A DNA stretch of 64,000 nt, taken from positions 2,656,001-2,720,000 of the forward strand of contig CBDCOH010000002.1 in the NCBI GenBank assembly GCA_965219685.1, written 5' to 3'. The DNA comes from Candidatus Spongiisociaceae bacterium. GTDB lineage: Bacteria > Actinomycetota > Acidimicrobiia > Spongiisociales > Spongiisociaceae. Both the position numbers and the translations under genes were made by a program. The notes under the pieces were generated by a model that was not told the origin of the DNA, searched no databases, and saw nothing but the letters and a program-made list of their open reading frames with translations. Positions 1-64,000 of this stretch are shown here, piece by piece. The stretch's first letter is position 1. Each line of letters opens with the position of its first letter.

Positions 1-270
1 GTTTGGGACCCCCGGGTGGTCAAGCCGCTGGATCCGGTCATGATCAGCGACGCGATCAGTCACCGTCTAGTGGTCACGGTCGAGGACGGGCTCCGCGAGG
101 GGGGTATCGGCCAGGCGATCCGCGACCAGATATCCGCCTCGGCGCCCACACCCGTGGTGGTGCTCGGGATACCCACCGTCCACATCCCCCACGGAAGAGT
201 GGACCAAATCCTGTCCGACTACGGTCTCGACGCCTCCGGGATCGTGGCCAACGCAAAAAAACTCCTCTAA
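1..270 (+). CDS. dxs: 1-deoxy-D-xylulose-5-phosphate synthase, C-terminal fragment (truncated by window edge)
   Basis: Frame reads VWDPRVVKPLD...VVTVEDG...GGIG...LGIP...HG...GLD, typical transketolase C-terminal domain of DXS. Confidence 0.8.
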   Translation, partial: VWDPRVVKPLDPVMISDAISHRLVVTVEDGLREGGIGQAIRDQISASAPTPVVVLGIPTVHIPHGRVDQILSDYGLDASGIVANAKKLL

Positions 271-419
271 GCTGGCCGAATTACGTCACTCGTTCCGAAC
301 CCGGTGCTCTATAGTCTGACAGTGGAGAAGAGTTCACGTCTCCGTACGACTTCCCAAGCACGATTGTCTCGCTGGTAGAGACGGGACGGACAGCCGAACG
401 AAGGAAAGGTTCTCAAACA

Positions 420-1574
420 ATGGTTAAACGACTCGCACCGCTGATCTGCGTGTTGGCTTTGGTTGTCACTGCCTGCGGCACAGACGACGAAACCACAACC
501 GAGACGCAGCCAGCCACGACAGCTGCCGCCGAGGTCACAACGACTGCCGCCGCTGAGCCGACTACCACCGTGTCTGTCGACTTTGCCCAGGACGATGGCA
601 CCCTCGCCGCAGTCCAAGCACGTGGCTCCTTGCGCTGTGGAGTCTCGACCAGCGCCATTGGCTTTGCCGAACCTCAGGACGATGGTTCATTCAAGGGATT
701 CGACGCCGACTACTGCCGCGCTCTGGCTGCAGCGGTTCTCGGTGATGCCAACGCTGTCGAGTTTGTCGGCACCACCGCTGCCGAGCGCTTCAACGTGTTG
801 GCCTCCGGCGAGATCGACGTGTTGTTCCGCAACACCACCTGGACACAGAGCCGGGACACCGAGATCGGTGGCGACTTCGGACCCACCACGTTCTACGACG
901 GCCAGCAGATCATGGGGAAGGCCGACTTCGGCTTCGACGATGCTTCGACGCTCGAAGATGTGGACGGGGCCAGGCTCTGTACCAACGCCGGAACCACCAC
1001 TGAGAAGAACATCACCGAGGGTGCCCGAGTGGTCGGCGCCGAGATCGAGCTCGTGACCGTCGAGAACTTCCCTGAGGCGATGGAGTTGTTCCGGGAAGGC
1101 TCTTGTGACCTGGTGACCACCGACGGATCGGCCCTGTTCGGCCATCGCTACTCAGCTATCCAGAACGGTGAGATCGCGGAGGGAGACTGGATCATCTTCC
1201 CGACCACGCCGATCTCCAAGGAGCCCCTCGGACCGATGTACCGCCAGAACGACAGTCAATGGGCCGACGTCGTCAACTGGTTGGTGTACATCTTGATAAT
1301 CGCCGACGAGAAGGGCATCACGTCCGCGAACATCGAGGATATGGTTGCCAACCCGCCCGACCCTGAGGCTGGCCGGTTCCTCGGAGTGGGCGAGGACGAA
1401 TTGCAGACCAAGATGGGCCTCTCGGCCGACGCGTATGCCCAGGCAATCCGCCAGGTCGGGAACTACGACGAGATCTACGTCAACAACCTGCGCCCGCTCG
1501 GCTTCACCAGGGCGGGGTCCGCCAACGCCCGGTGGACCGAAGGTGGTCTGGTCTACGCGCCTCCGGCTCGCTGA
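420..1574 (+). CDS. aapJ: General L-amino acid ABC transporter substrate-binding lipoprotein (AapJ/BztA)
   Basis: Lipobox VTAC, Thr/Ala-rich linker, GFDADYCRALAAAV, RNTTWT, ISKEPLGP, GNYDEIY, GGLVYAPP motifs. Confidence 0.92.
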   Translation: MVKRLAPLICVLALVVTACGTDDETTTETQPATTAAAEVTTTAAAEPTTTVSVDFAQDDGTLAAVQARGSLRCGVSTSAIGFAEPQDDGSFKGFDADYCRALAAAVLGDANAVEFVGTTAAERFNVLASGEIDVLFRNTTWTQSRDTEIGGDFGPTTFYDGQQIMGKADFGFDDASTLEDVDGARLCTNAGTTTEKNITEGARVVGAEIELVTVENFPEAMELFREGSCDLVTTDGSALFGHRYSAIQNGEIAEGDWIIFPTTPISKEPLGPMYRQNDSQWADVVNWLVYILIIADEKGITSANIEDMVANPPDPEAGRFLGVGEDELQTKMGLSADAYAQAIRQVGNYDEIYVNNLRPLGFTRAGSANARWTEGGLVYAPPAR

Positions 1575-1603
1575 TCGCGCAACGAACACATGAACCCGAA
1601 TTA

Positions 1604-1634
1604 TGGAGGGGGGCACCGTACGGTGCCCCCCTCC
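1604..1634. terminator. Perfect palindromic hairpin between aapJ and aapQ (terminator or mRNA-stabilising stem)
   Basis: TGGAGGGGGGCACCG-TA-CGGTGCCCCCCTCCA; no U-tract. Confidence 0.65.
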
Positions 1635-1683
1635 ACGCGTAACTTATTGGTATGGTCTAGGTACCAGCTAAGCGGACGGTCAA

Positions 1684-3237
1684 TTGGCTAAGACCACCGA
1701 GAAGTCGCCTCACCCCCGGGTACCCATATGGCGGAACGTGGTGGTCATCAAGTGGGCCACCCAGCTCGGTGTTCTCTTCGGTCTCATCTGGCTGGCCTTC
1801 ATCCTGATCACCCAGGCAACCGGAAACCTCCGGGCCACGGGTATCCCGTTCGCATGGGACTTCCTCGGTGAACCGCTGGGCGTCAAGCTCGGTGAGGGGT
1901 TCAACACCGACCCCGAGTCGGGCCTGGAGGCCTTGGCGGTGGGCATGGTCAACATGCTCCGGATCACATGGAGCGGCGTCATCGCCGCCACCATCCTCGG
2001 CACGCTGATCGGGATATCCAGGCTCTCCTCCAACTGGATCGTCTCCAGGATCGCCAACTCGTATATCGAGTTCTTCCGCAATATCCCCCTCCTGGTGCAG
2101 ATCCTGTTCTGGCAGGCCCTGATCATCGGACTCCTCCCCGATCTAACTCCCGAGATGGAGGGGAGCCGGTGGTTGTTCGCCAGCCCGAAGGGCATAGCCT
2201 TCCCCTGGTTCACGCCTCAAGCCGGCCGTTGGCAGTACACCGTGCTGGTGATCATCGGGATCGCGGCAGCACGTTGGGTCTACCGGCACCGGATCAAGCT
2301 CCAAGAAAGCGAAGGCCGCGAGAGCCACGCCTTCGCTTGGTCGATCGGTACATTCGGCGTATTCCTGGTCGGAGGCTGGTTCGCGCATCCGGTCGCCGGC
2401 GTGTTGGGATGGCTCCTCACCGCTCTGGCATGGCTCTGCGGGGCGGTACCGGTGATGGCATTCCAGTTAGGGTTGGCCGTACTGGCCATCTGGTTGGCGG
2501 TCCGCTACATCCTTCGATACCTGAGGCGGCTCCGCTCCCCTGCCGGGATGGCCAAGCTCTCCGACGATGACTTCTTCCGCTTGGCGGTGGCGGCCGTGCT
2601 CGGGATCGGTTTGATGCTGTTCTTCGTCTCCGGGGCCGGGCGAGCCACCCTCTCCGCGGTTCTCGGACGGACGCTGTGGTACCAGATGAACTGGGGATTC
2701 GAACCACTGTTCGACTTCCTGGCCTCGAGGTTCGATTTCTCCGGTGGAGCACCCCTGCGTTTCAGCCTTCCCGAGGTGGTGGTCCCCACGAGGTTCCCCC
2801 AATACTCCGGCGAGGTCGGCAAGGCACTCACGCCGGGCTTCGTGGCCGTCTGGATGGGGGTCACGCTCTACACCGCGGCCTTCATCGGCGAGATCGTGCG
2901 GGCCGGCATCATGGCCGTGGCGCGCGGTCAGGGCGAGGCCGCCGCGGCGGTCGGTCTGCGCCGGGGACAGGTGCTGCGGTTGGTCGTACTTCCCCAGGCG
3001 TTCCGGATAATCCTCCCTCCGCTCGGTTCCCAGTACCTGAACCTGGCCAAGAACACCTCCCTCGGCATCGCCGTGGCCTACGCCGACATCGTCCAAGTCG
3101 GGCAGACCATCTTCAACCAGGAAGGCCAGGCGCTGGCGGTGTTCATATTCTGGATGGGCTTCTACTCGATCGTAAGCCTGATCCTGTCGGGAATCGTCAA
3201 CTACTACAACCGCAAGCTGGCGTTGGTGGAGCGTTGA
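1684..3237 (+). CDS. aapQ: Amino acid ABC transporter permease (AapQ/BztB)
   Basis: YIEFFRNIPLLVQ, EIVRAGI..V..GQ.EAA.A.GL EAA loop, YLNLAKNTSL; operon context. Confidence 0.9.
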   Translation: MAKTTEKSPHPRVPIWRNVVVIKWATQLGVLFGLIWLAFILITQATGNLRATGIPFAWDFLGEPLGVKLGEGFNTDPESGLEALAVGMVNMLRITWSGVIAATILGTLIGISRLSSNWIVSRIANSYIEFFRNIPLLVQILFWQALIIGLLPDLTPEMEGSRWLFASPKGIAFPWFTPQAGRWQYTVLVIIGIAAARWVYRHRIKLQESEGRESHAFAWSIGTFGVFLVGGWFAHPVAGVLGWLLTALAWLCGAVPVMAFQLGLAVLAIWLAVRYILRYLRRLRSPAGMAKLSDDDFFRLAVAAVLGIGLMLFFVSGAGRATLSAVLGRTLWYQMNWGFEPLFDFLASRFDFSGGAPLRFSLPEVVVPTRFPQYSGEVGKALTPGFVAVWMGVTLYTAAFIGEIVRAGIMAVARGQGEAAAAVGLRRGQVLRLVVLPQAFRIILPPLGSQYLNLAKNTSLGIAVAYADIVQVGQTIFNQEGQALAVFIFWMGFYSIVSLILSGIVNYYNRKLALVER

Positions 3238-3238
3238 G

Positions 3239-5725
3239 ATGACCACACCAACGCCCACTCTCGGCGCCAACGGCATGATTGAGCGAGCTCCCGAACCTCC
3301 GCCCGCCGGACCCTGGCGGTGGATGCGGGAGAACCTGTTCTCCGGCCACACCTGGGGCCAGATCACATTCAACACCTTCCTCACGCTGGTCTTCGCCCTG
3401 GTCCTCGTGAACATCCTACGGTTCATAACCACCTACCTCTTCGCTCCGGAACGCAAGTGGGCCGCGGTCACCCACAACGCGAAGCTCCTGATGGTCCAAG
3501 CGTTCCCGCAGGACGACCTGATCCGGATCTGGACGTCCCTGGGTATCTTCATGGTGCTGGTGGTCTGGTCCCTGGCGTCCTGGAAGGTAGGCGGCCGACT
3601 CGATCTCTCCACCTTCGCCGGAGGTCTGCGGACCACGGCTGTCCTGATGGCGGTGACAGCGATAATGCACCACGCGGCCGAGACACGCACGTTCGGCATT
3701 CCTATCCTGCAGTTCGACTCTCCCGCCGGCTGGAGTACCGTCCGTACCTGGATACTCGTCGCCGCGGTCTTGACGGCCGTCCTGGCCCACATCACTATCC
3801 GTTGGAGCCGCGCCGCCGACCCATCACCGACCATCCCGGTTCTGACCGTGCCGGTGATGATCATGGCGGTGGTGACCGCGTTCCTCTGGACCGTGAAGCT
3901 CCCCGTTCCGTTGGGCCAGTTCGACCAGACCACCGCACCGATAGCCGCCACCACCGCCGGTCCGTGGACGGTCCTGTTCGCATTGGCAGTAGTCGCCTAC
4001 CCGCTCGGCCTTCTGATCGAACGCATCTGGCCCCGCGCCTTCCGGCGGTTCCTGATCTCGGCCTGGGTCCTTTCCTACCCGGTGATCATCTTCGTCATCC
4101 AGCGCAACCCGGTCCTCGACTGGTCCGACATGATCATGCTGCTGGCAGTGGTACTGGGTGCCGGCGCGCTCCGGGTGCTGGTACTTCTCCCCAGAGGGCC
4201 GACCGCTACAGCGGTTGTGGTGGCGATCGGGCTGGTGACGGCCGCCGTACCATTCACCTCCGGGGAGGAACCGCTCTGGGCCACTGCGGGGATGGCGCTG
4301 ATCGGGTTGGCAATACTGATCGCCGCCCTGACGGTGGAAGAGCCGGTGAGAATGGTCCGGGCATCGGCGGCGGGCCTGATGCTGGCCTGCCTCTTGATCT
4401 GGTTCATCCCGATGCCGTTCCTCTACCGCATCCTGTTCATGGCCTTCACCCTGTTCCTGCTGGTAACACCCAGATCCGGAGTGACGCAGAGGGGAAGGAC
4501 AAACCTGGTCCGGGCCTGGATAGCAGCTGCGGTGCTGATAGTGGTGGCCTTCCGGCTGAGCGCCACCTTCCTCGACGACGCGAGCCTGACCGTCTTCCTA
4601 CGGTCCGATGTCGTGTCCATCCTTGTGGCAGTACTGCTGGGCGGCGGCGCGCTCCGGGTTCTGAGCCTTCTCCCCAAAGGGCCGACCGCTACAGCGGTTG
4701 TGGTGGCGATCGGGCTGGTGACGGCCGCCGTGCCATTCACCTCCGGGGAGGAACCGCTCTGGGCCACTGCGGGGATGGCGCTGATCGGGTTGGCAATACT
4801 GATCGCCGCCCTGACGGTGGAAGAGCCGGTGGAAATGGTCCGGGCATCGGCGGCGGGCCTGATGCTGGCCTGCCTCTTGATCTGGTTCATCCCGATGCCG
4901 TTCCTCTACCGCATCCTGTTCATGGCCTTCACCCTGTTCCTGCTGGTAACACCCACTTTCGGAGGAACGCAGAGGGGAAGGACAAACCTGGTCCGGGCCT
5001 GGATAGCAGCTGCGGTGCTGATAGTGGTGGCCTTCCGGCTGGGCGCGGCCAACACGTCCCTCGAGTTCCAAGGCACCACCTTCCTGGGGGGGTTCAATCT
5101 GACTATCCTCCTAGCCGTCAGCGGGATCGCCCTGTCCCTCCCCATCGGTCTGATCCTCGCCCTGGCCCGGACGTCGTCCATGCCCATCTTCCGCCTACTG
5201 GCCACCGGCTACATCGAGTTGGTACGCAGCGTTCCGATGATCACATGGCTGTTCTTCGGGTCTGCGATGCTCACCGCCTTCCTCCCCGCCGGAGTCGAGT
5301 TCGACGAAATCGTCCGGATAGTCGCAGCCATCACCATCTTCAACTCGGCGTACGTAGCGGAGAACATCCGGGGGGGACTGCAGGCCATCGACAGGGGCCA
5401 GTACGAGGCGGCTAGGGCTGCGGGCCTCAGCATCGTCCAGTCCACCTCGCTGGTGATCCTGCCCCAGGCGGTGCGGACGGTGATCCCGGCGCTGGTCGGG
5501 TCGGTGATCGTCGCCTTCAAGGACACGTCGCTTGTGGCCATCATCGGGCTGGCAGACATCCTGCTGATCGCCCGTAGCTTCATTCCCCAGCAGAGCGACC
5601 CCAACTTCCAGGGCACCCTGCCCCAGATGATGTTCTTCATGGCGCTGTTCTATTGGCTCATCACCTTCACCATCTCACGACTGAGCCTGCGATACGAGCA
5701 CAGCCTCGGTCTCGGCGAACGATGA
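3239..5725 (+). CDS. aapM: Amino acid ABC transporter permease (AapM/BztC) with internal duplication
   Basis: [42 protein letters not shown]; 828 aa is unusually long. Confidence 0.88.
4163..5041 (+). repeat. Near-identical in-frame direct repeat inside aapM (about 4163-4558 vs 4646-5041, offset 483 nt = 161 codons)
   Basis: GACCGCTACAGCGGTTGTGG at 4201 recurs at 4684; protein repeat [12 protein letters not shown]...VVAFRL. Confidence 0.95.
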
Positions 5726-5750
5726 CGATCGAACCATCGAGGAGGACGAC

Positions 5751-6506
5751 ATGACCGGCAACGGACGCACCAAGGGAACACCAGCGATCCTTTGCGAGGA
5801 CGTGAAGAAATGGTTCGGCGACTTCCAGGCGCTGACCGGTGTGACCACCTCGGTGGGCTGGGGCGAGGTGGTGGTGGTCATCGGACCTTCGGGATCGGGC
5901 AAGTCGACTTTCATCCGTTGCATAAACCGCCTCGAGACCCACCAGAAGGGCCGGATCGTGGTCGACGGGATGGAACTCACCAACGATCTCCGCAACATCG
6001 ACGCAATACGCCGGGAAGTCGGTATGGTCTTCCAACAGTTCAACCTGTTCCCCCACCTCACGGTGATGCAGAACATCACCCTGGCGCCGATCTGGGTTCG
6101 CAACCGGACCCGGTCGGATTCGGAGGCAGCCGCCATGAAGTTGCTCGAGCGGGTGGGCATACCCGAACAGGCCGACAAGTACCCGGGGCAGTTGTCCGGA
6201 GGCCAGCAGCAGCGCGTGGCCATCGCCCGTGCCCTAGCTATGAACCCCAAGATCATGCTCTTCGACGAGCCCACCTCCGCTCTCGACCCGGAGATGATCA
6301 AGGAAGTCCTCGACGTCATGAAGGAGTTGGCCGGTGACGGTATGACCATGATCGTGGTCAGCCACGAAATGGGGTTCGCCCGGGAGGTCGCCGACCGGGT
6401 GCTGTTCTTCGACTACGGAACGGTGGTCGAGGAGGGAACGCCGGAGCACTTCTTCACCAATCCCCAGCACGACCGCACCAAGCTGTTCCTCAGCCAGATC
6501 CTCTGA
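5751..6506 (+). CDS. aapP: Amino acid ABC transporter ATP-binding protein (AapP/GlnQ)
   Basis: Walker [38 protein letters not shown]. Confidence 0.93.
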
Positions 6507-6508
6507 GT

Positions 6509-6543
6509 TGGTGACTGGTGACTGGTGACTGGTGACTGGTGAA
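6509..6543 (+). repeat. Heptamer tandem array (TGGTGAC)x4 + TGGTGAA after aapP stop
   Basis: Read directly from sequence. Confidence 0.95.
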
Positions 6544-6557
6544 TCATGAACACGGAG

Positions 6558-6590
6558 CGGGGCCGGGCTGATGCCCGGCCCCGTTTTTCT
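6558..6590. terminator. Intrinsic terminator between convergent aapP and SPFH genes
   Basis: CGGGGCCGGGC-TGAT-GCCCGGCCCCG followed by TTTTTCT. Confidence 0.8.
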
Positions 6591-6608
6591 CGCTGATAGG
6601 GAGGAGGT

Positions 6609-7547
6609 TCAGCTTGCTGCTCGGTCGGCGGCAGAACTGACACCGTCCTTGAACATCTCGCCCATGGCGGCGACCGCACCAAGCACCCCCGAAGTGTCTA
6701 GTGGCAGGAATATCTTGGTGGCCTGACCGTTTGCTATGCCCTCCAGAGCCTCGAGATACCGGATGGCGATGAGGTCCTCGGTGGGATCCCCGTTGTGGAT
6801 CGCCAGGAACACCCGCTCGATGGCCTGGCCCTCACCCTCGGCGACCGTCAGTTTCTGGTACTTGTCGGCGTCGGCAACCCGCTTGATGGCCTCCGCCTCA
6901 CCTTCGGCCCGAAGGATGGCGGCCTGCTTCACTCCCTCCGCCTGGAGGATGGCGGATCTCTTGTCGCCCTCAGCCTCGGTGACCACGGCCCGGCGGCCCC
7001 GTTCCGCCTTCATCTGGCGATGCATGGCGTCGGTGACGTCGGGCGGCGGCTCGATCCGCTGGATCTCCACGCGTACGACCCGTGTACCCCACTTATCGGT
7101 GGCATCGTCGAGTATCTGGCGTAGCTTGCTGTTGATGATCTCTCGGGACACCAACGCCTCGTCCAGTTGCAGATCGCCCACCACGTTCCTGAGGTTGGTC
7201 TGAGCCAGCTTGGTAACCGCCAGTATGAAGTTGCCCACCGCGTACTTGAGTTTCACTGGATCGGTCGGCTCGTAGTAGATCACGGCGTCGACCGTGACCG
7301 CCACGTTGTCCTTGGTGATCACCTCCTGCGGCGGCACGTCCACGACCTGCTCACGCATGTCCACCTTCAGCAACCTCTGCACGAAGGGCATAATGAACCG
7401 TAGACCGGGCGATATGGTTCTCTGGTACTTGCCCAGGAACTCGACCAAACCCTTCTCGTAGGGCCGGACGATCCGGAAACCGCTCGCTGCGATGAGCAGC
7501 ACGGCTATCGCCACGACTCCCAGCAAGATTACTGCTGCAAACTCCAT
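6609..7547 (-). CDS. SPFH/band 7 (stomatin/QmcA-like) membrane protein
   Basis: N-terminal [41 protein letters not shown]...AEG. Confidence 0.92.
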
Positions 7548-7575
7548 CAGTCTCTTCCTTTCTCTTGATCTATCG

Positions 7576-8364
7576 TCATTCGACTTCCGTCACCAGCAAC
7601 CGGGTACCTCGGACTTCGACCACCTCGACCGTAGTCCCTTCGGGGATGGGACCACCGTCCGTGATCGCCCTCCACTCCTCGGCCTCGACCCTGATCAAAC
7701 CGCTGTTGGCCGCCATATCCACGCTCTCCAGGACAACCGCCCTCATCCCCACGTACCGGGACGGTCCGATCTTGAGACCATCCTCCTCATCCTGCGTCCT
7801 CATGAAGCGACGGACGAACAGCATCGCAACCGCGGTCCCGCCGAAGAAGGCGATCCACTGCACCGCGTCGTGCAAGCCGAACCAGGCCGCTATGGCGGCC
7901 AGACCGGCCCCGACCGCGAACGGGAGCAGGAAGAAACCGGCGGTCACGATCTCCCCGAGCCCCATGACCAGCGCTAAGCCGGTCCACACCCATCTCCAGA
8001 GCTCATTGTCCATGATCGACTCCTTTCTCCACGTAATGATGATGACCACTACCAGCGCGATAAGGACCACTGCCGACACCCATCGCAGCATTCGGGATGA
8101 CGACGTCAGATCGAGACGGTGCTCCACAGCCCTCCAACTCGGCACCTGCCCTCGGCGCCGGGGCAGGAGTTCCGACGCCCAGTCGGCCGCGAAGCCCGGT
8201 AGGTCATCGCCGACCACGGACCGGGGATCACGGCCGTCCGCAGCAGCCTCCGAGAGGTGCGACTCGAGTTCCTTGCTCATGCTGTCGACATCTCTTCGGG
8301 GAATCCCGGCCTCAAGCCAGTACCTGCGGCACTTTCTGACGAGTTCGTTGCCCGGATCCCTCAT
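7576..8364 (-). CDS. NfeD-family protein with in-frame N-terminal DUF1048/HAAS-like helical domain plus TM; NfeD part has its own start at 8013
   Basis: ATG 8364 overlaps the padR stop (ATGA); C-terminal OB fold G.IRV.AEEWRA...G..VEVVEV.G..LLV; internal AAGGAG-N6-ATG. Confidence 0.8.
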
Positions 8365-8708
8365 CCCCTCCGTCCCTTCGATCCGTCCTCTCCCTGCAAC
8401 ACCATCTCCACTCCCGTAGCGACCCGAGTCCAATCCTCGCGCCATTTGGCCAGGTGTTCTTCCCCCTCATGGCGGATCCGGTAGTACTTCCGGACCGGCC
8501 CGGCTGGAGAGTGCTCGTAGAAGCCTTCGACCAGACGTTGATGCTGCATGCGGCTCAGCATCGGGTAGATGCTCCCCTCGCTCACGAGGTCGAGTCCCCT
8601 GGCCTCGAGCTTGCGGACCATCTCGTACCCGTAGCTCGGCTGCTCGGCGATGAGCGCCAGCAGGCACATGTCCAGGACTCCTTTCAAGAGTTGGGATCGA
8701 TGTTCCAT
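8361..8708 (-). CDS. PadR-family transcriptional regulator
   Basis: SQLLKGVLDMCLLALI...SYGYEM...SEGSIYPMLSRM...GPVRKYYRI; start may be 8708 or 8741. Confidence 0.92.
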   Translation of the reverse strand: MEHRSQLLKGVLDMCLLALIAEQPSYGYEMVRKLEARGLDLVSEGSIYPMLSRMQHQRLVEGFYEHSPAGPVRKYYRIRHEGEEHLAKWREDWTRVATGVEMVLQGEDGSKGRRG

Positions 8709-8743
8709 TCGGACGGTCTGCTCCCCCGGATACTTCGCCATCG

Positions 8744-8796
8744 AATCCTGGTTACCAAGGTTCCTTGATTAACAGGGTACCTTGTAACACAAGGTA
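8744..8796. promoter_or_regulatory. Three tandem palindromic boxes ACCTTG-N5-CAAGGT at 17-bp period, putative PadR operators
   Basis: TACCTTGTAACACAAGGTA (8778-8796, perfect), TTCCTTGATTAACAGGGTA (8761-8779), AATCCTGGTTACCAAGGTT (8744-8762). Confidence 0.6.
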
Positions 8797-8856
8797 GCAG
8801 TTTTCTCGGGACAACTGCAATCCTCCGGGCAGTCGGGAGCGGATAGACTGGGTTCC

Positions 8857-9042
8857 ATGTACGGACCCCTCAACGGCGTGCGGGTGGCGCTCGTAACCCT
8901 CGCGGTGCTCGCCGCCCTGATGGCTCTAGTCCTAGGCTACTGGACGGTCACGCTTATCCTGCTGATCGGCGTGGGACTCCACGGGTTCGGCTGGCTCTAC
9001 CTCGCCCAACAGGCCAGGACGGAATCGGACGAGCCCCTCTGA
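8857..9042 (+). CDS. Small two-TM membrane protein of unknown function
   Basis: 61 aa with two hydrophobic helices. Confidence 0.6.
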   Translation: MYGPLNGVRVALVTLAVLAALMALVLGYWTVTLILLIGVGLHGFGWLYLAQQARTESDEPL

Positions 9043-9256
9043 ACCTGCCGCGTACCCATCGCGCCAACACAAGGATCCGCGGACGATCCGATTCAACCTT
9101 CAGATTCGGACAGATACCGCGGGCCCGTTGACGATTCTGGAGTTTCGCCTCGTCAGAGCCACCACCATGTCTCCGACCTTGACTTGCCCAACCGTGTCCG
9201 TGAACCGCTCAAGAGAGAAGCGAGCGGCGTCTCTGTGGTCGATACCCGCTCAAAGA

Positions 9257-9667
9257 TCATGGCTGGACTCGGGGAAGGTCGCTATCGCTGGCTACCAGGT
9301 CGATATCGGGGATGATCTCCTGGGGCTTGAATACGACCCGGTAGTGGTGAGCCGATACATTCGCCGGGTTCAGTTGCTCGACAAAGTAGCTCACGTTGTC
9401 GCTCAGCCCTAGGAAGTGCTTGCGGTACTGGCCCGGTTCCACCTGACATGTGACCTCAAGCTGGTGACCCTCGTCTTCGATTGAGCACAGCCCGATGATC
9501 TCTAAGAGGTAGTTGTCGGTGATCCCGTTGAAGAACACCACCCTCCGGCTGATCTCGAATTGATCCGCAGCCTTGGACAGGTTCTCCGACACCACCGCGG
9601 CATCGGTCGAACACGCCGGAAGCCCTATGGCCAACATGGCCGCGAACGCGACGATTCCTCTCTTCAT
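9257..9667 (-). CDS. Phage-type lipoprotein resembling the mycobacteriophage L5 gp64 family
   Basis: RBS AAGGA, signal peptide with lipobox LPAC, then DA.VVSENLSKAADQFEI.RRVVFFNGITD.YLLEI.G.CSI...VTC...YRKHFLGLSDNVSYFVEQL; family assignment from recall. Confidence 0.7.
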   Translation of the reverse strand: MKRGIVAFAAMLAIGLPACSTDAAVVSENLSKAADQFEISRRVVFFNGITDNYLLEIIGLCSIEDEGHQLEVTCQVEPGQYRKHFLGLSDNVSYFVEQLNPANVSAHHYRVVFKPQEIIPDIDLVASDSDLPRVQP

Positions 9668-9938
9668 GTTTGGTTCCTTTCCTGTAACTCGCACCACGTC
9701 TCCCAGCCCGATATGACGGCATCGAAGCCGCCTCCCGCAGAGGTGAAGCGAACCGGGACTCCCTGGGGATCGACCAGCTTGCGCTCGCAGCGCCCGACCT
9801 TGGCCCATGCCTCCCAGCCGCCCGACTCCTGGGCCACCACGCGCCCGATGATCTGTTCGCTCTCTCGGTGGTTCGAAGGTAATAGTCGTCGTTGTCCGAG
9901 CCATCATAACCCCGGCCGACCGGACTTGTTCTTACCAA
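9664..9938 (-). pseudogene. Probable frameshifted small gene upstream of the lipoprotein
   Basis: GRGYDGSDNDDYYLRTTE shifts at a GAGAGAG run (about 9860-9866) into a frame SEQIIGRVVAQESGGWEAW...ERNQT* that ends ATGA-coupled to the lipoprotein start. Confidence 0.4.
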
Positions 9939-10033
9939 GTCTTACCAAGCTGTTCCACCCCGGAGGGTGGTGTAAGACCCCTTCACGGGCCGTTCGACCG
10001 TTGACCGTGCCTGGTTAGCCACCAGCCACCAGA

Positions 10034-10933
10034 TCAGTAATGCCAGGGGAACCGGGAGAAGTCCTTCGGTCGCTTCTGGACGAAGGCGTCCCGGCCCTCT
10101 CTCGCCTCCTCGGTCATGTAGCCGAGCCGGGTGGCCTCCCCGGCGAACACCTGCTGACCCACAAGACCATCATCGATTAGGTTGAAGGCGAACTTCAGCA
10201 TCCGCTGGGACATCGGGCTCTTGGCGTTGATCGCTCGGGCCCACTCGAGGGCGGTCTCCTCCAACTCGTCATGCGGGACCGCCTTGTTCACCATCCCCAT
10301 GTCGAAGGCCTCCTCCGCCGAGTAGTCGGCGCCCAGGAAGAAGATCTCCCGGGCCCGCTTCTGGCCGACCATGCGGGTGAGGTAGGCCGAACCGAACCCC
10401 GCGTCGAAAGACGCCACGTCGGCGTCGGTCTGTTTGAAGACGGCGTGTTCTGCCGAAGCCAGGGTGAGGTCGCACACCACGTGCAGGCTGTGACCTCCGC
10501 CCACCGCCCAACCCGGGACCACCGCGATGACCACCTTGGGCATGAACCGGATGAGACGCTGGACCTCGAGGATGTGAAGCCTTCCCAACCGGGCCGGGTC
10601 GATGTCCGCGGCGCCCTCTCCGTCCGCGTACATGTAGCCTTCCTTGCCCCGGATCCGCTGATCACCACCTGACGAGAAGGCCCAGCCCCCATCCTTTTGA
10701 GATGGACCGTTGCCCGTGAGCAGGACGGTTCCCACATCGCTCCACTGCCGGGCATGATCGAGCGCGGTGTACAACTCGTCCACCGTCCTGGGGCGGAATG
10801 CGTTGCGTACCTCGGGGCGATCGAACGCCACGCGGACCGTGCCCTGATCGACGGCCCTGTGGTAGGTGATGTCGGTGAAGTCGAATCCTTCGACCTCGCG
10901 CCATGCGGCAGGGTCAAACAGCTCTGAGACCAT
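10034..10933 (-). CDS. menB: 1,4-dihydroxy-2-naphthoyl-CoA synthase
   Basis: FTDITYHR, RPEVRNAFRP, SGGDQRIRG, GGGHSLHVVCDLT, SFDAGFGS, EGRDAF; start MVSELFDP. Confidence 0.95.
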   Translation of the reverse strand: MVSELFDPAAWREVEGFDFTDITYHRAVDQGTVRVAFDRPEVRNAFRPRTVDELYTALDHARQWSDVGTVLLTGNGPSQKDGGWAFSSGGDQRIRGKEGYMYADGEGAADIDPARLGRLHILEVQRLIRFMPKVVIAVVPGWAVGGGHSLHVVCDLTLASAEHAVFKQTDADVASFDAGFGSAYLTRMVGQKRAREIFFLGADYSAEEAFDMGMVNKAVPHDELEETALEWARAINAKSPMSQRMLKFAFNLIDDGLVGQQVFAGEATRLGYMTEEAREGRDAFVQKRPKDFSRFPWHY

Positions 10934-11034
10934 GTCGGTGGGTTCCTCTCGGCGGGGACGCCCACTGTACCTGCGCGCAGATGTACGAGCCGGTAGGGCC
11001 GGCAGCCGTGTCGCGGGCTCTGCTGTGGAGACCC

Positions 11035-11958
11035 TTACGAGCGGGGGGTCGCGGCCGGCACGCACACCCCGCAGGCGACTTCGGCGCCGTAAGCCTGCCG
11101 GGCGGCTGCTTCGTCCTCCGGATGCTGGTACTGGGGCGTGTCGTGACGCGGCGTGCGATGGTCGACCGGTTCCCTAGCCTCCCGCTTCCACCCGGTCTCC
11201 CACGAGTAACCCAGATCCACGATCTCACCCGGAGAGTCGAGAGTGTCGAACAGCGCCAGGGCGTCTCTCATGATCTGGGTCTGGAGCTCCGGCCTGCCGG
11301 GTGGTCCACAGGTGTGTCCCAGCGGGAAGTCGGTGAAAGCGGCCCTCGGCGGGTTGGCGGAGGCGGTTATCGACCGCGCGCTGGTCATCGACAGGGTGGG
11401 AACGCCTTTCTCCTCGATCGCTCTGCAGATCAGCCCAACTGACTGGTGGCACACCGGTCAGACGGGGACTAGCAGGACCGCGTCCACCTCCAGTTCGAGG
11501 GTCCGTTCCACCAGCACCGGGATCAGCTCGGAGCCCAGCCGCCGCTGGGAGTAGATGCCTCCCATGAAGGTGAGAGCGAGCGGGGCAAGCGCGCCGACCG
11601 CGCCCTCCGCCACCAGCATCCGCAAGGTGTCGATGGGGAAGATCACGTTGGGATCCTGGCGGGCGTCGGCCTGGTCGTAAGCGAAGTGCGTCACCCGGAG
11701 TTCCCGCGTGTCAACGTCGGTGGGGATCTCCCGGTGGGTCACATCGTCCTTGTGCGTGAACGCCACCTGGCCATGGCGGTAGATGCCTCCCGAGGCGATC
11801 AGCCCCAGGCGGGCATCCTGCAGTGGCTTGCGGAGCGGCGCCCAAGAAGGTGGGTCCTCCTTCGACGCCCACCGGTACGGCTGGTAACCCAGGCTGCCGT
11901 AGGCCTCCTTGGTCACAGCGATGTAATCGACAGGATCTCGGTCGGATTTCACGATCAC
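11035..11958 (-). CDS. Glycine/betaine/sarcosine/D-proline reductase selenoprotein B-like protein; Sec (UGA) at 11458-11460
   Basis: Two track ORFs join in frame through TGA: VLLVPV-U-PVCHQSVGL; GrdB/PrdB-like motifs (LIASGG, THFAYD, DPNVIFPID, PPRAAF.DFPLGH..G). Confidence 0.82.
11426..11445 (-). promoter_or_regulatory. Putative bacterial SECIS hairpin
   Basis: CAG-TCAG-TTGGG-CTGA-T-CTG starting 12 nt after the UGA. Confidence 0.55.
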
Positions 11959-12410
11959 AGTTCTTCTTCATCGGCTGGCGTCCACTCTGGATCCAGTTGG
12001 AGTAGGAATTCGGCGCACCTCGACTCCTCGTCGTACTCACCGATCCATCCTGCCATTCGCCGCAGTCCGTCCAGACATCGCAGGAAACCCCGGTTGGGCT
12101 CGTCCGCCCACCGAACCAATTGCGTACCTCGCCAGCCGTTCTTCCTCAGAGCGTCCAACCCGCGGTGGTAGCCAACGCGGTAGCAGGCGTATGCATCCAC
12201 GGCCGCCAGCGTCGACTTGAAGCGGCCCGGCTCACTAATGGCCCCCATTCGCGCCCACACCTCGGGGGAGTCGGGGTGTTCGGACACGATCACGGCGAGT
12301 CCTTCGGCTGTCTTTGTGGCCTCGATACGCGCCAGCAACCTCGGATCGGGCACCGGCAAGACAACCTTGGGCCTCCCCCCGATGCTCAGATGCACCTGCT
12401 CGCTCGCCAT
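11955..12410 (-). CDS. DUF3151 family protein
   Basis: AYACYRVGYHRGLDALRKNGWRG...W..EPNRGFLRCL...IGE..E..RC..FL..LDP. Confidence 0.85.
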   Translation of the reverse strand: MASEQVHLSIGGRPKVVLPVPDPRLLARIEATKTAEGLAVIVSEHPDSPEVWARMGAISEPGRFKSTLAAVDAYACYRVGYHRGLDALRKNGWRGTQLVRWADEPNRGFLRCLDGLRRMAGWIGEYDEESRCAEFLLQLDPEWTPADEEEL

Positions 12411-12654
12411 AGGGTCCAGCGTAGTGCCCGAGCCCAGCCGGATCGCCGTCAGACCCGGTAACGCACCAGCAACTCAAGCCAGAACCGGCTCGGGAGAGGC
12501 AATCGGCCAATCGGATCGACCAACCATGAACCAAGGGTCTATCCTCCAGCCCACTGCCCTCCACGGAGTGGCTTCATACCGGGGACCGGACGGTCCTCGG
12601 TATTCTTTGGCAACCTGGATGATCTCAGACACGAAAGGCGAGCCACCGCGTTCG

Positions 12655-12735
12655 GATCGATTCGTGAAAGCGCACACCGTGGCCGAGTTGGTGGCATCGA
12701 AACGATCATCCTGGACGATCACTACGGGCCGAGGG
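12655..12735 (-). pseudogene. PemK/MazF toxin remnant
   Basis: PRPVVIVQDDRFDATNSATVCAFT matches the MazF N-terminal core; no own start, similarity lost downstream. Confidence 0.6.
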
Positions 12736-13978
12736 CTGTGATGGGGGCTACCTGAATGCCGTCGGGCCGCCGGTAGGCGGGGCCGGTGGAGGTCACCACC
12801 ATCAGGGCGGCCAACTCTGCGACGCGATTCCTGGCCACCTTGTTGCGGAGTCGCAGCAAGGACTTGGCAGCCGCCTCCACAACAGCCGGGGAGGGGTTCA
12901 GCTTGACCTCGACGGCTATCCACGCGCCATCATCACGTTCGATGATGGCGTCGACCTCGAGGCCGGTGTCGTCGCGGTAGTGGAACACATCGCCGTAGCC
13001 GGGCTGGCTGTAGATACGGAGATCGCGCACGACCAATGACTCGAACAGGAGACCGAACGTCCGCGGATCGGCAAGTAGCCGATCAGGGCCGGCACCGAGC
13101 ATGGCAGCGGCCAGCGATGGGTCGACGAAGTGTCGCTTGGGCGCCCGCCTGAGAGTTGCGCGCGACCGGAGGCCTGCTGACCAGGCCGGTTGGTTCTCCA
13201 CCACGAATATCCGCTCGAGAGCCTCCAGGTACGAATATGTGGTGGAACGGCCGAGCGGAGTGTCGCCCCCCGCATCGGCCGCCAGCGTGGTCGTCTTCGC
13301 CTGCGAAGCTACATGGCGGGCCAGCGAACGGACCAGTCTTCGTACGGAGGCCGGCCGGTGGCGCACCGCGCTCGCCGAGGGGATGTCAAGGCGGACGACC
13401 TCGTTCAGGTAGTCGCGCACCGCCAGCCGGGCGTTGCGCTCGTCCAGGTCAAGGCTTCCCGGCCATCCTCCGACGCATACGAACGTTGCCACGTCCTTCA
13501 ATCCGACGTCGGACCTGGGCATTGCAGAGGCGGATCCACCATCGAACAGGCACCGTAGCGAGACTTCACCGGTGGAGTGACCCATCTCGTAGAGCGACAT
13601 CGGCCGCATCAGCACCCGGCTGATCCGCCCCACGCCGGTGTGGCGGGTGATCTCGTCTTGTGGAGACGCCGATCCGGTGAGGATGAACTGGCCGAACCGG
13701 GCCCGGTCGTCACACTCGCGGCGTACCCGATTCCACAACTGAGGCGCGTTCTGCCACTCGTCGAGCAATCTGGGAGTGGCGCCGCGGAGCACCGCGGCCG
13801 GGTCGGCGGAGGCGATCAGCAGGGTTACCTCGTCATCAAGACGAGCTTCGCTGCGGGCAACATTTCGCGCCGACCAGGTCTTGCCGCACGCACGGCAGCC
13901 TTCGATCAGGACCGCACCCCGTCTCCGCAGGGCCCCGTCGATGTCCCCATCGGCGATACGCGGTCGATAGCCGGGCAT
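12722..13978 (-). CDS. AAA_14 + DUF4143 ATP-binding protein
   Basis: YRPRIAD, GCRACGKT Walker A, LLDEWQ, FILTGSA, K.HFVDPSLA, FESLVVRDL, EVDAIIE...AVEVKL. Confidence 0.88.
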   Translation of the reverse strand: MPGYRPRIADGDIDGALRRRGAVLIEGCRACGKTWSARNVARSEARLDDEVTLLIASADPAAVLRGATPRLLDEWQNAPQLWNRVRRECDDRARFGQFILTGSASPQDEITRHTGVGRISRVLMRPMSLYEMGHSTGEVSLRCLFDGGSASAMPRSDVGLKDVATFVCVGGWPGSLDLDERNARLAVRDYLNEVVRLDIPSASAVRHRPASVRRLVRSLARHVASQAKTTTLAADAGGDTPLGRSTTYSYLEALERIFVVENQPAWSAGLRSRATLRRAPKRHFVDPSLAAAMLGAGPDRLLADPRTFGLLFESLVVRDLRIYSQPGYGDVFHYRDDTGLEVDAIIERDDGAWIAVEVKLNPSPAVVEAAAKSLLRLRNKVARNRVAELAALMVVTSTGPAYRRPDGIQVAPITALGP

Positions 13979-14089
13979 CGTGAGGGTGCGATTTGGGCTC
14001 TCCGTAGGCTCCATCTGGCTCGGACACACTCCCTTTTTGGAACAGCTCGTCGTGGAAGTGCCCCCACCGAGGGCGACACGATAGATTGT

Positions 14090-14129
14090 TAGTACGTTTC
14101 AGGAATCAAATATAGTACATTCTAGGAAT
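14090..14129. repeat. AT-rich imperfect direct repeat (23-bp period) upstream of the AAA/DUF4143 gene
   Basis: TAGTACGTTTCAGGAAT at 14090 and TAGTACATTCTAGGAAT at 14113. Confidence 0.7.
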
Positions 14130-14241
14130 AATTTGTAGGACGGTATGGGAGTCAACTACAATACGTTCTGTGAACCACTGACTCCCTCGGGAATTCCCTT
14201 CCGTGGACAGGTGTTGGTTTGGTTCGATCCCTGCTCCGGTC

Positions 14242-14652
14242 TCAGCCGGGGAGGTCGGGGAGTCCTAGCATGTCGCGGCGTACGCGTATCTCGGTCCGGT
14301 GGGTGCGCTGGGCATCCTGCATCGCAACGGCCATGGCGTCCTCCAAGGCCTTCAACTTTCGAGCGAGACGCCTGACCTCGGCGCGCAGGGCCTCGTTCTC
14401 CGACTCGAGCTGCATGATCCGTTTGACGCCCTCGATGTTGATGCCCTGGCTGGTGAGATCCTGGATCAGGGCCAGGCGCTCGAGGTCGGCGTTGGAGTAC
14501 CTGCGGGTACCCCCGGGGGTGCGGAACGGCTCGATCAGTCCCCGGCGCTCGTAGATGCGCAAAGTCTGCGGATGCATCCCGGCCAGGGACGCCGCCACGG
14601 AGATCACGTAGACGGCTTCCAACTCCGTCGGTACCCGTTTCTTCGCCATCAT
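14242..14652 (-). CDS. hspR: MerR-family heat-shock repressor HspR
   Basis: VYVISVAASLAGMHPQTLRIYERRGL..P.RT.GG.RRYS; last gene of the dnaK operon. Confidence 0.93.
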   Translation of the reverse strand: MMAKKRVPTELEAVYVISVAASLAGMHPQTLRIYERRGLIEPFRTPGGTRRYSNADLERLALIQDLTSQGINIEGVKRIMQLESENEALRAEVRRLARKLKALEDAMAVAMQDAQRTHRTEIRVRRDMLGLPDLPG

Positions 14653-14665
14653 GCCTCCCCTTCTC

Positions 14666-15766
14666 TCACAGGTTATCGCGCGGGTTCCCCGTCTCGTAGC
14701 GGTCCCTGAACTCCTCGAGCATCTTGCGGGCGTCCTTCGGGAGTTTCGGCGGGACCGTCACCTGGACGGTCACAAGCAGGTCGCCCGGCCGTCCCCGGTC
14801 CCGGCGGACCCCCTCCTTGCGTACCCGGAAGGTCCTACCGGACGAGGTACCCGCCGGGATCTTCAGCGTCACCGGACCGTTGAGCGTCGGCACCTGTACC
14901 TTCGCGCCCAGGGCAGCCTCGGTGAAGGTAACCGGGAGCTTCAGGAGCAGATCGTCTCCGCTGCGGGAGAAGACCGGATGCCCCGACACTCGCACCTCGA
15001 CCAGCAGATCGCCGGGAGGTCCTCCGCGGACTCCAGGGGAGCCTCGTCCGCGCAGCCGGATGGTGTTCCCGTCCTTGACGCCGGGGGGAATCCTCACCTT
15101 GATGGTCCGAGCCCTCCGCTCCCGACCCTTGCCGCGACACTTGGAGCAGGGGGAGTCCAGGGTCCGACCCGAGCCGCTGCACTGCGGGCAAGGGTTGGTG
15201 AACGAGAAGAAGCCCTGGTTGGAAGCGACGGTCCCGGTACCTCCACAGCCCGTGCACACGTCGAACGACGTACCCGGCTCTGCGCCTCCACCCCCGCACC
15301 GGCTGCACGCTTCGGGGCTCTCGATCCGCACCGACGCCGTAGTGCCCTTGATCGACTCCTCGAAGGTCATGTCGAGCGTGGTGGAGACGTCGCCTCCCCG
15401 CTGCGGACCGCGCCGTCCACCACGGAACCCAAACAGGTCACCGATCCCGCCCGCACCTCCCAGCAGGTCCTCAAACCGAACATGCTGGCCGCCGAACGGG
15501 CCGTGCCCGCCGCCGGATCCACGGAAGGCTCCGGCGCCCATGGACCGAACCTGGTCGTATTCCTGCCGCCTATCCGGGTCGGAAAGCACCGAGTAGGCCT
15601 CCGAGACCTCCTTGAAACGCTCGGACGCCTTCGGATCGTCAGGATTGGCATCGGGGTGCAGCTTCTGTGCGAGCCGGCGGTACGACTTCTTGATCGCGGC
15701 CTGATCAGCGTCCTTGTCCACCTCCAGGAGACGGTAGAAGTCCTTCCGGAGCCAGTTGCGGTTCAT
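14666..15766 (-). CDS. dnaJ: Chaperone DnaJ
   Basis: J domain HPD, G/F region, four CxxCxGxG repeats. Confidence 0.96.
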   Translation of the reverse strand: MNRNWLRKDFYRLLEVDKDADQAAIKKSYRRLAQKLHPDANPDDPKASERFKEVSEAYSVLSDPDRRQEYDQVRSMGAGAFRGSGGGHGPFGGQHVRFEDLLGGAGGIGDLFGFRGGRRGPQRGGDVSTTLDMTFEESIKGTTASVRIESPEACSRCGGGGAEPGTSFDVCTGCGGTGTVASNQGFFSFTNPCPQCSGSGRTLDSPCSKCRGKGRERRARTIKVRIPPGVKDGNTIRLRGRGSPGVRGGPPGDLLVEVRVSGHPVFSRSGDDLLLKLPVTFTEAALGAKVQVPTLNGPVTLKIPAGTSSGRTFRVRKEGVRRDRGRPGDLLVTVQVTVPPKLPKDARKMLEEFRDRYETGNPRDNL

Positions 15767-15785
15767 CGACCACCACCCATCGCCA

Positions 15786-16412
15786 TCATTCCTCTGCCTG
15801 GTCCTCCGCGGCCGTCTCCTCCGTCCTCGCGGCTTCGTATCCGACCGCGACGAGGCTGGCCCGGATCACACGCCCGTTGAGCGTGTACCCACGACGCCAC
15901 TCGGCCTCCACGACCATCGTGCCGCTCCCCTCGCCCATCTGGGCCGCTTCGTGGACGTTAGGGTCGAACACCTCGCCCAACGCCTCGATCGGCTCCAGTC
16001 CCTCTCTCGCCAGGGTCGACAGCAGCAGGTCGCGGGTACCTGTCAAACCTCGGCGGATGCTCTCATCGGAGGAGGTCTGGGTATCCATGGCCATAGCCGC
16101 GTCGAGGCTGTCGAGCACCGGAAGCAGCCGGCCCAGGACACGCCCCGACGCGCGGTCGATCATCGCCGCCTGGTCACGTTGGGCGCGCTTGCGGTAGTTG
16201 TCGAACTCGGCCACCGATCGCTTCCACTTGTCGATTGCCTCCGCGGCGGCCGCGCGTGTCGCCAGCAGTTCACCTACCAGCAGCGCAATCGCCTCGTCGG
16301 GATCCTCGGGCAACTCGAACGCCGGTACCGCCCCTGCGGACTCCTCCGCCGCGCCGCCGTCCTCGTCCTCGGCGATGCCTTCCTCGATCATCTCGCCGTG
16401 CTCGCCGGTCAC
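15786..16412 (-). CDS. grpE: Nucleotide exchange factor GrpE
   Basis: AEFDNYRKR, LLPVLD, FDPNVHEA, GYTLNGRVIRASLVAV; GTG start with GGAGG RBS. Confidence 0.93.
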   Translation of the reverse strand: MTGEHGEMIEEGIAEDEDGGAAEESAGAVPAFELPEDPDEAIALLVGELLATRAAAAEAIDKWKRSVAEFDNYRKRAQRDQAAMIDRASGRVLGRLLPVLDSLDAAMAMDTQTSSDESIRRGLTGTRDLLLSTLAREGLEPIEALGEVFDPNVHEAAQMGEGSGTMVVEAEWRRGYTLNGRVIRASLVAVGYEAARTEETAAEDQAEE

Positions 16413-16440
16413 GGGTCCTCCCTGCCTCCGCGACCGGACA

Positions 16441-18279
16441 TCACCGGTCCTCCTCGTCGTCGATGATCTCCGCCTCGACGATGTCCTCGGAGTCGTCCAT
16501 GCCGCCAACCGGGCCGGCGCCTGCCTCCCCTTGCTCGGAGGCCTGGGAGGCGTACATCTTCTGGGCCAGGACCTGGGATGCCCGGAATGTGTCCTCGATC
16601 TTCGACTGGATGTCCTCAGCAGTGGCCGACTCGTCTTCCGCGGCACTCCGCAGGTCCGACAGGGCGGAATCTATGCCGGCCCGTTCGTCCTCGTCGAGTT
16701 GGTCGCCGTGCTCCTCGAGCAGCTTCTCGGTCTGGTTGACGACCTGGTCGGCCTGGTTGCGGGTGTCCGCCAGCTCCCGTCTCTTGGCATCCTCCTCCGC
16801 GTAGCGCTCGGCGTCCTCGACCATGCGCTCGATCTCGTCCTGGGACAGAGCGGTCCCGCCGGTGATGGTCATGGCCTGCTCCCTCCCGGTGCCCAGATCC
16901 TTGGCGTTCACCGAGACGATCCCGTTCGCGTCGATGTCGAAGCTCACCTCGATCTGGGGCATGCCCATCGGGGCCGGAGGGATCCCGGTGAGATTGAACC
17001 TGCCCAGGCTCTTGTTGTCGTGGGCCATGGGACGCTCTCCCTGCAGTACGTGGATCTCCACCTCGGGCTGGTTGTGGGCAGCGGTGGTGAATATCTCGGT
17101 CCGCTTGGTGGGAATGGTCGTGTTCCTCTCGATCATCTTTGTCATCACGGCGCCCTTGGTCTCGATCCCGAGGGTGAGCGGTGTCACATCGAGCAGGAGG
17201 ATGTCCTTGACGTCGCCCGTCAGGACCCCTGCCTGCAGGGCGGCGCCGGATGCCACCACCTCGTCGGGATTGACACCCCTGTGCGGGTCCTTACCGGTCA
17301 GCTCCCTCACGAGATCCTGGATGGCAGGCATGCGCGTGGAGCCACCGACCAGGACGACATGGTCTATCCCCGCAGTCGTCACGCCTGCGTCTGCGATGGC
17401 CCGCCTGAACGGTCCCTTGGTCCGGTCGACCAGGTGCTCGGTCATCTTCTGGAACTCCGAACGGGTCAACTGCTTCTGCAGGTGCAACGGCCCCGCCGAG
17501 GTGGCGGTTATGAAGGGCAGGTTCAGGTCGGTCTCGGGAATCGTGCTGAGCTCGATCTTTGCCTTCTCGGCTGCTTCCTTGAGGCGCTGGACAGCCATCC
17601 GGTCGGATCCCAGGTCCACCCCGGTCTCCGTCTTGAACTCGGCGACGAGCCAGTCGATGATCTCCTGGTCCCAGTCGTCCCCGCCCAGCTGCGTGTCCCC
17701 GCTGGTGGACTTGACCTCGAACACGCCCTCCCCGATCTCGAGGATGGAGACGTCGAACGTGCCTCCCCCGAGATCGAAGACGAGGATGGTCTGGTCGGAC
17801 TCCTCCTTGTCGAGCCCGTAGGCCAGCGCGGCTGCGGTGGGCTCGTTGACGATGCGCAGCACGTCGAGGCCGGCGATCTGGCCGGCCTCCTTGGTGGCCT
17901 GGCGCTGGGCGTCGTTGAAGTAGGCGGGCACCGTCACCACCGCCGAGGTGACATCGCTGCCCAGGTAGGACTCGGCGTCCCGCTTGAGCTTCATCAGTAT
18001 CCGGGCCGAGACCTCCTGGGCGGTATACCGCTTGCGGTCCGCGCGGGCCGACCAGTCGGTGCCCATGTGACGCTTGACCGACCGGATCGTGTTGTCGGGA
18101 TTCGTGATCGCCTGGCGTTTTGCAACCTCGCCCACCATCACGTCCCCGTCCTTGAAGGCAACCACCGACGGGGTGGTGCGCCCACCCTCCGCGTTGGCGA
18201 CCACAGTCGGCTCACCACCCTCGAGCACAGCTATGACGCTGTTGGTGGTACCCAGATCGATTCCGACGGCCTTGGCCAT
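16441..18279 (-). CDS. dnaK: Chaperone DnaK
   Basis: [34 protein letters not shown]. Confidence 0.98.
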
Positions 18280-18297
18280 ACGACTCTCCTTCTTGCT

Positions 18298-18357
18298 CTT
18301 GAGTCAGGTAATTCTCAGTGTATCCGTTAGGTATAACCTGAGTCGCACCTTATCATA
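18298..18357. promoter_or_regulatory. HAIR-like HspR operators upstream of dnaK (degenerate)
   Basis: CTTGAGT-N8-TCTCAGT and CCTGAGT-N7-TATCATA versus consensus CTTGAGT-N7-ACTCAAG. Confidence 0.55.
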
Positions 18358-18615
18358 TTCCCTCCTAATCACCTACTTCTTGACCACGGCTGCGGCCGAC
18401 TCTCGCGGGTGCGCGGTCGTCGCGTCCTGGTGGCAATCGGCCGTCTGTAGACCAGACCGGATCGAGCAGGTAGCCCAAACAGCGGCTACGCATCGTGGCT
18501 TGCGTCCGCCGGCGCGCTGGCCTTCATCCCCCGGTAGGACTACGGTCAGGTGGAGCGGCCGCGACGCGCAGCAAGCGCGCACCGGGCCCGGCGATTCGGC
18601 TCTCACGGAGCAATC

Positions 18616-19830
18616 TTGATAATCCTCGCTAACGGCAAGACGAAGGTGGTCTCCCAGCGGACCGACACCACAGATGCACTGTGGGTCCGGATGGACGAAC
18701 TGCCCCGAGCCACCGGTTGGCAGATGAAGCCCGAAGGCGCTTGCCTGGGCGAGTTGTGCGTGCCGCTTCCCGCGTATAAGCGCGACGCGTGGATCGCCGA
18801 CGCCGACGGCTGGGTGTGGTTCTGCTACTCGGAATTCGCGGACATGATCGGCCAGAAGCATGTCCGCGACGGCGACGTATGGAGCCTCGGGTCGGTACCC
18901 GAGGTACGTCGTGTAGGGCTGGAGTCGGCGATAGCGCCCGACTTCGAAGTGGCCGAGCGCAACGGCAACAGGTTGCGGCTCTCCGACTTGCGGGGTCGCA
19001 AGGTCGTGCTGTTCACGTGGTCATCTTGGTGAGGCTGCCGCCTTAGCCTGCCGGACTGGCAGGACCTGTACGAATCCATCGGTCCGGACCGGTTCGAGTT
19101 GATCAGCGTTGCGCAGGACTCGGGTGGCCCCGAGGCTGCCGACAGGTGGTTTGACCGGGCGTCGCCGACCTACCGGTGCGTGGTCGACCCCACGCATCAG
19201 ATCAGCTCGCTGTTCGGCTGGGTGAACGTGCCGTCGGCAGCCTGGATCGACGAGGAAGGGCACATCGTCCGCAGCAATGAAGGGGTGTACCCCGCCAAGA
19301 CGACCATCAGGTTCGGCCTCGGCAAAGTCCGGCTGGGTGGCGATGCATTCGCCCGGGCGACCCGCGACTGGATCGAGCGGGGCGCCGGCAGCGAGCACGT
19401 CTGGTCGACCGAACAACTAGCCGAGCGGCTCAAGCCCGTCGACGACGACACACGGCTGGCAGAGGCAACGTTCAAGCTGGCGTTGCACTTCGAGGCGGTG
19501 GGCGACGACGCGGGTGCACGGCGGCACTTCGCCGCGGCGCAGGATCTGGCCCCCGACAACTGGAACTACCTGCGGCAGGGATGGACGAACAAGGGCGCGG
19601 CCTACGCCAACCTGAAGGTACTCACACGAACGAACTACCTCCGCAAGAACTCCGACAAGAGCTACTACGACCCCATGGAGTTACCCGGCGAGAACTACCA
19701 GCGCTTTACCGAGCCCGAGTGGCTGTGGACACCTGCCGTCCGCCGACTCAAGCAACTGCTCGGCCGCCAGGAGGCTGGACACCCGCGGAAGGGGCCAGGA
19801 CACGACGGCACCTCTTCGCCCCGGCCCTGA
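18616..19830 (+). CDS. Redoxin (AhpC/TSA, TlpA-like) selenoprotein with N-terminal Cys domain and C-terminal TPR-like helices; Sec (UGA) at 19030-19032
   Basis: GGAG-N5-TTG start; APDF...LSDLRGRKVVLFTWSSW-U-GCRLSLPDWQ continues in frame into track ORF 19099-19830. Confidence 0.83.
19047..19063 (+). promoter_or_regulatory. Putative bacterial SECIS hairpin
   Basis: CCTGCC-GGACT-GGCAGG starting 14 nt after the UGA. Confidence 0.6.
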
Positions 19831-19839
19831 GGTAAGGGG

Positions 19840-20319
19840 TCAGATCTCCCGGTGCCTCCGGCTGGAGATGACGCCGGTGTCGAAACCGGCCAGATTGAGA
19901 CGGCCCGAGAAGCGGGCGTGCTCGATTTTCAGGCAGCGGTCCTGGACCACCTCGAGTCCGGCGTCCATGGCCGTCCGGGCAGCCTCGTCGTGGCGGAGGC
20001 CCAACTGGAACCAGACCACCTTCGCCCCGATCGCGATAGCCTCGTCGACCACTCCCGGCAGCGCCGAATGCTTCCGGAATATGTCCACGATGTCGGGAAC
20101 CTCGGGAAGCGCGGCCAGCGAGGGATAGCACTTCAACCCCAGGATCTCGTCGTACATCGGATTGACCGGATAGACCCTGAGATGCGTCCTTATGATGTAG
20201 GTCGCGACGAAGTTGGAAGCTCGCAACTCGTTGCCCGACACACCGACCAGGGCGACCGACTCGGCCTCACGGATGATTCGCAGACGCGTCCGGGGATCGG
20301 CTTCCAGCACTCTGCTCAT
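19840..20319 (-). CDS. CoA-binding protein (YccU-like)
   Basis: VALVGVS...RAS..V...YPVNP...DIVDIFR...VWFQLG...DRCLKIEH. Confidence 0.9.
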   Translation of the reverse strand: MSRVLEADPRTRLRIIREAESVALVGVSGNELRASNFVATYIIRTHLRVYPVNPMYDEILGLKCYPSLAALPEVPDIVDIFRKHSALPGVVDEAIAIGAKVVWFQLGLRHDEAARTAMDAGLEVVQDRCLKIEHARFSGRLNLAGFDTGVISSRRHREI

Positions 20320-21599
20320 GATCCGCTCCCCAATGCCTGGTCGAGATCCCAGATTATGTCCTCTATGTTCTCCAGCCCGACTGAGATCCGGATCATGTCG
20401 GTCCCGACCCCTGCGGCGTCCCGTTCCTCGGGGGGTACCTGCTGGTGGGTGGTGCTGGCGGGATGGATCACCAGCGTCTTGGCGTCACCTACGTTGGCGA
20501 GGTGGCTGGCCAGCTCCACCCGTTTGATGAACGACACCCCCGCCTCGTACCCGCCGGCGATCCCGAAGGTGAACACCGCCCCCGGCCCGGCCGGCACGTA
20601 CTTGCGGGCCAGGTCGTAGGACCCGTGGGATGGAAGACCGGGGTAGGAGACCCATGAGATCCGTTGGTCGTTATCGAGGAACTCCGCCACCGCCTGGGCG
20701 TTGGCTACATGCCGTTCCATGCGTATCGAGAGCGTCTCCAGCCCCATCAGAAGCAGGAACGAACTGAACGGTGAAAGAACCGAGCCCACGTCACGAAGCA
20801 GTTCCATCCGGGCCTTCATCAGGTAGGCGTACTCCCTGAAGTTCTCCCAGAACCGGAGGTTGTGGTAGGCCGGCGATGGCTCGACGATGGCGGGGAAGCG
20901 CCCGTTGTCCCACGGGAACAGACCATTCTCGACGATGACCCCGGCGATCACGGTTCCATGCCCGCCGATGAACTTGGTAGCCGAATGCACCACGACGTCC
21001 GCCCCGTGCTCGATAGGGCGGCACAGGGCCGGCGAGGCGAAGGTGCTGTCGACGATCAACGGCAGGCCATAGGAATGGGCGAGGTCGGCGATGGCCTCGA
21101 TGTCCAGGATGTCGCCGCCCGGATTCCCGATCGTCTCGCCGTAGACCAACCGGGTCCGGTCGGTAATGGCAGCCTCGATCGCGTCCGTGTCGTTGGTGTC
21201 CACGAAGGTGGTGTCGATGCCCATGCGCCGCAGCGTCACGTCGAACTGGGTGAACGTCCCTCCGTACAGAGCACGGTTGGCGATTATGTGGTCACCCGCC
21301 TCGCATACGGTGAGTATCGAGAGCAACTGGGCAGACATACCCGAAGCGGTGGCGAGGCCGCCCAGCCCACCCTCGAGGGAGGCCATACGCTCCTCGAACG
21401 CGGCGTTGGTGGGGTTGCTGATGCGGGTGTAGATGTTGCCGAAACTCTGGAGCGCGAACAGGTCGGCCGCGTACTGCGGATCGTCGAACACGTAGGAGGT
21501 GGTCTGGTAGATGGGCATGGCGCGCGAACCTGTCTCCGGATCCGGCCTCTGGCCGGCGTGGATCGACCGCGTGTCGAAGCCGAACGTGTGCTTGCTCAT
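20316..21599 (-). CDS. metY: O-acetylhomoserine aminocarboxypropyltransferase (sulfhydrylase)
   Basis: PIYQTTSYVF, GNIYTRISNPT, HSATKFIGGHG, HLANVGDAKTLVIHPASTTHQQ. Confidence 0.93.
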   Translation of the reverse strand: MSKHTFGFDTRSIHAGQRPDPETGSRAMPIYQTTSYVFDDPQYAADLFALQSFGNIYTRISNPTNAAFEERMASLEGGLGGLATASGMSAQLLSILTVCEAGDHIIANRALYGGTFTQFDVTLRRMGIDTTFVDTNDTDAIEAAITDRTRLVYGETIGNPGGDILDIEAIADLAHSYGLPLIVDSTFASPALCRPIEHGADVVVHSATKFIGGHGTVIAGVIVENGLFPWDNGRFPAIVEPSPAYHNLRFWENFREYAYLMKARMELLRDVGSVLSPFSSFLLLMGLETLSIRMERHVANAQAVAEFLDNDQRISWVSYPGLPSHGSYDLARKYVPAGPGAVFTFGIAGGYEAGVSFIKRVELASHLANVGDAKTLVIHPASTTHQQVPPEERDAAGVGTDMIRISVGLENIEDIIWDLDQALGSGS

Positions 21600-21640
21600 G
21601 ACCACCTGCTCGTCGCGTGTCTGGAGGGAGTTCCCCATGG

Positions 21641-22810
21641 TCAACAGGGGAATCCCCATTCGGATTCCAGATGATACCGGAGATGAGGCTCGAAAAGGTG
21701 GGGTTCTAGCAGGAACGCGTCGTGGCCCTTCTCGGAGTGGACGGTGATCCAGTTGAAGGGGATCCCGGCCGCCTTCAGTTCCTCGGTCAGCTCCTCCTGC
21801 TCGCCCCGGTAGTAGCACACGTCCGAGTCGATCGAGAACACCAGGTACTCGTGGGAACCACCCGCCAGCATCTCGGGCATGGCGACCTCCCTCCGCGCGG
21901 CCTCGGCGTACAGGTCGAAGTCCTGCCAGGCCCACATGGTTCGCAGGTAGGCGTTGGCGTCGAAGCGCTTGACGAACTTCTGACCCTGGTGCCACATGTA
22001 GCTCTCGAGGGGAAGGCGAACCCGCTCGTCCTCACCGGGAGCCACTTCGTCCCTGGCCCGCTCCCTCATCTGGCCCAGCGAGACGAAGGTCTTGTGACCG
22101 ATCATCCGGGCGAGGGCCAGACCCTGGTTGGGCGGCGGACCTTCGTAGTAGTCGCCGCCGTTGAAGTTCGGGTCGTTGTATATAGCGTTGATCTGCTCGA
22201 AGTCGTGGATGATGTGCAGCGCGGTGGCGCGTAGCCCGGCCGCGATCGGCACTACGAAGCGGACCCGGTCCGGGTAGCGGGTGGCGACATCGAGGCACAT
22301 CATGCCTCCCACGCTTCCACCGACTACGGCGTGGAGGCGCTCGATCCCCAGTTCGTCGAGAAGCTCGAAATGCGCCCTCACGGTGTCCGCGGCCGACACG
22401 CGCGGGAAGGACCCGCCATAACGCTTGCCGGTGACCGGGTCGATACTTGCGGGACCGGTCGAGCCGTAGCAATGCCCGACCCAGTTGGCGCAGATCACCG
22501 CGAACTTGTCGGTGTTGAGCGAGCGGCGGGGGCCGATGAACGCATCCCACCAACCGAGCTGCATCTGCTCGGTCCATCGCCCATCGGTACCGGGAACGGA
22601 CGGGTTGTAGCCCGCGGCATGATGGCTTCCCGTGAGGGCGTGGAACAGGAGGATGGCGTTGTCCCGGGCCTCGTTCAGTTCCCCGTACACCTCGTAGGCG
22701 AGCGTGACCTCCGGCAGTGTCGCGCCGCTGTCGAAACAGAACGGCTCCTGCTTACTGCCGAACGTGAAGAATCGAGTTTCCACCTGGCCTACGCCGTCGC
22801 TCATGTCCAT
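21641..22810 (-). CDS. metX: Homoserine O-acetyltransferase
   Basis: HALTGSHHAAG, GWWD..IGP, GSTGP, GGSVGGM, RFDANAY, GHDAFLLE; start approximate. Confidence 0.92.
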   Translation of the reverse strand: MDMSDGVGQVETRFFTFGSKQEPFCFDSGATLPEVTLAYEVYGELNEARDNAILLFHALTGSHHAAGYNPSVPGTDGRWTEQMQLGWWDAFIGPRRSLNTDKFAVICANWVGHCYGSTGPASIDPVTGKRYGGSFPRVSAADTVRAHFELLDELGIERLHAVVGGSVGGMMCLDVATRYPDRVRFVVPIAAGLRATALHIIHDFEQINAIYNDPNFNGGDYYEGPPPNQGLALARMIGHKTFVSLGQMRERARDEVAPGEDERVRLPLESYMWHQGQKFVKRFDANAYLRTMWAWQDFDLYAEAARREVAMPEMLAGGSHEYLVFSIDSDVCYYRGEQEELTEELKAAGIPFNWITVHSEKGHDAFLLEPHLFEPHLRYHLESEWGFPC

Positions 22811-22949
22811 TCCAGAGTTGTAGACGCCGGTCCCAACGATATCAAGGAATCCGGGGTCCACGATCCGGCGATCCGGCGGCCGGGCGGATCCTGGATTCGT
22901 CATCGCCTGCCCGCGTTCTACGTCACGGTCGGCGAGTACGATCCGGGGG

Positions 22950-24737
22950 GTGGAGTACCAGGCGCTCTACCGCAAGTACCGACCCGGACGCTTCGATGAG
23001 GTCATAGGACAGGACCACGTCACCCACACCCTGGCGAGGGAGATCGTCGAGGGTCGGGTTGCCCACGCCTACCTGTTCGCCGGCCCCCGGGGAACGGGCA
23101 AGACGACCACTGCCCGGCTGGTCGCCAAGTCCCTCAACTGCCCGCATAGGGAGAAGCAGGGAGAGCCCTGCGGGACATGCGCCTCCTGCACGGCCGTAAC
23201 GGGTTCTTACTCGATGGACGTGATGGAGCTCGACGCGGCCTCCCACAACAAGGTCGAAGACGTCCGTGACCTGCGGGCGAGCGTGTCCACGGTCGCCTCG
23301 GTGGGAGGCGCCAAGCGGGTGTTCATCCTCGACGAGGCCCACATGCTCACCAAGTCGGCCAGCAATGCCCTGCTGAAGACGCTGGAAGAACCCCCCGACC
23401 ACGTTCATTTCGTGCTGGCCACCACGGAGCCCTACCGCCTGCTCGACACCATACGTTCCCGTAGCCAGCGATTCGACTTCCATCTGATCCCCACCGAGCT
23501 GATCGCCGAACACCTCAGACGGATATCCGGGGCGGAGGGGTACCGCGCATCGCCGGAGGCATTGCTGGAGGTGGCCAGGAGGGCGGCCGGATCTGTACGA
23601 GACGCGCTGAGCCTGCTCGAACAGGTGGCGGCCCTCGACGGATCGGTCACCCGCGAGGGCATCCGGGACGCGCTCGGCGTTGCCGGCCCGGACGCCATAC
23701 CGACCCTCGTGAAGGCGGTCATCGAGTCGGACGCCCGCCTCGCCCTCGAGTTGATCGCAGGCCTGGCCGCGAGCGGAGTGGACCTGCGACGGTTCGCCGG
23801 CGACGCCATGGGGTTCTTCCGCGGTGTCTTCCTGACCATGTACACCCCCAACGTTCAGGGCATCAGCGACGAGCCGGCCGAGGTATTGGAAGGATGGCGG
23901 GAAGCTTCGCGGAGGCTCCCGAGTTCCACCGCCATGCGCGCCATCGATCTCCTGGGCGAAGCCCTGGTAAGGCTGCGGGAGGGCCGCGAGGAGCGGATGA
24001 TGCTGGAGTTGGCGGTCTTGAAGCTGGTCCGCCCCGAACTGGATACCGACAGCGAAGCCCTCCTGAATCGTATCGAGAGGCTGGAGCGCCGTCTCTCCCG
24101 GGCTCAGCCTGCTCCGGAGCCGCCGTCTGCAGAGGCCCCGCCACCGCGGGCTGACGAGACCCTGCCGCGCCCTACACCTCGGGAGATGCCGACCCCGGAA
24201 CCGCCCGTTCAGGAGGTTGTGGCCGAAGAGCCGGCAATCGACGGCCCGCCCGGGGCCGGGGACCGGACGGCCGCGGCGGGCGCCGCGCCCCTACCTGACG
24301 CATCCGGTGGCACGACCGATGCGTCTCCGACCGCGGCCGAACTCGACCGTATCTGGCCGCAACTCGTAGCCGGCGTCAGGGATGAGATGGGCGTCGTCCG
24401 GGGGGCACTGTTCCGCGACGCCATACCCGGTGGCGTGGAGGGCTCCACGCTCGTGTTCACGATACCGGCCGGGCTCGACTTCCATCTCCAGAAGCTGTCA
24501 TCCGACCGCGGCCTCCACAGCTACCTGGCCGACCTCGCGGAGAGATTGCTGGGCAAGCGCGTGGAAGTGTCCTTCCGGGCAGCCGAGGACCGGACGCGCG
24601 GACCGGTACCGATCGCGGACCTGCCGATGGAGCCCTTGCCCGACAAGGAGTCCCTGCCGGAGGCGCCTCCCACCAGTACGGACGCGCTCTCGCTCCTCGA
24701 GAAGACCTTCGGGGCGACGGTGGTCGAAGAGGATTGA
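22950..24737 (+). CDS. dnaX: DNA polymerase III subunit gamma/tau
   Basis: YQALYRKYRP, GPRGTGKTT, Zn-binding Cys, ILDEAHML, LLKTLEEPP. Confidence 0.96.
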   Translation: MEYQALYRKYRPGRFDEVIGQDHVTHTLAREIVEGRVAHAYLFAGPRGTGKTTTARLVAKSLNCPHREKQGEPCGTCASCTAVTGSYSMDVMELDAASHNKVEDVRDLRASVSTVASVGGAKRVFILDEAHMLTKSASNALLKTLEEPPDHVHFVLATTEPYRLLDTIRSRSQRFDFHLIPTELIAEHLRRISGAEGYRASPEALLEVARRAAGSVRDALSLLEQVAALDGSVTREGIRDALGVAGPDAIPTLVKAVIESDARLALELIAGLAASGVDLRRFAGDAMGFFRGVFLTMYTPNVQGISDEPAEVLEGWREASRRLPSSTAMRAIDLLGEALVRLREGREERMMLELAVLKLVRPELDTDSEALLNRIERLERRLSRAQPAPEPPSAEAPPPRADETLPRPTPREMPTPEPPVQEVVAEEPAIDGPPGAGDRTAAAGAAPLPDASGGTTDASPTAAELDRIWPQLVAGVRDEMGVVRGALFRDAIPGGVEGSTLVFTIPAGLDFHLQKLSSDRGLHSYLADLAERLLGKRVEVSFRAAEDRTRGPVPIADLPMEPLPDKESLPEAPPTSTDALSLLEKTFGATVVEED

Positions 24738-24809
24738 GGGCCCGGTAGAAGGCCGCCCGGCACGGGTAATCACGGCCCTGACCCGACCCGCAGCTACGCT
24801 GGAAACCTG

Positions 24810-25403
24810 ATGTTCGAGAGGCCCGTACAGCGACTGATCGACGAGTTGACCAGGCTACCGGGAGTTGGCCGCAAATCGGCCCAGCGTCTTGCCTTCCACC
24901 TGCTCAACGTCGACGAAGCCGACGCACACTGCCTGGCGCAGGCAATCGTCGACCTGCGCGAGCAAACCACGTTCTGTTCCCGCTGCTACAACGTGACGTC
25001 CGGTGTCGAATGCTCCATCTGCGCGGATCCTCGCCGCGACCCTGCCGTGATATGCGTGGTCGAGCGGCCCCAGGACATCGCGGTGATAGAGCGGACCCGC
25101 GAGTTCAAGGGCCGGTACCACGTCCTGGGCGGGGCGCTGTCCCCCATCGACGGGGTCGGACCGGCCCAGCTACGGATAGAGGAACTCCGCAGCCGCATCC
25201 CGGCGGAGTCGATCACCGAGATGATCATCGCAACCAACCCGACCATCGAGGGAGACACCACCGCCATGTACCTGGCCCGCCGCTTCAAACCGCTCGGCGT
25301 AACGGTCACGCGTCCCGCCAGCGGCCTCCCGGTGGGGGGTGACATGGACTACGCGGACGAGATCACCCTCGGGCGGGCCCTCACGGGCCGGCGGGAACTC
25401 TGA
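24810..25403 (+). CDS. recR: Recombination mediator RecR
   Basis: [18 protein letters not shown]4 Zn finger, Toprim [12 protein letters not shown]. Confidence 0.96.
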
Positions 25404-25477
25404 GTGGTGAGTGGTGAATGGTGAATGGTGAATGGTGAATGGTGAATGGTGAATGGTGAATGGTGAATGGTGAATGG
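25401..25477 (+). repeat. Heptamer array (TGAGTGG)x2 (TGAATGG)x9 beginning with the recR stop codon
   Basis: 11 units read directly. Confidence 0.97.
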
Positions 25478-25507
25478 TACATTATACGTATAACTCTTCT
25501 CAACGGC

Positions 25508-25541
25508 TATCAGCACCAGCCACTAGCCACCAGCCACCAAG
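25508..25541 (+). repeat. Degenerate C/A-rich heptamer array (CACCAGC/CACTAGC) ending just before the dgt RBS
   Basis: tatcagc-accagcc-actagcc-accagcc-accaag. Confidence 0.8.
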
Positions 25542-25547
25542 GACACA

Positions 25548-26531
25548 ATGGACCAGTTGAAGCGAGTGGACCGGCGCGAGCGGGAGGGACGGGAGCGATG
25601 GGACCTCTCTCCGGCTGCCACCAGATCCGCCGGCTCCAAGGGGCGGGAAGAAGCGGAGGAACCGGATCCCCTTCGGACTGCTTTCGAACGGGACCGGGAC
25701 CGGATAGTGCATTGCAACGCCATCCGCCGCTTGGCGCGCAAGACCCAGGTGTTCGTCGACCCGGAGAACGACCACTTCGTGACCCGGCTGACCCACACGC
25801 TCCAGGTGGCCCAGATCGGGCGGGCGATGGCGGTCGCGCTCGGTCTCAACGAAGCGCTTACCGAGGCGATCTGCCTCGGACACGACATAGGTCATGCACC
25901 CTTCGGCCACACGGGGGAGGACGCCCTGGCGGAGATCGTCGAGGGCGGCTGGGTCCACTCTGACCACTCCGTCCGGATTCTGTCGGTCCTCGAGCCCTTG
26001 AACCTCACCTGGGAGGTGCGCGACGGCATCCGGGCCCATCCCTGGCGGGTCGAGCCCCCTCCCGCGACCCCGGAGGGATACCTGTGCCGGTTCGCGGACC
26101 GCATCGCGTACCTGAGCCACGACCTGATCGATGCCATGCGGGCGGACATCATCCGGTACCGGGATCTACCCTTCCGCTCCCAAGCGCTGCTCGGAGACCG
26201 GCACGGTCGCTGGGTCACCGCCATGGTCCACGCGGTGGTCGAACGGTCGGCGACAACCGGCACCGTTTCCATGGATCCGGACGTCGCTGAGGCCATGGCG
26301 GAGTTACGAGCGTTCATGTTCGAGCGGGTCTACCTTCGCTCGGAGGGCAGTGCGCACCGCCACCGCGCCATCAAGATCGTGCAGGACCTGGTGCGTCACT
26401 ACGAGACCCACCCGTCCGAGGTCCCCTCCACGGTTCCGGACGGACGCACCGCCCTGGAGCAGGCGGTCGACTACGTGGCGGGCATGACCGACCGCTTCGC
26501 CCTCCGCGCTCACTCGGAACGGTGCGGGTAG
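25548..26531 (+). CDS. dgt: dGTP triphosphohydrolase-like HD protein
   Basis: RTAFERDRDRI, KTQVF, TRLTHTL, GHDIGHAPFGHTGE, DYVAGMTDRFA. Confidence 0.9.
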   Translation: MDQLKRVDRREREGRERWDLSPAATRSAGSKGREEAEEPDPLRTAFERDRDRIVHCNAIRRLARKTQVFVDPENDHFVTRLTHTLQVAQIGRAMAVALGLNEALTEAICLGHDIGHAPFGHTGEDALAEIVEGGWVHSDHSVRILSVLEPLNLTWEVRDGIRAHPWRVEPPPATPEGYLCRFADRIAYLSHDLIDAMRADIIRYRDLPFRSQALLGDRHGRWVTAMVHAVVERSATTGTVSMDPDVAEAMAELRAFMFERVYLRSEGSAHRHRAIKIVQDLVRHYETHPSEVPSTVPDGRTALEQAVDYVAGMTDRFALRAHSERCG

Positions 26532-26646
26532 GGACCATTGGGCCTAACAGCGCCACCGATACCGATGAGTACCCTCCGCCCTTGACCATGAACCGGACAC
26601 GCGGCCCTGCTCCGGTGCGCCGATCCGACCCGCAGGAGGAGAGAGA

Positions 26647-27774
26647 ATGCTTGTCCCGGTGATCCTGGCCGGAGGCTCGGGAACCCGCCTGTGGCCGGCG
26701 TCGCGTCGCGAGTATCCCAAGCCCCTCCTCCGGCTGACCGGCAAGCGATCTCTGCTTCAGGAAACGGTACTCCGGGCGGCGGCGATCCCGGGTGCCAGCC
26801 CCCCGGTGATCGTGTGCGGCACTGCCCACTACCCGCCCGTCACCGACCAACTCGACGAGATCGGACGGAGCATCCACACAGCCATCCTGGAACCGGCCGG
26901 TCGCAGCACAGCGCCGGCCGCGGCCGCGGCCGCGCTGGTCGCCGACGAGGACGACATCCTGTTCGTGATGCCGGCCGACCACTTGATCGACGGTATGGAC
27001 GCCTTCCTCGGAGCCGTGCGCACGGCAGGCGACGCCGCCGGGGCCGGGTGGCTGGTGACCTTCGGGGTAACCCCCGACCGGCCCGAGACGGGCTACGGCT
27101 ACATCGAACGGGGAGAGGCGATCGAGAAACACCCCCGCGCGTTCCGGATCGCCTCCTTCCGTGAGAAACCTGACCTGGCCACGGCCCGGCGCTACATCGA
27201 CGGCGGCCGTCACTGGTGGAACAGCGGGATGTTCGTGTTCCGGGCCGGCGCCTACCTCGACGAGCTCCGGAACTCCAACCCCGACATGGTCCGCCTCGCA
27301 GATGCTTCGCTGGCGGGTTCCACGGAGCACTTGGGCTCGTTGGTCGAGCAGGGTGTGTACCGGTTGGACCCGGCTACGTTCGCTTCCTGCCCGGCCGACT
27401 CGATCGATCGTGCCGTCATGGAGCGGACCCGGCGTGGCGCCGTGGTCCCTCTCAGGGCCGACTGGAACGATGTGGGTTCATGGGCGGCTCTCTGGGACAT
27501 CGCAACCAAGGACGGATCCGGCAATGCGGTAACGGGTCCCGGCCACTTGCAGAACGTGTCGTCCAGCTACGTAGCGGCCGGTGACCGTCCCGTGGTGGTG
27601 ATCGGTCTCGAGAACGTGGTCGTGGTCGACGCCGGCGAGGCGGTACTGGTGGCCGGCCTGGACCACGCCCAGCAGGTCAAGCCCCCGCCGGAAGCGAACC
27701 AGACTGGTCCAGTCGGCCCTGTGTCGGCTGAACTCCGGCCGAGCCGAGACCCTCAACCGGATGGTCCGGCTTGA
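26647..27774 (+). CDS. manC: Mannose-1-phosphate guanylyltransferase (no C-terminal isomerase cupin)
   Basis: VILAGGSGTRLWPASR, EPAGRSTA, PETGYGYI, FREKPD, WNSGMF, WNDVGSW. Confidence 0.92.
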   Translation: MLVPVILAGGSGTRLWPASRREYPKPLLRLTGKRSLLQETVLRAAAIPGASPPVIVCGTAHYPPVTDQLDEIGRSIHTAILEPAGRSTAPAAAAAALVADEDDILFVMPADHLIDGMDAFLGAVRTAGDAAGAGWLVTFGVTPDRPETGYGYIERGEAIEKHPRAFRIASFREKPDLATARRYIDGGRHWWNSGMFVFRAGAYLDELRNSNPDMVRLADASLAGSTEHLGSLVEQGVYRLDPATFASCPADSIDRAVMERTRRGAVVPLRADWNDVGSWAALWDIATKDGSGNAVTGPGHLQNVSSSYVAAGDRPVVVIGLENVVVVDAGEAVLVAGLDHAQQVKPPPEANQTGPVGPVSAELRPSRDPQPDGPA

Positions 27775-27800
27775 TGATTAGTTCCTAGTCGGCAACCGGT

Positions 27801-31811
<4,011 letters not shown>

Positions 31812-31815
31812 TATT

Positions 31816-34800
31816 TCAACCTTCTTCCCTGCGCTCGGGGCGCGACAGATCTATTCCGAGTGACTCCGCCGTGCGATAGAGGTCCTCGTCCAGATCCCTG
31901 AACTGGATCTCCTCACCCGCCGACAGCAACTCGACGTTGAGACACAGACTCTGCATCTCCTTTATGAGCACTTTGAAAGACTCCGGGACACCGGGCTCGG
32001 GAATGTTGTCCCCCTTGACAATGGACTCGTATACCTTCACCCGGCCCAGCACGTCATCGGACTTGATGGTCAACAACTCCTGCAGCGCATAGGCGGCTCC
32101 GTAGGCTTCCAAGGCCCATACCTCCATCTCTCCGAACCGCTGTCCCCCGAACTGAGCCTTCCCTCCCAGGGGCTGCTGGGTGATCATCGAATACGGACCC
32201 GTCGAACGGGCGTGGAGCTTGTCGTCGACCAGGTGAACCAGCTTGAGTATGTAGAGGTAGCCGACGGTTATGGGTGTATCGAAGGCCAGTCCGGTGCGGC
32301 CGTCGTACAGGATCGCCTTCCCGTCGTTGTCTATGAGACGGTCTCCGTCCCGGTTGGGCAGGCTGTTGGCGATGACCTTGGCGATCTCGTCCTCGCGGGC
32401 TCCGTCGAATACCGGGGTCGCGACGCGGGACCAGGGAGGCATCCCGGCGGAGATCGGGCCGTCCGCGTTGAAACGCCTCCAACCCTGGGCGGCGGCCCAC
32501 CCAAGGTGGGTCTCGAGTACCTGTCCCAGATTCATGCGGGAGGGAACACCCAGAGGCGAGAGGACGATGTCGACGGGTGTTCCGTCGGGGAGGAAGGGCA
32601 TGTCCTCCTCGGGCAGGATCTTCGCGATCACACCCTTGTTCCCGTGACGGCCGGCCAGCTTGTCCCCCTCGGAGATCTTGCGCTGGCTGGCCACGTACAC
32701 CCGCACCAGGTCGTTCACGCCGGGGGGCAGGTCGTCGTATCCCTCGGAGCGCCGGAACACCTTCACGTCGATCACCTTGCCGGTCTCTCCATGAGGAACC
32801 TTGAGGGAGGAATCACGCACCTCGCGTGCCTTCTCCCCGAAGATGGCCCGCAGAAGCCGCTCCTCGGGGGTCATCTCCGTCTCCCCCTTGGGGGTCACCT
32901 TCCCGACCAGGTAGTCGCCAGGGCCGACGTCGGCTCCAACGCGGATGATCCCCTCGTCGTCCAGGTCCCTGAGGACCTCTTCGGCGACGTTCGGGATGTC
33001 GCGGGTGATCTCCTCCGCCCCCAGCTTGGTGTCACGTGCATCGATCTCGTGCTCCTCGATATGGATCGATGTCAGCACGTCCTGTTTGACCAGGCGCTCG
33101 CTCAGCACGATGGCATCCTCGAAGTTATGACCCTTCCAGGGCATGAAGGCCGCCAGCAGGTTCTTGCCGAGCGCCAGTTCGCCGGCGTCGGTGGATGGCC
33201 CGTCGGCGATGACGGTGCCATTGGCGACCTGTTCTCCGATCACCACCAGCGGCTTCTGGTTGATCGACGTACCCTGATTGGAACGTTCGAACTTCCGCAA
33301 TGGGAAGCGGTGGGGCTCCCCGGTGGCGGACTCGACCACGACGATCTCGTCTCCCGTGACCGAGGTCACCACGCCGTCGATCCCGCAGATGATCAGATCA
33401 CCGGAGTCCTGGGCGGCTCTGGCCTCGACCCCGGTACCTACAAGGGGGGCTTCGGTCCGGAGTAGCGGGACGGCCTGGCGTTGCATGTTGGAGCCCATCA
33501 GCGCCCGGTTGGCGTCGTCGTGCTCCAGGAACGGTATGAGCGAGGTGGCGACCGAGACGATCTGCTTGGGGGATACGTCCATGTAGTCCACATCCTGGGG
33601 GCGGACCCGGTCGATGTCACCTCCGGCCCTGCGAACGAGCACCCGATCCCGGACGAAGGAGCCGTCGGGATTGAGAGCCGCGTTGGCTTGGGCTATAACG
33701 TACCGCTCCTCCTCGGATGCGGTCAGGTAGGTGATCGAATTGGTCACGCTGCCGTCCTCGACCTTCCGGTACGGAGTCTCGATGAAGCCAAAACGGTTGA
33801 CCCGGGCGTAGCTTGCGAGCGAGCCGATCAAGCCGATGTTCGGTCCCTCGGGAGTTTCGATCGGGCACATACGACCGTAGTGGGAAGGGTGGACGTCCCT
33901 CACCTCGAAGCCCGCCCGCTCCCGCGAGACCCCTCCCGGCCCGAGGGCTGACAACCGGCGCCGGTGGGTGAGGCCGGCCAGGGGGTTGGGCTGGTCCATG
34001 AACTGGCTGAGCTGACTGGACCCGAAGAACTCCTTGATCGAACCGACCACCGGCCGGATGTTGATGAGACTCTGCGGTGTGATGGAGTCGGGGTCCTGGG
34101 TGGTCATCCGCTCCCGGACCTGCCTCTCCATGCGGTTGAGCCCTACCCTGATCTGGTTCTGGACCAACTCGCCGACGGTGCGGACCCGCCGGTTCCCGAA
34201 ATGGTCCGTGTCGTCGGTCCGCACCGGTACGTCGTGACCGAGGGCGGTGGTCATGAGTTCCTTGCCCTCGTAAAGGTGGACCATGTACCGGATCGTGTCG
34301 ATCAGGTCGTCGTCGGCGAGCAATCCGTTGTCGGAGGCATGACCGTCGGGATTCTGGAACTTCTGGTTCACCTTGTAGCGCCCGACGTGGGTGAGGTCAT
34401 AGCGCTTCGGGTTCCTGAAAACGGACTGGATGAGACCGCGGGCCGACTCCACCGTGGTCGGCTCGCCAGGACGTTGCTTCCGGTACAGATCGAGCAGGGC
34501 CTCCTCCGGATCCTTGACCGGATCCCGCTCGAGGGTGTTGCGGATAACCTCGGCCCCGTCGAAAATCTCGATTATCTGCTCGTCCGTGTCCGCGACGCCG
34601 AGCGCCCGGATGAAGGCGGTCACGTACTGGCGGCGCTTGCGGTCCACCCTGACCCCGGCGGTATCCCGCTTGTCGATGTCGAACTGCATCCAAGCACCTT
34701 GCCCCGGGATGATCTTGGCGCCGAAGATGTCCTTGTCGGAGGTCTTGTCGATGGACTGATCGAAGTAGACACCGGGCGAGCGCACCAACTGGCTCACCAC

Positions 34801-35184
34801 CACCCGCTCCGTCCCGTTGATGATGAAGGTCCCGTTGCGGGTCATCATCGGAAAGTCGCCCAGGAACACTCTCTGCTCCTTGATCTCCCCGGTACCGCGG
34901 TTCACGAACCGGGCGATCACATGGAGAGGCTTGGAGTAACTGGTATCCCGCTCCTTGGCCTCCTCAACCGTCATCAGGGGCTCGCCGAAGTAGTGATCGC
35001 TCAAGTCCAAGGCAAGCGATCCGGAGAAGTCCTCGATAGGCGACAGCCGCTCGAAGATACGGCTCAGACCCTCCTCCAGAAACCACGAGAAGGACTCCTT
35101 CTGGACCGCGATCAGATCAGGCAACTCCAGCACTTCGGGGATCTTGGAGAACGACAGGCGCTCGTCGGCGTGAACTATGACCAA
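31816..35184 (-). CDS. rpoB: RNA polymerase beta subunit
   Basis: [54 protein letters not shown]. Confidence 0.98.
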
Positions 35185-35481
35185 AGCTTCCTCCTAGAGA
35201 ACTACCCGACCGGACCCGACCCGGTCTCTACGATGCACCCGGTCCCGAGTCCTTTCGCACTCCGACCGCCCTTGGCACAGACTGTTTCGCTCCGTCTTCG
35301 TCGGGGCTGACCCACCCCTGCTTCGGCGGCAACCGCCCTGGCAAGTGGAACGGCTTCACACACGGCAAAAGGCAGGATAGCGCGCGGCTAACCTGCCCTA
35401 CCGGGCTGAAGTGCGATTCAACTGGTATCGACGGACTCCCGTTGCATTTTCCTCCGGGCAAAACCGTCCACTTCTCGTCTG

Positions 35482-35510
35482 ATGCTAGAGGCGATGGCGA
35501 AGCCAGTCAA
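35482..35510 (-). promoter_or_regulatory. Putative housekeeping-sigma promoter upstream of rpoB
   Basis: TTGACT-17 nt-TAGCAT on the minus strand. Confidence 0.55.
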
Positions 35511-35574
35511 GCACTGATCAGGAGCCAGTGGTCGGCATCGCCAAGCGTACGAATGATACAAATCGTCACGATCC

Positions 35575-35615
35575 ACTAGCAACTAGCAACTAGCAACTAG
35601 CAACTAGCAACTAGC
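35575..35615 (-). repeat. Heptamer array (TAGTTGC) x about 6 beginning with the rplL stop codon
   Basis: ACTAGCA repeats on the + strand. Confidence 0.95.
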
Positions 35616-35994
35616 GTATCTCTACGCTGCCTCCGACGGCCTCGATCTTGCCCTTGGCGGCCTCGGCCTCCTCCTTGGAGACCGCCTCGAGCACGGTGTT
35701 GGGGATGCCGTCCACGACCGCCTTGGCCTCCTTGAGGCCGAGACGGGTGAGAGCGCGGACCTCCTTGATCACCTGGATCTTCTTGTCTCCCGAGGAGGTG
35801 AGCACGACGTCGAACTCCACCTGTTCCTCTTCGGGCTCGGCGGACGCGTCCTCGCCGGGCGCCATGGCAACCGCCATCGAAGCCGCCGCGGTCACATCGA
35901 AGTGACTCTCGAAGGCGTCCAAGAACTCTTTGAGCTCGAGGACCGTCATCTCCTCGAAAACGCTCAACAAGTCTGCGGTACTCATCGTGGCCAT
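35611..35994 (-). CDS. rplL: 50S ribosomal protein L7/L12
   Basis: EFDVVL...[20 protein letters not shown]. Confidence 0.96.
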
Positions 35995-36027
35995 GGTTCT
36001 CCTCCTGCGTGGGTGGTTTCCAGTGGT

Positions 36028-36582
36028 TTAGGGGGAATCGGACCCGGATACGGATCCGCCCTCCCCTGCTTCCTTCTTCTCGAGTAGTTGAGAGAACACG
36101 GAGGCGGCTTCGCGGCTGAGCGAACCCAGAAGGAACGCCGCCTTGGAAAGCGGTCCCTTCACTGCCCCGGCGATCTTCCCGAGTAGTGCCTCGCGGCCCT
36201 CGATCCTGGCGATGACCTCGATCTGGTGGGAGGCGATCACCTGGTCCTTCAGCAGCCCGGCCTTGACCACCAGGCCCTCGTTGTCCTTCCCGAAGTCCAC
36301 CAGAGCCTTGGCGGCGGGAACCGGATCATCGTCTACAAAAGCAACGGCGGTAGGGCCGGTCAACCATTCGTCGAGACCCTCATGACCGAGTTCGTGCAGT
36401 GCCCTGCGCGTGAGGGTCATCTTCAACACCTTGTAACGGGCGCCGGCCTCCCCGAGGGCGCGACGGAGTTCTTGCTGGCGAGCGACCGTCAGGCCGCGGT
36501 ACTCGGTGAGGAACGACGCCGAGGAACCGGCGAAGTAGTCCTTGATCTCTGCAACCGCCTTAACCTTCTCCGGTCGTGGCAT
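36028..36582 (-). CDS. rplJ: 50S ribosomal protein L10
   Basis: MPRPEKVKAV, TEYRGLTV, LTGPTAVAF. Confidence 0.95.
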   Translation of the reverse strand: MPRPEKVKAVAEIKDYFAGSSASFLTEYRGLTVARQQELRRALGEAGARYKVLKMTLTRRALHELGHEGLDEWLTGPTAVAFVDDDPVPAAKALVDFGKDNEGLVVKAGLLKDQVIASHQIEVIARIEGREALLGKIAGAVKGPLSKAAFLLGSLSREAASVFSQLLEKKEAGEGGSVSGSDSP

Positions 36583-36589
36583 GAATCCT

Positions 36590-36770
36590 CCGCAGTCTTG
36601 GTGGCAGCGCCTGTGGTGGTATCAAGGCGAGCACCCTCCGATGAGCGAGACAGACGAGGGTACCCGAGAGACATCTCGAATCAACCTCGGCAGGCGGATC
36701 CGTGTGGATCCCTTAAACCTTCAGAGCGGGAGTCGTCCCGTACCGCGGGTTACCGGCTGTCTGCGGCCCA
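36590..36770 (-). ncRNA. L10 leader (ribosomal protein autoregulatory element)
   Basis: CCGCAGACAGCCGGT...TTTAA-hairpin-CCTGCCGAGG upstream of rplJ. Confidence 0.7.
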
Positions 36771-36830
36771 TGGTTCCGGAACCTCTCCGGAGCCGTGCCG
36801 CAGCATAGACGGACGATGCGCGAAGGCCAA

Positions 36831-36909
36831 GTTGGTGGGTGGTGAATGGTGAGTGGTGAGTGGTGAATGGTGAGTGGTGAAGGCTCTACACACCACCAAT
36901 CACCAACTA
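36831..36909. repeat. Paired heptamer arrays (TGGTGAG/TGGTGAA, then CACCAAT-type) at the rplA stop
   Basis: Read directly; the two arrays are roughly complementary. Confidence 0.9.
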
Positions 36910-37617
36910 CCGACGCACTAGGCGATCAAGCCGGGAAGCGTCGACTTTCACTCCCGGACCCATGGTCGACGAGAGGGCGAGGTTCCTCAGATAGGTTCCC
37001 TTGGCAGCGGGCGGTTTTACCCTGACAATCTCGCCCACCAGAGCGGAGAGATTCTCGTGGAGCATGGCATCGTCGAACGAGACTTTCCCGATCGGGGCTG
37101 CGATGTTGCCGTAGCGGTCGTTCCGGTACTCGATCTTCCCGCCCTTGAACTCCCGCACGGTCCGGGCCACATCGCGAGTAATGGTGCCGGCCTTCGGGTT
37201 GGGCATGAGACCGCGGGGACCCAGCAGCCGCCCCAGGCGGCCCACCCTCGGCATCATGTCCGGGGTGGCGATAGCCACGTCGAAGGCGATCTCGCCCCCA
37301 GATGCGAGCATGTCGGCCAGATCCTGCCCGCCCACGACTTCGGCCCCGGCCTCCTCGGCCTCGAATTGCTTGTCCCCCCCTGCGAACACCGCAACGCGGA
37401 CCGAGCGGCCCGTTCCGTGCGGGAGGACGACCGTTCCCCTGACCAACTGGTCTGCCCTGCGAGGGTCGATTCCCAGCTTCATCACTGCCTCTACCGTCTC
37501 GTCGAAGCGGGCCGACGCCATGGTCCGGACCATCCGTATGGCTTCCGAGGGCGGGTAGGACAGGTACTTGTCGAACGTCGCGGCCATCTGGTTGTACCGC
37601 TTGCCTCTGCGGGCCAT
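36907..37617 (-). CDS. rplA: 50S ribosomal protein L1
   Basis: [43 protein letters not shown]; AAGGAGG RBS. Confidence 0.97.
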
Positions 37618-37844
37618 GGTTCCTCCTTGTGGTGTTAGTGGTCTGCCTGCAAAACAACCTGTCGTGCCCTGCCAGCCAGGGACGCCCCCGGCGGCGCATG
37701 CCACGACGCGATTTCACAGACAAAACCACTGGCGCCCCTGTCGGCCGAATGTCTTGGCATGCAACCGACGGACCACCGGCGAGCCGCCATGCAGCGGCTC
37801 TCCCAGCTATCTGTAACTTGTAGTGTCGGTCGAGCCCGACTGAC

Positions 37845-38273
37845 TCAGTCTGCGATGACGATCCCCATCGACCGGGCGGTACCGGCCACGATCTTCATCG
37901 CTCCCTCGACATCCGTCGTATTGAGATCGGGGAGCTTGGTCTCGGCGATCTGGCGAAGCTGATCCCGGGAAAGCGTGGCGACCTTCTCCCGGTTGGGCTC
38001 CGGAGAGCCCTTCTCGATCCTGGCCGCCTGCCGCAGCAGAACCGCGGCGGGCGGTGTCTTCGTCACGAACGTGAAGGACCGGTCGGCGTATATCGTAACC
38101 TCAGCCGGAACGATGGTCCCCAACTGGGTCTTGGTCGCCTCGTTGTAGGACCTGACGAACTCCATGATGTTTATCCCGTACTGGCCTAGCGCCGGACCGA
38201 CCGGCGGCGCGGGGCTGGCCTCCCCTGCCGGAATCTGGAGTTTCAGGATGGCTGTAACCCGTTTTCTACCCAT
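37845..38273 (-). CDS. rplK: 50S ribosomal protein L11
   Basis: [27 protein letters not shown]. Confidence 0.97.
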
Positions 38274-38349
38274 GATGGCCGATGTCCTTCGATCTTCCTC
38301 TTCAGTGTTCGGTGTGGAGCATCCCGGTCAAAAGGCCCGAGCCGCCCGC

Positions 38350-39198
38350 TCATTGCTTCTGGATCTCCTCGAATCCCAACTCCATCGGAGTGTCCCGGCC
38401 GAAGATCTCGACGAGCACGGTGACCTTCTGCCGATCGACGTTGATATCCTCAACCACTCCGTTGAAGTCGGCGAACGGACCCGATGAAACCCGCACCGTC
38501 TCCCCGATCTCCCATGCCGGCCGGAAACGAGGGGGCTTCTTGGCCGCCTCCTTCTTGAGACCGAGGAAGCGCTCGACCTCTCGCTTCGACAGGGAGGTCG
38601 GCTTGTTTCCTGTCCCCATCCCGACGAACGAGGTGACGCCCGGCGTGTTGCGAACTGCATGCCAGGAGTCGTCGTCCAGGTACATCCGGATGAGTAGGTA
38701 ACCGGGGAACATCCGCTTCTCAACCTCGACCTTGCGTCCCCCTTTGATCTCCACCACCTTCTCGGTCGGTATCACGACCTCGAAGATCCGGTCCTCCATG
38801 TGCATGGACGATGTACGAGTGGCCAGTCTCGCCTTGACCTTCTTCTCGTAGCCCGAATAAGCGTGGATCACGTACCAGGAACCCGGCTTGTCATACGGGC
38901 TGATCGGCTCCTCCTCGACCAGCTCCGCGACCTCGGTCGTGGCGGGTGGCTCGACGACTGGCTTGGGCTTGGCCGGCCGGGGCTTGGAGACCGTGCGGGG
39001 CTTGACAGCAGGTGCGGCGGTGGGATCCGGTTCAGGCGCTTGCGGCACCTCAGGCGGCACTTCCGGCAAGGAGCCATCGCTACCGAACCCTGCCGACAGC
39101 AGGGCCGCCCCCAGGGAGCCTACCGCTTCCTCCCCAGCCTCCCCTTGGGGCTCAGCGTCGAGGTCCTCGTCGACCGGAGGATGGGTACGGTCCGCCAC
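38350..39198 (-). CDS. nusG: Transcription factor NusG with long acidic/Pro-rich N-terminal extension
   Basis: WYVIHAYSGYEKKVK, FPGYLL, VRNTPGVTSFVG, KOW GPFADF. Confidence 0.95.
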   Translation of the reverse strand: MADRTHPPVDEDLDAEPQGEAGEEAVGSLGAALLSAGFGSDGSLPEVPPEVPQAPEPDPTAAPAVKPRTVSKPRPAKPKPVVEPPATTEVAELVEEEPISPYDKPGSWYVIHAYSGYEKKVKARLATRTSSMHMEDRIFEVVIPTEKVVEIKGGRKVEVEKRMFPGYLLIRMYLDDDSWHAVRNTPGVTSFVGMGTGNKPTSLSKREVERFLGLKKEAAKKPPRFRPAWEIGETVRVSSGPFADFNGVVEDINVDRQKVTVLVEIFGRDTPMELGFEEIQKQ

Positions 39199-39200
39199 GC

Positions 39201-39521
39201 CTAACCCGTCAATTCTCGGATCAGGGCCAGCACCGTGCGGCTGAACGCCAAGTCGACAACGAACACGTAGCCGGTCAGCACCCCCGCCGTCACGACCGTG
39301 ACCGCGGTGAAAGCGACCATCTGCTGGCGGCTTGGCCAGCCGACGCGACTGAGTTCGACCCGTACTTCGCGAAGGAACTGCACGAGGCGCGCCAAGCGGC
39401 CCCGTGGCTGGCCACCTTGACCCCCGGACCCTCCAACGATCGGAGAACGACGGCTCCGGGTGTCCTTCTGTTTGCTGCGTCGCTCCTCCCGCTCGGCGAG
39501 CCGACGCATCTCGCGGTTCAT
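39201..39521 (-). CDS. secE: Preprotein translocase SecE
   Basis: FLREVRVELSRVGWPSR plus TM helix; lies between tRNA-Trp and nusG. Confidence 0.92.
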   Translation of the reverse strand: MNREMRRLAEREERRSKQKDTRSRRSPIVGGSGGQGGQPRGRLARLVQFLREVRVELSRVGWPSRQQMVAFTAVTVVTAGVLTGYVFVVDLAFSRTVLALIRELTG

Positions 39522-39573
39522 ATCGATTCCTGTCCTATGTGGTTCCACCGGCGGGTTTCGCCGCGAACGAGTG

Positions 39574-39651
39574 TGGCAGGGGCGGAGGGATTCGAACCCC
39601 CAACCTCCGGTTTTGGAGACCGGCGCTCTAACCAGTTCGAGCTACGCCCCT
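39574..39651 (-). tRNA. tRNA-Trp (CCA)
   Basis: AGGGGCGTAGCTC...CTCCAAA anticodon loop...GTTCGAATC...CCCTGCCA. Confidence 0.96.
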
Positions 39652-39666
39652 CAGCCGTGGGGGGTG

Positions 39667-39696
39667 AGTATACGAAGAGGTCGGCCCCAGTGTAAA
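39667..39696 (-). promoter_or_regulatory. Putative promoter for tRNA-Trp/secE
   Basis: TTTACA-18 nt-TATACT. Confidence 0.55.
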
Positions 39697-39818
39697 CCGA
39701 GTGCCGGTTGTCCGTTGTCGGTTGCCCGTCGGGTGACCGGGCAGCGCGGGGAGTGCCGTGGCACTCCGAGCATGTCAGGGGTCAGCGGAGGCATACCGCT
39801 GGCAACCGGCAACCGGCT

Positions 39819-40220
39819 TCAGCTCGCCTGGGATCTGAGCCGGCGGCCCGCCACGACGACCAGTCCGATAGCGGCGACCGACGCGGCCGAGGCGATGGCG
39901 GCCACCAATGGACGGCGCCTGTCAGCCGGCATATCGGCGGGATCGTCGTCCGTGACCTGGATCGTGGGTTGGTCGAGAACCGACGTCATGTCGTAGGGAA
40001 GGGGCTCGAACTCCTGCCGTAGAGACGCTAGGCCCCTCATCACCTGGCGCTGGCGAACTGTCGCGGCCTGGCAGAGCAGGCACTCACTTCGGTGCCGCTC
40101 GAGCGGCTGGGGCAAGGTGATCGTTCCCGACTCCACTCCATACAGCACCAAGCGGGTCATCCTGCAAGCCGCTCCCCGAGGCAACCGGTCCGTGGCCGTC
40201 TTAGCAAGAGGTTGGCTCAC
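39819..40220 (-). CDS. Putative ZAS-type membrane anti-sigma factor
   Basis: HxxxCxxC (HRSECLLC) plus C-terminal TM; overlaps the ECF sigma stop. Confidence 0.7.
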   Translation of the reverse strand: MSQPLAKTATDRLPRGAACRMTRLVLYGVESGTITLPQPLERHRSECLLCQAATVRQRQVMRGLASLRQEFEPLPYDMTSVLDQPTIQVTDDDPADMPADRRRPLVAAIASAASVAAIGLVVVAGRRLRSQAS

Positions 40221-40780
40221 ACCACCCCCCTCAACATATCCCGCAGGCGGAGATGAGCCCGGTGAAGTCGTACCTTGGAAGCTGCCACAGAGATGGACAT
40301 CGAGTCAGCGATCTCGCGGTGCGACCACCCGTAGACGTCCTTGAGTATGACGATGGCCCTCTGGTGGTGGGGTAAGCGGCTCAGCGCAGCCTTCAGGTTG
40401 GCTCTCAACTCAGCCCGCTCGCCGGCAACCTCGGGATTCCCGCTGGCATCCGCATGGGGCTGGCGGATCATCTGGTCTAGGTCGTAGGTGGCCTGGCGCG
40501 CCGCCCGGCCCTTGAGTGTCCAGGCAACGTTAGCCGTGATCCGATAGATCCAGGTGCTGAAGCTGGAATCCCCCCGGAACCGGCCGATGGCTCTCCATGC
40601 CCGCACCAGCGCCTCCTGGGTGACATCTGCGGCCAGGGTTCGATCCCCGACCAAGCGAACCGCCAATGTGTAAACCTCGTGTTGGTGAAGCCGAGCGAGT
40701 TCTCCGAATGCGGCCCGATCACCCTTTCTTGACCGTTCCACCAACTCGCCTATATCGGCTTCGACCCGTCGACCTGACAT
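40217..40780 (-). CDS. ECF RNA polymerase sigma factor
   Basis: GDRAAFGEL, DVTQEA..RAW, FRGDSSFSTWIYRI, G.SHREIA...SK.RLHRA. Confidence 0.92.
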   Translation of the reverse strand: MSGRRVEADIGELVERSRKGDRAAFGELARLHQHEVYTLAVRLVGDRTLAADVTQEALVRAWRAIGRFRGDSSFSTWIYRITANVAWTLKGRAARQATYDLDQMIRQPHADASGNPEVAGERAELRANLKAALSRLPHHQRAIVILKDVYGWSHREIADSMSISVAASKVRLHRAHLRLRDMLRGVV

Positions 40781-40800
40781 CTGGTTACAGGCTCCCGCTC

Positions 40801-41670
40801 CTAGCCGGTCCTGGCCGTGATGGTAGCAACAACATGTGTCCCGGCGTCTGAGACGACGGCCGTCTTGATAGCGGCTCGGCCGCCGGAACAGTCATCGACG
40901 GCTGCCGTCACCTCTGCCGCCGTATCCGGATAGAGGGGGCGCCGGAAACGAAAACGACCACTGACCAACGGATCCAAGCGATCGATCACCGCCGCGGCGG
41001 GCTGGGTGGCCCACGCAGCCATCAGCAGGCCGTGACAAATGACACCCCCTACTCCGGAGGCAACGCCCCGACCGTGATCCCAGTGGACCGGGTTGAAGTC
41101 CTCGCTGGCAGCCGCATAGCGCACGAGGTCGGAGCGCGAAGCCGACTTGGGAAGCCCGGGCAGGGCAGTCCCGGGAGTCAACGTCCCCCCTCCGGCCGGT
41201 CGAGCATTCGCCCGACGAGCCTCCGGCTCGGGTTCCTCCCGCTCCTCCGACCCGCCACCAGGCGGCACGCCGGCCGACATGAGGAAGAGCGACCTCGATG
41301 ACAGCACGCCCTGGTCCCGGTCATCCTTCACATCCACCACGAAGGTGACGAACGCTGTGTCACCGCGGCGGCGCAGGCGGTCCACCCTGCCCTCGATCGA
41401 AAGCGAAGAGCCTACCCGCCAGGGCGCCAACCAGGAGAAGGTCTGCTCGCCATGGATGAGCAGGCGCGCATGTGTCGACACGTCGGGGTCGGCGAAGAAC
41501 GCAGGCGCCGCCTTGAAGAGGACAGCCCCCGCGAACGAGGGTGGTGCATGGGTGTCCCACCGTCGCGGATCATCGCCAGTGGCTTCCACGTATGCGGCAA
41601 CTTGCGCAGCACTGACCCGGAATGCGAAGGGTCCATAGGAGCGACCTGAGAGGGCCCCGAGATCACTCAA
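40801..41670 (-). CDS. Double-hotdog MaoC dehydratase (HadA/HadB-like fusion)
   Basis: N-terminal APPSFA..LIHGEQTF, C-terminal YAAASEDFNPVHWD...ICHGLL. Confidence 0.85.
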   Translation of the reverse strand: MSDLGALSGRSYGPFAFRVSAAQVAAYVEATGDDPRRWDTHAPPSFAGAVLFKAAPAFFADPDVSTHARLLIHGEQTFSWLAPWRVGSSLSIEGRVDRLRRRGDTAFVTFVVDVKDDRDQGVLSSRSLFLMSAGVPPGGGSEEREEPEPEARRANARPAGGGTLTPGTALPGLPKSASRSDLVRYAAASEDFNPVHWDHGRGVASGVGGVICHGLLMAAWATQPAAAVIDRLDPLVSGRFRFRRPLYPDTAAEVTAAVDDCSGGRAAIKTAVVSDAGTHVVATITARTG

Positions 41671-41680
41671 CTCCTACGGC

Positions 41681-41863
41681 CTACCGTATCTCGCGATGGA
41701 GGGTGTGACGTCGTAGGAATGGATTGTACTTCTTGAGTTCCAGCCTGCTCCGCGTGTTATTACGGTTCTTGGTGGTTATGTAACGGGACGGCGGCTTACC
41801 TTCGCCCCGTGCCTCTGTGCACTCAAGTGTTATCTTGATTCGGCTGCCCTTTTTCTTGGCCAT
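41681..41863 (-). CDS. rpmG: 50S ribosomal protein L33, Zn-free type
   Basis: ITLECTE...RYITTKNR.N...[19 protein letters not shown]. Confidence 0.93.
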
Positions 41864-41915
41864 GGCACCCTTCCCACTCCTTCAGTATCCAGTTCCGAGG
41901 ACTCCCAGCCTCCCG

Positions 41916-43103
41916 TTATTTTGTGATTTTGGTGACAGTGCCCGCACCCACAGTACGACCACCCTCACGAATCGCAAACCGCAACCCCTCATCCATAGCA
42001 ATAGCCGAACCCAACTCCACCGACATACGAGTGTTATCACCCGGCATCACCATCTCCACCCCATCAGGCAACGCAACCCGACCAGTCACATCCGTCGTAC
42101 GGAAATAAAACTGCGGCTGATACCCAGCAAAAAACGGATTATGCCGACCACCCTCATCCTTAGTCAACACATACACCTGAGCCTCGAACCCAGTATGCGG
42201 CGTGATCGACCCCGGAGCAGCCAACACCTGACCCCGCTCCACCTCCGTCTTGCGCACCCCCCTCAACAACACCCCCACATTGTCACCAGCCCGACCCTCA
42301 TCCAACAACTTACGGAACATCTCCACCCCCGTCGCCACCGTACGACGAGTCTCCCGAATCCCCACCACCTCAACCGGATCACCCACATGAACCACCCCAG
42401 CCTCAACCTTCCCAGTCACCACCGTCCCCCGACCAGTAATCGAAAACACATCCTCGATCGGCATCAAAAACGGCCGATCCACCGGACGGTCCGGAACCGG
42501 AACATACGAATCCACCGCATCCATCAACTCCAGCACACCCCCCGCAGCAGCCTCATCCCCCTCCAAAGCCGCCAACGCCGACACCGGCACCACCGGCACG
42601 TCATCCCCCGGAAACCCATAATCATCCAACAACTCCCGAACCTCCAACTCCACCAACTCCAACAACTCCTCATCATCCACCAAATCAACCTTATTCAACG
42701 CCACAACAATACAAGGCACCCCCACCTGACGCGCCAACAACACATGCTCCCGCGTCTGAGGCATCGGACCATCAGCCGCCGACACCACCAACACCGCACC
42801 ATCCACCTGAGCAGCACCCGTAATCATATTCTTGATATAATCCGCATGCCCCGGCATATCCACATGCGCATAATGACGACCCACAGTCTCATACTCCACA
42901 TGCGCAATAGCAATCGTAATACCCCGCTCACGCTCCTCCGGCGCCTTATCAATCTCATCAAACACCGTAAACGTATTCCCAGCCACCCGCTCAGACAACA
43001 CCCGAGTAATCGCAGCAGTCAACGTCGTCTTACCATGATCAATATGACCCATAGTCCCAACATTCACATGCGGCTTAACCCGCTCAAACCTCGCCTTAGC
43101 CAT
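41916..43103 (-). CDS. tuf: Elongation factor Tu
   Basis: [46 protein letters not shown]; start MAKARFER. Confidence 0.98.
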
Positions 43104-43184
43104 GGTGTCCGTTTCCCCTCTTGGTGTCCTGTGTGTCCATACATTGCATCGGTCGGCAATCATCACCGACAGCCGACCGTTTCG

Positions 43185-43258
43185 TAGCGGCGGGCAGACT
43201 TGAACTGCCGACCTCTCGATTATGAGTCGAGCGCTCTTACCGACTGAGCTACGCCGCC
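43185..43258 (-). tRNA. tRNA-Met (CAT), elongator type
   Basis: GGCGGCGTAGCTCAG...CTCATAA loop...GTTCAAG; CCA not encoded. Confidence 0.9.
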
Positions 43259-43302
43259 CCGGGGGATGGCCGCCCGGCATGCCGCCCGGCGTCACCCGCT
43301 CG

Positions 43303-43376
43303 AGCCCCCTTCCGGATTCGAACCGGAGACCTCCTCCTTACCATGGAGGCGCTCTGGCCTGCTGAGCTAAGGGGGC
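43303..43376 (-). tRNA. tRNA-Thr (GGT)
   Basis: GCCCCCTTAGCTCAG...CCTCC-ATGGTAA-GGAGG...GTTCGAATC. Confidence 0.94.
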
Positions 43377-43407
43377 ACTTCCGTGGGCACAAACCGCCCA
43401 CCCTCGG

Positions 43408-43490
43408 TGCCGGGAGAAGGATTCGAACCTCCGTAGGCATCTACCGGCAGATTTACAGTCTGCTCCCTTTGGCCGCTCGGGCATCCCGGC
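43408..43490 (-). tRNA. tRNA-Tyr (GTA)
   Basis: GCCGGGATGCCCGAGCGGCCAAAGGG..GACTGTAAATC, long variable arm, GTTCGAATC. Confidence 0.95.
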
Positions 43491-43524
43491 CCTGAACGCT
43501 GACGCCACCAAGCGTAGCGGGAGG

Positions 43525-43553
43525 ATTCTAGTCGCTGCCGACCGGAGTCAAAA
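43525..43553 (-). promoter_or_regulatory. Putative promoter of the tRNA-tuf operon
   Basis: TTTTGACT...TAGAAT about 35 nt upstream of tRNA-Tyr. Confidence 0.5.
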
Positions 43554-43612
43554 CCGGCGAACGCCGCGGGAGCCCTGACCGGGGCTTTGTCATGGGAGCC
43601 CTTCCGCTCGCC

Positions 43613-44470
43613 TCAGGTGCGGTAGTACATCTCCTCGAGACGGCGGATCCGTTCCTCGATGGGCGGATGGGTGGAGAACAGTCCGCCTCGCCCGCCGCCC
43701 CTGCGGCCGAACGCCTTGAGTGGATCGGCGATGAACAGCTGGCTCACAGCCGGATTGACCTCCATGGGAATGCGCCCGCTGGCCGTGCCGATCTTGTCCA
43801 GGGCCCGGGCGAGGCTGAGGGGCTGGCCGGTCATCTCGGCTCCGGACCGGTCGGCCTGGTACTCCCGCGCCCGGGAGATGGCCATCTTGATGATCATCCC
43901 CGCGATCGGCGCCAGGATCATCGCCGCGATCGCTATCACCAGGCCGGCCGGGTTGTTGCGGTCCCGGCCCCCGCCTCCGAACCAGAAGGCTATCCGGCTG
44001 AAGATGGTCAGGGCCGCGGCCAGCATCGCCGCGATCGACGAGATCAGGATGTCCCGGTTCCGGACGTGGGAGAGTTCGTGGGCCAGCACACCCTCCAACT
44101 CGTCGTCCCTCATGATCCGGAGGATCCCGGTGGTCACCGCCACCGCGGCGTGTTTCGGGTTGCGTCCGGTCGCGAAGGCGTTGGGCTGCGGCGAATCGAT
44201 CAGGTGGATCGAGGGCATCGGCATATCGGAGGAGGCCGCCAAGCGCCGGATCATGCCGTAGACGTTGGGAAGCTCGTGCTCGGCGACGGGCTTGGCCCGG
44301 CTCATCGCAAGCGCCATCTTGGCCGAGAAGAAATAGGCGACGAAGTTGAGGCCGACCGCGAAGAGCAGGCCGATCACCATTCCCTCAACACCGCCGAACA
44401 GCACCAACCCCAGCCACCAGACGAGGGCGCTCATCAGGCTCAACAGGCCTACGGTCTTCAGGTTGTTCAT
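43613..44470 (-). CDS. htpX: Zinc metalloprotease HtpX
   Basis: QPNAFATGRNP, GVLAHELSH, SRAREYQAD, FSTHPP. Confidence 0.95.
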   Translation of the reverse strand: MNNLKTVGLLSLMSALVWWLGLVLFGGVEGMVIGLLFAVGLNFVAYFFSAKMALAMSRAKPVAEHELPNVYGMIRRLAASSDMPMPSIHLIDSPQPNAFATGRNPKHAAVAVTTGILRIMRDDELEGVLAHELSHVRNRDILISSIAAMLAAALTIFSRIAFWFGGGGRDRNNPAGLVIAIAAMILAPIAGMIIKMAISRAREYQADRSGAEMTGQPLSLARALDKIGTASGRIPMEVNPAVSQLFIADPLKAFGRRGGGRGGLFSTHPPIEERIRRLEEMYYRT

Positions 44471-44544
44471 CTCGGCCCCGATCCTACCCGCAGATCTGCC
44501 CTAACCGGAGGTCGGAGCGAACACCTCGACCCAATGGCCGCCCA

Positions 44545-45597
44545 TCACCGGCGCGCCACCAGCACCAGGAAGTCGCCCAGTCCGCGCGGGTGGAGGAGGG
44601 TCTCGATCTCCTTCACCTTGCTGCGGACCCGGAGCCGCTCGAGAGGATCGCCTCTCCGGGCCAGATCGAGTTCCTCGGCCCGAAGACTTCTCAGCCGGTC
44701 GCCGAGTCCCAGATCGGCCAGGAACTCGCGCTGCCGGACCAACTCGCAGTCCAGACCTCTCTCGCGCGCCACCCCGAGCAGCGCGGAGAAGTCGACATCG
44801 GCGGTCAAATCGGTCGACCCCGGGTCGTCGAGCGGGTGCGGTCCCAGGTGATGGGACCGGTACGTACGAAGGGTCCCTTCCCGGCGCCGTTTCGTCAATC
44901 CGGCCGACGTGTCGCCGTAGTCGATCACCAGTATGGACCCGGCTACCAGCCGCCCGATCATGCGCCCCAGCCAGGCCGCCGCCTCCAGCTGGCATTCCAC
45001 CACTCCACCCTCGGGAGCACCGGTCGCGTTCGAGTCCAGCCATGCCAGAACCTCCCGGCGGGCCGGGACACGGGTCAGCGCCAGGTCGGGACCGCTGAGC
45101 GTCACCCAGCGCTCAGTCCAGCCATCGGGATCCCGGACTGCGATAGCCATCGGGAGGTTGTCCGTGAGTTCGTTGGCGATCACCACCCCCCGTAGCCGCC
45201 TGAGCAAACGGCCCGGAGACACAACCGCGACCTCGGGGAGGCGGGTCGCGATGGCTTCCCGGGCGGCGCGAGAAGCCTCCACGGCCATCGCCCGGGGGGT
45301 GAAGCCGAGCCCGCCCAGCAGCGCCTCCAGGAGGGATCCCGACCCGGCGCCGGCTTCCAGGACCGTGAAGTCGTCGGGGCGACCGAGCCGGTCGTACTCG
45401 CGCTCCACGTACCGGGCGAGGGTCGCCCCGAACTCGGGGCTGACCTCCGGGCTGGTGAGAAAGTCCCCCTGCTCGTGGGACCGGAGCGGGCCGGTGGCGA
45501 AGTAACCCCCGCGGGGATCGTAGAGCGCCATGTCCATGAACCGCTCGAACGGGATGGGTCCACCCCGATCGATCTCGCCGGCGATGCGGTCCCTCAA
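44545..45597 (-). CDS. SAM-dependent methyltransferase, MidA/NDUFAF7 family
   Basis: GPIPFERFMDMALY..GYF, GDFLTSPE, EAGAGSG, ANELTDNLP, IDYG, DLTADVDF; start approximate. Confidence 0.88.
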   Translation of the reverse strand: MRDRIAGEIDRGGPIPFERFMDMALYDPRGGYFATGPLRSHEQGDFLTSPEVSPEFGATLARYVEREYDRLGRPDDFTVLEAGAGSGSLLEALLGGLGFTPRAMAVEASRAAREAIATRLPEVAVVSPGRLLRRLRGVVIANELTDNLPMAIAVRDPDGWTERWVTLSGPDLALTRVPARREVLAWLDSNATGAPEGGVVECQLEAAAWLGRMIGRLVAGSILVIDYGDTSAGLTKRRREGTLRTYRSHHLGPHPLDDPGSTDLTADVDFSALLGVARERGLDCELVRQREFLADLGLGDRLRSLRAEELDLARRGDPLERLRVRSKVKEIETLLHPRGLGDFLVLVARR

Positions 45598-45607
45598 GCG
45601 GGCGCCG

Positions 45608-47542
<1,935 letters not shown>

Positions 47543-48367
47543 CTACAACCTCGGCAGCAGGGTATCCAACAGGTCCCGGAAGCGGTCGGCGGCCTGCTCG
47601 GCGCATTCGATCACTTCCTCTGCCGTGATCCTGCGCCCGGCCAGGCCCGCGGCCCGGTTGGTGCACAGCGAGATGGCCAGCACCTCAGCGCCCATGTGGC
47701 GCGCAGCCGTCGCCTCCGGGACGGTCGACATGCCCACCAGCGATGCACCCAGGGTTATCGCCATCCTGATCTCGGCCGGGGTCTCGAACATGGGTCCGTG
47801 CCACCAGAGGTACACGCCCTCGCCCAGGCTCACGCCCACTTCGGCGGCCGCGGCGCGAGCCTTGTCGCGCAGGGCCGGGGTGTACACGTCCGTCATGTCG
47901 GGAAAGCGGGGACCGAGTCGCTCGTCATTGTCGCCCTTGAGTGGGCTCACTCCGGAGAGGTTGATGTGGTCCGTGATGAGGACCAGGTCCCCCGGCTCGA
48001 TCCCGTCGGCACATCCTCCGGAAGCATTGGTCAGCACGACCTTCCGGCACCCTGCCAGTACCGCGGTCCGGACAGCGAAGGTGAGCGCCTCCGGCGCGTA
48101 GCCCTCGTACGCATGGACCCGCCCGGAGAACAGCAGCACCCGGTTGTCGCCCCGTTCCACGGAAAAGGCGGTGCCCGAATGGCCCGGCGCCCCCGGAGCC
48201 GGGAAGCCCGGGATGTCCTCGTACGGTATCGCCACCGCGCCGTCGAGAGTATGCGGGTAGCCGCCCAGGCCGGAGCCCAGGACCACCGCCACGTCGTGCC
48301 GGTCGCGGCCGGTGCGCCGGGCGATCGTATCGGCGGCCACTGTGAGACGTCCGTGGAGACTGGTCAT
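47543..48367 (-). CDS. punA: Purine nucleoside phosphorylase (trimeric type)
   Basis: VVLGSGLG, GRVHAYEG, LTNASGG, DHIN, GPMFETPAE, VGMSTVPE. Confidence 0.9.
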   Translation of the reverse strand: MTSLHGRLTVAADTIARRTGRDRHDVAVVLGSGLGGYPHTLDGAVAIPYEDIPGFPAPGAPGHSGTAFSVERGDNRVLLFSGRVHAYEGYAPEALTFAVRTAVLAGCRKVVLTNASGGCADGIEPGDLVLITDHINLSGVSPLKGDNDERLGPRFPDMTDVYTPALRDKARAAAAEVGVSLGEGVYLWWHGPMFETPAEIRMAITLGASLVGMSTVPEATAARHMGAEVLAISLCTNRAAGLAGRRITAEEVIECAEQAADRFRDLLDTLLPRL

Positions 48368-48400
48368 CCTCCGCACCGTAGTGCCGCGGTCACGATGTGC

Positions 48401-49123
48401 TCAGCAGTCGATAAGGGCATCGAGGCCGATCCCTATCATCGCCTCCACCGCTTCGTACACCACCGTGCGATGGGGATCGTATACCTTCTCGCGGTGCATA
48501 GGGTTGCCGTCCGCCACCAGGACAGCTCCCGTCTCGACCGAGTTGAGCGCTCCGTTGACGAACAGGGCGGCGCACTCCATCTCAACGGCAACCGCGCCGG
48601 CTTGATGCCAGAGTCCCAGGTCTCCGCCCAGTACTTCACCCGGGTAGAACAACGAATGCGTCAGCACGATCCCTTCGTGTGCCACTCGCCCGGCGGCTGC
48701 GGCCGCCCTCCGAAGCGCCACGATGACGTCCACCGAAGCGACTGCCGGAAACGCCGGCGGAACCATCGAGTCCGTAACCCCGTCCGCCCGGACGGCCGCG
48801 GTCACGATCACCAGATCTCCGTCCTCGACCTCGACCTTGAGCCCGCCGCATGTACCTGTACGAATGATCCGTGTCGCTCCCGCCCGGGCCAGTTCCTCGA
48901 AGGTAATGGCCGCGCCCGGAGCCCCGACACCGTGGGAGGACACCGCGACGTCCACGCCGCGGTGCTTTCCCCCGAACGTGACGTACTCACGGAACCGTCC
49001 CAGCAGGCGGGTCTCCTGCAGTTGGGACGCGGCAAGTTCGGCCCGGGCTGGATCACCCATGACCAGCACCCTCTCGGGAAGCTCATCGGGATCTACCCTC
49101 AGGATCGGGGTTCTGTCGGTCAC
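48401..49123 (-). CDS. Nucleoside phosphorylase (Udp/DeoD-like NP-I family)
   Basis: GDPARA, REY, SHGVGAP, IIRTGTCG, VEMECAALF; GTG start with GAGGAGG RBS. Confidence 0.88.
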   Translation of the reverse strand: MTDRTPILRVDPDELPERVLVMGDPARAELAASQLQETRLLGRFREYVTFGGKHRGVDVAVSSHGVGAPGAAITFEELARAGATRIIRTGTCGGLKVEVEDGDLVIVTAAVRADGVTDSMVPPAFPAVASVDVIVALRRAAAAAGRVAHEGIVLTHSLFYPGEVLGGDLGLWHQAGAVAVEMECAALFVNGALNSVETGAVLVADGNPMHREKVYDPHRTVVYEAVEAMIGIGLDALIDC

Positions 49124-49351
49124 CAGTACACCTCCTCGGGTGGGACGCCGGGGCTGGACGAGTAGTTCCAAGGGATCTGACCGGAAGGACTATACTCTAC
49201 TATGTTCTACACAACGCTGTACAACACATTTATAACTCGAATGTGTCTGTTCCTGGACTCGGACCCCTCGCAGCCGCTATCGCGAAGAGCCCCCCTCGGC
49301 GTAACCGCGAGACCAAACAGTGCTATGGAGGATGGCAAATGATCCGACCTC

Positions 49352-49409
49352 ACGGTAACTACCGATTGCCAACTATAGACTACAGACTACCGACTAGGAA
49401 CTAATCATC
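49352..49409 (-). repeat. Degenerate TAG-containing heptamer array after the hipA stop
   Basis: TGATTAG TTCCTAG TCGGTAG TCTGTAG TCTATAG TTGGCAA TCGGTAG on the minus strand. Confidence 0.85.
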
Positions 49410-50632
49410 TAGGCACGGAGTTGCTCGGCCCGCGCCGACATGTCGTCATGAAGCCGGGCGGTCGTGGGCGCATCGAAGCCGATTTCGCCGACCCGGTCTA
49501 TCCAAGCCGTGCTCTTCTCGCAGATCTCCTGGATCTTGCGGCGGGTGAGGCGGGGCGGAATATCGAAAGATCCGGCGAAACGAACCAGATCACGGCCGCG
49601 GATACGGTTGGCCCGACCGTCGACATGCAGGGCCAGGAGGTCGTCCACAGGGTAGGGACGGGTAGATACCAAGTCGTACGCCGGGGTGGGTTCCACGATC
49701 GATTCGGAGGGCACCCACCGCACGCTGATGTTCTTGGCGTGCATATCGCCGTTCACTATCAGGTAGGAAAACGCGGTCAGGCGGACCAACTCCAGAATAG
49801 CCGCCTTGGGTGACGAAGCCACTGTGGCCACCCTCCGAATGACCTCACGCATCGACAGACGATACTTGTCCGCCGGCCAGCGTCCAGACAACTGGCAGGC
49901 ATCTTCCTGAGCTATGCGGCTGACCACTCCCTCCTCGGTAACCCGGTCGAACCGCTCTACCAGCAGGCCCGACTTCCCCAAGCGATCCTGAACGACCCGT
50001 AGCGGCGGTACCCGGAACCCGCACGACGACGCCATGGCGAGGAAGAACGCCTCGTTCTCGACCAGTAGCGGATAGCGCTCAGGGGTGAGTTTCAGAATTG
50101 CCGGCCCACCTCCCGCCCTGACCGGGAAGGAAATGAGAGCATCGGAGAGCTTGTCCTGTACCCCTGGAATCGCGGTGTCGAACTGCTGGTCGGTCACGGA
50201 GACCGAGCGGGCGAACAACTCGGCGAACGAGACATCCGTAGGATCCTGCACGCCCGGGGTGGCACCCGGATCGAGAGGACGCTCTCCGACGGGCACCACC
50301 GTCACATCCCCGACCGCGTCACCGGCCACCACCAGCAGGAGAGACATCTCGTCGTCTGCAGAGGTCTTGGCGCCCGATATGATCGCCTGGAGCCGCGCCC
50401 CCTCGGGTAGCAACCCGGCAAAGAAGGCGGGAACCGCGCCTCCCGGAGTGCGGTACGGTTCTCGACGTACAGGAAGGGTCGATGCCACCCTTCGACCCCC
50501 CGCCCGCAAGTATCCCGGTTCATACGCGAACTCGACATGATCGGTCATCCGCCGAAGGCGCCCGGCGAGGACATCACGCTTGAACACATCGGCGACATCC
50601 ACCGCCTTGGCTTCGGAGGCGTCGCTGATCAA
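49409..50632 (-). CDS. hipA: HipA-family kinase toxin (HipA-N + HipA-C)
   Basis: FFAGLLPEG, IPGVQDK, ENE, LVERFDR, QEDACQ, NGDMHAKN, PAYDL. Confidence 0.92.
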   Translation of the reverse strand: MISDASEAKAVDVADVFKRDVLAGRLRRMTDHVEFAYEPGYLRAGGRRVASTLPVRREPYRTPGGAVPAFFAGLLPEGARLQAIISGAKTSADDEMSLLLVVAGDAVGDVTVVPVGERPLDPGATPGVQDPTDVSFAELFARSVSVTDQQFDTAIPGVQDKLSDALISFPVRAGGGPAILKLTPERYPLLVENEAFFLAMASSCGFRVPPLRVVQDRLGKSGLLVERFDRVTEEGVVSRIAQEDACQLSGRWPADKYRLSMREVIRRVATVASSPKAAILELVRLTAFSYLIVNGDMHAKNISVRWVPSESIVEPTPAYDLVSTRPYPVDDLLALHVDGRANRIRGRDLVRFAGSFDIPPRLTRRKIQEICEKSTAWIDRVGEIGFDAPTTARLHDDMSARAEQLRA

Positions 50633-50847
50633 GGCCTACGCACCGGGTAGCGGGGTCGGGAGACGATGTCCAGACCCACGGCGTCGCAGATGGCAATCAG
50701 GTTGCGGAGGGTGACGGAGGAGGAGCCACGCTCCACCTCCGAGACCAGGCGACGATTGACGCCGATCAGTTCGGCCACATCGGCCTGGGTGAGCCGCAAC
50801 ACCTTCCGTCGCCGCCGGATCTCGATCCCGATCTCTTCGACACTCAA
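50629..50847 (-). CDS. hipB: HipB/Y4mF-like XRE antitoxin
   Basis: IRRRRK.LRLTQADVAELIGV......VERG HTH; overlaps the hipA start. Confidence 0.85.
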   Translation of the reverse strand: MSVEEIGIEIRRRRKVLRLTQADVAELIGVNRRLVSEVERGSSSVTLRNLIAICDAVGLDIVSRPRYPVRRP

Positions 50848-51006
50848 CGATACCCCCCGAACTAGCGAGATATATGTAACATACAGGGTAGTGTCCGGGT
50901 TGTCCTCGGTAGGAGGCGGACAAGAAGCGAACTATATGTAGCTCTTTGTCGAGCGGCGGGGGTGGTGGCACGGTGGCGGTGCCCTCAGGACCAACCTCTT
51001 GGAAAA

Positions 51007-51046
51007 GCATCGATTTTGAGAGGCGTCGATTTTGAGAGGCATCGAT
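51007..51046. repeat. 16-bp direct repeat x2.5 (GCRTCGATTTTGAGAG)
   Basis: Read directly. Confidence 0.9.
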
Positions 51047-51089
51047 CCTTCTTCAACCCTCATGATGGCCACACGGACGCGGCGCCGCC

Positions 51090-53060
51090 TCACACAACCC
51101 GTTCGTTCCCTCCGTCAACAGGGATCTGGGCGCCCGTCGTGGCGGCGAAGGTAGCGCTGCACAGTTCCGTCACAACGCCGGCTACCTGCTTCGAGGTCAC
51201 TTCAGTGGCCAGCAGGTTGCGCGTGCGGTATTCCTCCGCCGTCATCCCGTACACGGCGGCGCGCCCGGCGATGAGCTCATCGCTCCAGAGGCCTGTGTCG
51301 AACACGCCGTCAGGGTGGACTACGTTCACCCGGATACCGTCTGCCGCCCACTCGAGCGCCGCCACCCTCGCCAGTTGCGTCACAGCCGCCTTCGAGGCGG
51401 AGTAGGCCGCCGCACCACGGCCTGGCGCCGGCACGTTCTTCGAGCCGACCACGACCACCCGGCCGCCGACCGGGGAGCGGGCAAGCAACGGGTGCACCGA
51501 TGCCAGCAGGCTCGCCACCGCGTCCGTGTTGACGGCCTGAACCGAACGCCACCGGGCGGTGTCGAGGTCACTGAGAGGCCCCGGCCGGCCGAACACCCCT
51601 GCCGCAGCCACGGCGATGTCGACGCCTCCGAACCGTTCCACCGTACGGTCGAGTGCCAGTCGCTGAGCTTCGCGATCGGTCACGTCGACTTGAATCCCGT
51701 ACCAGGCCGGACCCGTAAACCTACCGCCCACGCCCGGATCCAGATCGAACCCGGCCACGGCGCACCCGCCGGAGAGTAGTTCAGCGGCGCAGGCGGCTCC
51801 GATCCCGGACGCGGCGCCCGTGACAAGCGCCACCATCCCCGCGAACCTCGGCGGCTCACCGGCCCGACGGAGTTTCGCCTGCTCCAGATCCCAGTACTCC
51901 ACTTCGAACAGATCGCCGGAACCGAGGGCAACGTAACCGCCGAGGTGGTCCTCGGCGCGTTCGAGGACCGGCATGGTGTGGTGGTAGATGTCGGCCGCGA
52001 TCCGGGAGGCCTTGGCGCTCTCACCGATTGTCAGCAGGCCCAGGCCCGGGTCTAACACCACTCTGGGCGCGGGATCGAGCATGGTCAGTTCAGTCCGTCC
52101 CCGGTGGCGGTTTTCCTCGAAGTACCTCCCGTAGGCATCGACATACGCGTCGACATCGGCTCCGACCATGGGCAGGCGCTTGGTCCTGATCACGTGGTCG
52201 GGGGTGAGCGGGCCCCGGGACGCCAGGCTATCCAGGTCGGCACGGCGCACGAACCGGCTAGTGGTCCGGTCGGTATGGCGGGCCATGATCATCGGTTTGC
52301 CGGCCGCTTCCGAGATCCGGAGACGCAGGCTGGCCAGTTCCACCGAGCAGGCCGGAGGGAGTGTGTCCGGGTCCGGATCAGCCTGACGGGCATGCGCCTC
52401 CAGCCAGCGCTCGGCAGCCGTAATCAGCCGGATGTGGCGGGTGTAGGCAGCCTTGGTAGTCGACCCGAAGGTGAACAGCCCGTGGTTGAGGAGCACGAGA
52501 CCTTCCATCCCCTCCCGGTACTGCTCCCGCCAGATGGCCACGATCGCCCGGGCCAGGTCGAAGCCCGGCATCACATAGGGGACTATCCCGACCCTCTGGC
52601 CGAACACCTCCCTTACCCGCGCCTCGCCGTCGGCCAGGTTGGTGAGGGTGACGATGGCGTCGGCATGGCTGTGCTGGACCGCACGGTAAGGGAGGAAAGC
52701 ATGCAGGAGGGTCTCCACGGACGGCTGGGGCGCGGCGGGATCCAGCCGGGCGGCCGACAGCTCCCGCATCATGTCGGGGTCGGACAGCCTTTCGAGAGCG
52801 AGCAGATCATGCAGGCGGTCGAGGGGCAGCGGCGTGAACCCGGGCGCTTCGATCGCTCCCAGGTCCCACCCGGAACCCTTCACGTAGAGGGCGTCGATGG
52901 TCCGCCCGGTGATGTCCTCGAACGGCGCCTTGACCGAGGTGTTGCCGCCTCCGTGCAGGACAAGGTAGGGGTCGGAGCCCAGCAACCTGGACCCGTAGAC
53001 ACAGCCACCGAGGGGCCCATCGAATGCAGCCGCCTCAGCGTCTCGCCATCTGTTTTTCAT
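51090..53060 (-). CDS. Bifunctional class II aldolase / short-chain dehydrogenase (RhaD-like fusion)
   Basis: LVLHGGGNTSVK, PSVETLLH, HSHAD, NHG, TPDHVIRTK, EYWDLEQAKL, TGAASGIG, YSASK. Confidence 0.9.
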   Translation of the reverse strand: MKNRWRDAEAAAFDGPLGGCVYGSRLLGSDPYLVLHGGGNTSVKAPFEDITGRTIDALYVKGSGWDLGAIEAPGFTPLPLDRLHDLLALERLSDPDMMRELSAARLDPAAPQPSVETLLHAFLPYRAVQHSHADAIVTLTNLADGEARVREVFGQRVGIVPYVMPGFDLARAIVAIWREQYREGMEGLVLLNHGLFTFGSTTKAAYTRHIRLITAAERWLEAHARQADPDPDTLPPACSVELASLRLRISEAAGKPMIMARHTDRTTSRFVRRADLDSLASRGPLTPDHVIRTKRLPMVGADVDAYVDAYGRYFEENRHRGRTELTMLDPAPRVVLDPGLGLLTIGESAKASRIAADIYHHTMPVLERAEDHLGGYVALGSGDLFEVEYWDLEQAKLRRAGEPPRFAGMVALVTGAASGIGAACAAELLSGGCAVAGFDLDPGVGGRFTGPAWYGIQVDVTDREAQRLALDRTVERFGGVDIAVAAAGVFGRPGPLSDLDTARWRSVQAVNTDAVASLLASVHPLLARSPVGGRVVVVGSKNVPAPGRGAAAYSASKAAVTQLARVAALEWAADGIRVNVVHPDGVFDTGLWSDELIAGRAAVYGMTAEEYRTRNLLATEVTSKQVAGVVTELCSATFAATTGAQIPVDGGNERVV

Positions 53061-53169
53061 CGGTTATCCGTTGCCCGTTGTCGCTTGCCCGTTGTACCGG
53101 GTGTCATGCGCGTGCTATCGGCTCGCTGTCCTAGCTGTCAACGCATCGTAGAGACTCGATGACCGACCA

Positions 53170-53246
53170 CCACTCACCACTCACCACTCACCACTCACCA
53201 CTCACCACTCACCACTCACCACTCACCACTCACCACTCACCACTCA
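53170..53246 (-). repeat. Perfect heptamer array (TGAGTGG)x11 directly after the SDR stop
   Basis: CCACTCA x11 on the + strand. Confidence 0.97.
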
Positions 53247-54029
53247 CTAATACGGTGTATCGCCGCCGTCGACGTTGATGGCCTGACCCCTGATGATCAG
53301 CGCATCGTCCGAAAGGAGAAAGGCGATCACCCTGCCCACCTCCAGCGCGCTCACCCTCCTCGCCAGTTGCGCAGGGCCCATACCCGACAGTAGCTGGTCG
53401 GCCGGTATGTCGAGGCGGGGGGACAACCACTCAGCCACGCCGCGTAGCATCGGGGTGTCGACGCCTCCTGGGCACACCGCGTTCACATTTATACGGTCTT
53501 CGGCCCACTCCATCGAAAGCGACCGGGTGAGACCGATCACCGCGGCCTTGGAGGCGTTATAGGCGGCCATGTTGCGGTAACCGACCTTGCCGCAGTTGGA
53601 CGAGACGTTGACGATGGAGCCTCCGCCGGTGGTCCTCAAGTGCATGCCGACGGCCTTCGCGACCAGGAAGGACCCGGTCACATTGACGTCCAACTGGCGG
53701 TTCCAATCGGAGGCGGTCGCGTCCCAGGCCTCGTCCAGCATCACCGCTCCAGCGTTGTTGACCGCACCGTCGAGGCGCCCGAACCGGTCCAACGTCCCCC
53801 GGACCGCAGCAGCGACATCTTCGACCGAGGAGACATCCCCCTGCAACGCACAGGTCGCGGAGCCATCGGGGTCTACCATCGCGGCGACCCTCTCCGCTCG
53901 GCCGAGATCCAGGTCCACGAGCGCCACCCGGCCACCCTCCTCCAGGATCGCTTGGGTGATGCCGGCCCCGATCCCTCCGGCGGCGCCGGTCACAAGGAAG
54001 ACCCGTCGCGCCAACCTGGGGGCGCTCAT
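53247..54029 (-). CDS. SDR family oxidoreductase
   Basis: TGAAGGIG, NNAG, YNASK, NAVCPG. Confidence 0.9.
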   Translation of the reverse strand: MSAPRLARRVFLVTGAAGGIGAGITQAILEEGGRVALVDLDLGRAERVAAMVDPDGSATCALQGDVSSVEDVAAAVRGTLDRFGRLDGAVNNAGAVMLDEAWDATASDWNRQLDVNVTGSFLVAKAVGMHLRTTGGGSIVNVSSNCGKVGYRNMAAYNASKAAVIGLTRSLSMEWAEDRINVNAVCPGGVDTPMLRGVAEWLSPRLDIPADQLLSGMGPAQLARRVSALEVGRVIAFLLSDDALIIRGQAINVDGGDTPY

Positions 54030-54039
54030 CGCAGCGCTC

Positions 54040-54813
54040 TCACCAGGTGGGCCGGCTGAGTACGCCGCCGTCCACCACCAGGTTGGCGCCGGTGATCCAG
54101 CGGGCCAGGTCAGAGCACAGGAAGACGCAAGCGTCGCCAATGTCCTCCGGTGTACCGAGCCTCCCCATCGGGCACGCGTCCCGCCACCGCCGGACCCCCT
54201 CCGGCCAGGCCGACACAATCCCCGGGCGGCTTATCAGACCGGGCGAGACGGTGTTCACCCGGATGCCCTCAGGTCCGTACGCGAGCGCCGCTGCCCGGGC
54301 GTGCATGATAAGGCCGGCCTTGGAGACCGAGTAGTGACCATGGCCCGGCGCCGGATTGGTCCCCTCGATCGACGAGATGTGGACGATCGAGCCACCCCCT
54401 CCCCGGGTACCCATGGCAGATGCGGCCGCCTGGGTGAGGCGGTGGACCGCGGTCAGGTTGGTGTCGATCATCTCCGACCATTGGGCATCGGTGAGATCCG
54501 CGAAGGGCGCTACAGGTTGGATGCCGGCGTTGTTGACCAGCGCGTCAAGGCGACCGAGGTTCTGCACGACCATATCCACCAGCTCACGCGGACCGTCGAC
54601 CGTGGTCAGGTCCGCCTCCACTCCGGGCAGGGCCTGCCCGCTCCGGTCGCGCAGGTGGCTCACCGGCGAGGAGCGTGTGTGGGCCACCACCGTGGCGCCC
54701 GCTGCCACGAACCGGCGCGCTATCCCGGACCCAATGTTGCCCCCTGCACCTGTGACGACCACAACCCGGCCCGCAAGGTCGATCATGTCGGCCGGAGAGG
54801 GGAGATCACTCAT
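54040..54813 (-). CDS. SDR family oxidoreductase
   Basis: TGAGGNIG, NNAG, YSVSK, PMGRLG. Confidence 0.9.
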   Translation of the reverse strand: MSDLPSPADMIDLAGRVVVVTGAGGNIGSGIARRFVAAGATVVAHTRSSPVSHLRDRSGQALPGVEADLTTVDGPRELVDMVVQNLGRLDALVNNAGIQPVAPFADLTDAQWSEMIDTNLTAVHRLTQAAASAMGTRGGGGSIVHISSIEGTNPAPGHGHYSVSKAGLIMHARAAALAYGPEGIRVNTVSPGLISRPGIVSAWPEGVRRWRDACPMGRLGTPEDIGDACVFLCSDLARWITGANLVVDGGVLSRPTW

Positions 54814-54852
54814 GGCATGGTCCTCTCGGCTGTTCGCGCCCGGAACACTGGA

Positions 54853-55299
54853 CTACTCCCTAACGTAACGGGGGATCCGGCCGGCGGCAGCCGGGTAGCG
54901 GTCCATGAGTTCGGCCGCTTCGCCGAGCTCGAATCCTTCCTCGCGGTAGGGCGGGGCCATGGTGGCGCCCACGAGGGACCAGGCACCCACTGTTCGAGCG
55001 CCCATCCACACTCCGGCCCGCACCGCCAAACACGGTCGCTGCCCTGCGGCCAGATCGTCGCCGAGGACAGGCGCCCGCACTCCTCCCTCCGGTTCCAGCA
55101 GCAGCATCGCCACCGGATCCCCCGCGTAGTGATGCCACAGTTCGGCTGCATCCAGCCGGTGGATGGCCGAGAAATCGCCGGGCTGGAGCAGGTAGTAGAT
55201 ACCGCTCCCGTGTTCGTCCTTCCAAGTGCGAGCCCACATCCCCCCTTCGACGGGGAGCGGTGCCAGACCGAGAAGGGCGACCACTTCGGCGCCGGTCAC
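54853..55299 (-). CDS. Cupin (DUF985/cupin_5)
   Basis: LAPLPVEGG, IYYLL, HRL...ELWHHYAGDP, MAPPY..GFEL. Confidence 0.85.
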   Translation of the reverse strand: MTGAEVVALLGLAPLPVEGGMWARTWKDEHGSGIYYLLQPGDFSAIHRLDAAELWHHYAGDPVAMLLLEPEGGVRAPVLGDDLAAGQRPCLAVRAGVWMGARTVGAWSLVGATMAPPYREEGFELGEAAELMDRYPAAAGRIPRYVRE

Positions 55300-56600
55300 C
55301 GGGCCAGCCGCCTGGCCCGGCGACCCATCTCCGCGTGGACAGGCGCGGCGTCGATCGAGACAACCCGTCCATCGTCCACCACCTGGCGTCCGCCCACCCA
55401 GACCGACCGGACGGCTCCGGGCGATCCGGACCAGACGACGCGGGAGATGGGATCGTCCTCGTCCGGGATCACCGGCTTCAATGCCGGCTCATCACCGTAG
55501 ATCGCCACCATGTCCGCCCATGCACCGGAGGCGAGGCGCCCAAGGTCAGGACGGTCTATGCAGTCGGCAGCCCCGGCGGTGGCCATATGAAGGGCCTGAT
55601 GGGCCGGGAGTACGGCAGCGTCCCCTGCTTTCAGGCGCGCCAGGCGGATCGCCATCCGCATCTCCTCGAACAGATCGAGGCGGTGGTGGGACGCGGGCCC
55701 GTCGGTCCCCAGACCGACCCGGACGCCCGCCTCTACGAGTTCCGGTACTCGAGCAACACCGGAGCCGTGCTTGGCGTTCGAACACGGGCAGTGGGCCACC
55801 GCCGTCCCGTTCCGGGCGAGGATCTCGATGTCATCGTCCGCCATCCATACCGCATGGGCAGCCAGGGCCCGGCCTTCCAGGAGCCCCAGTGACTCGAGGT
55901 ACGCCGGCGCGGACATCCCGGACCGCTCCCGCACCGCACCGTCCTCCCACTCCTGCTCTGCAACGTGGATATGCACCAGCATTCCGGTCTCGGAACCGAT
56001 GGCGGCGATCCGGCGCAGGCACTCGTCGGACAGCGAGTAGGCGGCGTGCGGACCGAGACCCACCTCGATCAGATCGTTCGACGCCCAACGCTCCCATGTG
56101 GCCACCATCTCTTCCAACTGAGCCTGCCAGGTACCGAAGCGGTCGAGTTGGGCATCCTCGATCACCGGCGCTGTCACGAGACACCTGAGGCCGGCATCGG
56201 CGGCGCCTGCCGCCACGGCATCCCCGTGGAAGTACATCTCGACCGAACTGGTGATCCCGTTGGCGAGCAACTCGATAGCACCCGCCTGCATCCCGACCCG
56301 CACGTCCTCCGGGGTCAGGCGAGCTTCTCGCGGCCACATGACCTCGTGGAGCCAACGGTCCACCGGCAGACCCTCCCCCGCTCCCCTGAGCAGCACCATC
56401 GGCGTATGACAGTGGATGTTGACCATTCCCGGCATGAGGACGCCGTCGATGCGATGAACCGTGGCGTCACCAGGGTCGGGCGCCTCGGAAACCGGCCCCG
56501 ACCAGACGACCCGTCCCTCCTCTACGTCCACCACCCCGTCCGGGATCGGACGCTGGTCGCCGGACATGGTCAGCAGCGTGTCTGCTAGGTAACGGTCCAT
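55296..56600 (-). CDS. mtaD: Amidohydrolase, MTA/SAH deaminase (MtaD-like)
   Basis: PGMVNIHCH, GPHAAYS, HIHVAE, AHAVW, HCPCSNAK, LGTDGPAS. Confidence 0.7.
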   Translation of the reverse strand: MDRYLADTLLTMSGDQRPIPDGVVDVEEGRVVWSGPVSEAPDPGDATVHRIDGVLMPGMVNIHCHTPMVLLRGAGEGLPVDRWLHEVMWPREARLTPEDVRVGMQAGAIELLANGITSSVEMYFHGDAVAAGAADAGLRCLVTAPVIEDAQLDRFGTWQAQLEEMVATWERWASNDLIEVGLGPHAAYSLSDECLRRIAAIGSETGMLVHIHVAEQEWEDGAVRERSGMSAPAYLESLGLLEGRALAAHAVWMADDDIEILARNGTAVAHCPCSNAKHGSGVARVPELVEAGVRVGLGTDGPASHHRLDLFEEMRMAIRLARLKAGDAAVLPAHQALHMATAGAADCIDRPDLGRLASGAWADMVAIYGDEPALKPVIPDEDDPISRVVWSGSPGAVRSVWVGGRQVVDDGRVVSIDAAPVHAEMGRRARRLAR

Positions 56601-56767
56601 GCGGCCTCCTGGATGGTGGGCGTCTTGCCCCACCAGTATCCGTTGATGCACTTCGCTTAGGGCTCGGCGACTCGATGATAAGGGACGATCGGGCAAACGA
56701 CACAGCTCAAAGGCACCGACCTCCGTGCGGCCCCGCCACGTAGCCACCGGCCACTATCCTACGGCCC

Positions 56768-57832
56768 GTGGGATCTCTCGGAGGCCGTTCACTCGACTGG
56801 ATCGACGGAGCCGTGCTCATGGTCGATCAGACCCGGCTCCCGGACTCGTACGAAACGCTGCGGATCGAATCGGTGCCGGACATGGTGGCCGCTATTCGCC
56901 GCCTCTCGGTCCGGGGCGCCCCGGCGATCGGGGTGGCGGGAGCGCTGGGAGTGGTCCTGGCGATCCAGGCTCACGGCACATCGGGAGGGGAACTCGACTC
57001 CGCGATAGCCTTCCTGCGTCAGGCCCGCCCCACCGCCGTCAACCTGGCACGGATGGTGGATCGGGTGGCGGCGGTGGCCCGGCACGGTCTCGACCGGGCC
57101 TTGCGGGAGGCCCTGCGCATACGGGATGAGGAGATCGCCGCGTCGGTGTCGATGGGCGAGTACGGCGCCGACCTGGTCCTAGAGCTGGTCGGCAGGCCCA
57201 GCGCGCGGGCCATGACCATCTGCAACACCGGCGGGCTGGCCACGATAGAACGCGGGACGGCATTAGCGGTGATCCAGACTCTGCATGAGCGGGGGACTCT
57301 TGCGGAAGCCCTGGCCCTGGAAACCAGGCCCCTCCTTCAAGGAGCTCGCCTCACCACGTGGGAACTCGGCCGGATGGGCGCTCCGCACCGTCTGCTAGTG
57401 GACTCGGCGGCCCCGTTCATGCTGGCCCGCCGCCAGGCAGATGTGGTCCTGACCGGAGCCGACCGGGTTGCCGCCAACGGCGACACCGCCAACAAGATCG
57501 GGACCTTCTCCTTGGCCCTCGGAGCGCGAAACGCCGGGGTCCCCTTCATCGTGGTGGCGCCCGAGTCGACCCTCGACTTCGACACGCCCGACGGCGCTTC
57601 GATACCGATCGAGGACCGGGATGGCGAAGAGGTGGTGACCGTCCGGGCCGCGAGCACGGCCCCGGACAACACGCGGGCGGCCAACCCGGCCTTCGACATA
57701 ACGCCGGCCGCGTTGATAACCGCGATCGTGACCGACCGCCGGGTAGTTCGCCTGGATAGGGGTGATAGCTTGGGCTCGGTCCCACTGGGGGAGCTACGCC
57801 GACCGCTGACCCCCGGAGCAATGAAGCCATGA
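56768..57832 (+). CDS. mtnA: S-methyl-5-thioribose-1-phosphate isomerase
   Basis: DQTRLP, VRGAPAIG, RPTAVNL, TICNTGGLAT, ETRPLLQGARLT, NGDTANKIGT, NPAFDITP. Confidence 0.93.
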   Translation: MGSLGGRSLDWIDGAVLMVDQTRLPDSYETLRIESVPDMVAAIRRLSVRGAPAIGVAGALGVVLAIQAHGTSGGELDSAIAFLRQARPTAVNLARMVDRVAAVARHGLDRALREALRIRDEEIAASVSMGEYGADLVLELVGRPSARAMTICNTGGLATIERGTALAVIQTLHERGTLAEALALETRPLLQGARLTTWELGRMGAPHRLLVDSAAPFMLARRQADVVLTGADRVAANGDTANKIGTFSLALGARNAGVPFIVVAPESTLDFDTPDGASIPIEDRDGEEVVTVRAASTAPDNTRAANPAFDITPAALITAIVTDRRVVRLDRGDSLGSVPLGELRRPLTPGAMKP

Positions 57833-57902
57833 ACCATAAACTCGGTCTCGCGCGGCCAGGGGCCGCGCGCCGACCCAAAGAGAAGAAAGCGAGGACCGCA
57901 TC

Positions 57903-58994
57903 ATGAAACGAACCTGGAGAATCCTCATCCTCACCCTACTCCTCGCCATGGTCGGTGTGGCCTGCGGCGATGACGCAGCGGAGGAACCTACGACCACCGC
58001 TGCTGCTCCGCAGACAACCGCCGCCCCGGTCACGGAGGCAACCACCACGACTGCGGCTGCCGAACCGGTCAGCCTGATCTATGTCAGCCCCAACCCGTTG
58101 GGGGTGAACAACTTTCTGATTCTGGGCGAGGTGGGTACCCAGCGGGTGGCCGAGCGGCGAGGCGGAACTTGGAAGACCTTCGAGTCGGTGGACGATTCCA
58201 CCCGGCGCGCCAACATCGAGGCGGCCATCGACGAGGCGCCGGACGTCATCGTTCTGACCACGTTCACGCTCGTCGAGATGGCCGACGAGTACTCGAAGGC
58301 CAATCCCGACCAGAAGTTCATCATCATCGACGCCTGCCCGGACGAGCCGGCGCCCAACCTGCACTGCGGAGTCTTCCGGGAGCACGAAGGCGCCTTCCTG
58401 CTCGGAGTGATGGCCGGCCATCTCTCCGAGGCCAAGCAGATCGGATCGGTTGCGGCGCTCGACATCCCCTTCTTCAAGCGGTGGTGGCAGAGCTTCGCCG
58501 AGGGAGCGCAGTCGGTTGATCCCGATATCGCCAACTCGGTGGTGTTCATCGCCGGCGACAACCCGTTCTCCGATCCCGCCCGCGCCAAGGAACTCGCACT
58601 TTCGCTGGCGGCGCAGGGTCCCGACCATATCTTCGCGGTCGGCGCCGGGTCCAACGGCGGTGTGTTCGAAGCCGCCCAGGAGGCCGGTTTCCTCTCGTAC
58701 GGCGTGGACGTCAACGAGTGCCCCAGCGCGCCCGGCTACATCGTCGACAACAACCTGAAGGTGGTCGATGCGGTAGTCGAGCAACTCCTTGACCAGGTGC
58801 TGGACGGAACGGCCGGTCCCGTGGTGTCCTTCGGACTGGCCGAGGGCGGCACCGGAGTGATGGCCCTCCAGCCGGACCTTGCTGACAGCCAGTGCGTCAT
58901 CGCCGACCACCCCGAGATCGTCGAAGAGGTCCGCGCGGTAGCCGACGGCATCATCGACGGCTCGATCGTGGTCAACGATCCCTTGTTCGGCTGA
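57903..58994 (+). CDS. BMP-family (nucleoside) ABC transporter substrate-binding lipoprotein
   Basis: Lipobox VAC, FREHEGAFLLG, FSDPARAKE, GVDVN. Confidence 0.88.
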   Translation: MKRTWRILILTLLLAMVGVACGDDAAEEPTTTAAAPQTTAAPVTEATTTTAAAEPVSLIYVSPNPLGVNNFLILGEVGTQRVAERRGGTWKTFESVDDSTRRANIEAAIDEAPDVIVLTTFTLVEMADEYSKANPDQKFIIIDACPDEPAPNLHCGVFREHEGAFLLGVMAGHLSEAKQIGSVAALDIPFFKRWWQSFAEGAQSVDPDIANSVVFIAGDNPFSDPARAKELALSLAAQGPDHIFAVGAGSNGGVFEAAQEAGFLSYGVDVNECPSAPGYIVDNNLKVVDAVVEQLLDQVLDGTAGPVVSFGLAEGGTGVMALQPDLADSQCVIADHPEIVEEVRAVADGIIDGSIVVNDPLFG

Positions 58995-59046
58995 TCGGGA
59001 GTCGTTCGGCCTTCCGGGAAAAAACCGTGATAGCGGCTGATAAGCC

Positions 59047-60570
59047 GTGACACCGGCTCTTGAGTTCCGGGGAGTAACCAAGCGGTTCCCGGGAGTGCTT
59101 GCCAACGACGCGATCGACATGACGGTGCGCGCCGGGGAGATACACGCCGTGGTCGGGGAGAACGGGGCCGGCAAGACGACCCTGATGTCGATCCTGTTCG
59201 GCTTGTTCCCGGCCGATGCGGGCCACATCCTGGTCAACGGTAAGCCGGCGCGGTTCGCATCCGCTCTGGACGCAATACGGGCCGGACTCGGAATGGTGCA
59301 TCAGGCCTTCCGGCTCTTCCCCACGTTGACCGTGGCTGACAACGTGGTATTCCGGGAGGAGCCCACCCGGAGTGGCCTGGTGGACCGGTCCGAGAGCATT
59401 CGACAGGTGAGCGATGTTGCGAACCGGTATGGACTGGCGGTCGACCCGACCGCGGTGGTCGAGAATCTCCCGGTGGGAGTGTTGCAGAGGGTCGAGATCC
59501 TCAAGGCCCTCTACCGGGATGCGCAGATCCTCATCCTGGATGAACCGACCGCGGTGCTGACCCCCCAGGAGCGCGACAAGCTGTTCGAGGTGATCAGGCT
59601 ATTGAGGGACTCCGGACGCACGATCCTTTTCATCACCCACAAGCTCGGCGAGGTGATGTCCCTGTCGGATCGAGTCACGGTGCTCCGGGACGGCAGGTCG
59701 GTGGCCCATCTCATCACCGCCGACACGAACCCTGAGGAGATCGCTCGACACATGACCGGACGCGATGTCGATCTGGACCGGCGGGCGCCTAGGCACAGCC
59801 CGGGGAGAACGGTGCTGACCGTATCGGACCTCAGCGCAACCGGGGAGCATGGGCGGCCAGCTGTTCATGAGGCGACGTTGAAGGTTCGTTCAGGCGAGAT
59901 CGTCGGGATAGCAGGCATCGCAGGCAACGGCCAGAGCGAGCTCATCGAGGTGATTGCCGGGTTACGGATACCGGAGACGGGATCGGTCGACCTCAACGGC
60001 GTCGATATCACCCACGCCGAGGTGTCGGCCCGCCGGGCCGCCGGCATGGCCTACGTGCCGGAGGATCGCCACGGGGTGGGGACCAGCCACCGGGCCTCGG
60101 TATGGGCCAACCTGCTGATGAGTCACCAGCGCGGACCGGAGTTCCAGCGGCGAGGCTGGTTCAACCTGCGGGCCATCCGGAACCATGCCCGCAGTCTTAT
60201 CAGCGCCTACGACATCCGATCGGGTCCGATCGGCAGTCCCGTCTCCACTCTGTCGGGCGGTAACCTCCAGAAGGTCGTCGTAGCGCGCGAGATGTCGCAC
60301 GGAGCTCCTCTACTCATCGCCGAGCAGCCCACCAGAGGGCTCGACATCGCTGCGATCGAGTTCATCCACAGCCGACTCATACAGTTCCGGGACAGGGGTG
60401 GAGCCGTCTTGATGGTGTCGGCCGAGTTGTCCGAGATCCTTGCTCTGAGCACCCGGATCCTGGTCATGTTCGGAGGGCGGATCGTCGTCGAGTTGGACCC
60501 GGCCGAAGTTACCGAGGCCGGGATCGGGCTGTACATGACGGGAGCACACCAGGAGCACGCTGATGGCTGA
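59047..60570 (+). CDS. Nucleoside/sugar ABC transporter ATP-binding protein (two ABC domains)
   Basis: GENGAGKTT, ILDEPTAVLTPQE, LSGGNLQK, QPTRGLD. Confidence 0.92.
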   Translation: MTPALEFRGVTKRFPGVLANDAIDMTVRAGEIHAVVGENGAGKTTLMSILFGLFPADAGHILVNGKPARFASALDAIRAGLGMVHQAFRLFPTLTVADNVVFREEPTRSGLVDRSESIRQVSDVANRYGLAVDPTAVVENLPVGVLQRVEILKALYRDAQILILDEPTAVLTPQERDKLFEVIRLLRDSGRTILFITHKLGEVMSLSDRVTVLRDGRSVAHLITADTNPEEIARHMTGRDVDLDRRAPRHSPGRTVLTVSDLSATGEHGRPAVHEATLKVRSGEIVGIAGIAGNGQSELIEVIAGLRIPETGSVDLNGVDITHAEVSARRAAGMAYVPEDRHGVGTSHRASVWANLLMSHQRGPEFQRRGWFNLRAIRNHARSLISAYDIRSGPIGSPVSTLSGGNLQKVVVAREMSHGAPLLIAEQPTRGLDIAAIEFIHSRLIQFRDRGGAVLMVSAELSEILALSTRILVMFGGRIVVELDPAEVTEAGIGLYMTGAHQEHADG

Positions 60571-61672
60571 TAGCCGATCGACCCGGCGCCGCGGCGCCGG
60601 CGCCACGATCGAGGCGGCACTGGCCCATCCGGTTGTCTTTTCGCTGGTCTTCGCTTTCGCCCTGGGCTGGGCGATCGTCTACCTGACCGGGAACGACCCC
60701 GGCTTCGCGTACCGCGAGATGTTGGACGGGGCGGTCGCCGGCTCCGGGCTCCGCAACACCCTCGGGAGAGCCGTTCCGATCGTCGGGATGGCGCTTGCGG
60801 TGTCGGTTGCCTTCCGGGCAGGGGTCATCAACCTCGGTGGGGAAGGCCAGATGGTCATGGGGGGCCTGGCGGGGAGCCTGGTGGCGATCTACGTACCGGG
60901 ACCGGGCGAGATCGTTATTCCCCTGGCGATGGTCGTGGGGGGATTGGCCGGAGCGATGTGGGCGATGCTACCCGCCTTCGGACAGACCCGCCTCCGCCTA
61001 CCTATCCTCATCACCAGCCTGCTGCTCAACTACGTGGCCAGAGCTGTGACCGGATACCTGGTTCGGTTCCACTTCCTGGACGACTCCGTGACTCTGACCT
61101 CAACGCGCCAGGTTCCCGAGACCGCACGGATGCCCAAGCTGCCGCTATTCGGAGGCGTAAGCCTGTCGCTCGTGCTGGTTGTCCTCGCGGTAGTGGTGGC
61201 GTGGGTGTTCTATCGACGGACCGTGCCCGGTTACGAGACGCAGATGGCCGGCTTCAACGGACGGTTCGCCCGCTACGGGGGAATACAGGTGGAACGCCAA
61301 ACCGTTGGAGTGATGGTCGTGGCCGGCGCCATCGGCGGGGCGATCGGAACCCATATGATCATCGGCGACGCCTACCGCTTCATCGATGGGGAACTGGTGG
61401 TGAGCGGTCTGGCCTGGACCGGCCTCCTGGTTGCGCTGCTGGCCGCCAACCATCCACCGATGATCCTGGTGGCCGGACTGCTGTTCTCGGGCCTCCAGAT
61501 AGGGGGATTGGCCATGCAGCGCAACGCCGATGTGTCATGGCGCCTGTCCCAGGTACTCCAAGCACTGGTGATCGTCGCGGTGGCCAGCCGTCTGACCTTC
61601 GACCTGTTCAGGCGGCGGCGGAAGGGCCCCACCACCGGCGAGCTCGAGTCTGCCGCCGTGGGAGAAGTGTGA
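60563..61672 (+). CDS. Nucleoside ABC transporter permease
   Basis: AFRAGVINLGGEGQ, ITSLLLNY, GFN..FARYGGI. Confidence 0.88.
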   Translation: MADSRSTRRRGAGATIEAALAHPVVFSLVFAFALGWAIVYLTGNDPGFAYREMLDGAVAGSGLRNTLGRAVPIVGMALAVSVAFRAGVINLGGEGQMVMGGLAGSLVAIYVPGPGEIVIPLAMVVGGLAGAMWAMLPAFGQTRLRLPILITSLLLNYVARAVTGYLVRFHFLDDSVTLTSTRQVPETARMPKLPLFGGVSLSLVLVVLAVVVAWVFYRRTVPGYETQMAGFNGRFARYGGIQVERQTVGVMVVAGAIGGAIGTHMIIGDAYRFIDGELVVSGLAWTGLLVALLAANHPPMILVAGLLFSGLQIGGLAMQRNADVSWRLSQVLQALVIVAVASRLTFDLFRRRRKGPTTGELESAAVGEV

Positions 61673-62592
61673 TGTTCGAGCAACTGTTCGACGCAGCCCT
61701 TCTGGAATCAGTGATCAGGGCAATGGTCCCGATCCTGCTAGCCGCCCTGGGCGGGATGATCTGCGAACGAGCCGGCGTGTTCCAGATCGCAATGGAAGGA
61801 ATGATGCTGGCCGGGGCCTTCGCGGCGATGGCCGGTTCGTACCTGGCCGTCTCCAGCGGCCTGGGGGTGGTGTTCGGAGTGATCGCCGGGGTGCTGGTGT
61901 CCCTGATGCTGGCATTCGGGACCGTCAGCCGGAAGGGGGATCCCATCGTGCTTGGCATCGCTCTCAACCTGATGGCGCTGGGGCTCACCGGATTCCTGCT
62001 CCCACAGATCTTCGGCGTGCGCGGCACGTTCCGCCACGAACGTATCGACGGACTGGATCGGCTACCGATTCCGGGCCTGTCGGAGATCCCGTGGATCGGG
62101 TCGGTCCTCTTCGACCAGACGATTCTCGGCTACCTGGCCTTCCTTCTGGTGCCGGCCATCTGGCTCGTCCTGTTCCGCACGCCGCTGGGTCTGCGCCTTC
62201 GGGGAGTGGGCGAGCGCCCTCTGGCGGCCGAGTCATTGGGTGTCAGCCCCACCGCCTACAAGTATGGCGCGGTGATCGTTTCGGGCGTCCTGTCGGGAAT
62301 GGCCGGAGCGCAGCTGGCATTGGGCAACCTGGTGCTGTTCGCCGAGGGCATGTCGGCGGGACGGGGCTGGGTCGCGGTGGTGGCGGTGATGCTCGGGAGA
62401 GCCCATCCCTTCGCTGTGTTCGGCGCCAGTCTCCTCTTCGCGTTCGCCGAGGGTCTCGGGTTCCGGCTGCAGGGCAACGGCCTACCCGTGCAGATAACCG
62501 ATGCCCTCCCCTTCGTGGTCACCCTCATCGCATTGATCGCCGCCCGCAAACGGTTCGTTCGGCTCCTGGACCTCACCACTGCCACGAATTGA
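61672..62592 (+). CDS. Nucleoside ABC transporter permease
   Basis: PILLAALGG..CERAGV..IAMEG, TPLGLRLR.VGE, AGRGWVA; ATG overlaps the previous stop. Confidence 0.88.
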   Translation: MFEQLFDAALLESVIRAMVPILLAALGGMICERAGVFQIAMEGMMLAGAFAAMAGSYLAVSSGLGVVFGVIAGVLVSLMLAFGTVSRKGDPIVLGIALNLMALGLTGFLLPQIFGVRGTFRHERIDGLDRLPIPGLSEIPWIGSVLFDQTILGYLAFLLVPAIWLVLFRTPLGLRLRGVGERPLAAESLGVSPTAYKYGAVIVSGVLSGMAGAQLALGNLVLFAEGMSAGRGWVAVVAVMLGRAHPFAVFGASLLFAFAEGLGFRLQGNGLPVQITDALPFVVTLIALIAARKRFVRLLDLTTATN

Positions 62593-62639
62593 CAGGGCGG
62601 CTTCCGACTCCGGTAACGGTGGCCGGAGCCCGCCGGCTT

Positions 62640-63578
62640 TCAAGGCGTCGAGGGCGAGAAGGCCAGAGGGTTGGCGTCCTGGTCGACCGGTGGATTTGAG
62701 GGATCCGAACCGACCAACTCGAGAAGTCTGGCGGCCCGTGGATCGAGATCGCTGTCGACTCTCCATACGGCCTCGATGACCCTGAGCGCCACCAGCGGCC
62801 CTTCGTCCAGGGGAGAGCCAGGCTCGGCTTCCGCCACCTGCCGCGGGAGCACCGTACTCGCGTAGCCCAGCACCGCCATCTGGCGGAGCACCGTGGGGTG
62901 GGCGGACTCGAGAGCCACCTCCGGGCGGATACCGAGTTGCGCCAGGCCCTGATCGATCAGGAGCCGGGTGCGGGACCCGGGAGGGTACAGCGCCCAGCCT
63001 TCAGCAGTCGGCTCGTAGCCGCCCGTGTCGCCAGGCGCGACCGGGGGATCGTGTGCCAGGGAATAGACATGCATCCGCTCGACGGTGACGCGCCTCGAGT
63101 TGTAACGAGCCCCGGCCGGCCCCACGACGAAGGCCAGGTCCACCTGGTAGTCGTCGAGCATCGACAGCAGTTCGGCGGACTCGGCCACCACCAACTGCAG
63201 ATCGATGTCGGGGAGATCCTCCTGCAGCCGCCGCAGCCCGGACGGGAGGGTGTACAGACCGACCGTGTCGATCATCCCCACCCGGAGGGAACCGACCTCG
63301 CCACGCTCCCAACTCTCCAGCCACCTGAGCAGATCGGTCGTCTGGCCTATGACCTGGTCCGCGTAGCGGGCCACCCGCAGTCCGGCCTCGGTCAGCACCC
63401 GCCGCCGACCGTCCCGTCTGAACAGGGGTGCTCCCAGGCGCCTGGCGAGCTCCGCCAGTGAGTGGGACAGAGCCGGCTGGCTGATGCCCAGCCCCCAAGC
63501 GGCCTCAGTGAACGAACCGGATCGCTCGACCTCTTGGAGGTAGCGCAGGCTCCTGAAATTGAGTGGCGGGATATCCAT
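62640..63578 (-). CDS. LysR-family transcriptional regulator
   Basis: GSFTEAA..LGISQPALS...L...LG..LF.R..R...LTEAG. Confidence 0.92.
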   Translation of the reverse strand: MDIPPLNFRSLRYLQEVERSGSFTEAAWGLGISQPALSHSLAELARRLGAPLFRRDGRRRVLTEAGLRVARYADQVIGQTTDLLRWLESWERGEVGSLRVGMIDTVGLYTLPSGLRRLQEDLPDIDLQLVVAESAELLSMLDDYQVDLAFVVGPAGARYNSRRVTVERMHVYSLAHDPPVAPGDTGGYEPTAEGWALYPPGSRTRLLIDQGLAQLGIRPEVALESAHPTVLRQMAVLGYASTVLPRQVAEAEPGSPLDEGPLVALRVIEAVWRVDSDLDPRAARLLELVGSDPSNPPVDQDANPLAFSPSTP

Positions 63579-63622
63579 AAGTAATCCTAATCATAAGCCA
63601 TAGAACTATCTATTTGACTGAT
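63577..63622. promoter_or_regulatory. AT-rich divergent promoter with LTTR-type T-N11-A box
   Basis: ATAAGTAATCCTAAT...ACTATCTATTTGACT between lysR and ino1. Confidence 0.5.
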
Positions 63623-63669
63623 GAGAAGTCGAGGTCAGACTGTAGTCACCAGATGCAGAGGATGTAAGA

Positions 63670-64000
63670 ATGAACGAAATAAGGGTGGCGATCGTGGGAG
63701 TCGGCAACTGTGCCTCCTCCTTCGTGCAGGGGGTGGAGTTCTACCGGGACGCACCAGCGGACCAGACCATCCCGGGGCTGATGCACCCCGTGCTGGGCGG
63801 CTACCACATCGGGGACATCCGTTTCGTGGCTGCGTTCGACGTGGACGCGGCCAAAGTGGGCCAGGACCTCTCCAAGGCGATCACCGCGGGTCAGAACAAC
63901 ACTGTTTCGTTCTGCGATGTCCCCGACCTCGACGTGGCGGTGCAGAGAGGCCCGACCCTGGACGGGATCGGCGCCTACATCGCCGGGGTGGTGGAGGAGT
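63670..64000 (+). CDS. ino1: myo-inositol-1-phosphate synthase, N-terminal part (runs off window; absent from ORF track)
   Basis: [25 protein letters not shown]...PGLMH...[16 protein letters not shown]...RGPTLDG. Confidence 0.92.

Follow-up and report, generated by a model that had tools for sequence, protein, structure and literature searches.

The closest described system is that of the duplicated elongation factor genes: gene-bounded conversion is the published model for tufA and tufB of Salmonella (PMC5485169), and concerted evolution of tuf, Actinobacteria included, has been reported (PMC6053082); the parts of these two papers that deal with tuf, codons and GC content describe no compositional or strand bias for tuf conversion. 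In GC-biased gene conversion, G and C are preferred whichever strand they are on and GC3 goes up, and the general strand skew of replication leaves the leading strand with more G than C and more T than A. According to the available portions of the papers concerned, the repair protein NucS/EndoMS cleaves or repairs G/T, G/G and T/T mismatches only (PMC6159521; PMC11551767), corrects an annealed strand toward the resident strand over a few bases (PMC11551767) and suppresses homeologous recombination (PMC8228993). In those same portions, this specificity and strand direction come from work on C. glutamicum and M. smegmatis, i.e., on other species than the present one, and the accounts concern replication errors and recombination barriers. 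Literature searches brought up no report of a compositional drive in repeats in the available parts of the texts, those on NucS included.

The tuf gene considered here lies in a window of 64,000 nucleotides (the whole stretch of DNA that was analysed) from a Candidatus Spongiisociaceae bacterium, a member of the Acidimicrobiia called G000 below; the other G-numbered genomes are relatives, also Acidimicrobiia. The window genes used for comparing the fraction of codons ending in G or T (GT3) are plain long open reading frames assigned with Pfam. The features, in window coordinates except for the second copy, are as follows.

41916-43103, minus strand: tuf (EF-Tu) coding sequence, copy 1 of 2; 395 codons plus TAA, GT3 0.954 (Pfam)
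41940-43103, minus strand: keto (G/T-only) domain of tuf; codons 1-387 or 388, GT3 0.97
41916-41939, minus strand: short reversed (A/C) 3' tail and stop of tuf; GGC ACT GTC ACC AAA ATC ACA AAA TAA
43184-43490, minus strand: tRNA-Met(CAT), tRNA-Thr(GGT) and tRNA-Tyr(GTA), upstream of tuf in a tufB-type context; not common to copy 2
41681-41863, minus strand: rpmG (L33), downstream of tuf, unbiased; not common to copy 2 (Pfam)
27801-39198, minus strand: comparison genes rpoC, rpoB, rplL, rplJ, rplA, rplK and nusG, GT3 0.47-0.56 (Pfam)
41817-43187, plus strand: antisense open frame of 456 aa that spans tuf; no Pfam family
3517139-3518326 of contig C2: tuf copy 2, after fusA and before rpsJ; 1188/1188 nucleotides identical to copy 1

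The tuf product, about 395 aa long, carries the three domains of EF-Tu (G domain, PF00009 GTP_EFTU, 6e-63; D2, PF03144, 3e-16; D3, PF03143, 3e-38). A preliminary description, made from the letters of the window, had called its third-position usage extreme, and counting bears this out: 377 of the 395 codons end in G or T (G 226, T 151, C 15, A 3), which places both copies 9.6 SD above the genome-wide GT3 of 0.469 +/- 0.051 (3359 ORFs of at least 300 aa), the next ORF standing at 0.749. Its hand count of the first 108 codons was exact, ATC at codon 90 being the sole one to end in A or C, and leucine is indeed written TTG (26 TTG, 1 CTG). The bias begins at codon 2, the 5' UTR of copy 1 being unbiased, and has its change point at codon 387 (head GT3 0.972), about eight codons before the end as first described; position 41940, given there as the start of the feature, is where the bias stops, whereas the gene itself runs on to 41916. 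The skew is tied to codon position, and the protein stays intact. By arithmetic from the per-position base counts, the tuf mRNA is 41.5% G, 28% U, 15.7% A and 14.8% C; judging by composition and by the lack of a Pfam family, the 456-aa antisense frame is probably no gene but a side effect of an antisense strand poor in T and G.

Around tuf, codon usage is ordinary. The location is of the tufB type, as had been recognised from the start, with the three tRNA genes upstream, rpmG downstream and, further on, nusG-rplKAJL-rpoBC (Pfam). GT3 is 0.49 in rpoC, 0.47 in rpoB, 0.47 in rplL, 0.48 in rplJ, 0.47 in rplA, 0.56 in rplK and 0.55 in nusG, while the GC3 of tuf is 0.61 vs. 0.84-0.87 in the neighbouring rpoBC. 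Among pairs of codons ending in C or T, eight neighbouring genes have NNC 629 times and NNT 111 times, vs. 11 and 73 in tuf. The tRNA set is an ordinary one (50 genes, with G34 tRNAs for NNY codons and Arg-ACG as the sole A34 tRNA); with preferences opposite to those of its neighbours and such a tRNA set, tuf does not follow translational codon selection, which is what had been claimed. Nor is the bias shared by other highly expressed single-copy genes, a possibility that the preliminary description had raised against itself: rpoB, rpoC and the genes for ribosomal proteins are unremarkable, and fusA, directly upstream of tuf copy 2, is unbiased.

The second tuf, whose existence had been proposed, is identical to the first over a stretch that opens 5 nt ahead of the ATG and closes 1 nt beyond the stop, in unrelated flanks. 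As with tufA and tufB, the pair of G000 occupies str-operon and tRNA-tuf contexts, its identity is confined to the coding sequence, and the arrangement is kept order-wide; unlike that system, near-complete keto/amino sorting accompanies conversion here (proteobacterial tuf genes that were sampled have GT3 of 0.31-0.74). Where the two loci could be compared, in 19 relatives, the tuf copies differ at 0-8 nt over the coding sequence in every case, and 18 of the 19 have GT3 of 0.68-0.98. Near-identical copies are also present in G087, G069 and G100 (4, 3 and 23 differences, GT3 0.85-0.89). Different contexts and near-identity limited to the coding sequence, together with 76-97% protein identity between species, mark these as concerted duplicates. 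The sharp 3' edge of the bias had been taken for the end of homology. That it is not, since identity covers the unbiased tail in G000, through the last eight codons, and spans the whole coding sequence in 19/19 two-copy relatives regardless of how far the bias extends.

Bias occurs where two copies stay near-identical and fades once the second copy is lost, broken or diverged. Tuf is single-copy and unbiased in G112 (3 contigs, GT3 0.51) and G119 (9 contigs, 0.47), vs. 0.84-0.95 in two-copy members of the same family. The tuf pair of G054 has diverged at 158/1188 positions and has GT3 of 0.48 and 0.45, its congeners G038 and G059 being biased, and a diverged pair in G084 is likewise unbiased (0.51 and 0.48). 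In G129, which has nucS, the second copy is broken and GT3 still stands at 0.79-0.90. G045, G072 and G107 have one tuf match each and are yet biased (0.84-0.90); a second copy has likely been collapsed or left unbinned there. The comparison of single- and double-tuf relatives suggested at the outset therefore comes out with near-identical pairs biased except where nucS has been lost (see below), and with single copies in near-complete assemblies, or diverged ones, unbiased; in tracking ongoing homogenisation across relatives, the bias strongly supports the proposed tie between a strand-biased process and gene conversion. The same pattern is found in more than 50 assemblies of relatives, the relatives themselves not being independent of each other, and has been held over an order-level span of time.

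What is sorted at synonymous sites is keto (G, T) from amino (A, C), transversions included. A drive from C to T and from A to G had been proposed, which is too narrow: at four-fold sites where the majority of unbiased orthologues have C, 58% of the codon observations in biased genes show G, 33% T and 9% C, so that the split is one of keto vs. amino and not of transitions only. Leucine codons are TTG vs. CTN 1123:202 in biased genes and 72:478 in unbiased ones. Between copies, 35 third-position differences were found, of which 15 are G<->T and 19 keto/amino, seven of these 19 coming from the nucS-less G031. The 5' halves of tuf reach GT3 1.00 (L051), and in relatives the bias decays from 5' to 3'. 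The 3' tail, identical in both copies, holds 7 of the 18 A/C-ending sense codons of tuf within the last eight. It was considered whether the tail is simply normal, unconverted usage, unbiased orthologues being C-ending there too, and this was rejected: over the last 12 codons, A-ending vs. G-ending codons for Lys, Glu and Gln number 40:45 in 49 biased tuf genes (40/85 A-ending) vs. 1:41 in 22 unbiased ones (1/42), so the tail is reversed, i.e., A/C-enriched, and not merely unconverted.

Other repeats of G000 behave in the same manner, which bears out the expectation of skew in other multicopy DNA, with polarity following the replichore; the process had been thought local and confined to the gene, and while the neighbours of tuf are indeed ordinary, repeats across the genome are affected. 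The tandem in-frame units of a Peripla_BP_6 gene show GT3 of 0.74-0.88, with the same gradient from 5' down to 3', where their identity is 95% or more, vs. 0.39-0.61 for units 71-85% identical or single-unit orthologues; the single SBP units of G005 and G003, at 0.89-0.90, are assumed to reflect recent unit loss or assembly collapse. Each repeat is G/T-rich 5' and A/C-rich 3' on each strand: 45 of 47 repeat copies have a positive keto difference between first and second half (mean 0.120), the corresponding values being 0.0003 +/- 0.040 for 5000 segments drawn at random and 0.004 +/- 0.033 for unique ORFs (1856 of them), and in transposase ORFs third-position keto content drops from 0.67 to 0.10.

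Superimposed on this gradient is the dominant polarity, set by replication and not by transcription, the origin lying at 3.44-3.46 Mb: the strand that is the lagging-strand template, which is the coding strand of co-directional genes (both tufs included), turns G/T-rich, and repeat genes that run head-on are rich in A and C. GT3 is 0.95, 0.75, 0.71, 0.69 and 0.61 in co-directional repeat genes and 0.13 (fasciclin x2), 0.31 (SBP x2), 0.46 and 0.48 in head-on ones, this head-on evidence consisting of four genes of G000, the last two of them weak, plus G022, where the fasciclin orthologue (units 92-96% identical, on the strand opposite to both tufs) has 0.27-0.32. Unique ORFs differ far less (0.481 co-directional, 0.447 head-on). 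The keto-rich strand is the leading-strand sequence in 9/9 tandem or inverted repeat gene families, in two of them weakly. A high-GT3 ORF at C2:4379996-4380889 was rejected as a gene, the actual gene being the fasciclin x2 gene on the opposite strand (Pfam 1e-64, GT3 0.13), and this moved the reading from "coding strand" to "leading strand". The sign is thus that of the ordinary replication skew, with keto-rich leading-strand sequence, but the effect in repeats is 10 to 30 times larger and confined to them, and it adds a reverse-complement-symmetric internal gradient that is missing from the genome-wide skew. The likeness to GC-biased gene conversion would lie in biased transmission during heteroduplex resolution that moves synonymous composition against codon selection; unlike it, on one strand of tuf T gains over C and G over A, GC3 is lowered (0.61 vs. 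about 0.85), and the direction reverses with strand, replication orientation and place in the repeat.

The preliminary description had pointed to NucS in place of MutSL, and G000 does encode NucS (C2:3185006-3185665, 219 aa, with a clamp-motif-like C-terminus, ...NNLRLF); MutS_V was not found in it, and was found in 2 of 41 relatives. The published specificity, as given in the available parts of the papers above, is exactly the keto/keto class of mismatches. A deletion at the syntenic site, with the same breakpoints, has removed nucS in both G031 and G131, a congener of G129; G031 has two tuf copies 7 nt apart with GT3 of 0.55-0.565, and G131 has tuf at 0.68, vs. the 0.79-0.90 of G129, which keeps nucS and has a broken second copy. 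No NucS match was found in either member of family f5, comprising G028 and G039 alone, both unpublished genomes, where tuf has GT3 of 0.44 and 0.42 and its copy number is read only from contig breaks at the tuf edges. Against these stands G111 (91% complete), in which neither HMM nor protein search found NucS and tuf has GT3 of 0.92; it retains the gene that adjoins nucS in G050, with no nucS beside it, and the absence may reflect recent loss, relocation or an assembly gap. G087 has no NucS match and a biased tuf (0.85), but both nucS neighbours are also missing from its assembly, so it is uninformative on this point. In the order sample a NucS match is missing in 9/121 genomes, about as incompleteness alone predicts (such MAGs can be expected to lack about 5% of genes, which makes most rows without NucS weak); presence of NucS as a clean predictor across the order was therefore dropped, and reliance is placed on the synteny-checked cases only. 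As a whole, the interpretation first offered is partly supported.

The reading proposed here, at a probability of roughly 0.6, is that a strand-asymmetric homogenisation drive acts on all repeats of G000, with tuf as its most extreme instance; we infer NucS, the sole mismatch repair of this lineage, to be the sorter, from the correlation just described and the specificity published for other species. Differences between copies would pass through heteroduplex DNA, where a keto-vs-amino difference would give either a keto/keto mismatch (G/T, G/G, T/T) or an amino/amino one (A/C, A/A, C/C). The former would be seen by NucS and corrected against the discontinuous (incoming, nascent or 3'-tail) strand, and the latter would go unseen and segregate. 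On balance, the polarity of the discontinuous strand would gain A and C, and the continuous strand, at forks the lagging-strand template, G and T. G<->T differences would escape the filter and remain polymorphic, and the drive would outweigh the preference for C-ending codons of other highly expressed genes. The recombination intermediates could be fork-associated annealing or else 3' tails arising at flanking or internal breaks; which of these is assumed decides the sign that is predicted for the polarity, so this geometry is fitted after the fact. The gradient within repeats and the replication polarity reinforce each other at the 5' end of tuf and work in opposite directions at its 3' end, which gives the pure 5' part, the weakening from 5' to 3' seen in relatives and the reversal of the last codons.

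Of the alternatives, recombination-associated mutagenesis without a NucS filter is the one to be taken most seriously, though it seems unlikely. Ectopic pairing and repair synthesis, in repeats only, would leave single-stranded 3' tails or lagging gaps open to deamination (C to T, A to G) or error-prone copying; dependence on repeats, and polarity with replication and repeat ends, would come out alike, and G111 is biased with no NucS found. Deamination alone would, however, have turned former C sites into T, and they are mostly G (58% vs. 33%). Purity of up to GT3 1.00 in 5' halves, in the face of codon selection, calls for a pressure well beyond that of background mutation, while a conversion filter would act on every difference between copies; and G031 still homogenises its copies (7 differences) but is unbiased after deletion of nucS.

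It is quite improbable that the asymmetry comes from transcription, by deamination of an exposed non-template strand (R-loops) in highly transcribed tuf, mostly near the promoter. A G/T-rich coding strand with a 5' maximum fits this in tuf, and also in the co-directional binding-protein genes, whose expression is probably high, but single-copy or diverged tuf genes, equally highly expressed, are unbiased (0.45-0.51), as are fusA, the copy-1 5' UTR, rpoBC and ribosomal protein genes, with the bias starting at codon 2; head-on repeat genes are A/C-rich on the coding strand (GT3 0.13 and 0.31), and transversions dominate at former C sites. Selection on the tuf message or its decoding, where G/U-only wobble positions would lower Watson-Crick self-pairing, avoid a ribonuclease site or suit a special tRNA pool, is hardly credible: the mRNA is C- and A-poor and the pattern is kept over an order-level span, but it is gone in relatives with one copy or diverged copies, it or its mirror image appears in transposases, binding proteins and the fasciclin gene according to replication orientation, and the tRNA set is ordinary, other highly expressed genes favouring NNC (629:111). 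A single-copy tuf from a donor of odd composition, or a mis-polished or mis-assembled repeat, as the preliminary description had allowed for, would account for a GC3 of 0.61 far under that of the neighbours (0.84-0.87) but is most unlikely, given two copies in canonical str and tRNA-tuf-rpmG contexts, proteins 76-97% identical to those of relatives, where over 50 independent assemblies show this pattern too, an effect specific to codon position with the protein intact, and a ranking of identities with no hint of an origin outside the Acidimicrobiia.

More tentatively, and at somewhat under even odds, the homogenisation drive proposed for G000 may extend to NucS-only organisms in general, where, because NucS is blind to A/C, A/A and C/C, any sequence exchanging strands with its own copy would be under a deterministic keto/amino strand drive, able to recode the most highly expressed gene against translational selection and to leave in repeats a record of the direction of replication and of the geometry of recombination (5'-keto, 3'-amino, with a G/T-rich lagging-strand template). 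Biased gene conversion has been known as GC-favouring and strand-blind; the bias described here sorts keto from amino and is polar by strand, replication and position, and the drive is strong enough to maintain, throughout an order of Actinomycetota, EF-Tu genes in which some 95-100% of the codons are non-preferred ones. Should NucS be the sorter, this would be the first trace left in evolution by its narrow range of mismatches, and a readout of the discontinuous strand in natural recombination intermediates; predictors of codon usage, expression level and horizontal transfer would mis-score such genes, and the keto gradient in repeats would be a simple genomic assay of NucS activity in uncultured lineages. 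Repeats would then be natural recorders of heteroduplex polarity in vivo, and the drive may add to the genome-wide strand skew of Actinomycetota and of NucS-bearing archaea. The long-standing question of repair specificity vs. mutation alone in shaping strand composition skews also becomes a testable one.

The tuf gene of the window belongs to a pair carried on the main contig (C2, 4.39 Mb):

window 41916-43103 (C2:2697916-2699103), minus strand, tuf copy 1, in the gene order tRNA-Tyr, tRNA-Thr, tRNA-Met, tuf, rpmG
C2:3517139-3518326, plus strand, tuf copy 2, downstream of fusA and upstream of rpsJ

By codon count its third positions are 226 G, 151 T, 15 C and 3 A, giving a GT3 (fraction of codons ending in G or T) of 0.954; the earliest A/C-ending codon is codon 90 (ATC), Leu is encoded by 26 TTG and one CTG, and of the 18 sense codons ending in A or C, seven sit among the final eight (GGC ACT GTC ACC AAA ATC ACA AAA). 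GT3 is 0.47-0.56 in rpoC, rpoB, rplL, rplJ, rplA, rplK and nusG of the same window, and the C/T-ending pairs run NNC 11 vs NNT 73 in tuf as against 629 vs 111 in the neighbouring genes. The preliminary description of G/T-only third positions is borne out in all details. Among the 3359 ORFs of at least 300 aa in the genome (GT3 0.469 +/- 0.051), the two tuf copies alone exceed 0.75; the tRNA complement is unremarkable. The classical order rpmG-secE-nusG is interrupted here by an insertion: a MaoC-like dehydratase (window 40801-41670) and an ECF sigma factor (40217-40780), both on the minus strand, separate rpmG from the secE/nusG region.

The second copy, whose existence had been predicted, matches the first at 1188/1188 CDS positions, and the shared tract runs from 5 nt upstream of the ATG to 1 nt past the TAA. 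The final eight unbiased codons thus fall within it, and the proposal that the edge of the bias marks the end of homology fails. In 19/19 relatives with both loci compared, the copies differ at 0-8 positions across the full CDS, irrespective of whether the bias spans the entire gene or just half of it. The tail is more than a return to ordinary codon usage; its composition is reversed. Over the last 12 codons of 49 biased tuf genes, Lys/Glu/Gln codons end 40 times in A and 45 in G, as against 77 and 2745 in the remainder of the gene, and 1 and 41 in the last 12 codons of 22 unbiased genes.

The closest named records are Acidimicrobiia. Within the order, 29 relatives have tuf GT3 values of 0.42-0.98, and in an 80-locus sample no value above 0.735 was found outside Acidimicrobiia. 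Mapped along the gene, third positions are polar: every map is pure from codon 2, A/C-ending codons become denser 3'-ward, and the 3' tail is between 6 codons and half a gene in length. The comparison of single- and double-tuf relatives, as had been suggested, ties the bias to near-identical copies. It is lacking in the single-copy genes of two near-complete assemblies, G112 (3 contigs, GT3 0.51) and G119 (9 contigs, 0.47), while two-copy members of their family reach 0.84-0.95; it is also lacking where two copies have diverged, as in G054 (158/1188 differences, 0.48/0.45), whose congeners G038 and G059 are biased, and in G084 (0.51/0.48). Several drafts with one tuf match have GT3 of 0.42-0.49; three others (G045, G072, G107) are biased despite a single match, likely through collapse of a second copy. 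Expression of a single-copy tuf must equal that of a duplicated one; since it is nonetheless unbiased, explanations through mRNA, decoding or transcription are disfavoured. The first 11-48 codons of six otherwise unbiased genes (L019, L020, L025, L087, L154, L156) are G/T-rich at third positions (0.69-0.89), which may be left over from the drive or reflect ordinary codon selection at the 5' end. Second or extra copies with in-frame TGA/TAA stops or frameshifts (G087:C13:172621-173805; G123:C19:54355-55542; genus g14, G129-G132) appear to be decaying pseudogenes retaining their former G/T-rich composition.

The skew extends to other multicopy DNA, as the preliminary description had asked. In 45 of the 47 repeat copies of this genome (identity of 95% or more, length of 700 nt or more; about 20 families by our grouping of the pair list, 19 positive), plus-strand G+T is higher in the first half than in the second, regardless of orientation. 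The mean difference is 0.120, compared with 0.0003 +/- 0.040 in 5000 random segments and 0.004 +/- 0.033 in 1856 unique gene-aligned ORFs, 0.2% of which attain 0.12. Reverse complementation leaves this measure unchanged, so each repeat strand is keto-rich (G, T) at its 5' end and amino-rich (A, C) at its 3' end. Transposase ORFs, classified by Pfam as DDE, IS110, IS3-type and ISL3, begin with a third-position keto content of 0.67 and end at about 0.10.

Genome-wide, keto content drops most steeply (plus strand, 0.61 to 0.16) in an inverted pair, C2:226696-228012 and 230232-231548, 99.7% identical and 2.2 kb apart, which lies on either side of a 132-nt tandem array (228314-229029) and encodes an ORF with weak resemblance to protein kinases. 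Dense transposase/repeat clusters of alternating strong keto skew (C2:3020000-3160000, 215000-240000, 4198000-4232000) probably represent mobile elements that have integrated, or IS graveyards; a phage-type integrase at C2:3159559-3160752 has GT3 0.74. A three-copy family (C2:468587-470058, 510859-512326, 4118651-4120069; 91-92% identical), encoding a 452-aa protein that carries an HNH endonuclease motif, falls to about 8% G/T at third positions in its 3' third. In the 30458-nt contig C1, positions 20186-30458 duplicate 1-10410 at 99.8-100% identity, so that C1 probably represents a circular molecule of about 20.15 kb (59% GC) assembled 1.5 times. In its segment 4821-5738, and in the copy, one strand has G/T at about 91% of third bases over 306 codons; C1 ORFs of 109 and 123 aa gave no clear Pfam family.

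Next below tuf in GT3 are solute-binding proteins with in-frame tandem duplications (units 99.7-100% identical). At least eight genes, most encoding ABC-transporter solute-binding proteins, duplicate a whole domain or mature protein in this way, with units 98.4-100% identical and periods of 438-1194 nt, each a multiple of 3; all lie outside the window:

C2:2360761-2363259
C2:2508210-2510279
C2:3242918-3245374
C2:3866430-3868598
C2:938470-940599
C2:428614-430698
C2:4380014-4381099
C2:1823000-1825231

In relatives, the Peripla_BP_6 gene has GT3 of 0.74-0.88, with the same 5'>3' gradient, where its units are at least 95% identical, and 0.39-0.61 where they are 71-85% identical or in single-unit orthologues; G005 and G003 are exceptions (one unit, 0.89-0.90). 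The double architecture (860-900 aa) recurs in G006, G015, G018, G010, G009, G014, G007 and G004, and is therefore conserved and concertedly evolving, not an assembly error.

Polarity follows the replichore. Cumulative GC skew is lowest at 3.44 Mb and highest at 1.14 Mb, dnaA lies at 3.4645 Mb, and both tuf copies are co-directional with replication. Co-directional repeat genes have higher GT3 (tuf 0.95; four binding-protein doublets 0.75, 0.71, 0.69 and 0.61) and head-on ones lower (doublets of fasciclin 0.13, Peripla_BP_4 0.31, OpuAC 0.46 and a 744-aa protein 0.48), so the keto-rich strand is that of leading-strand sequence, not the coding strand per se; it is the lagging-strand template. 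Unique ORFs show 0.481 and 0.447, respectively. In G022 the fasciclin gene, whose units are 92-96% identical, lies on the other strand from both tufs and has 0.27-0.32, and in five closed relatives both tufs and the binding-protein doublet are co-directional, assuming a terminus opposite dnaA.

A drive of C to T and A to G had been proposed. T does replace C, but transitions alone do not suffice: at four-fold sites with C in unbiased tufs, biased tufs have G 58%, T 33% and C 9% (2087 codon observations). The bias sorts keto from amino bases. Synonymous first positions behave likewise, Leu TTG standing to CTN as 1123 to 202 in biased and 72 to 478 in unbiased tufs, and alignment columns at positions 1 and 2 give 24 amino-to-keto changes and 0 in reverse. 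Of 35 third-position differences between copies, 15 are G<->T and 19 keto/amino, 7 of the latter from one nucS-less genome.

The mismatch-repair enzyme NucS is encoded here (219 aa, C-terminus ...NNLRLF); MutS_V was not found in this genome and was found in 2 of 41 relatives. In published work, G/T, G/G and T/T are its sole substrates in vitro and in vivo (PMC6159521; PMC11551767), it repairs the annealed strand to match the resident one over a few bases (PMC11551767), and it reduces homeologous recombination (PMC8228993). Natural losses give a mixed picture. G031 and G131 of g14 lack nucS at the syntenic site with identical breakpoints (about 260 bp in place of about 720 bp, no detectable remnant); G031 has two tuf copies with 7 differing positions and GT3 0.55-0.565, and G131 has 0.68. 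In nucS-bearing G129 of that genus the broken second copy has 0.79-0.90 and the intact one 0.66. Neither genome of family f5 (G028, G039; both unpublished, and the claim for the family rests on them) gave a NucS match, and their tufs, on contigs that break at the gene edges, have 0.44 and 0.42. Against NucS dependence, G111 (91% complete) has tuf GT3 0.92 with no NucS match, the nucS-neighbour gene of G050 being present without nucS beside it. G087, whose assembly lacks both nucS neighbours, is uninformative.

NucS is the likely sorter in this conversion. A keto/amino difference between copies would yield a keto/keto mismatch for one pairing of strands and an amino/amino mismatch for the other, and NucS would see the former only; if it corrects the discontinuous strand, G/T would be lost from that polarity and gained on the continuous strand. 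In the strand geometry that we infer, the continuous strand would be the lagging-strand template, giving the replication component, and 3' tails entering repeats from the flanks would give the end-to-end gradient; in tuf the two would work together at the 5' end of the gene and against each other at its 3' end. Alternative intermediates, such as internal breaks with recognised heteroduplex aborted, would predict the same sign. Concerted evolution of tuf, Actinobacteria included, and tuf conversion kinetics are already described in PMC6053082 and PMC5485169, respectively; in CC-licensed PMC and bioRxiv main texts, neither conversion with a keto bias or strand polarity nor unusual codon usage in the tuf genes of Acidimicrobiia was found described.

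Apart from the detail of the edge, past which identity continues beyond the TAA, the idea of strand-biased conversion stands, on copy dependence and the repeat-wide skew. We judge the tuf finding real and striking: a repeat-wide, replication-oriented keto/amino conversion drive is present, with the narrow range of mismatches recognised by NucS as its most plausible cause and tuf as its most conspicuous target.
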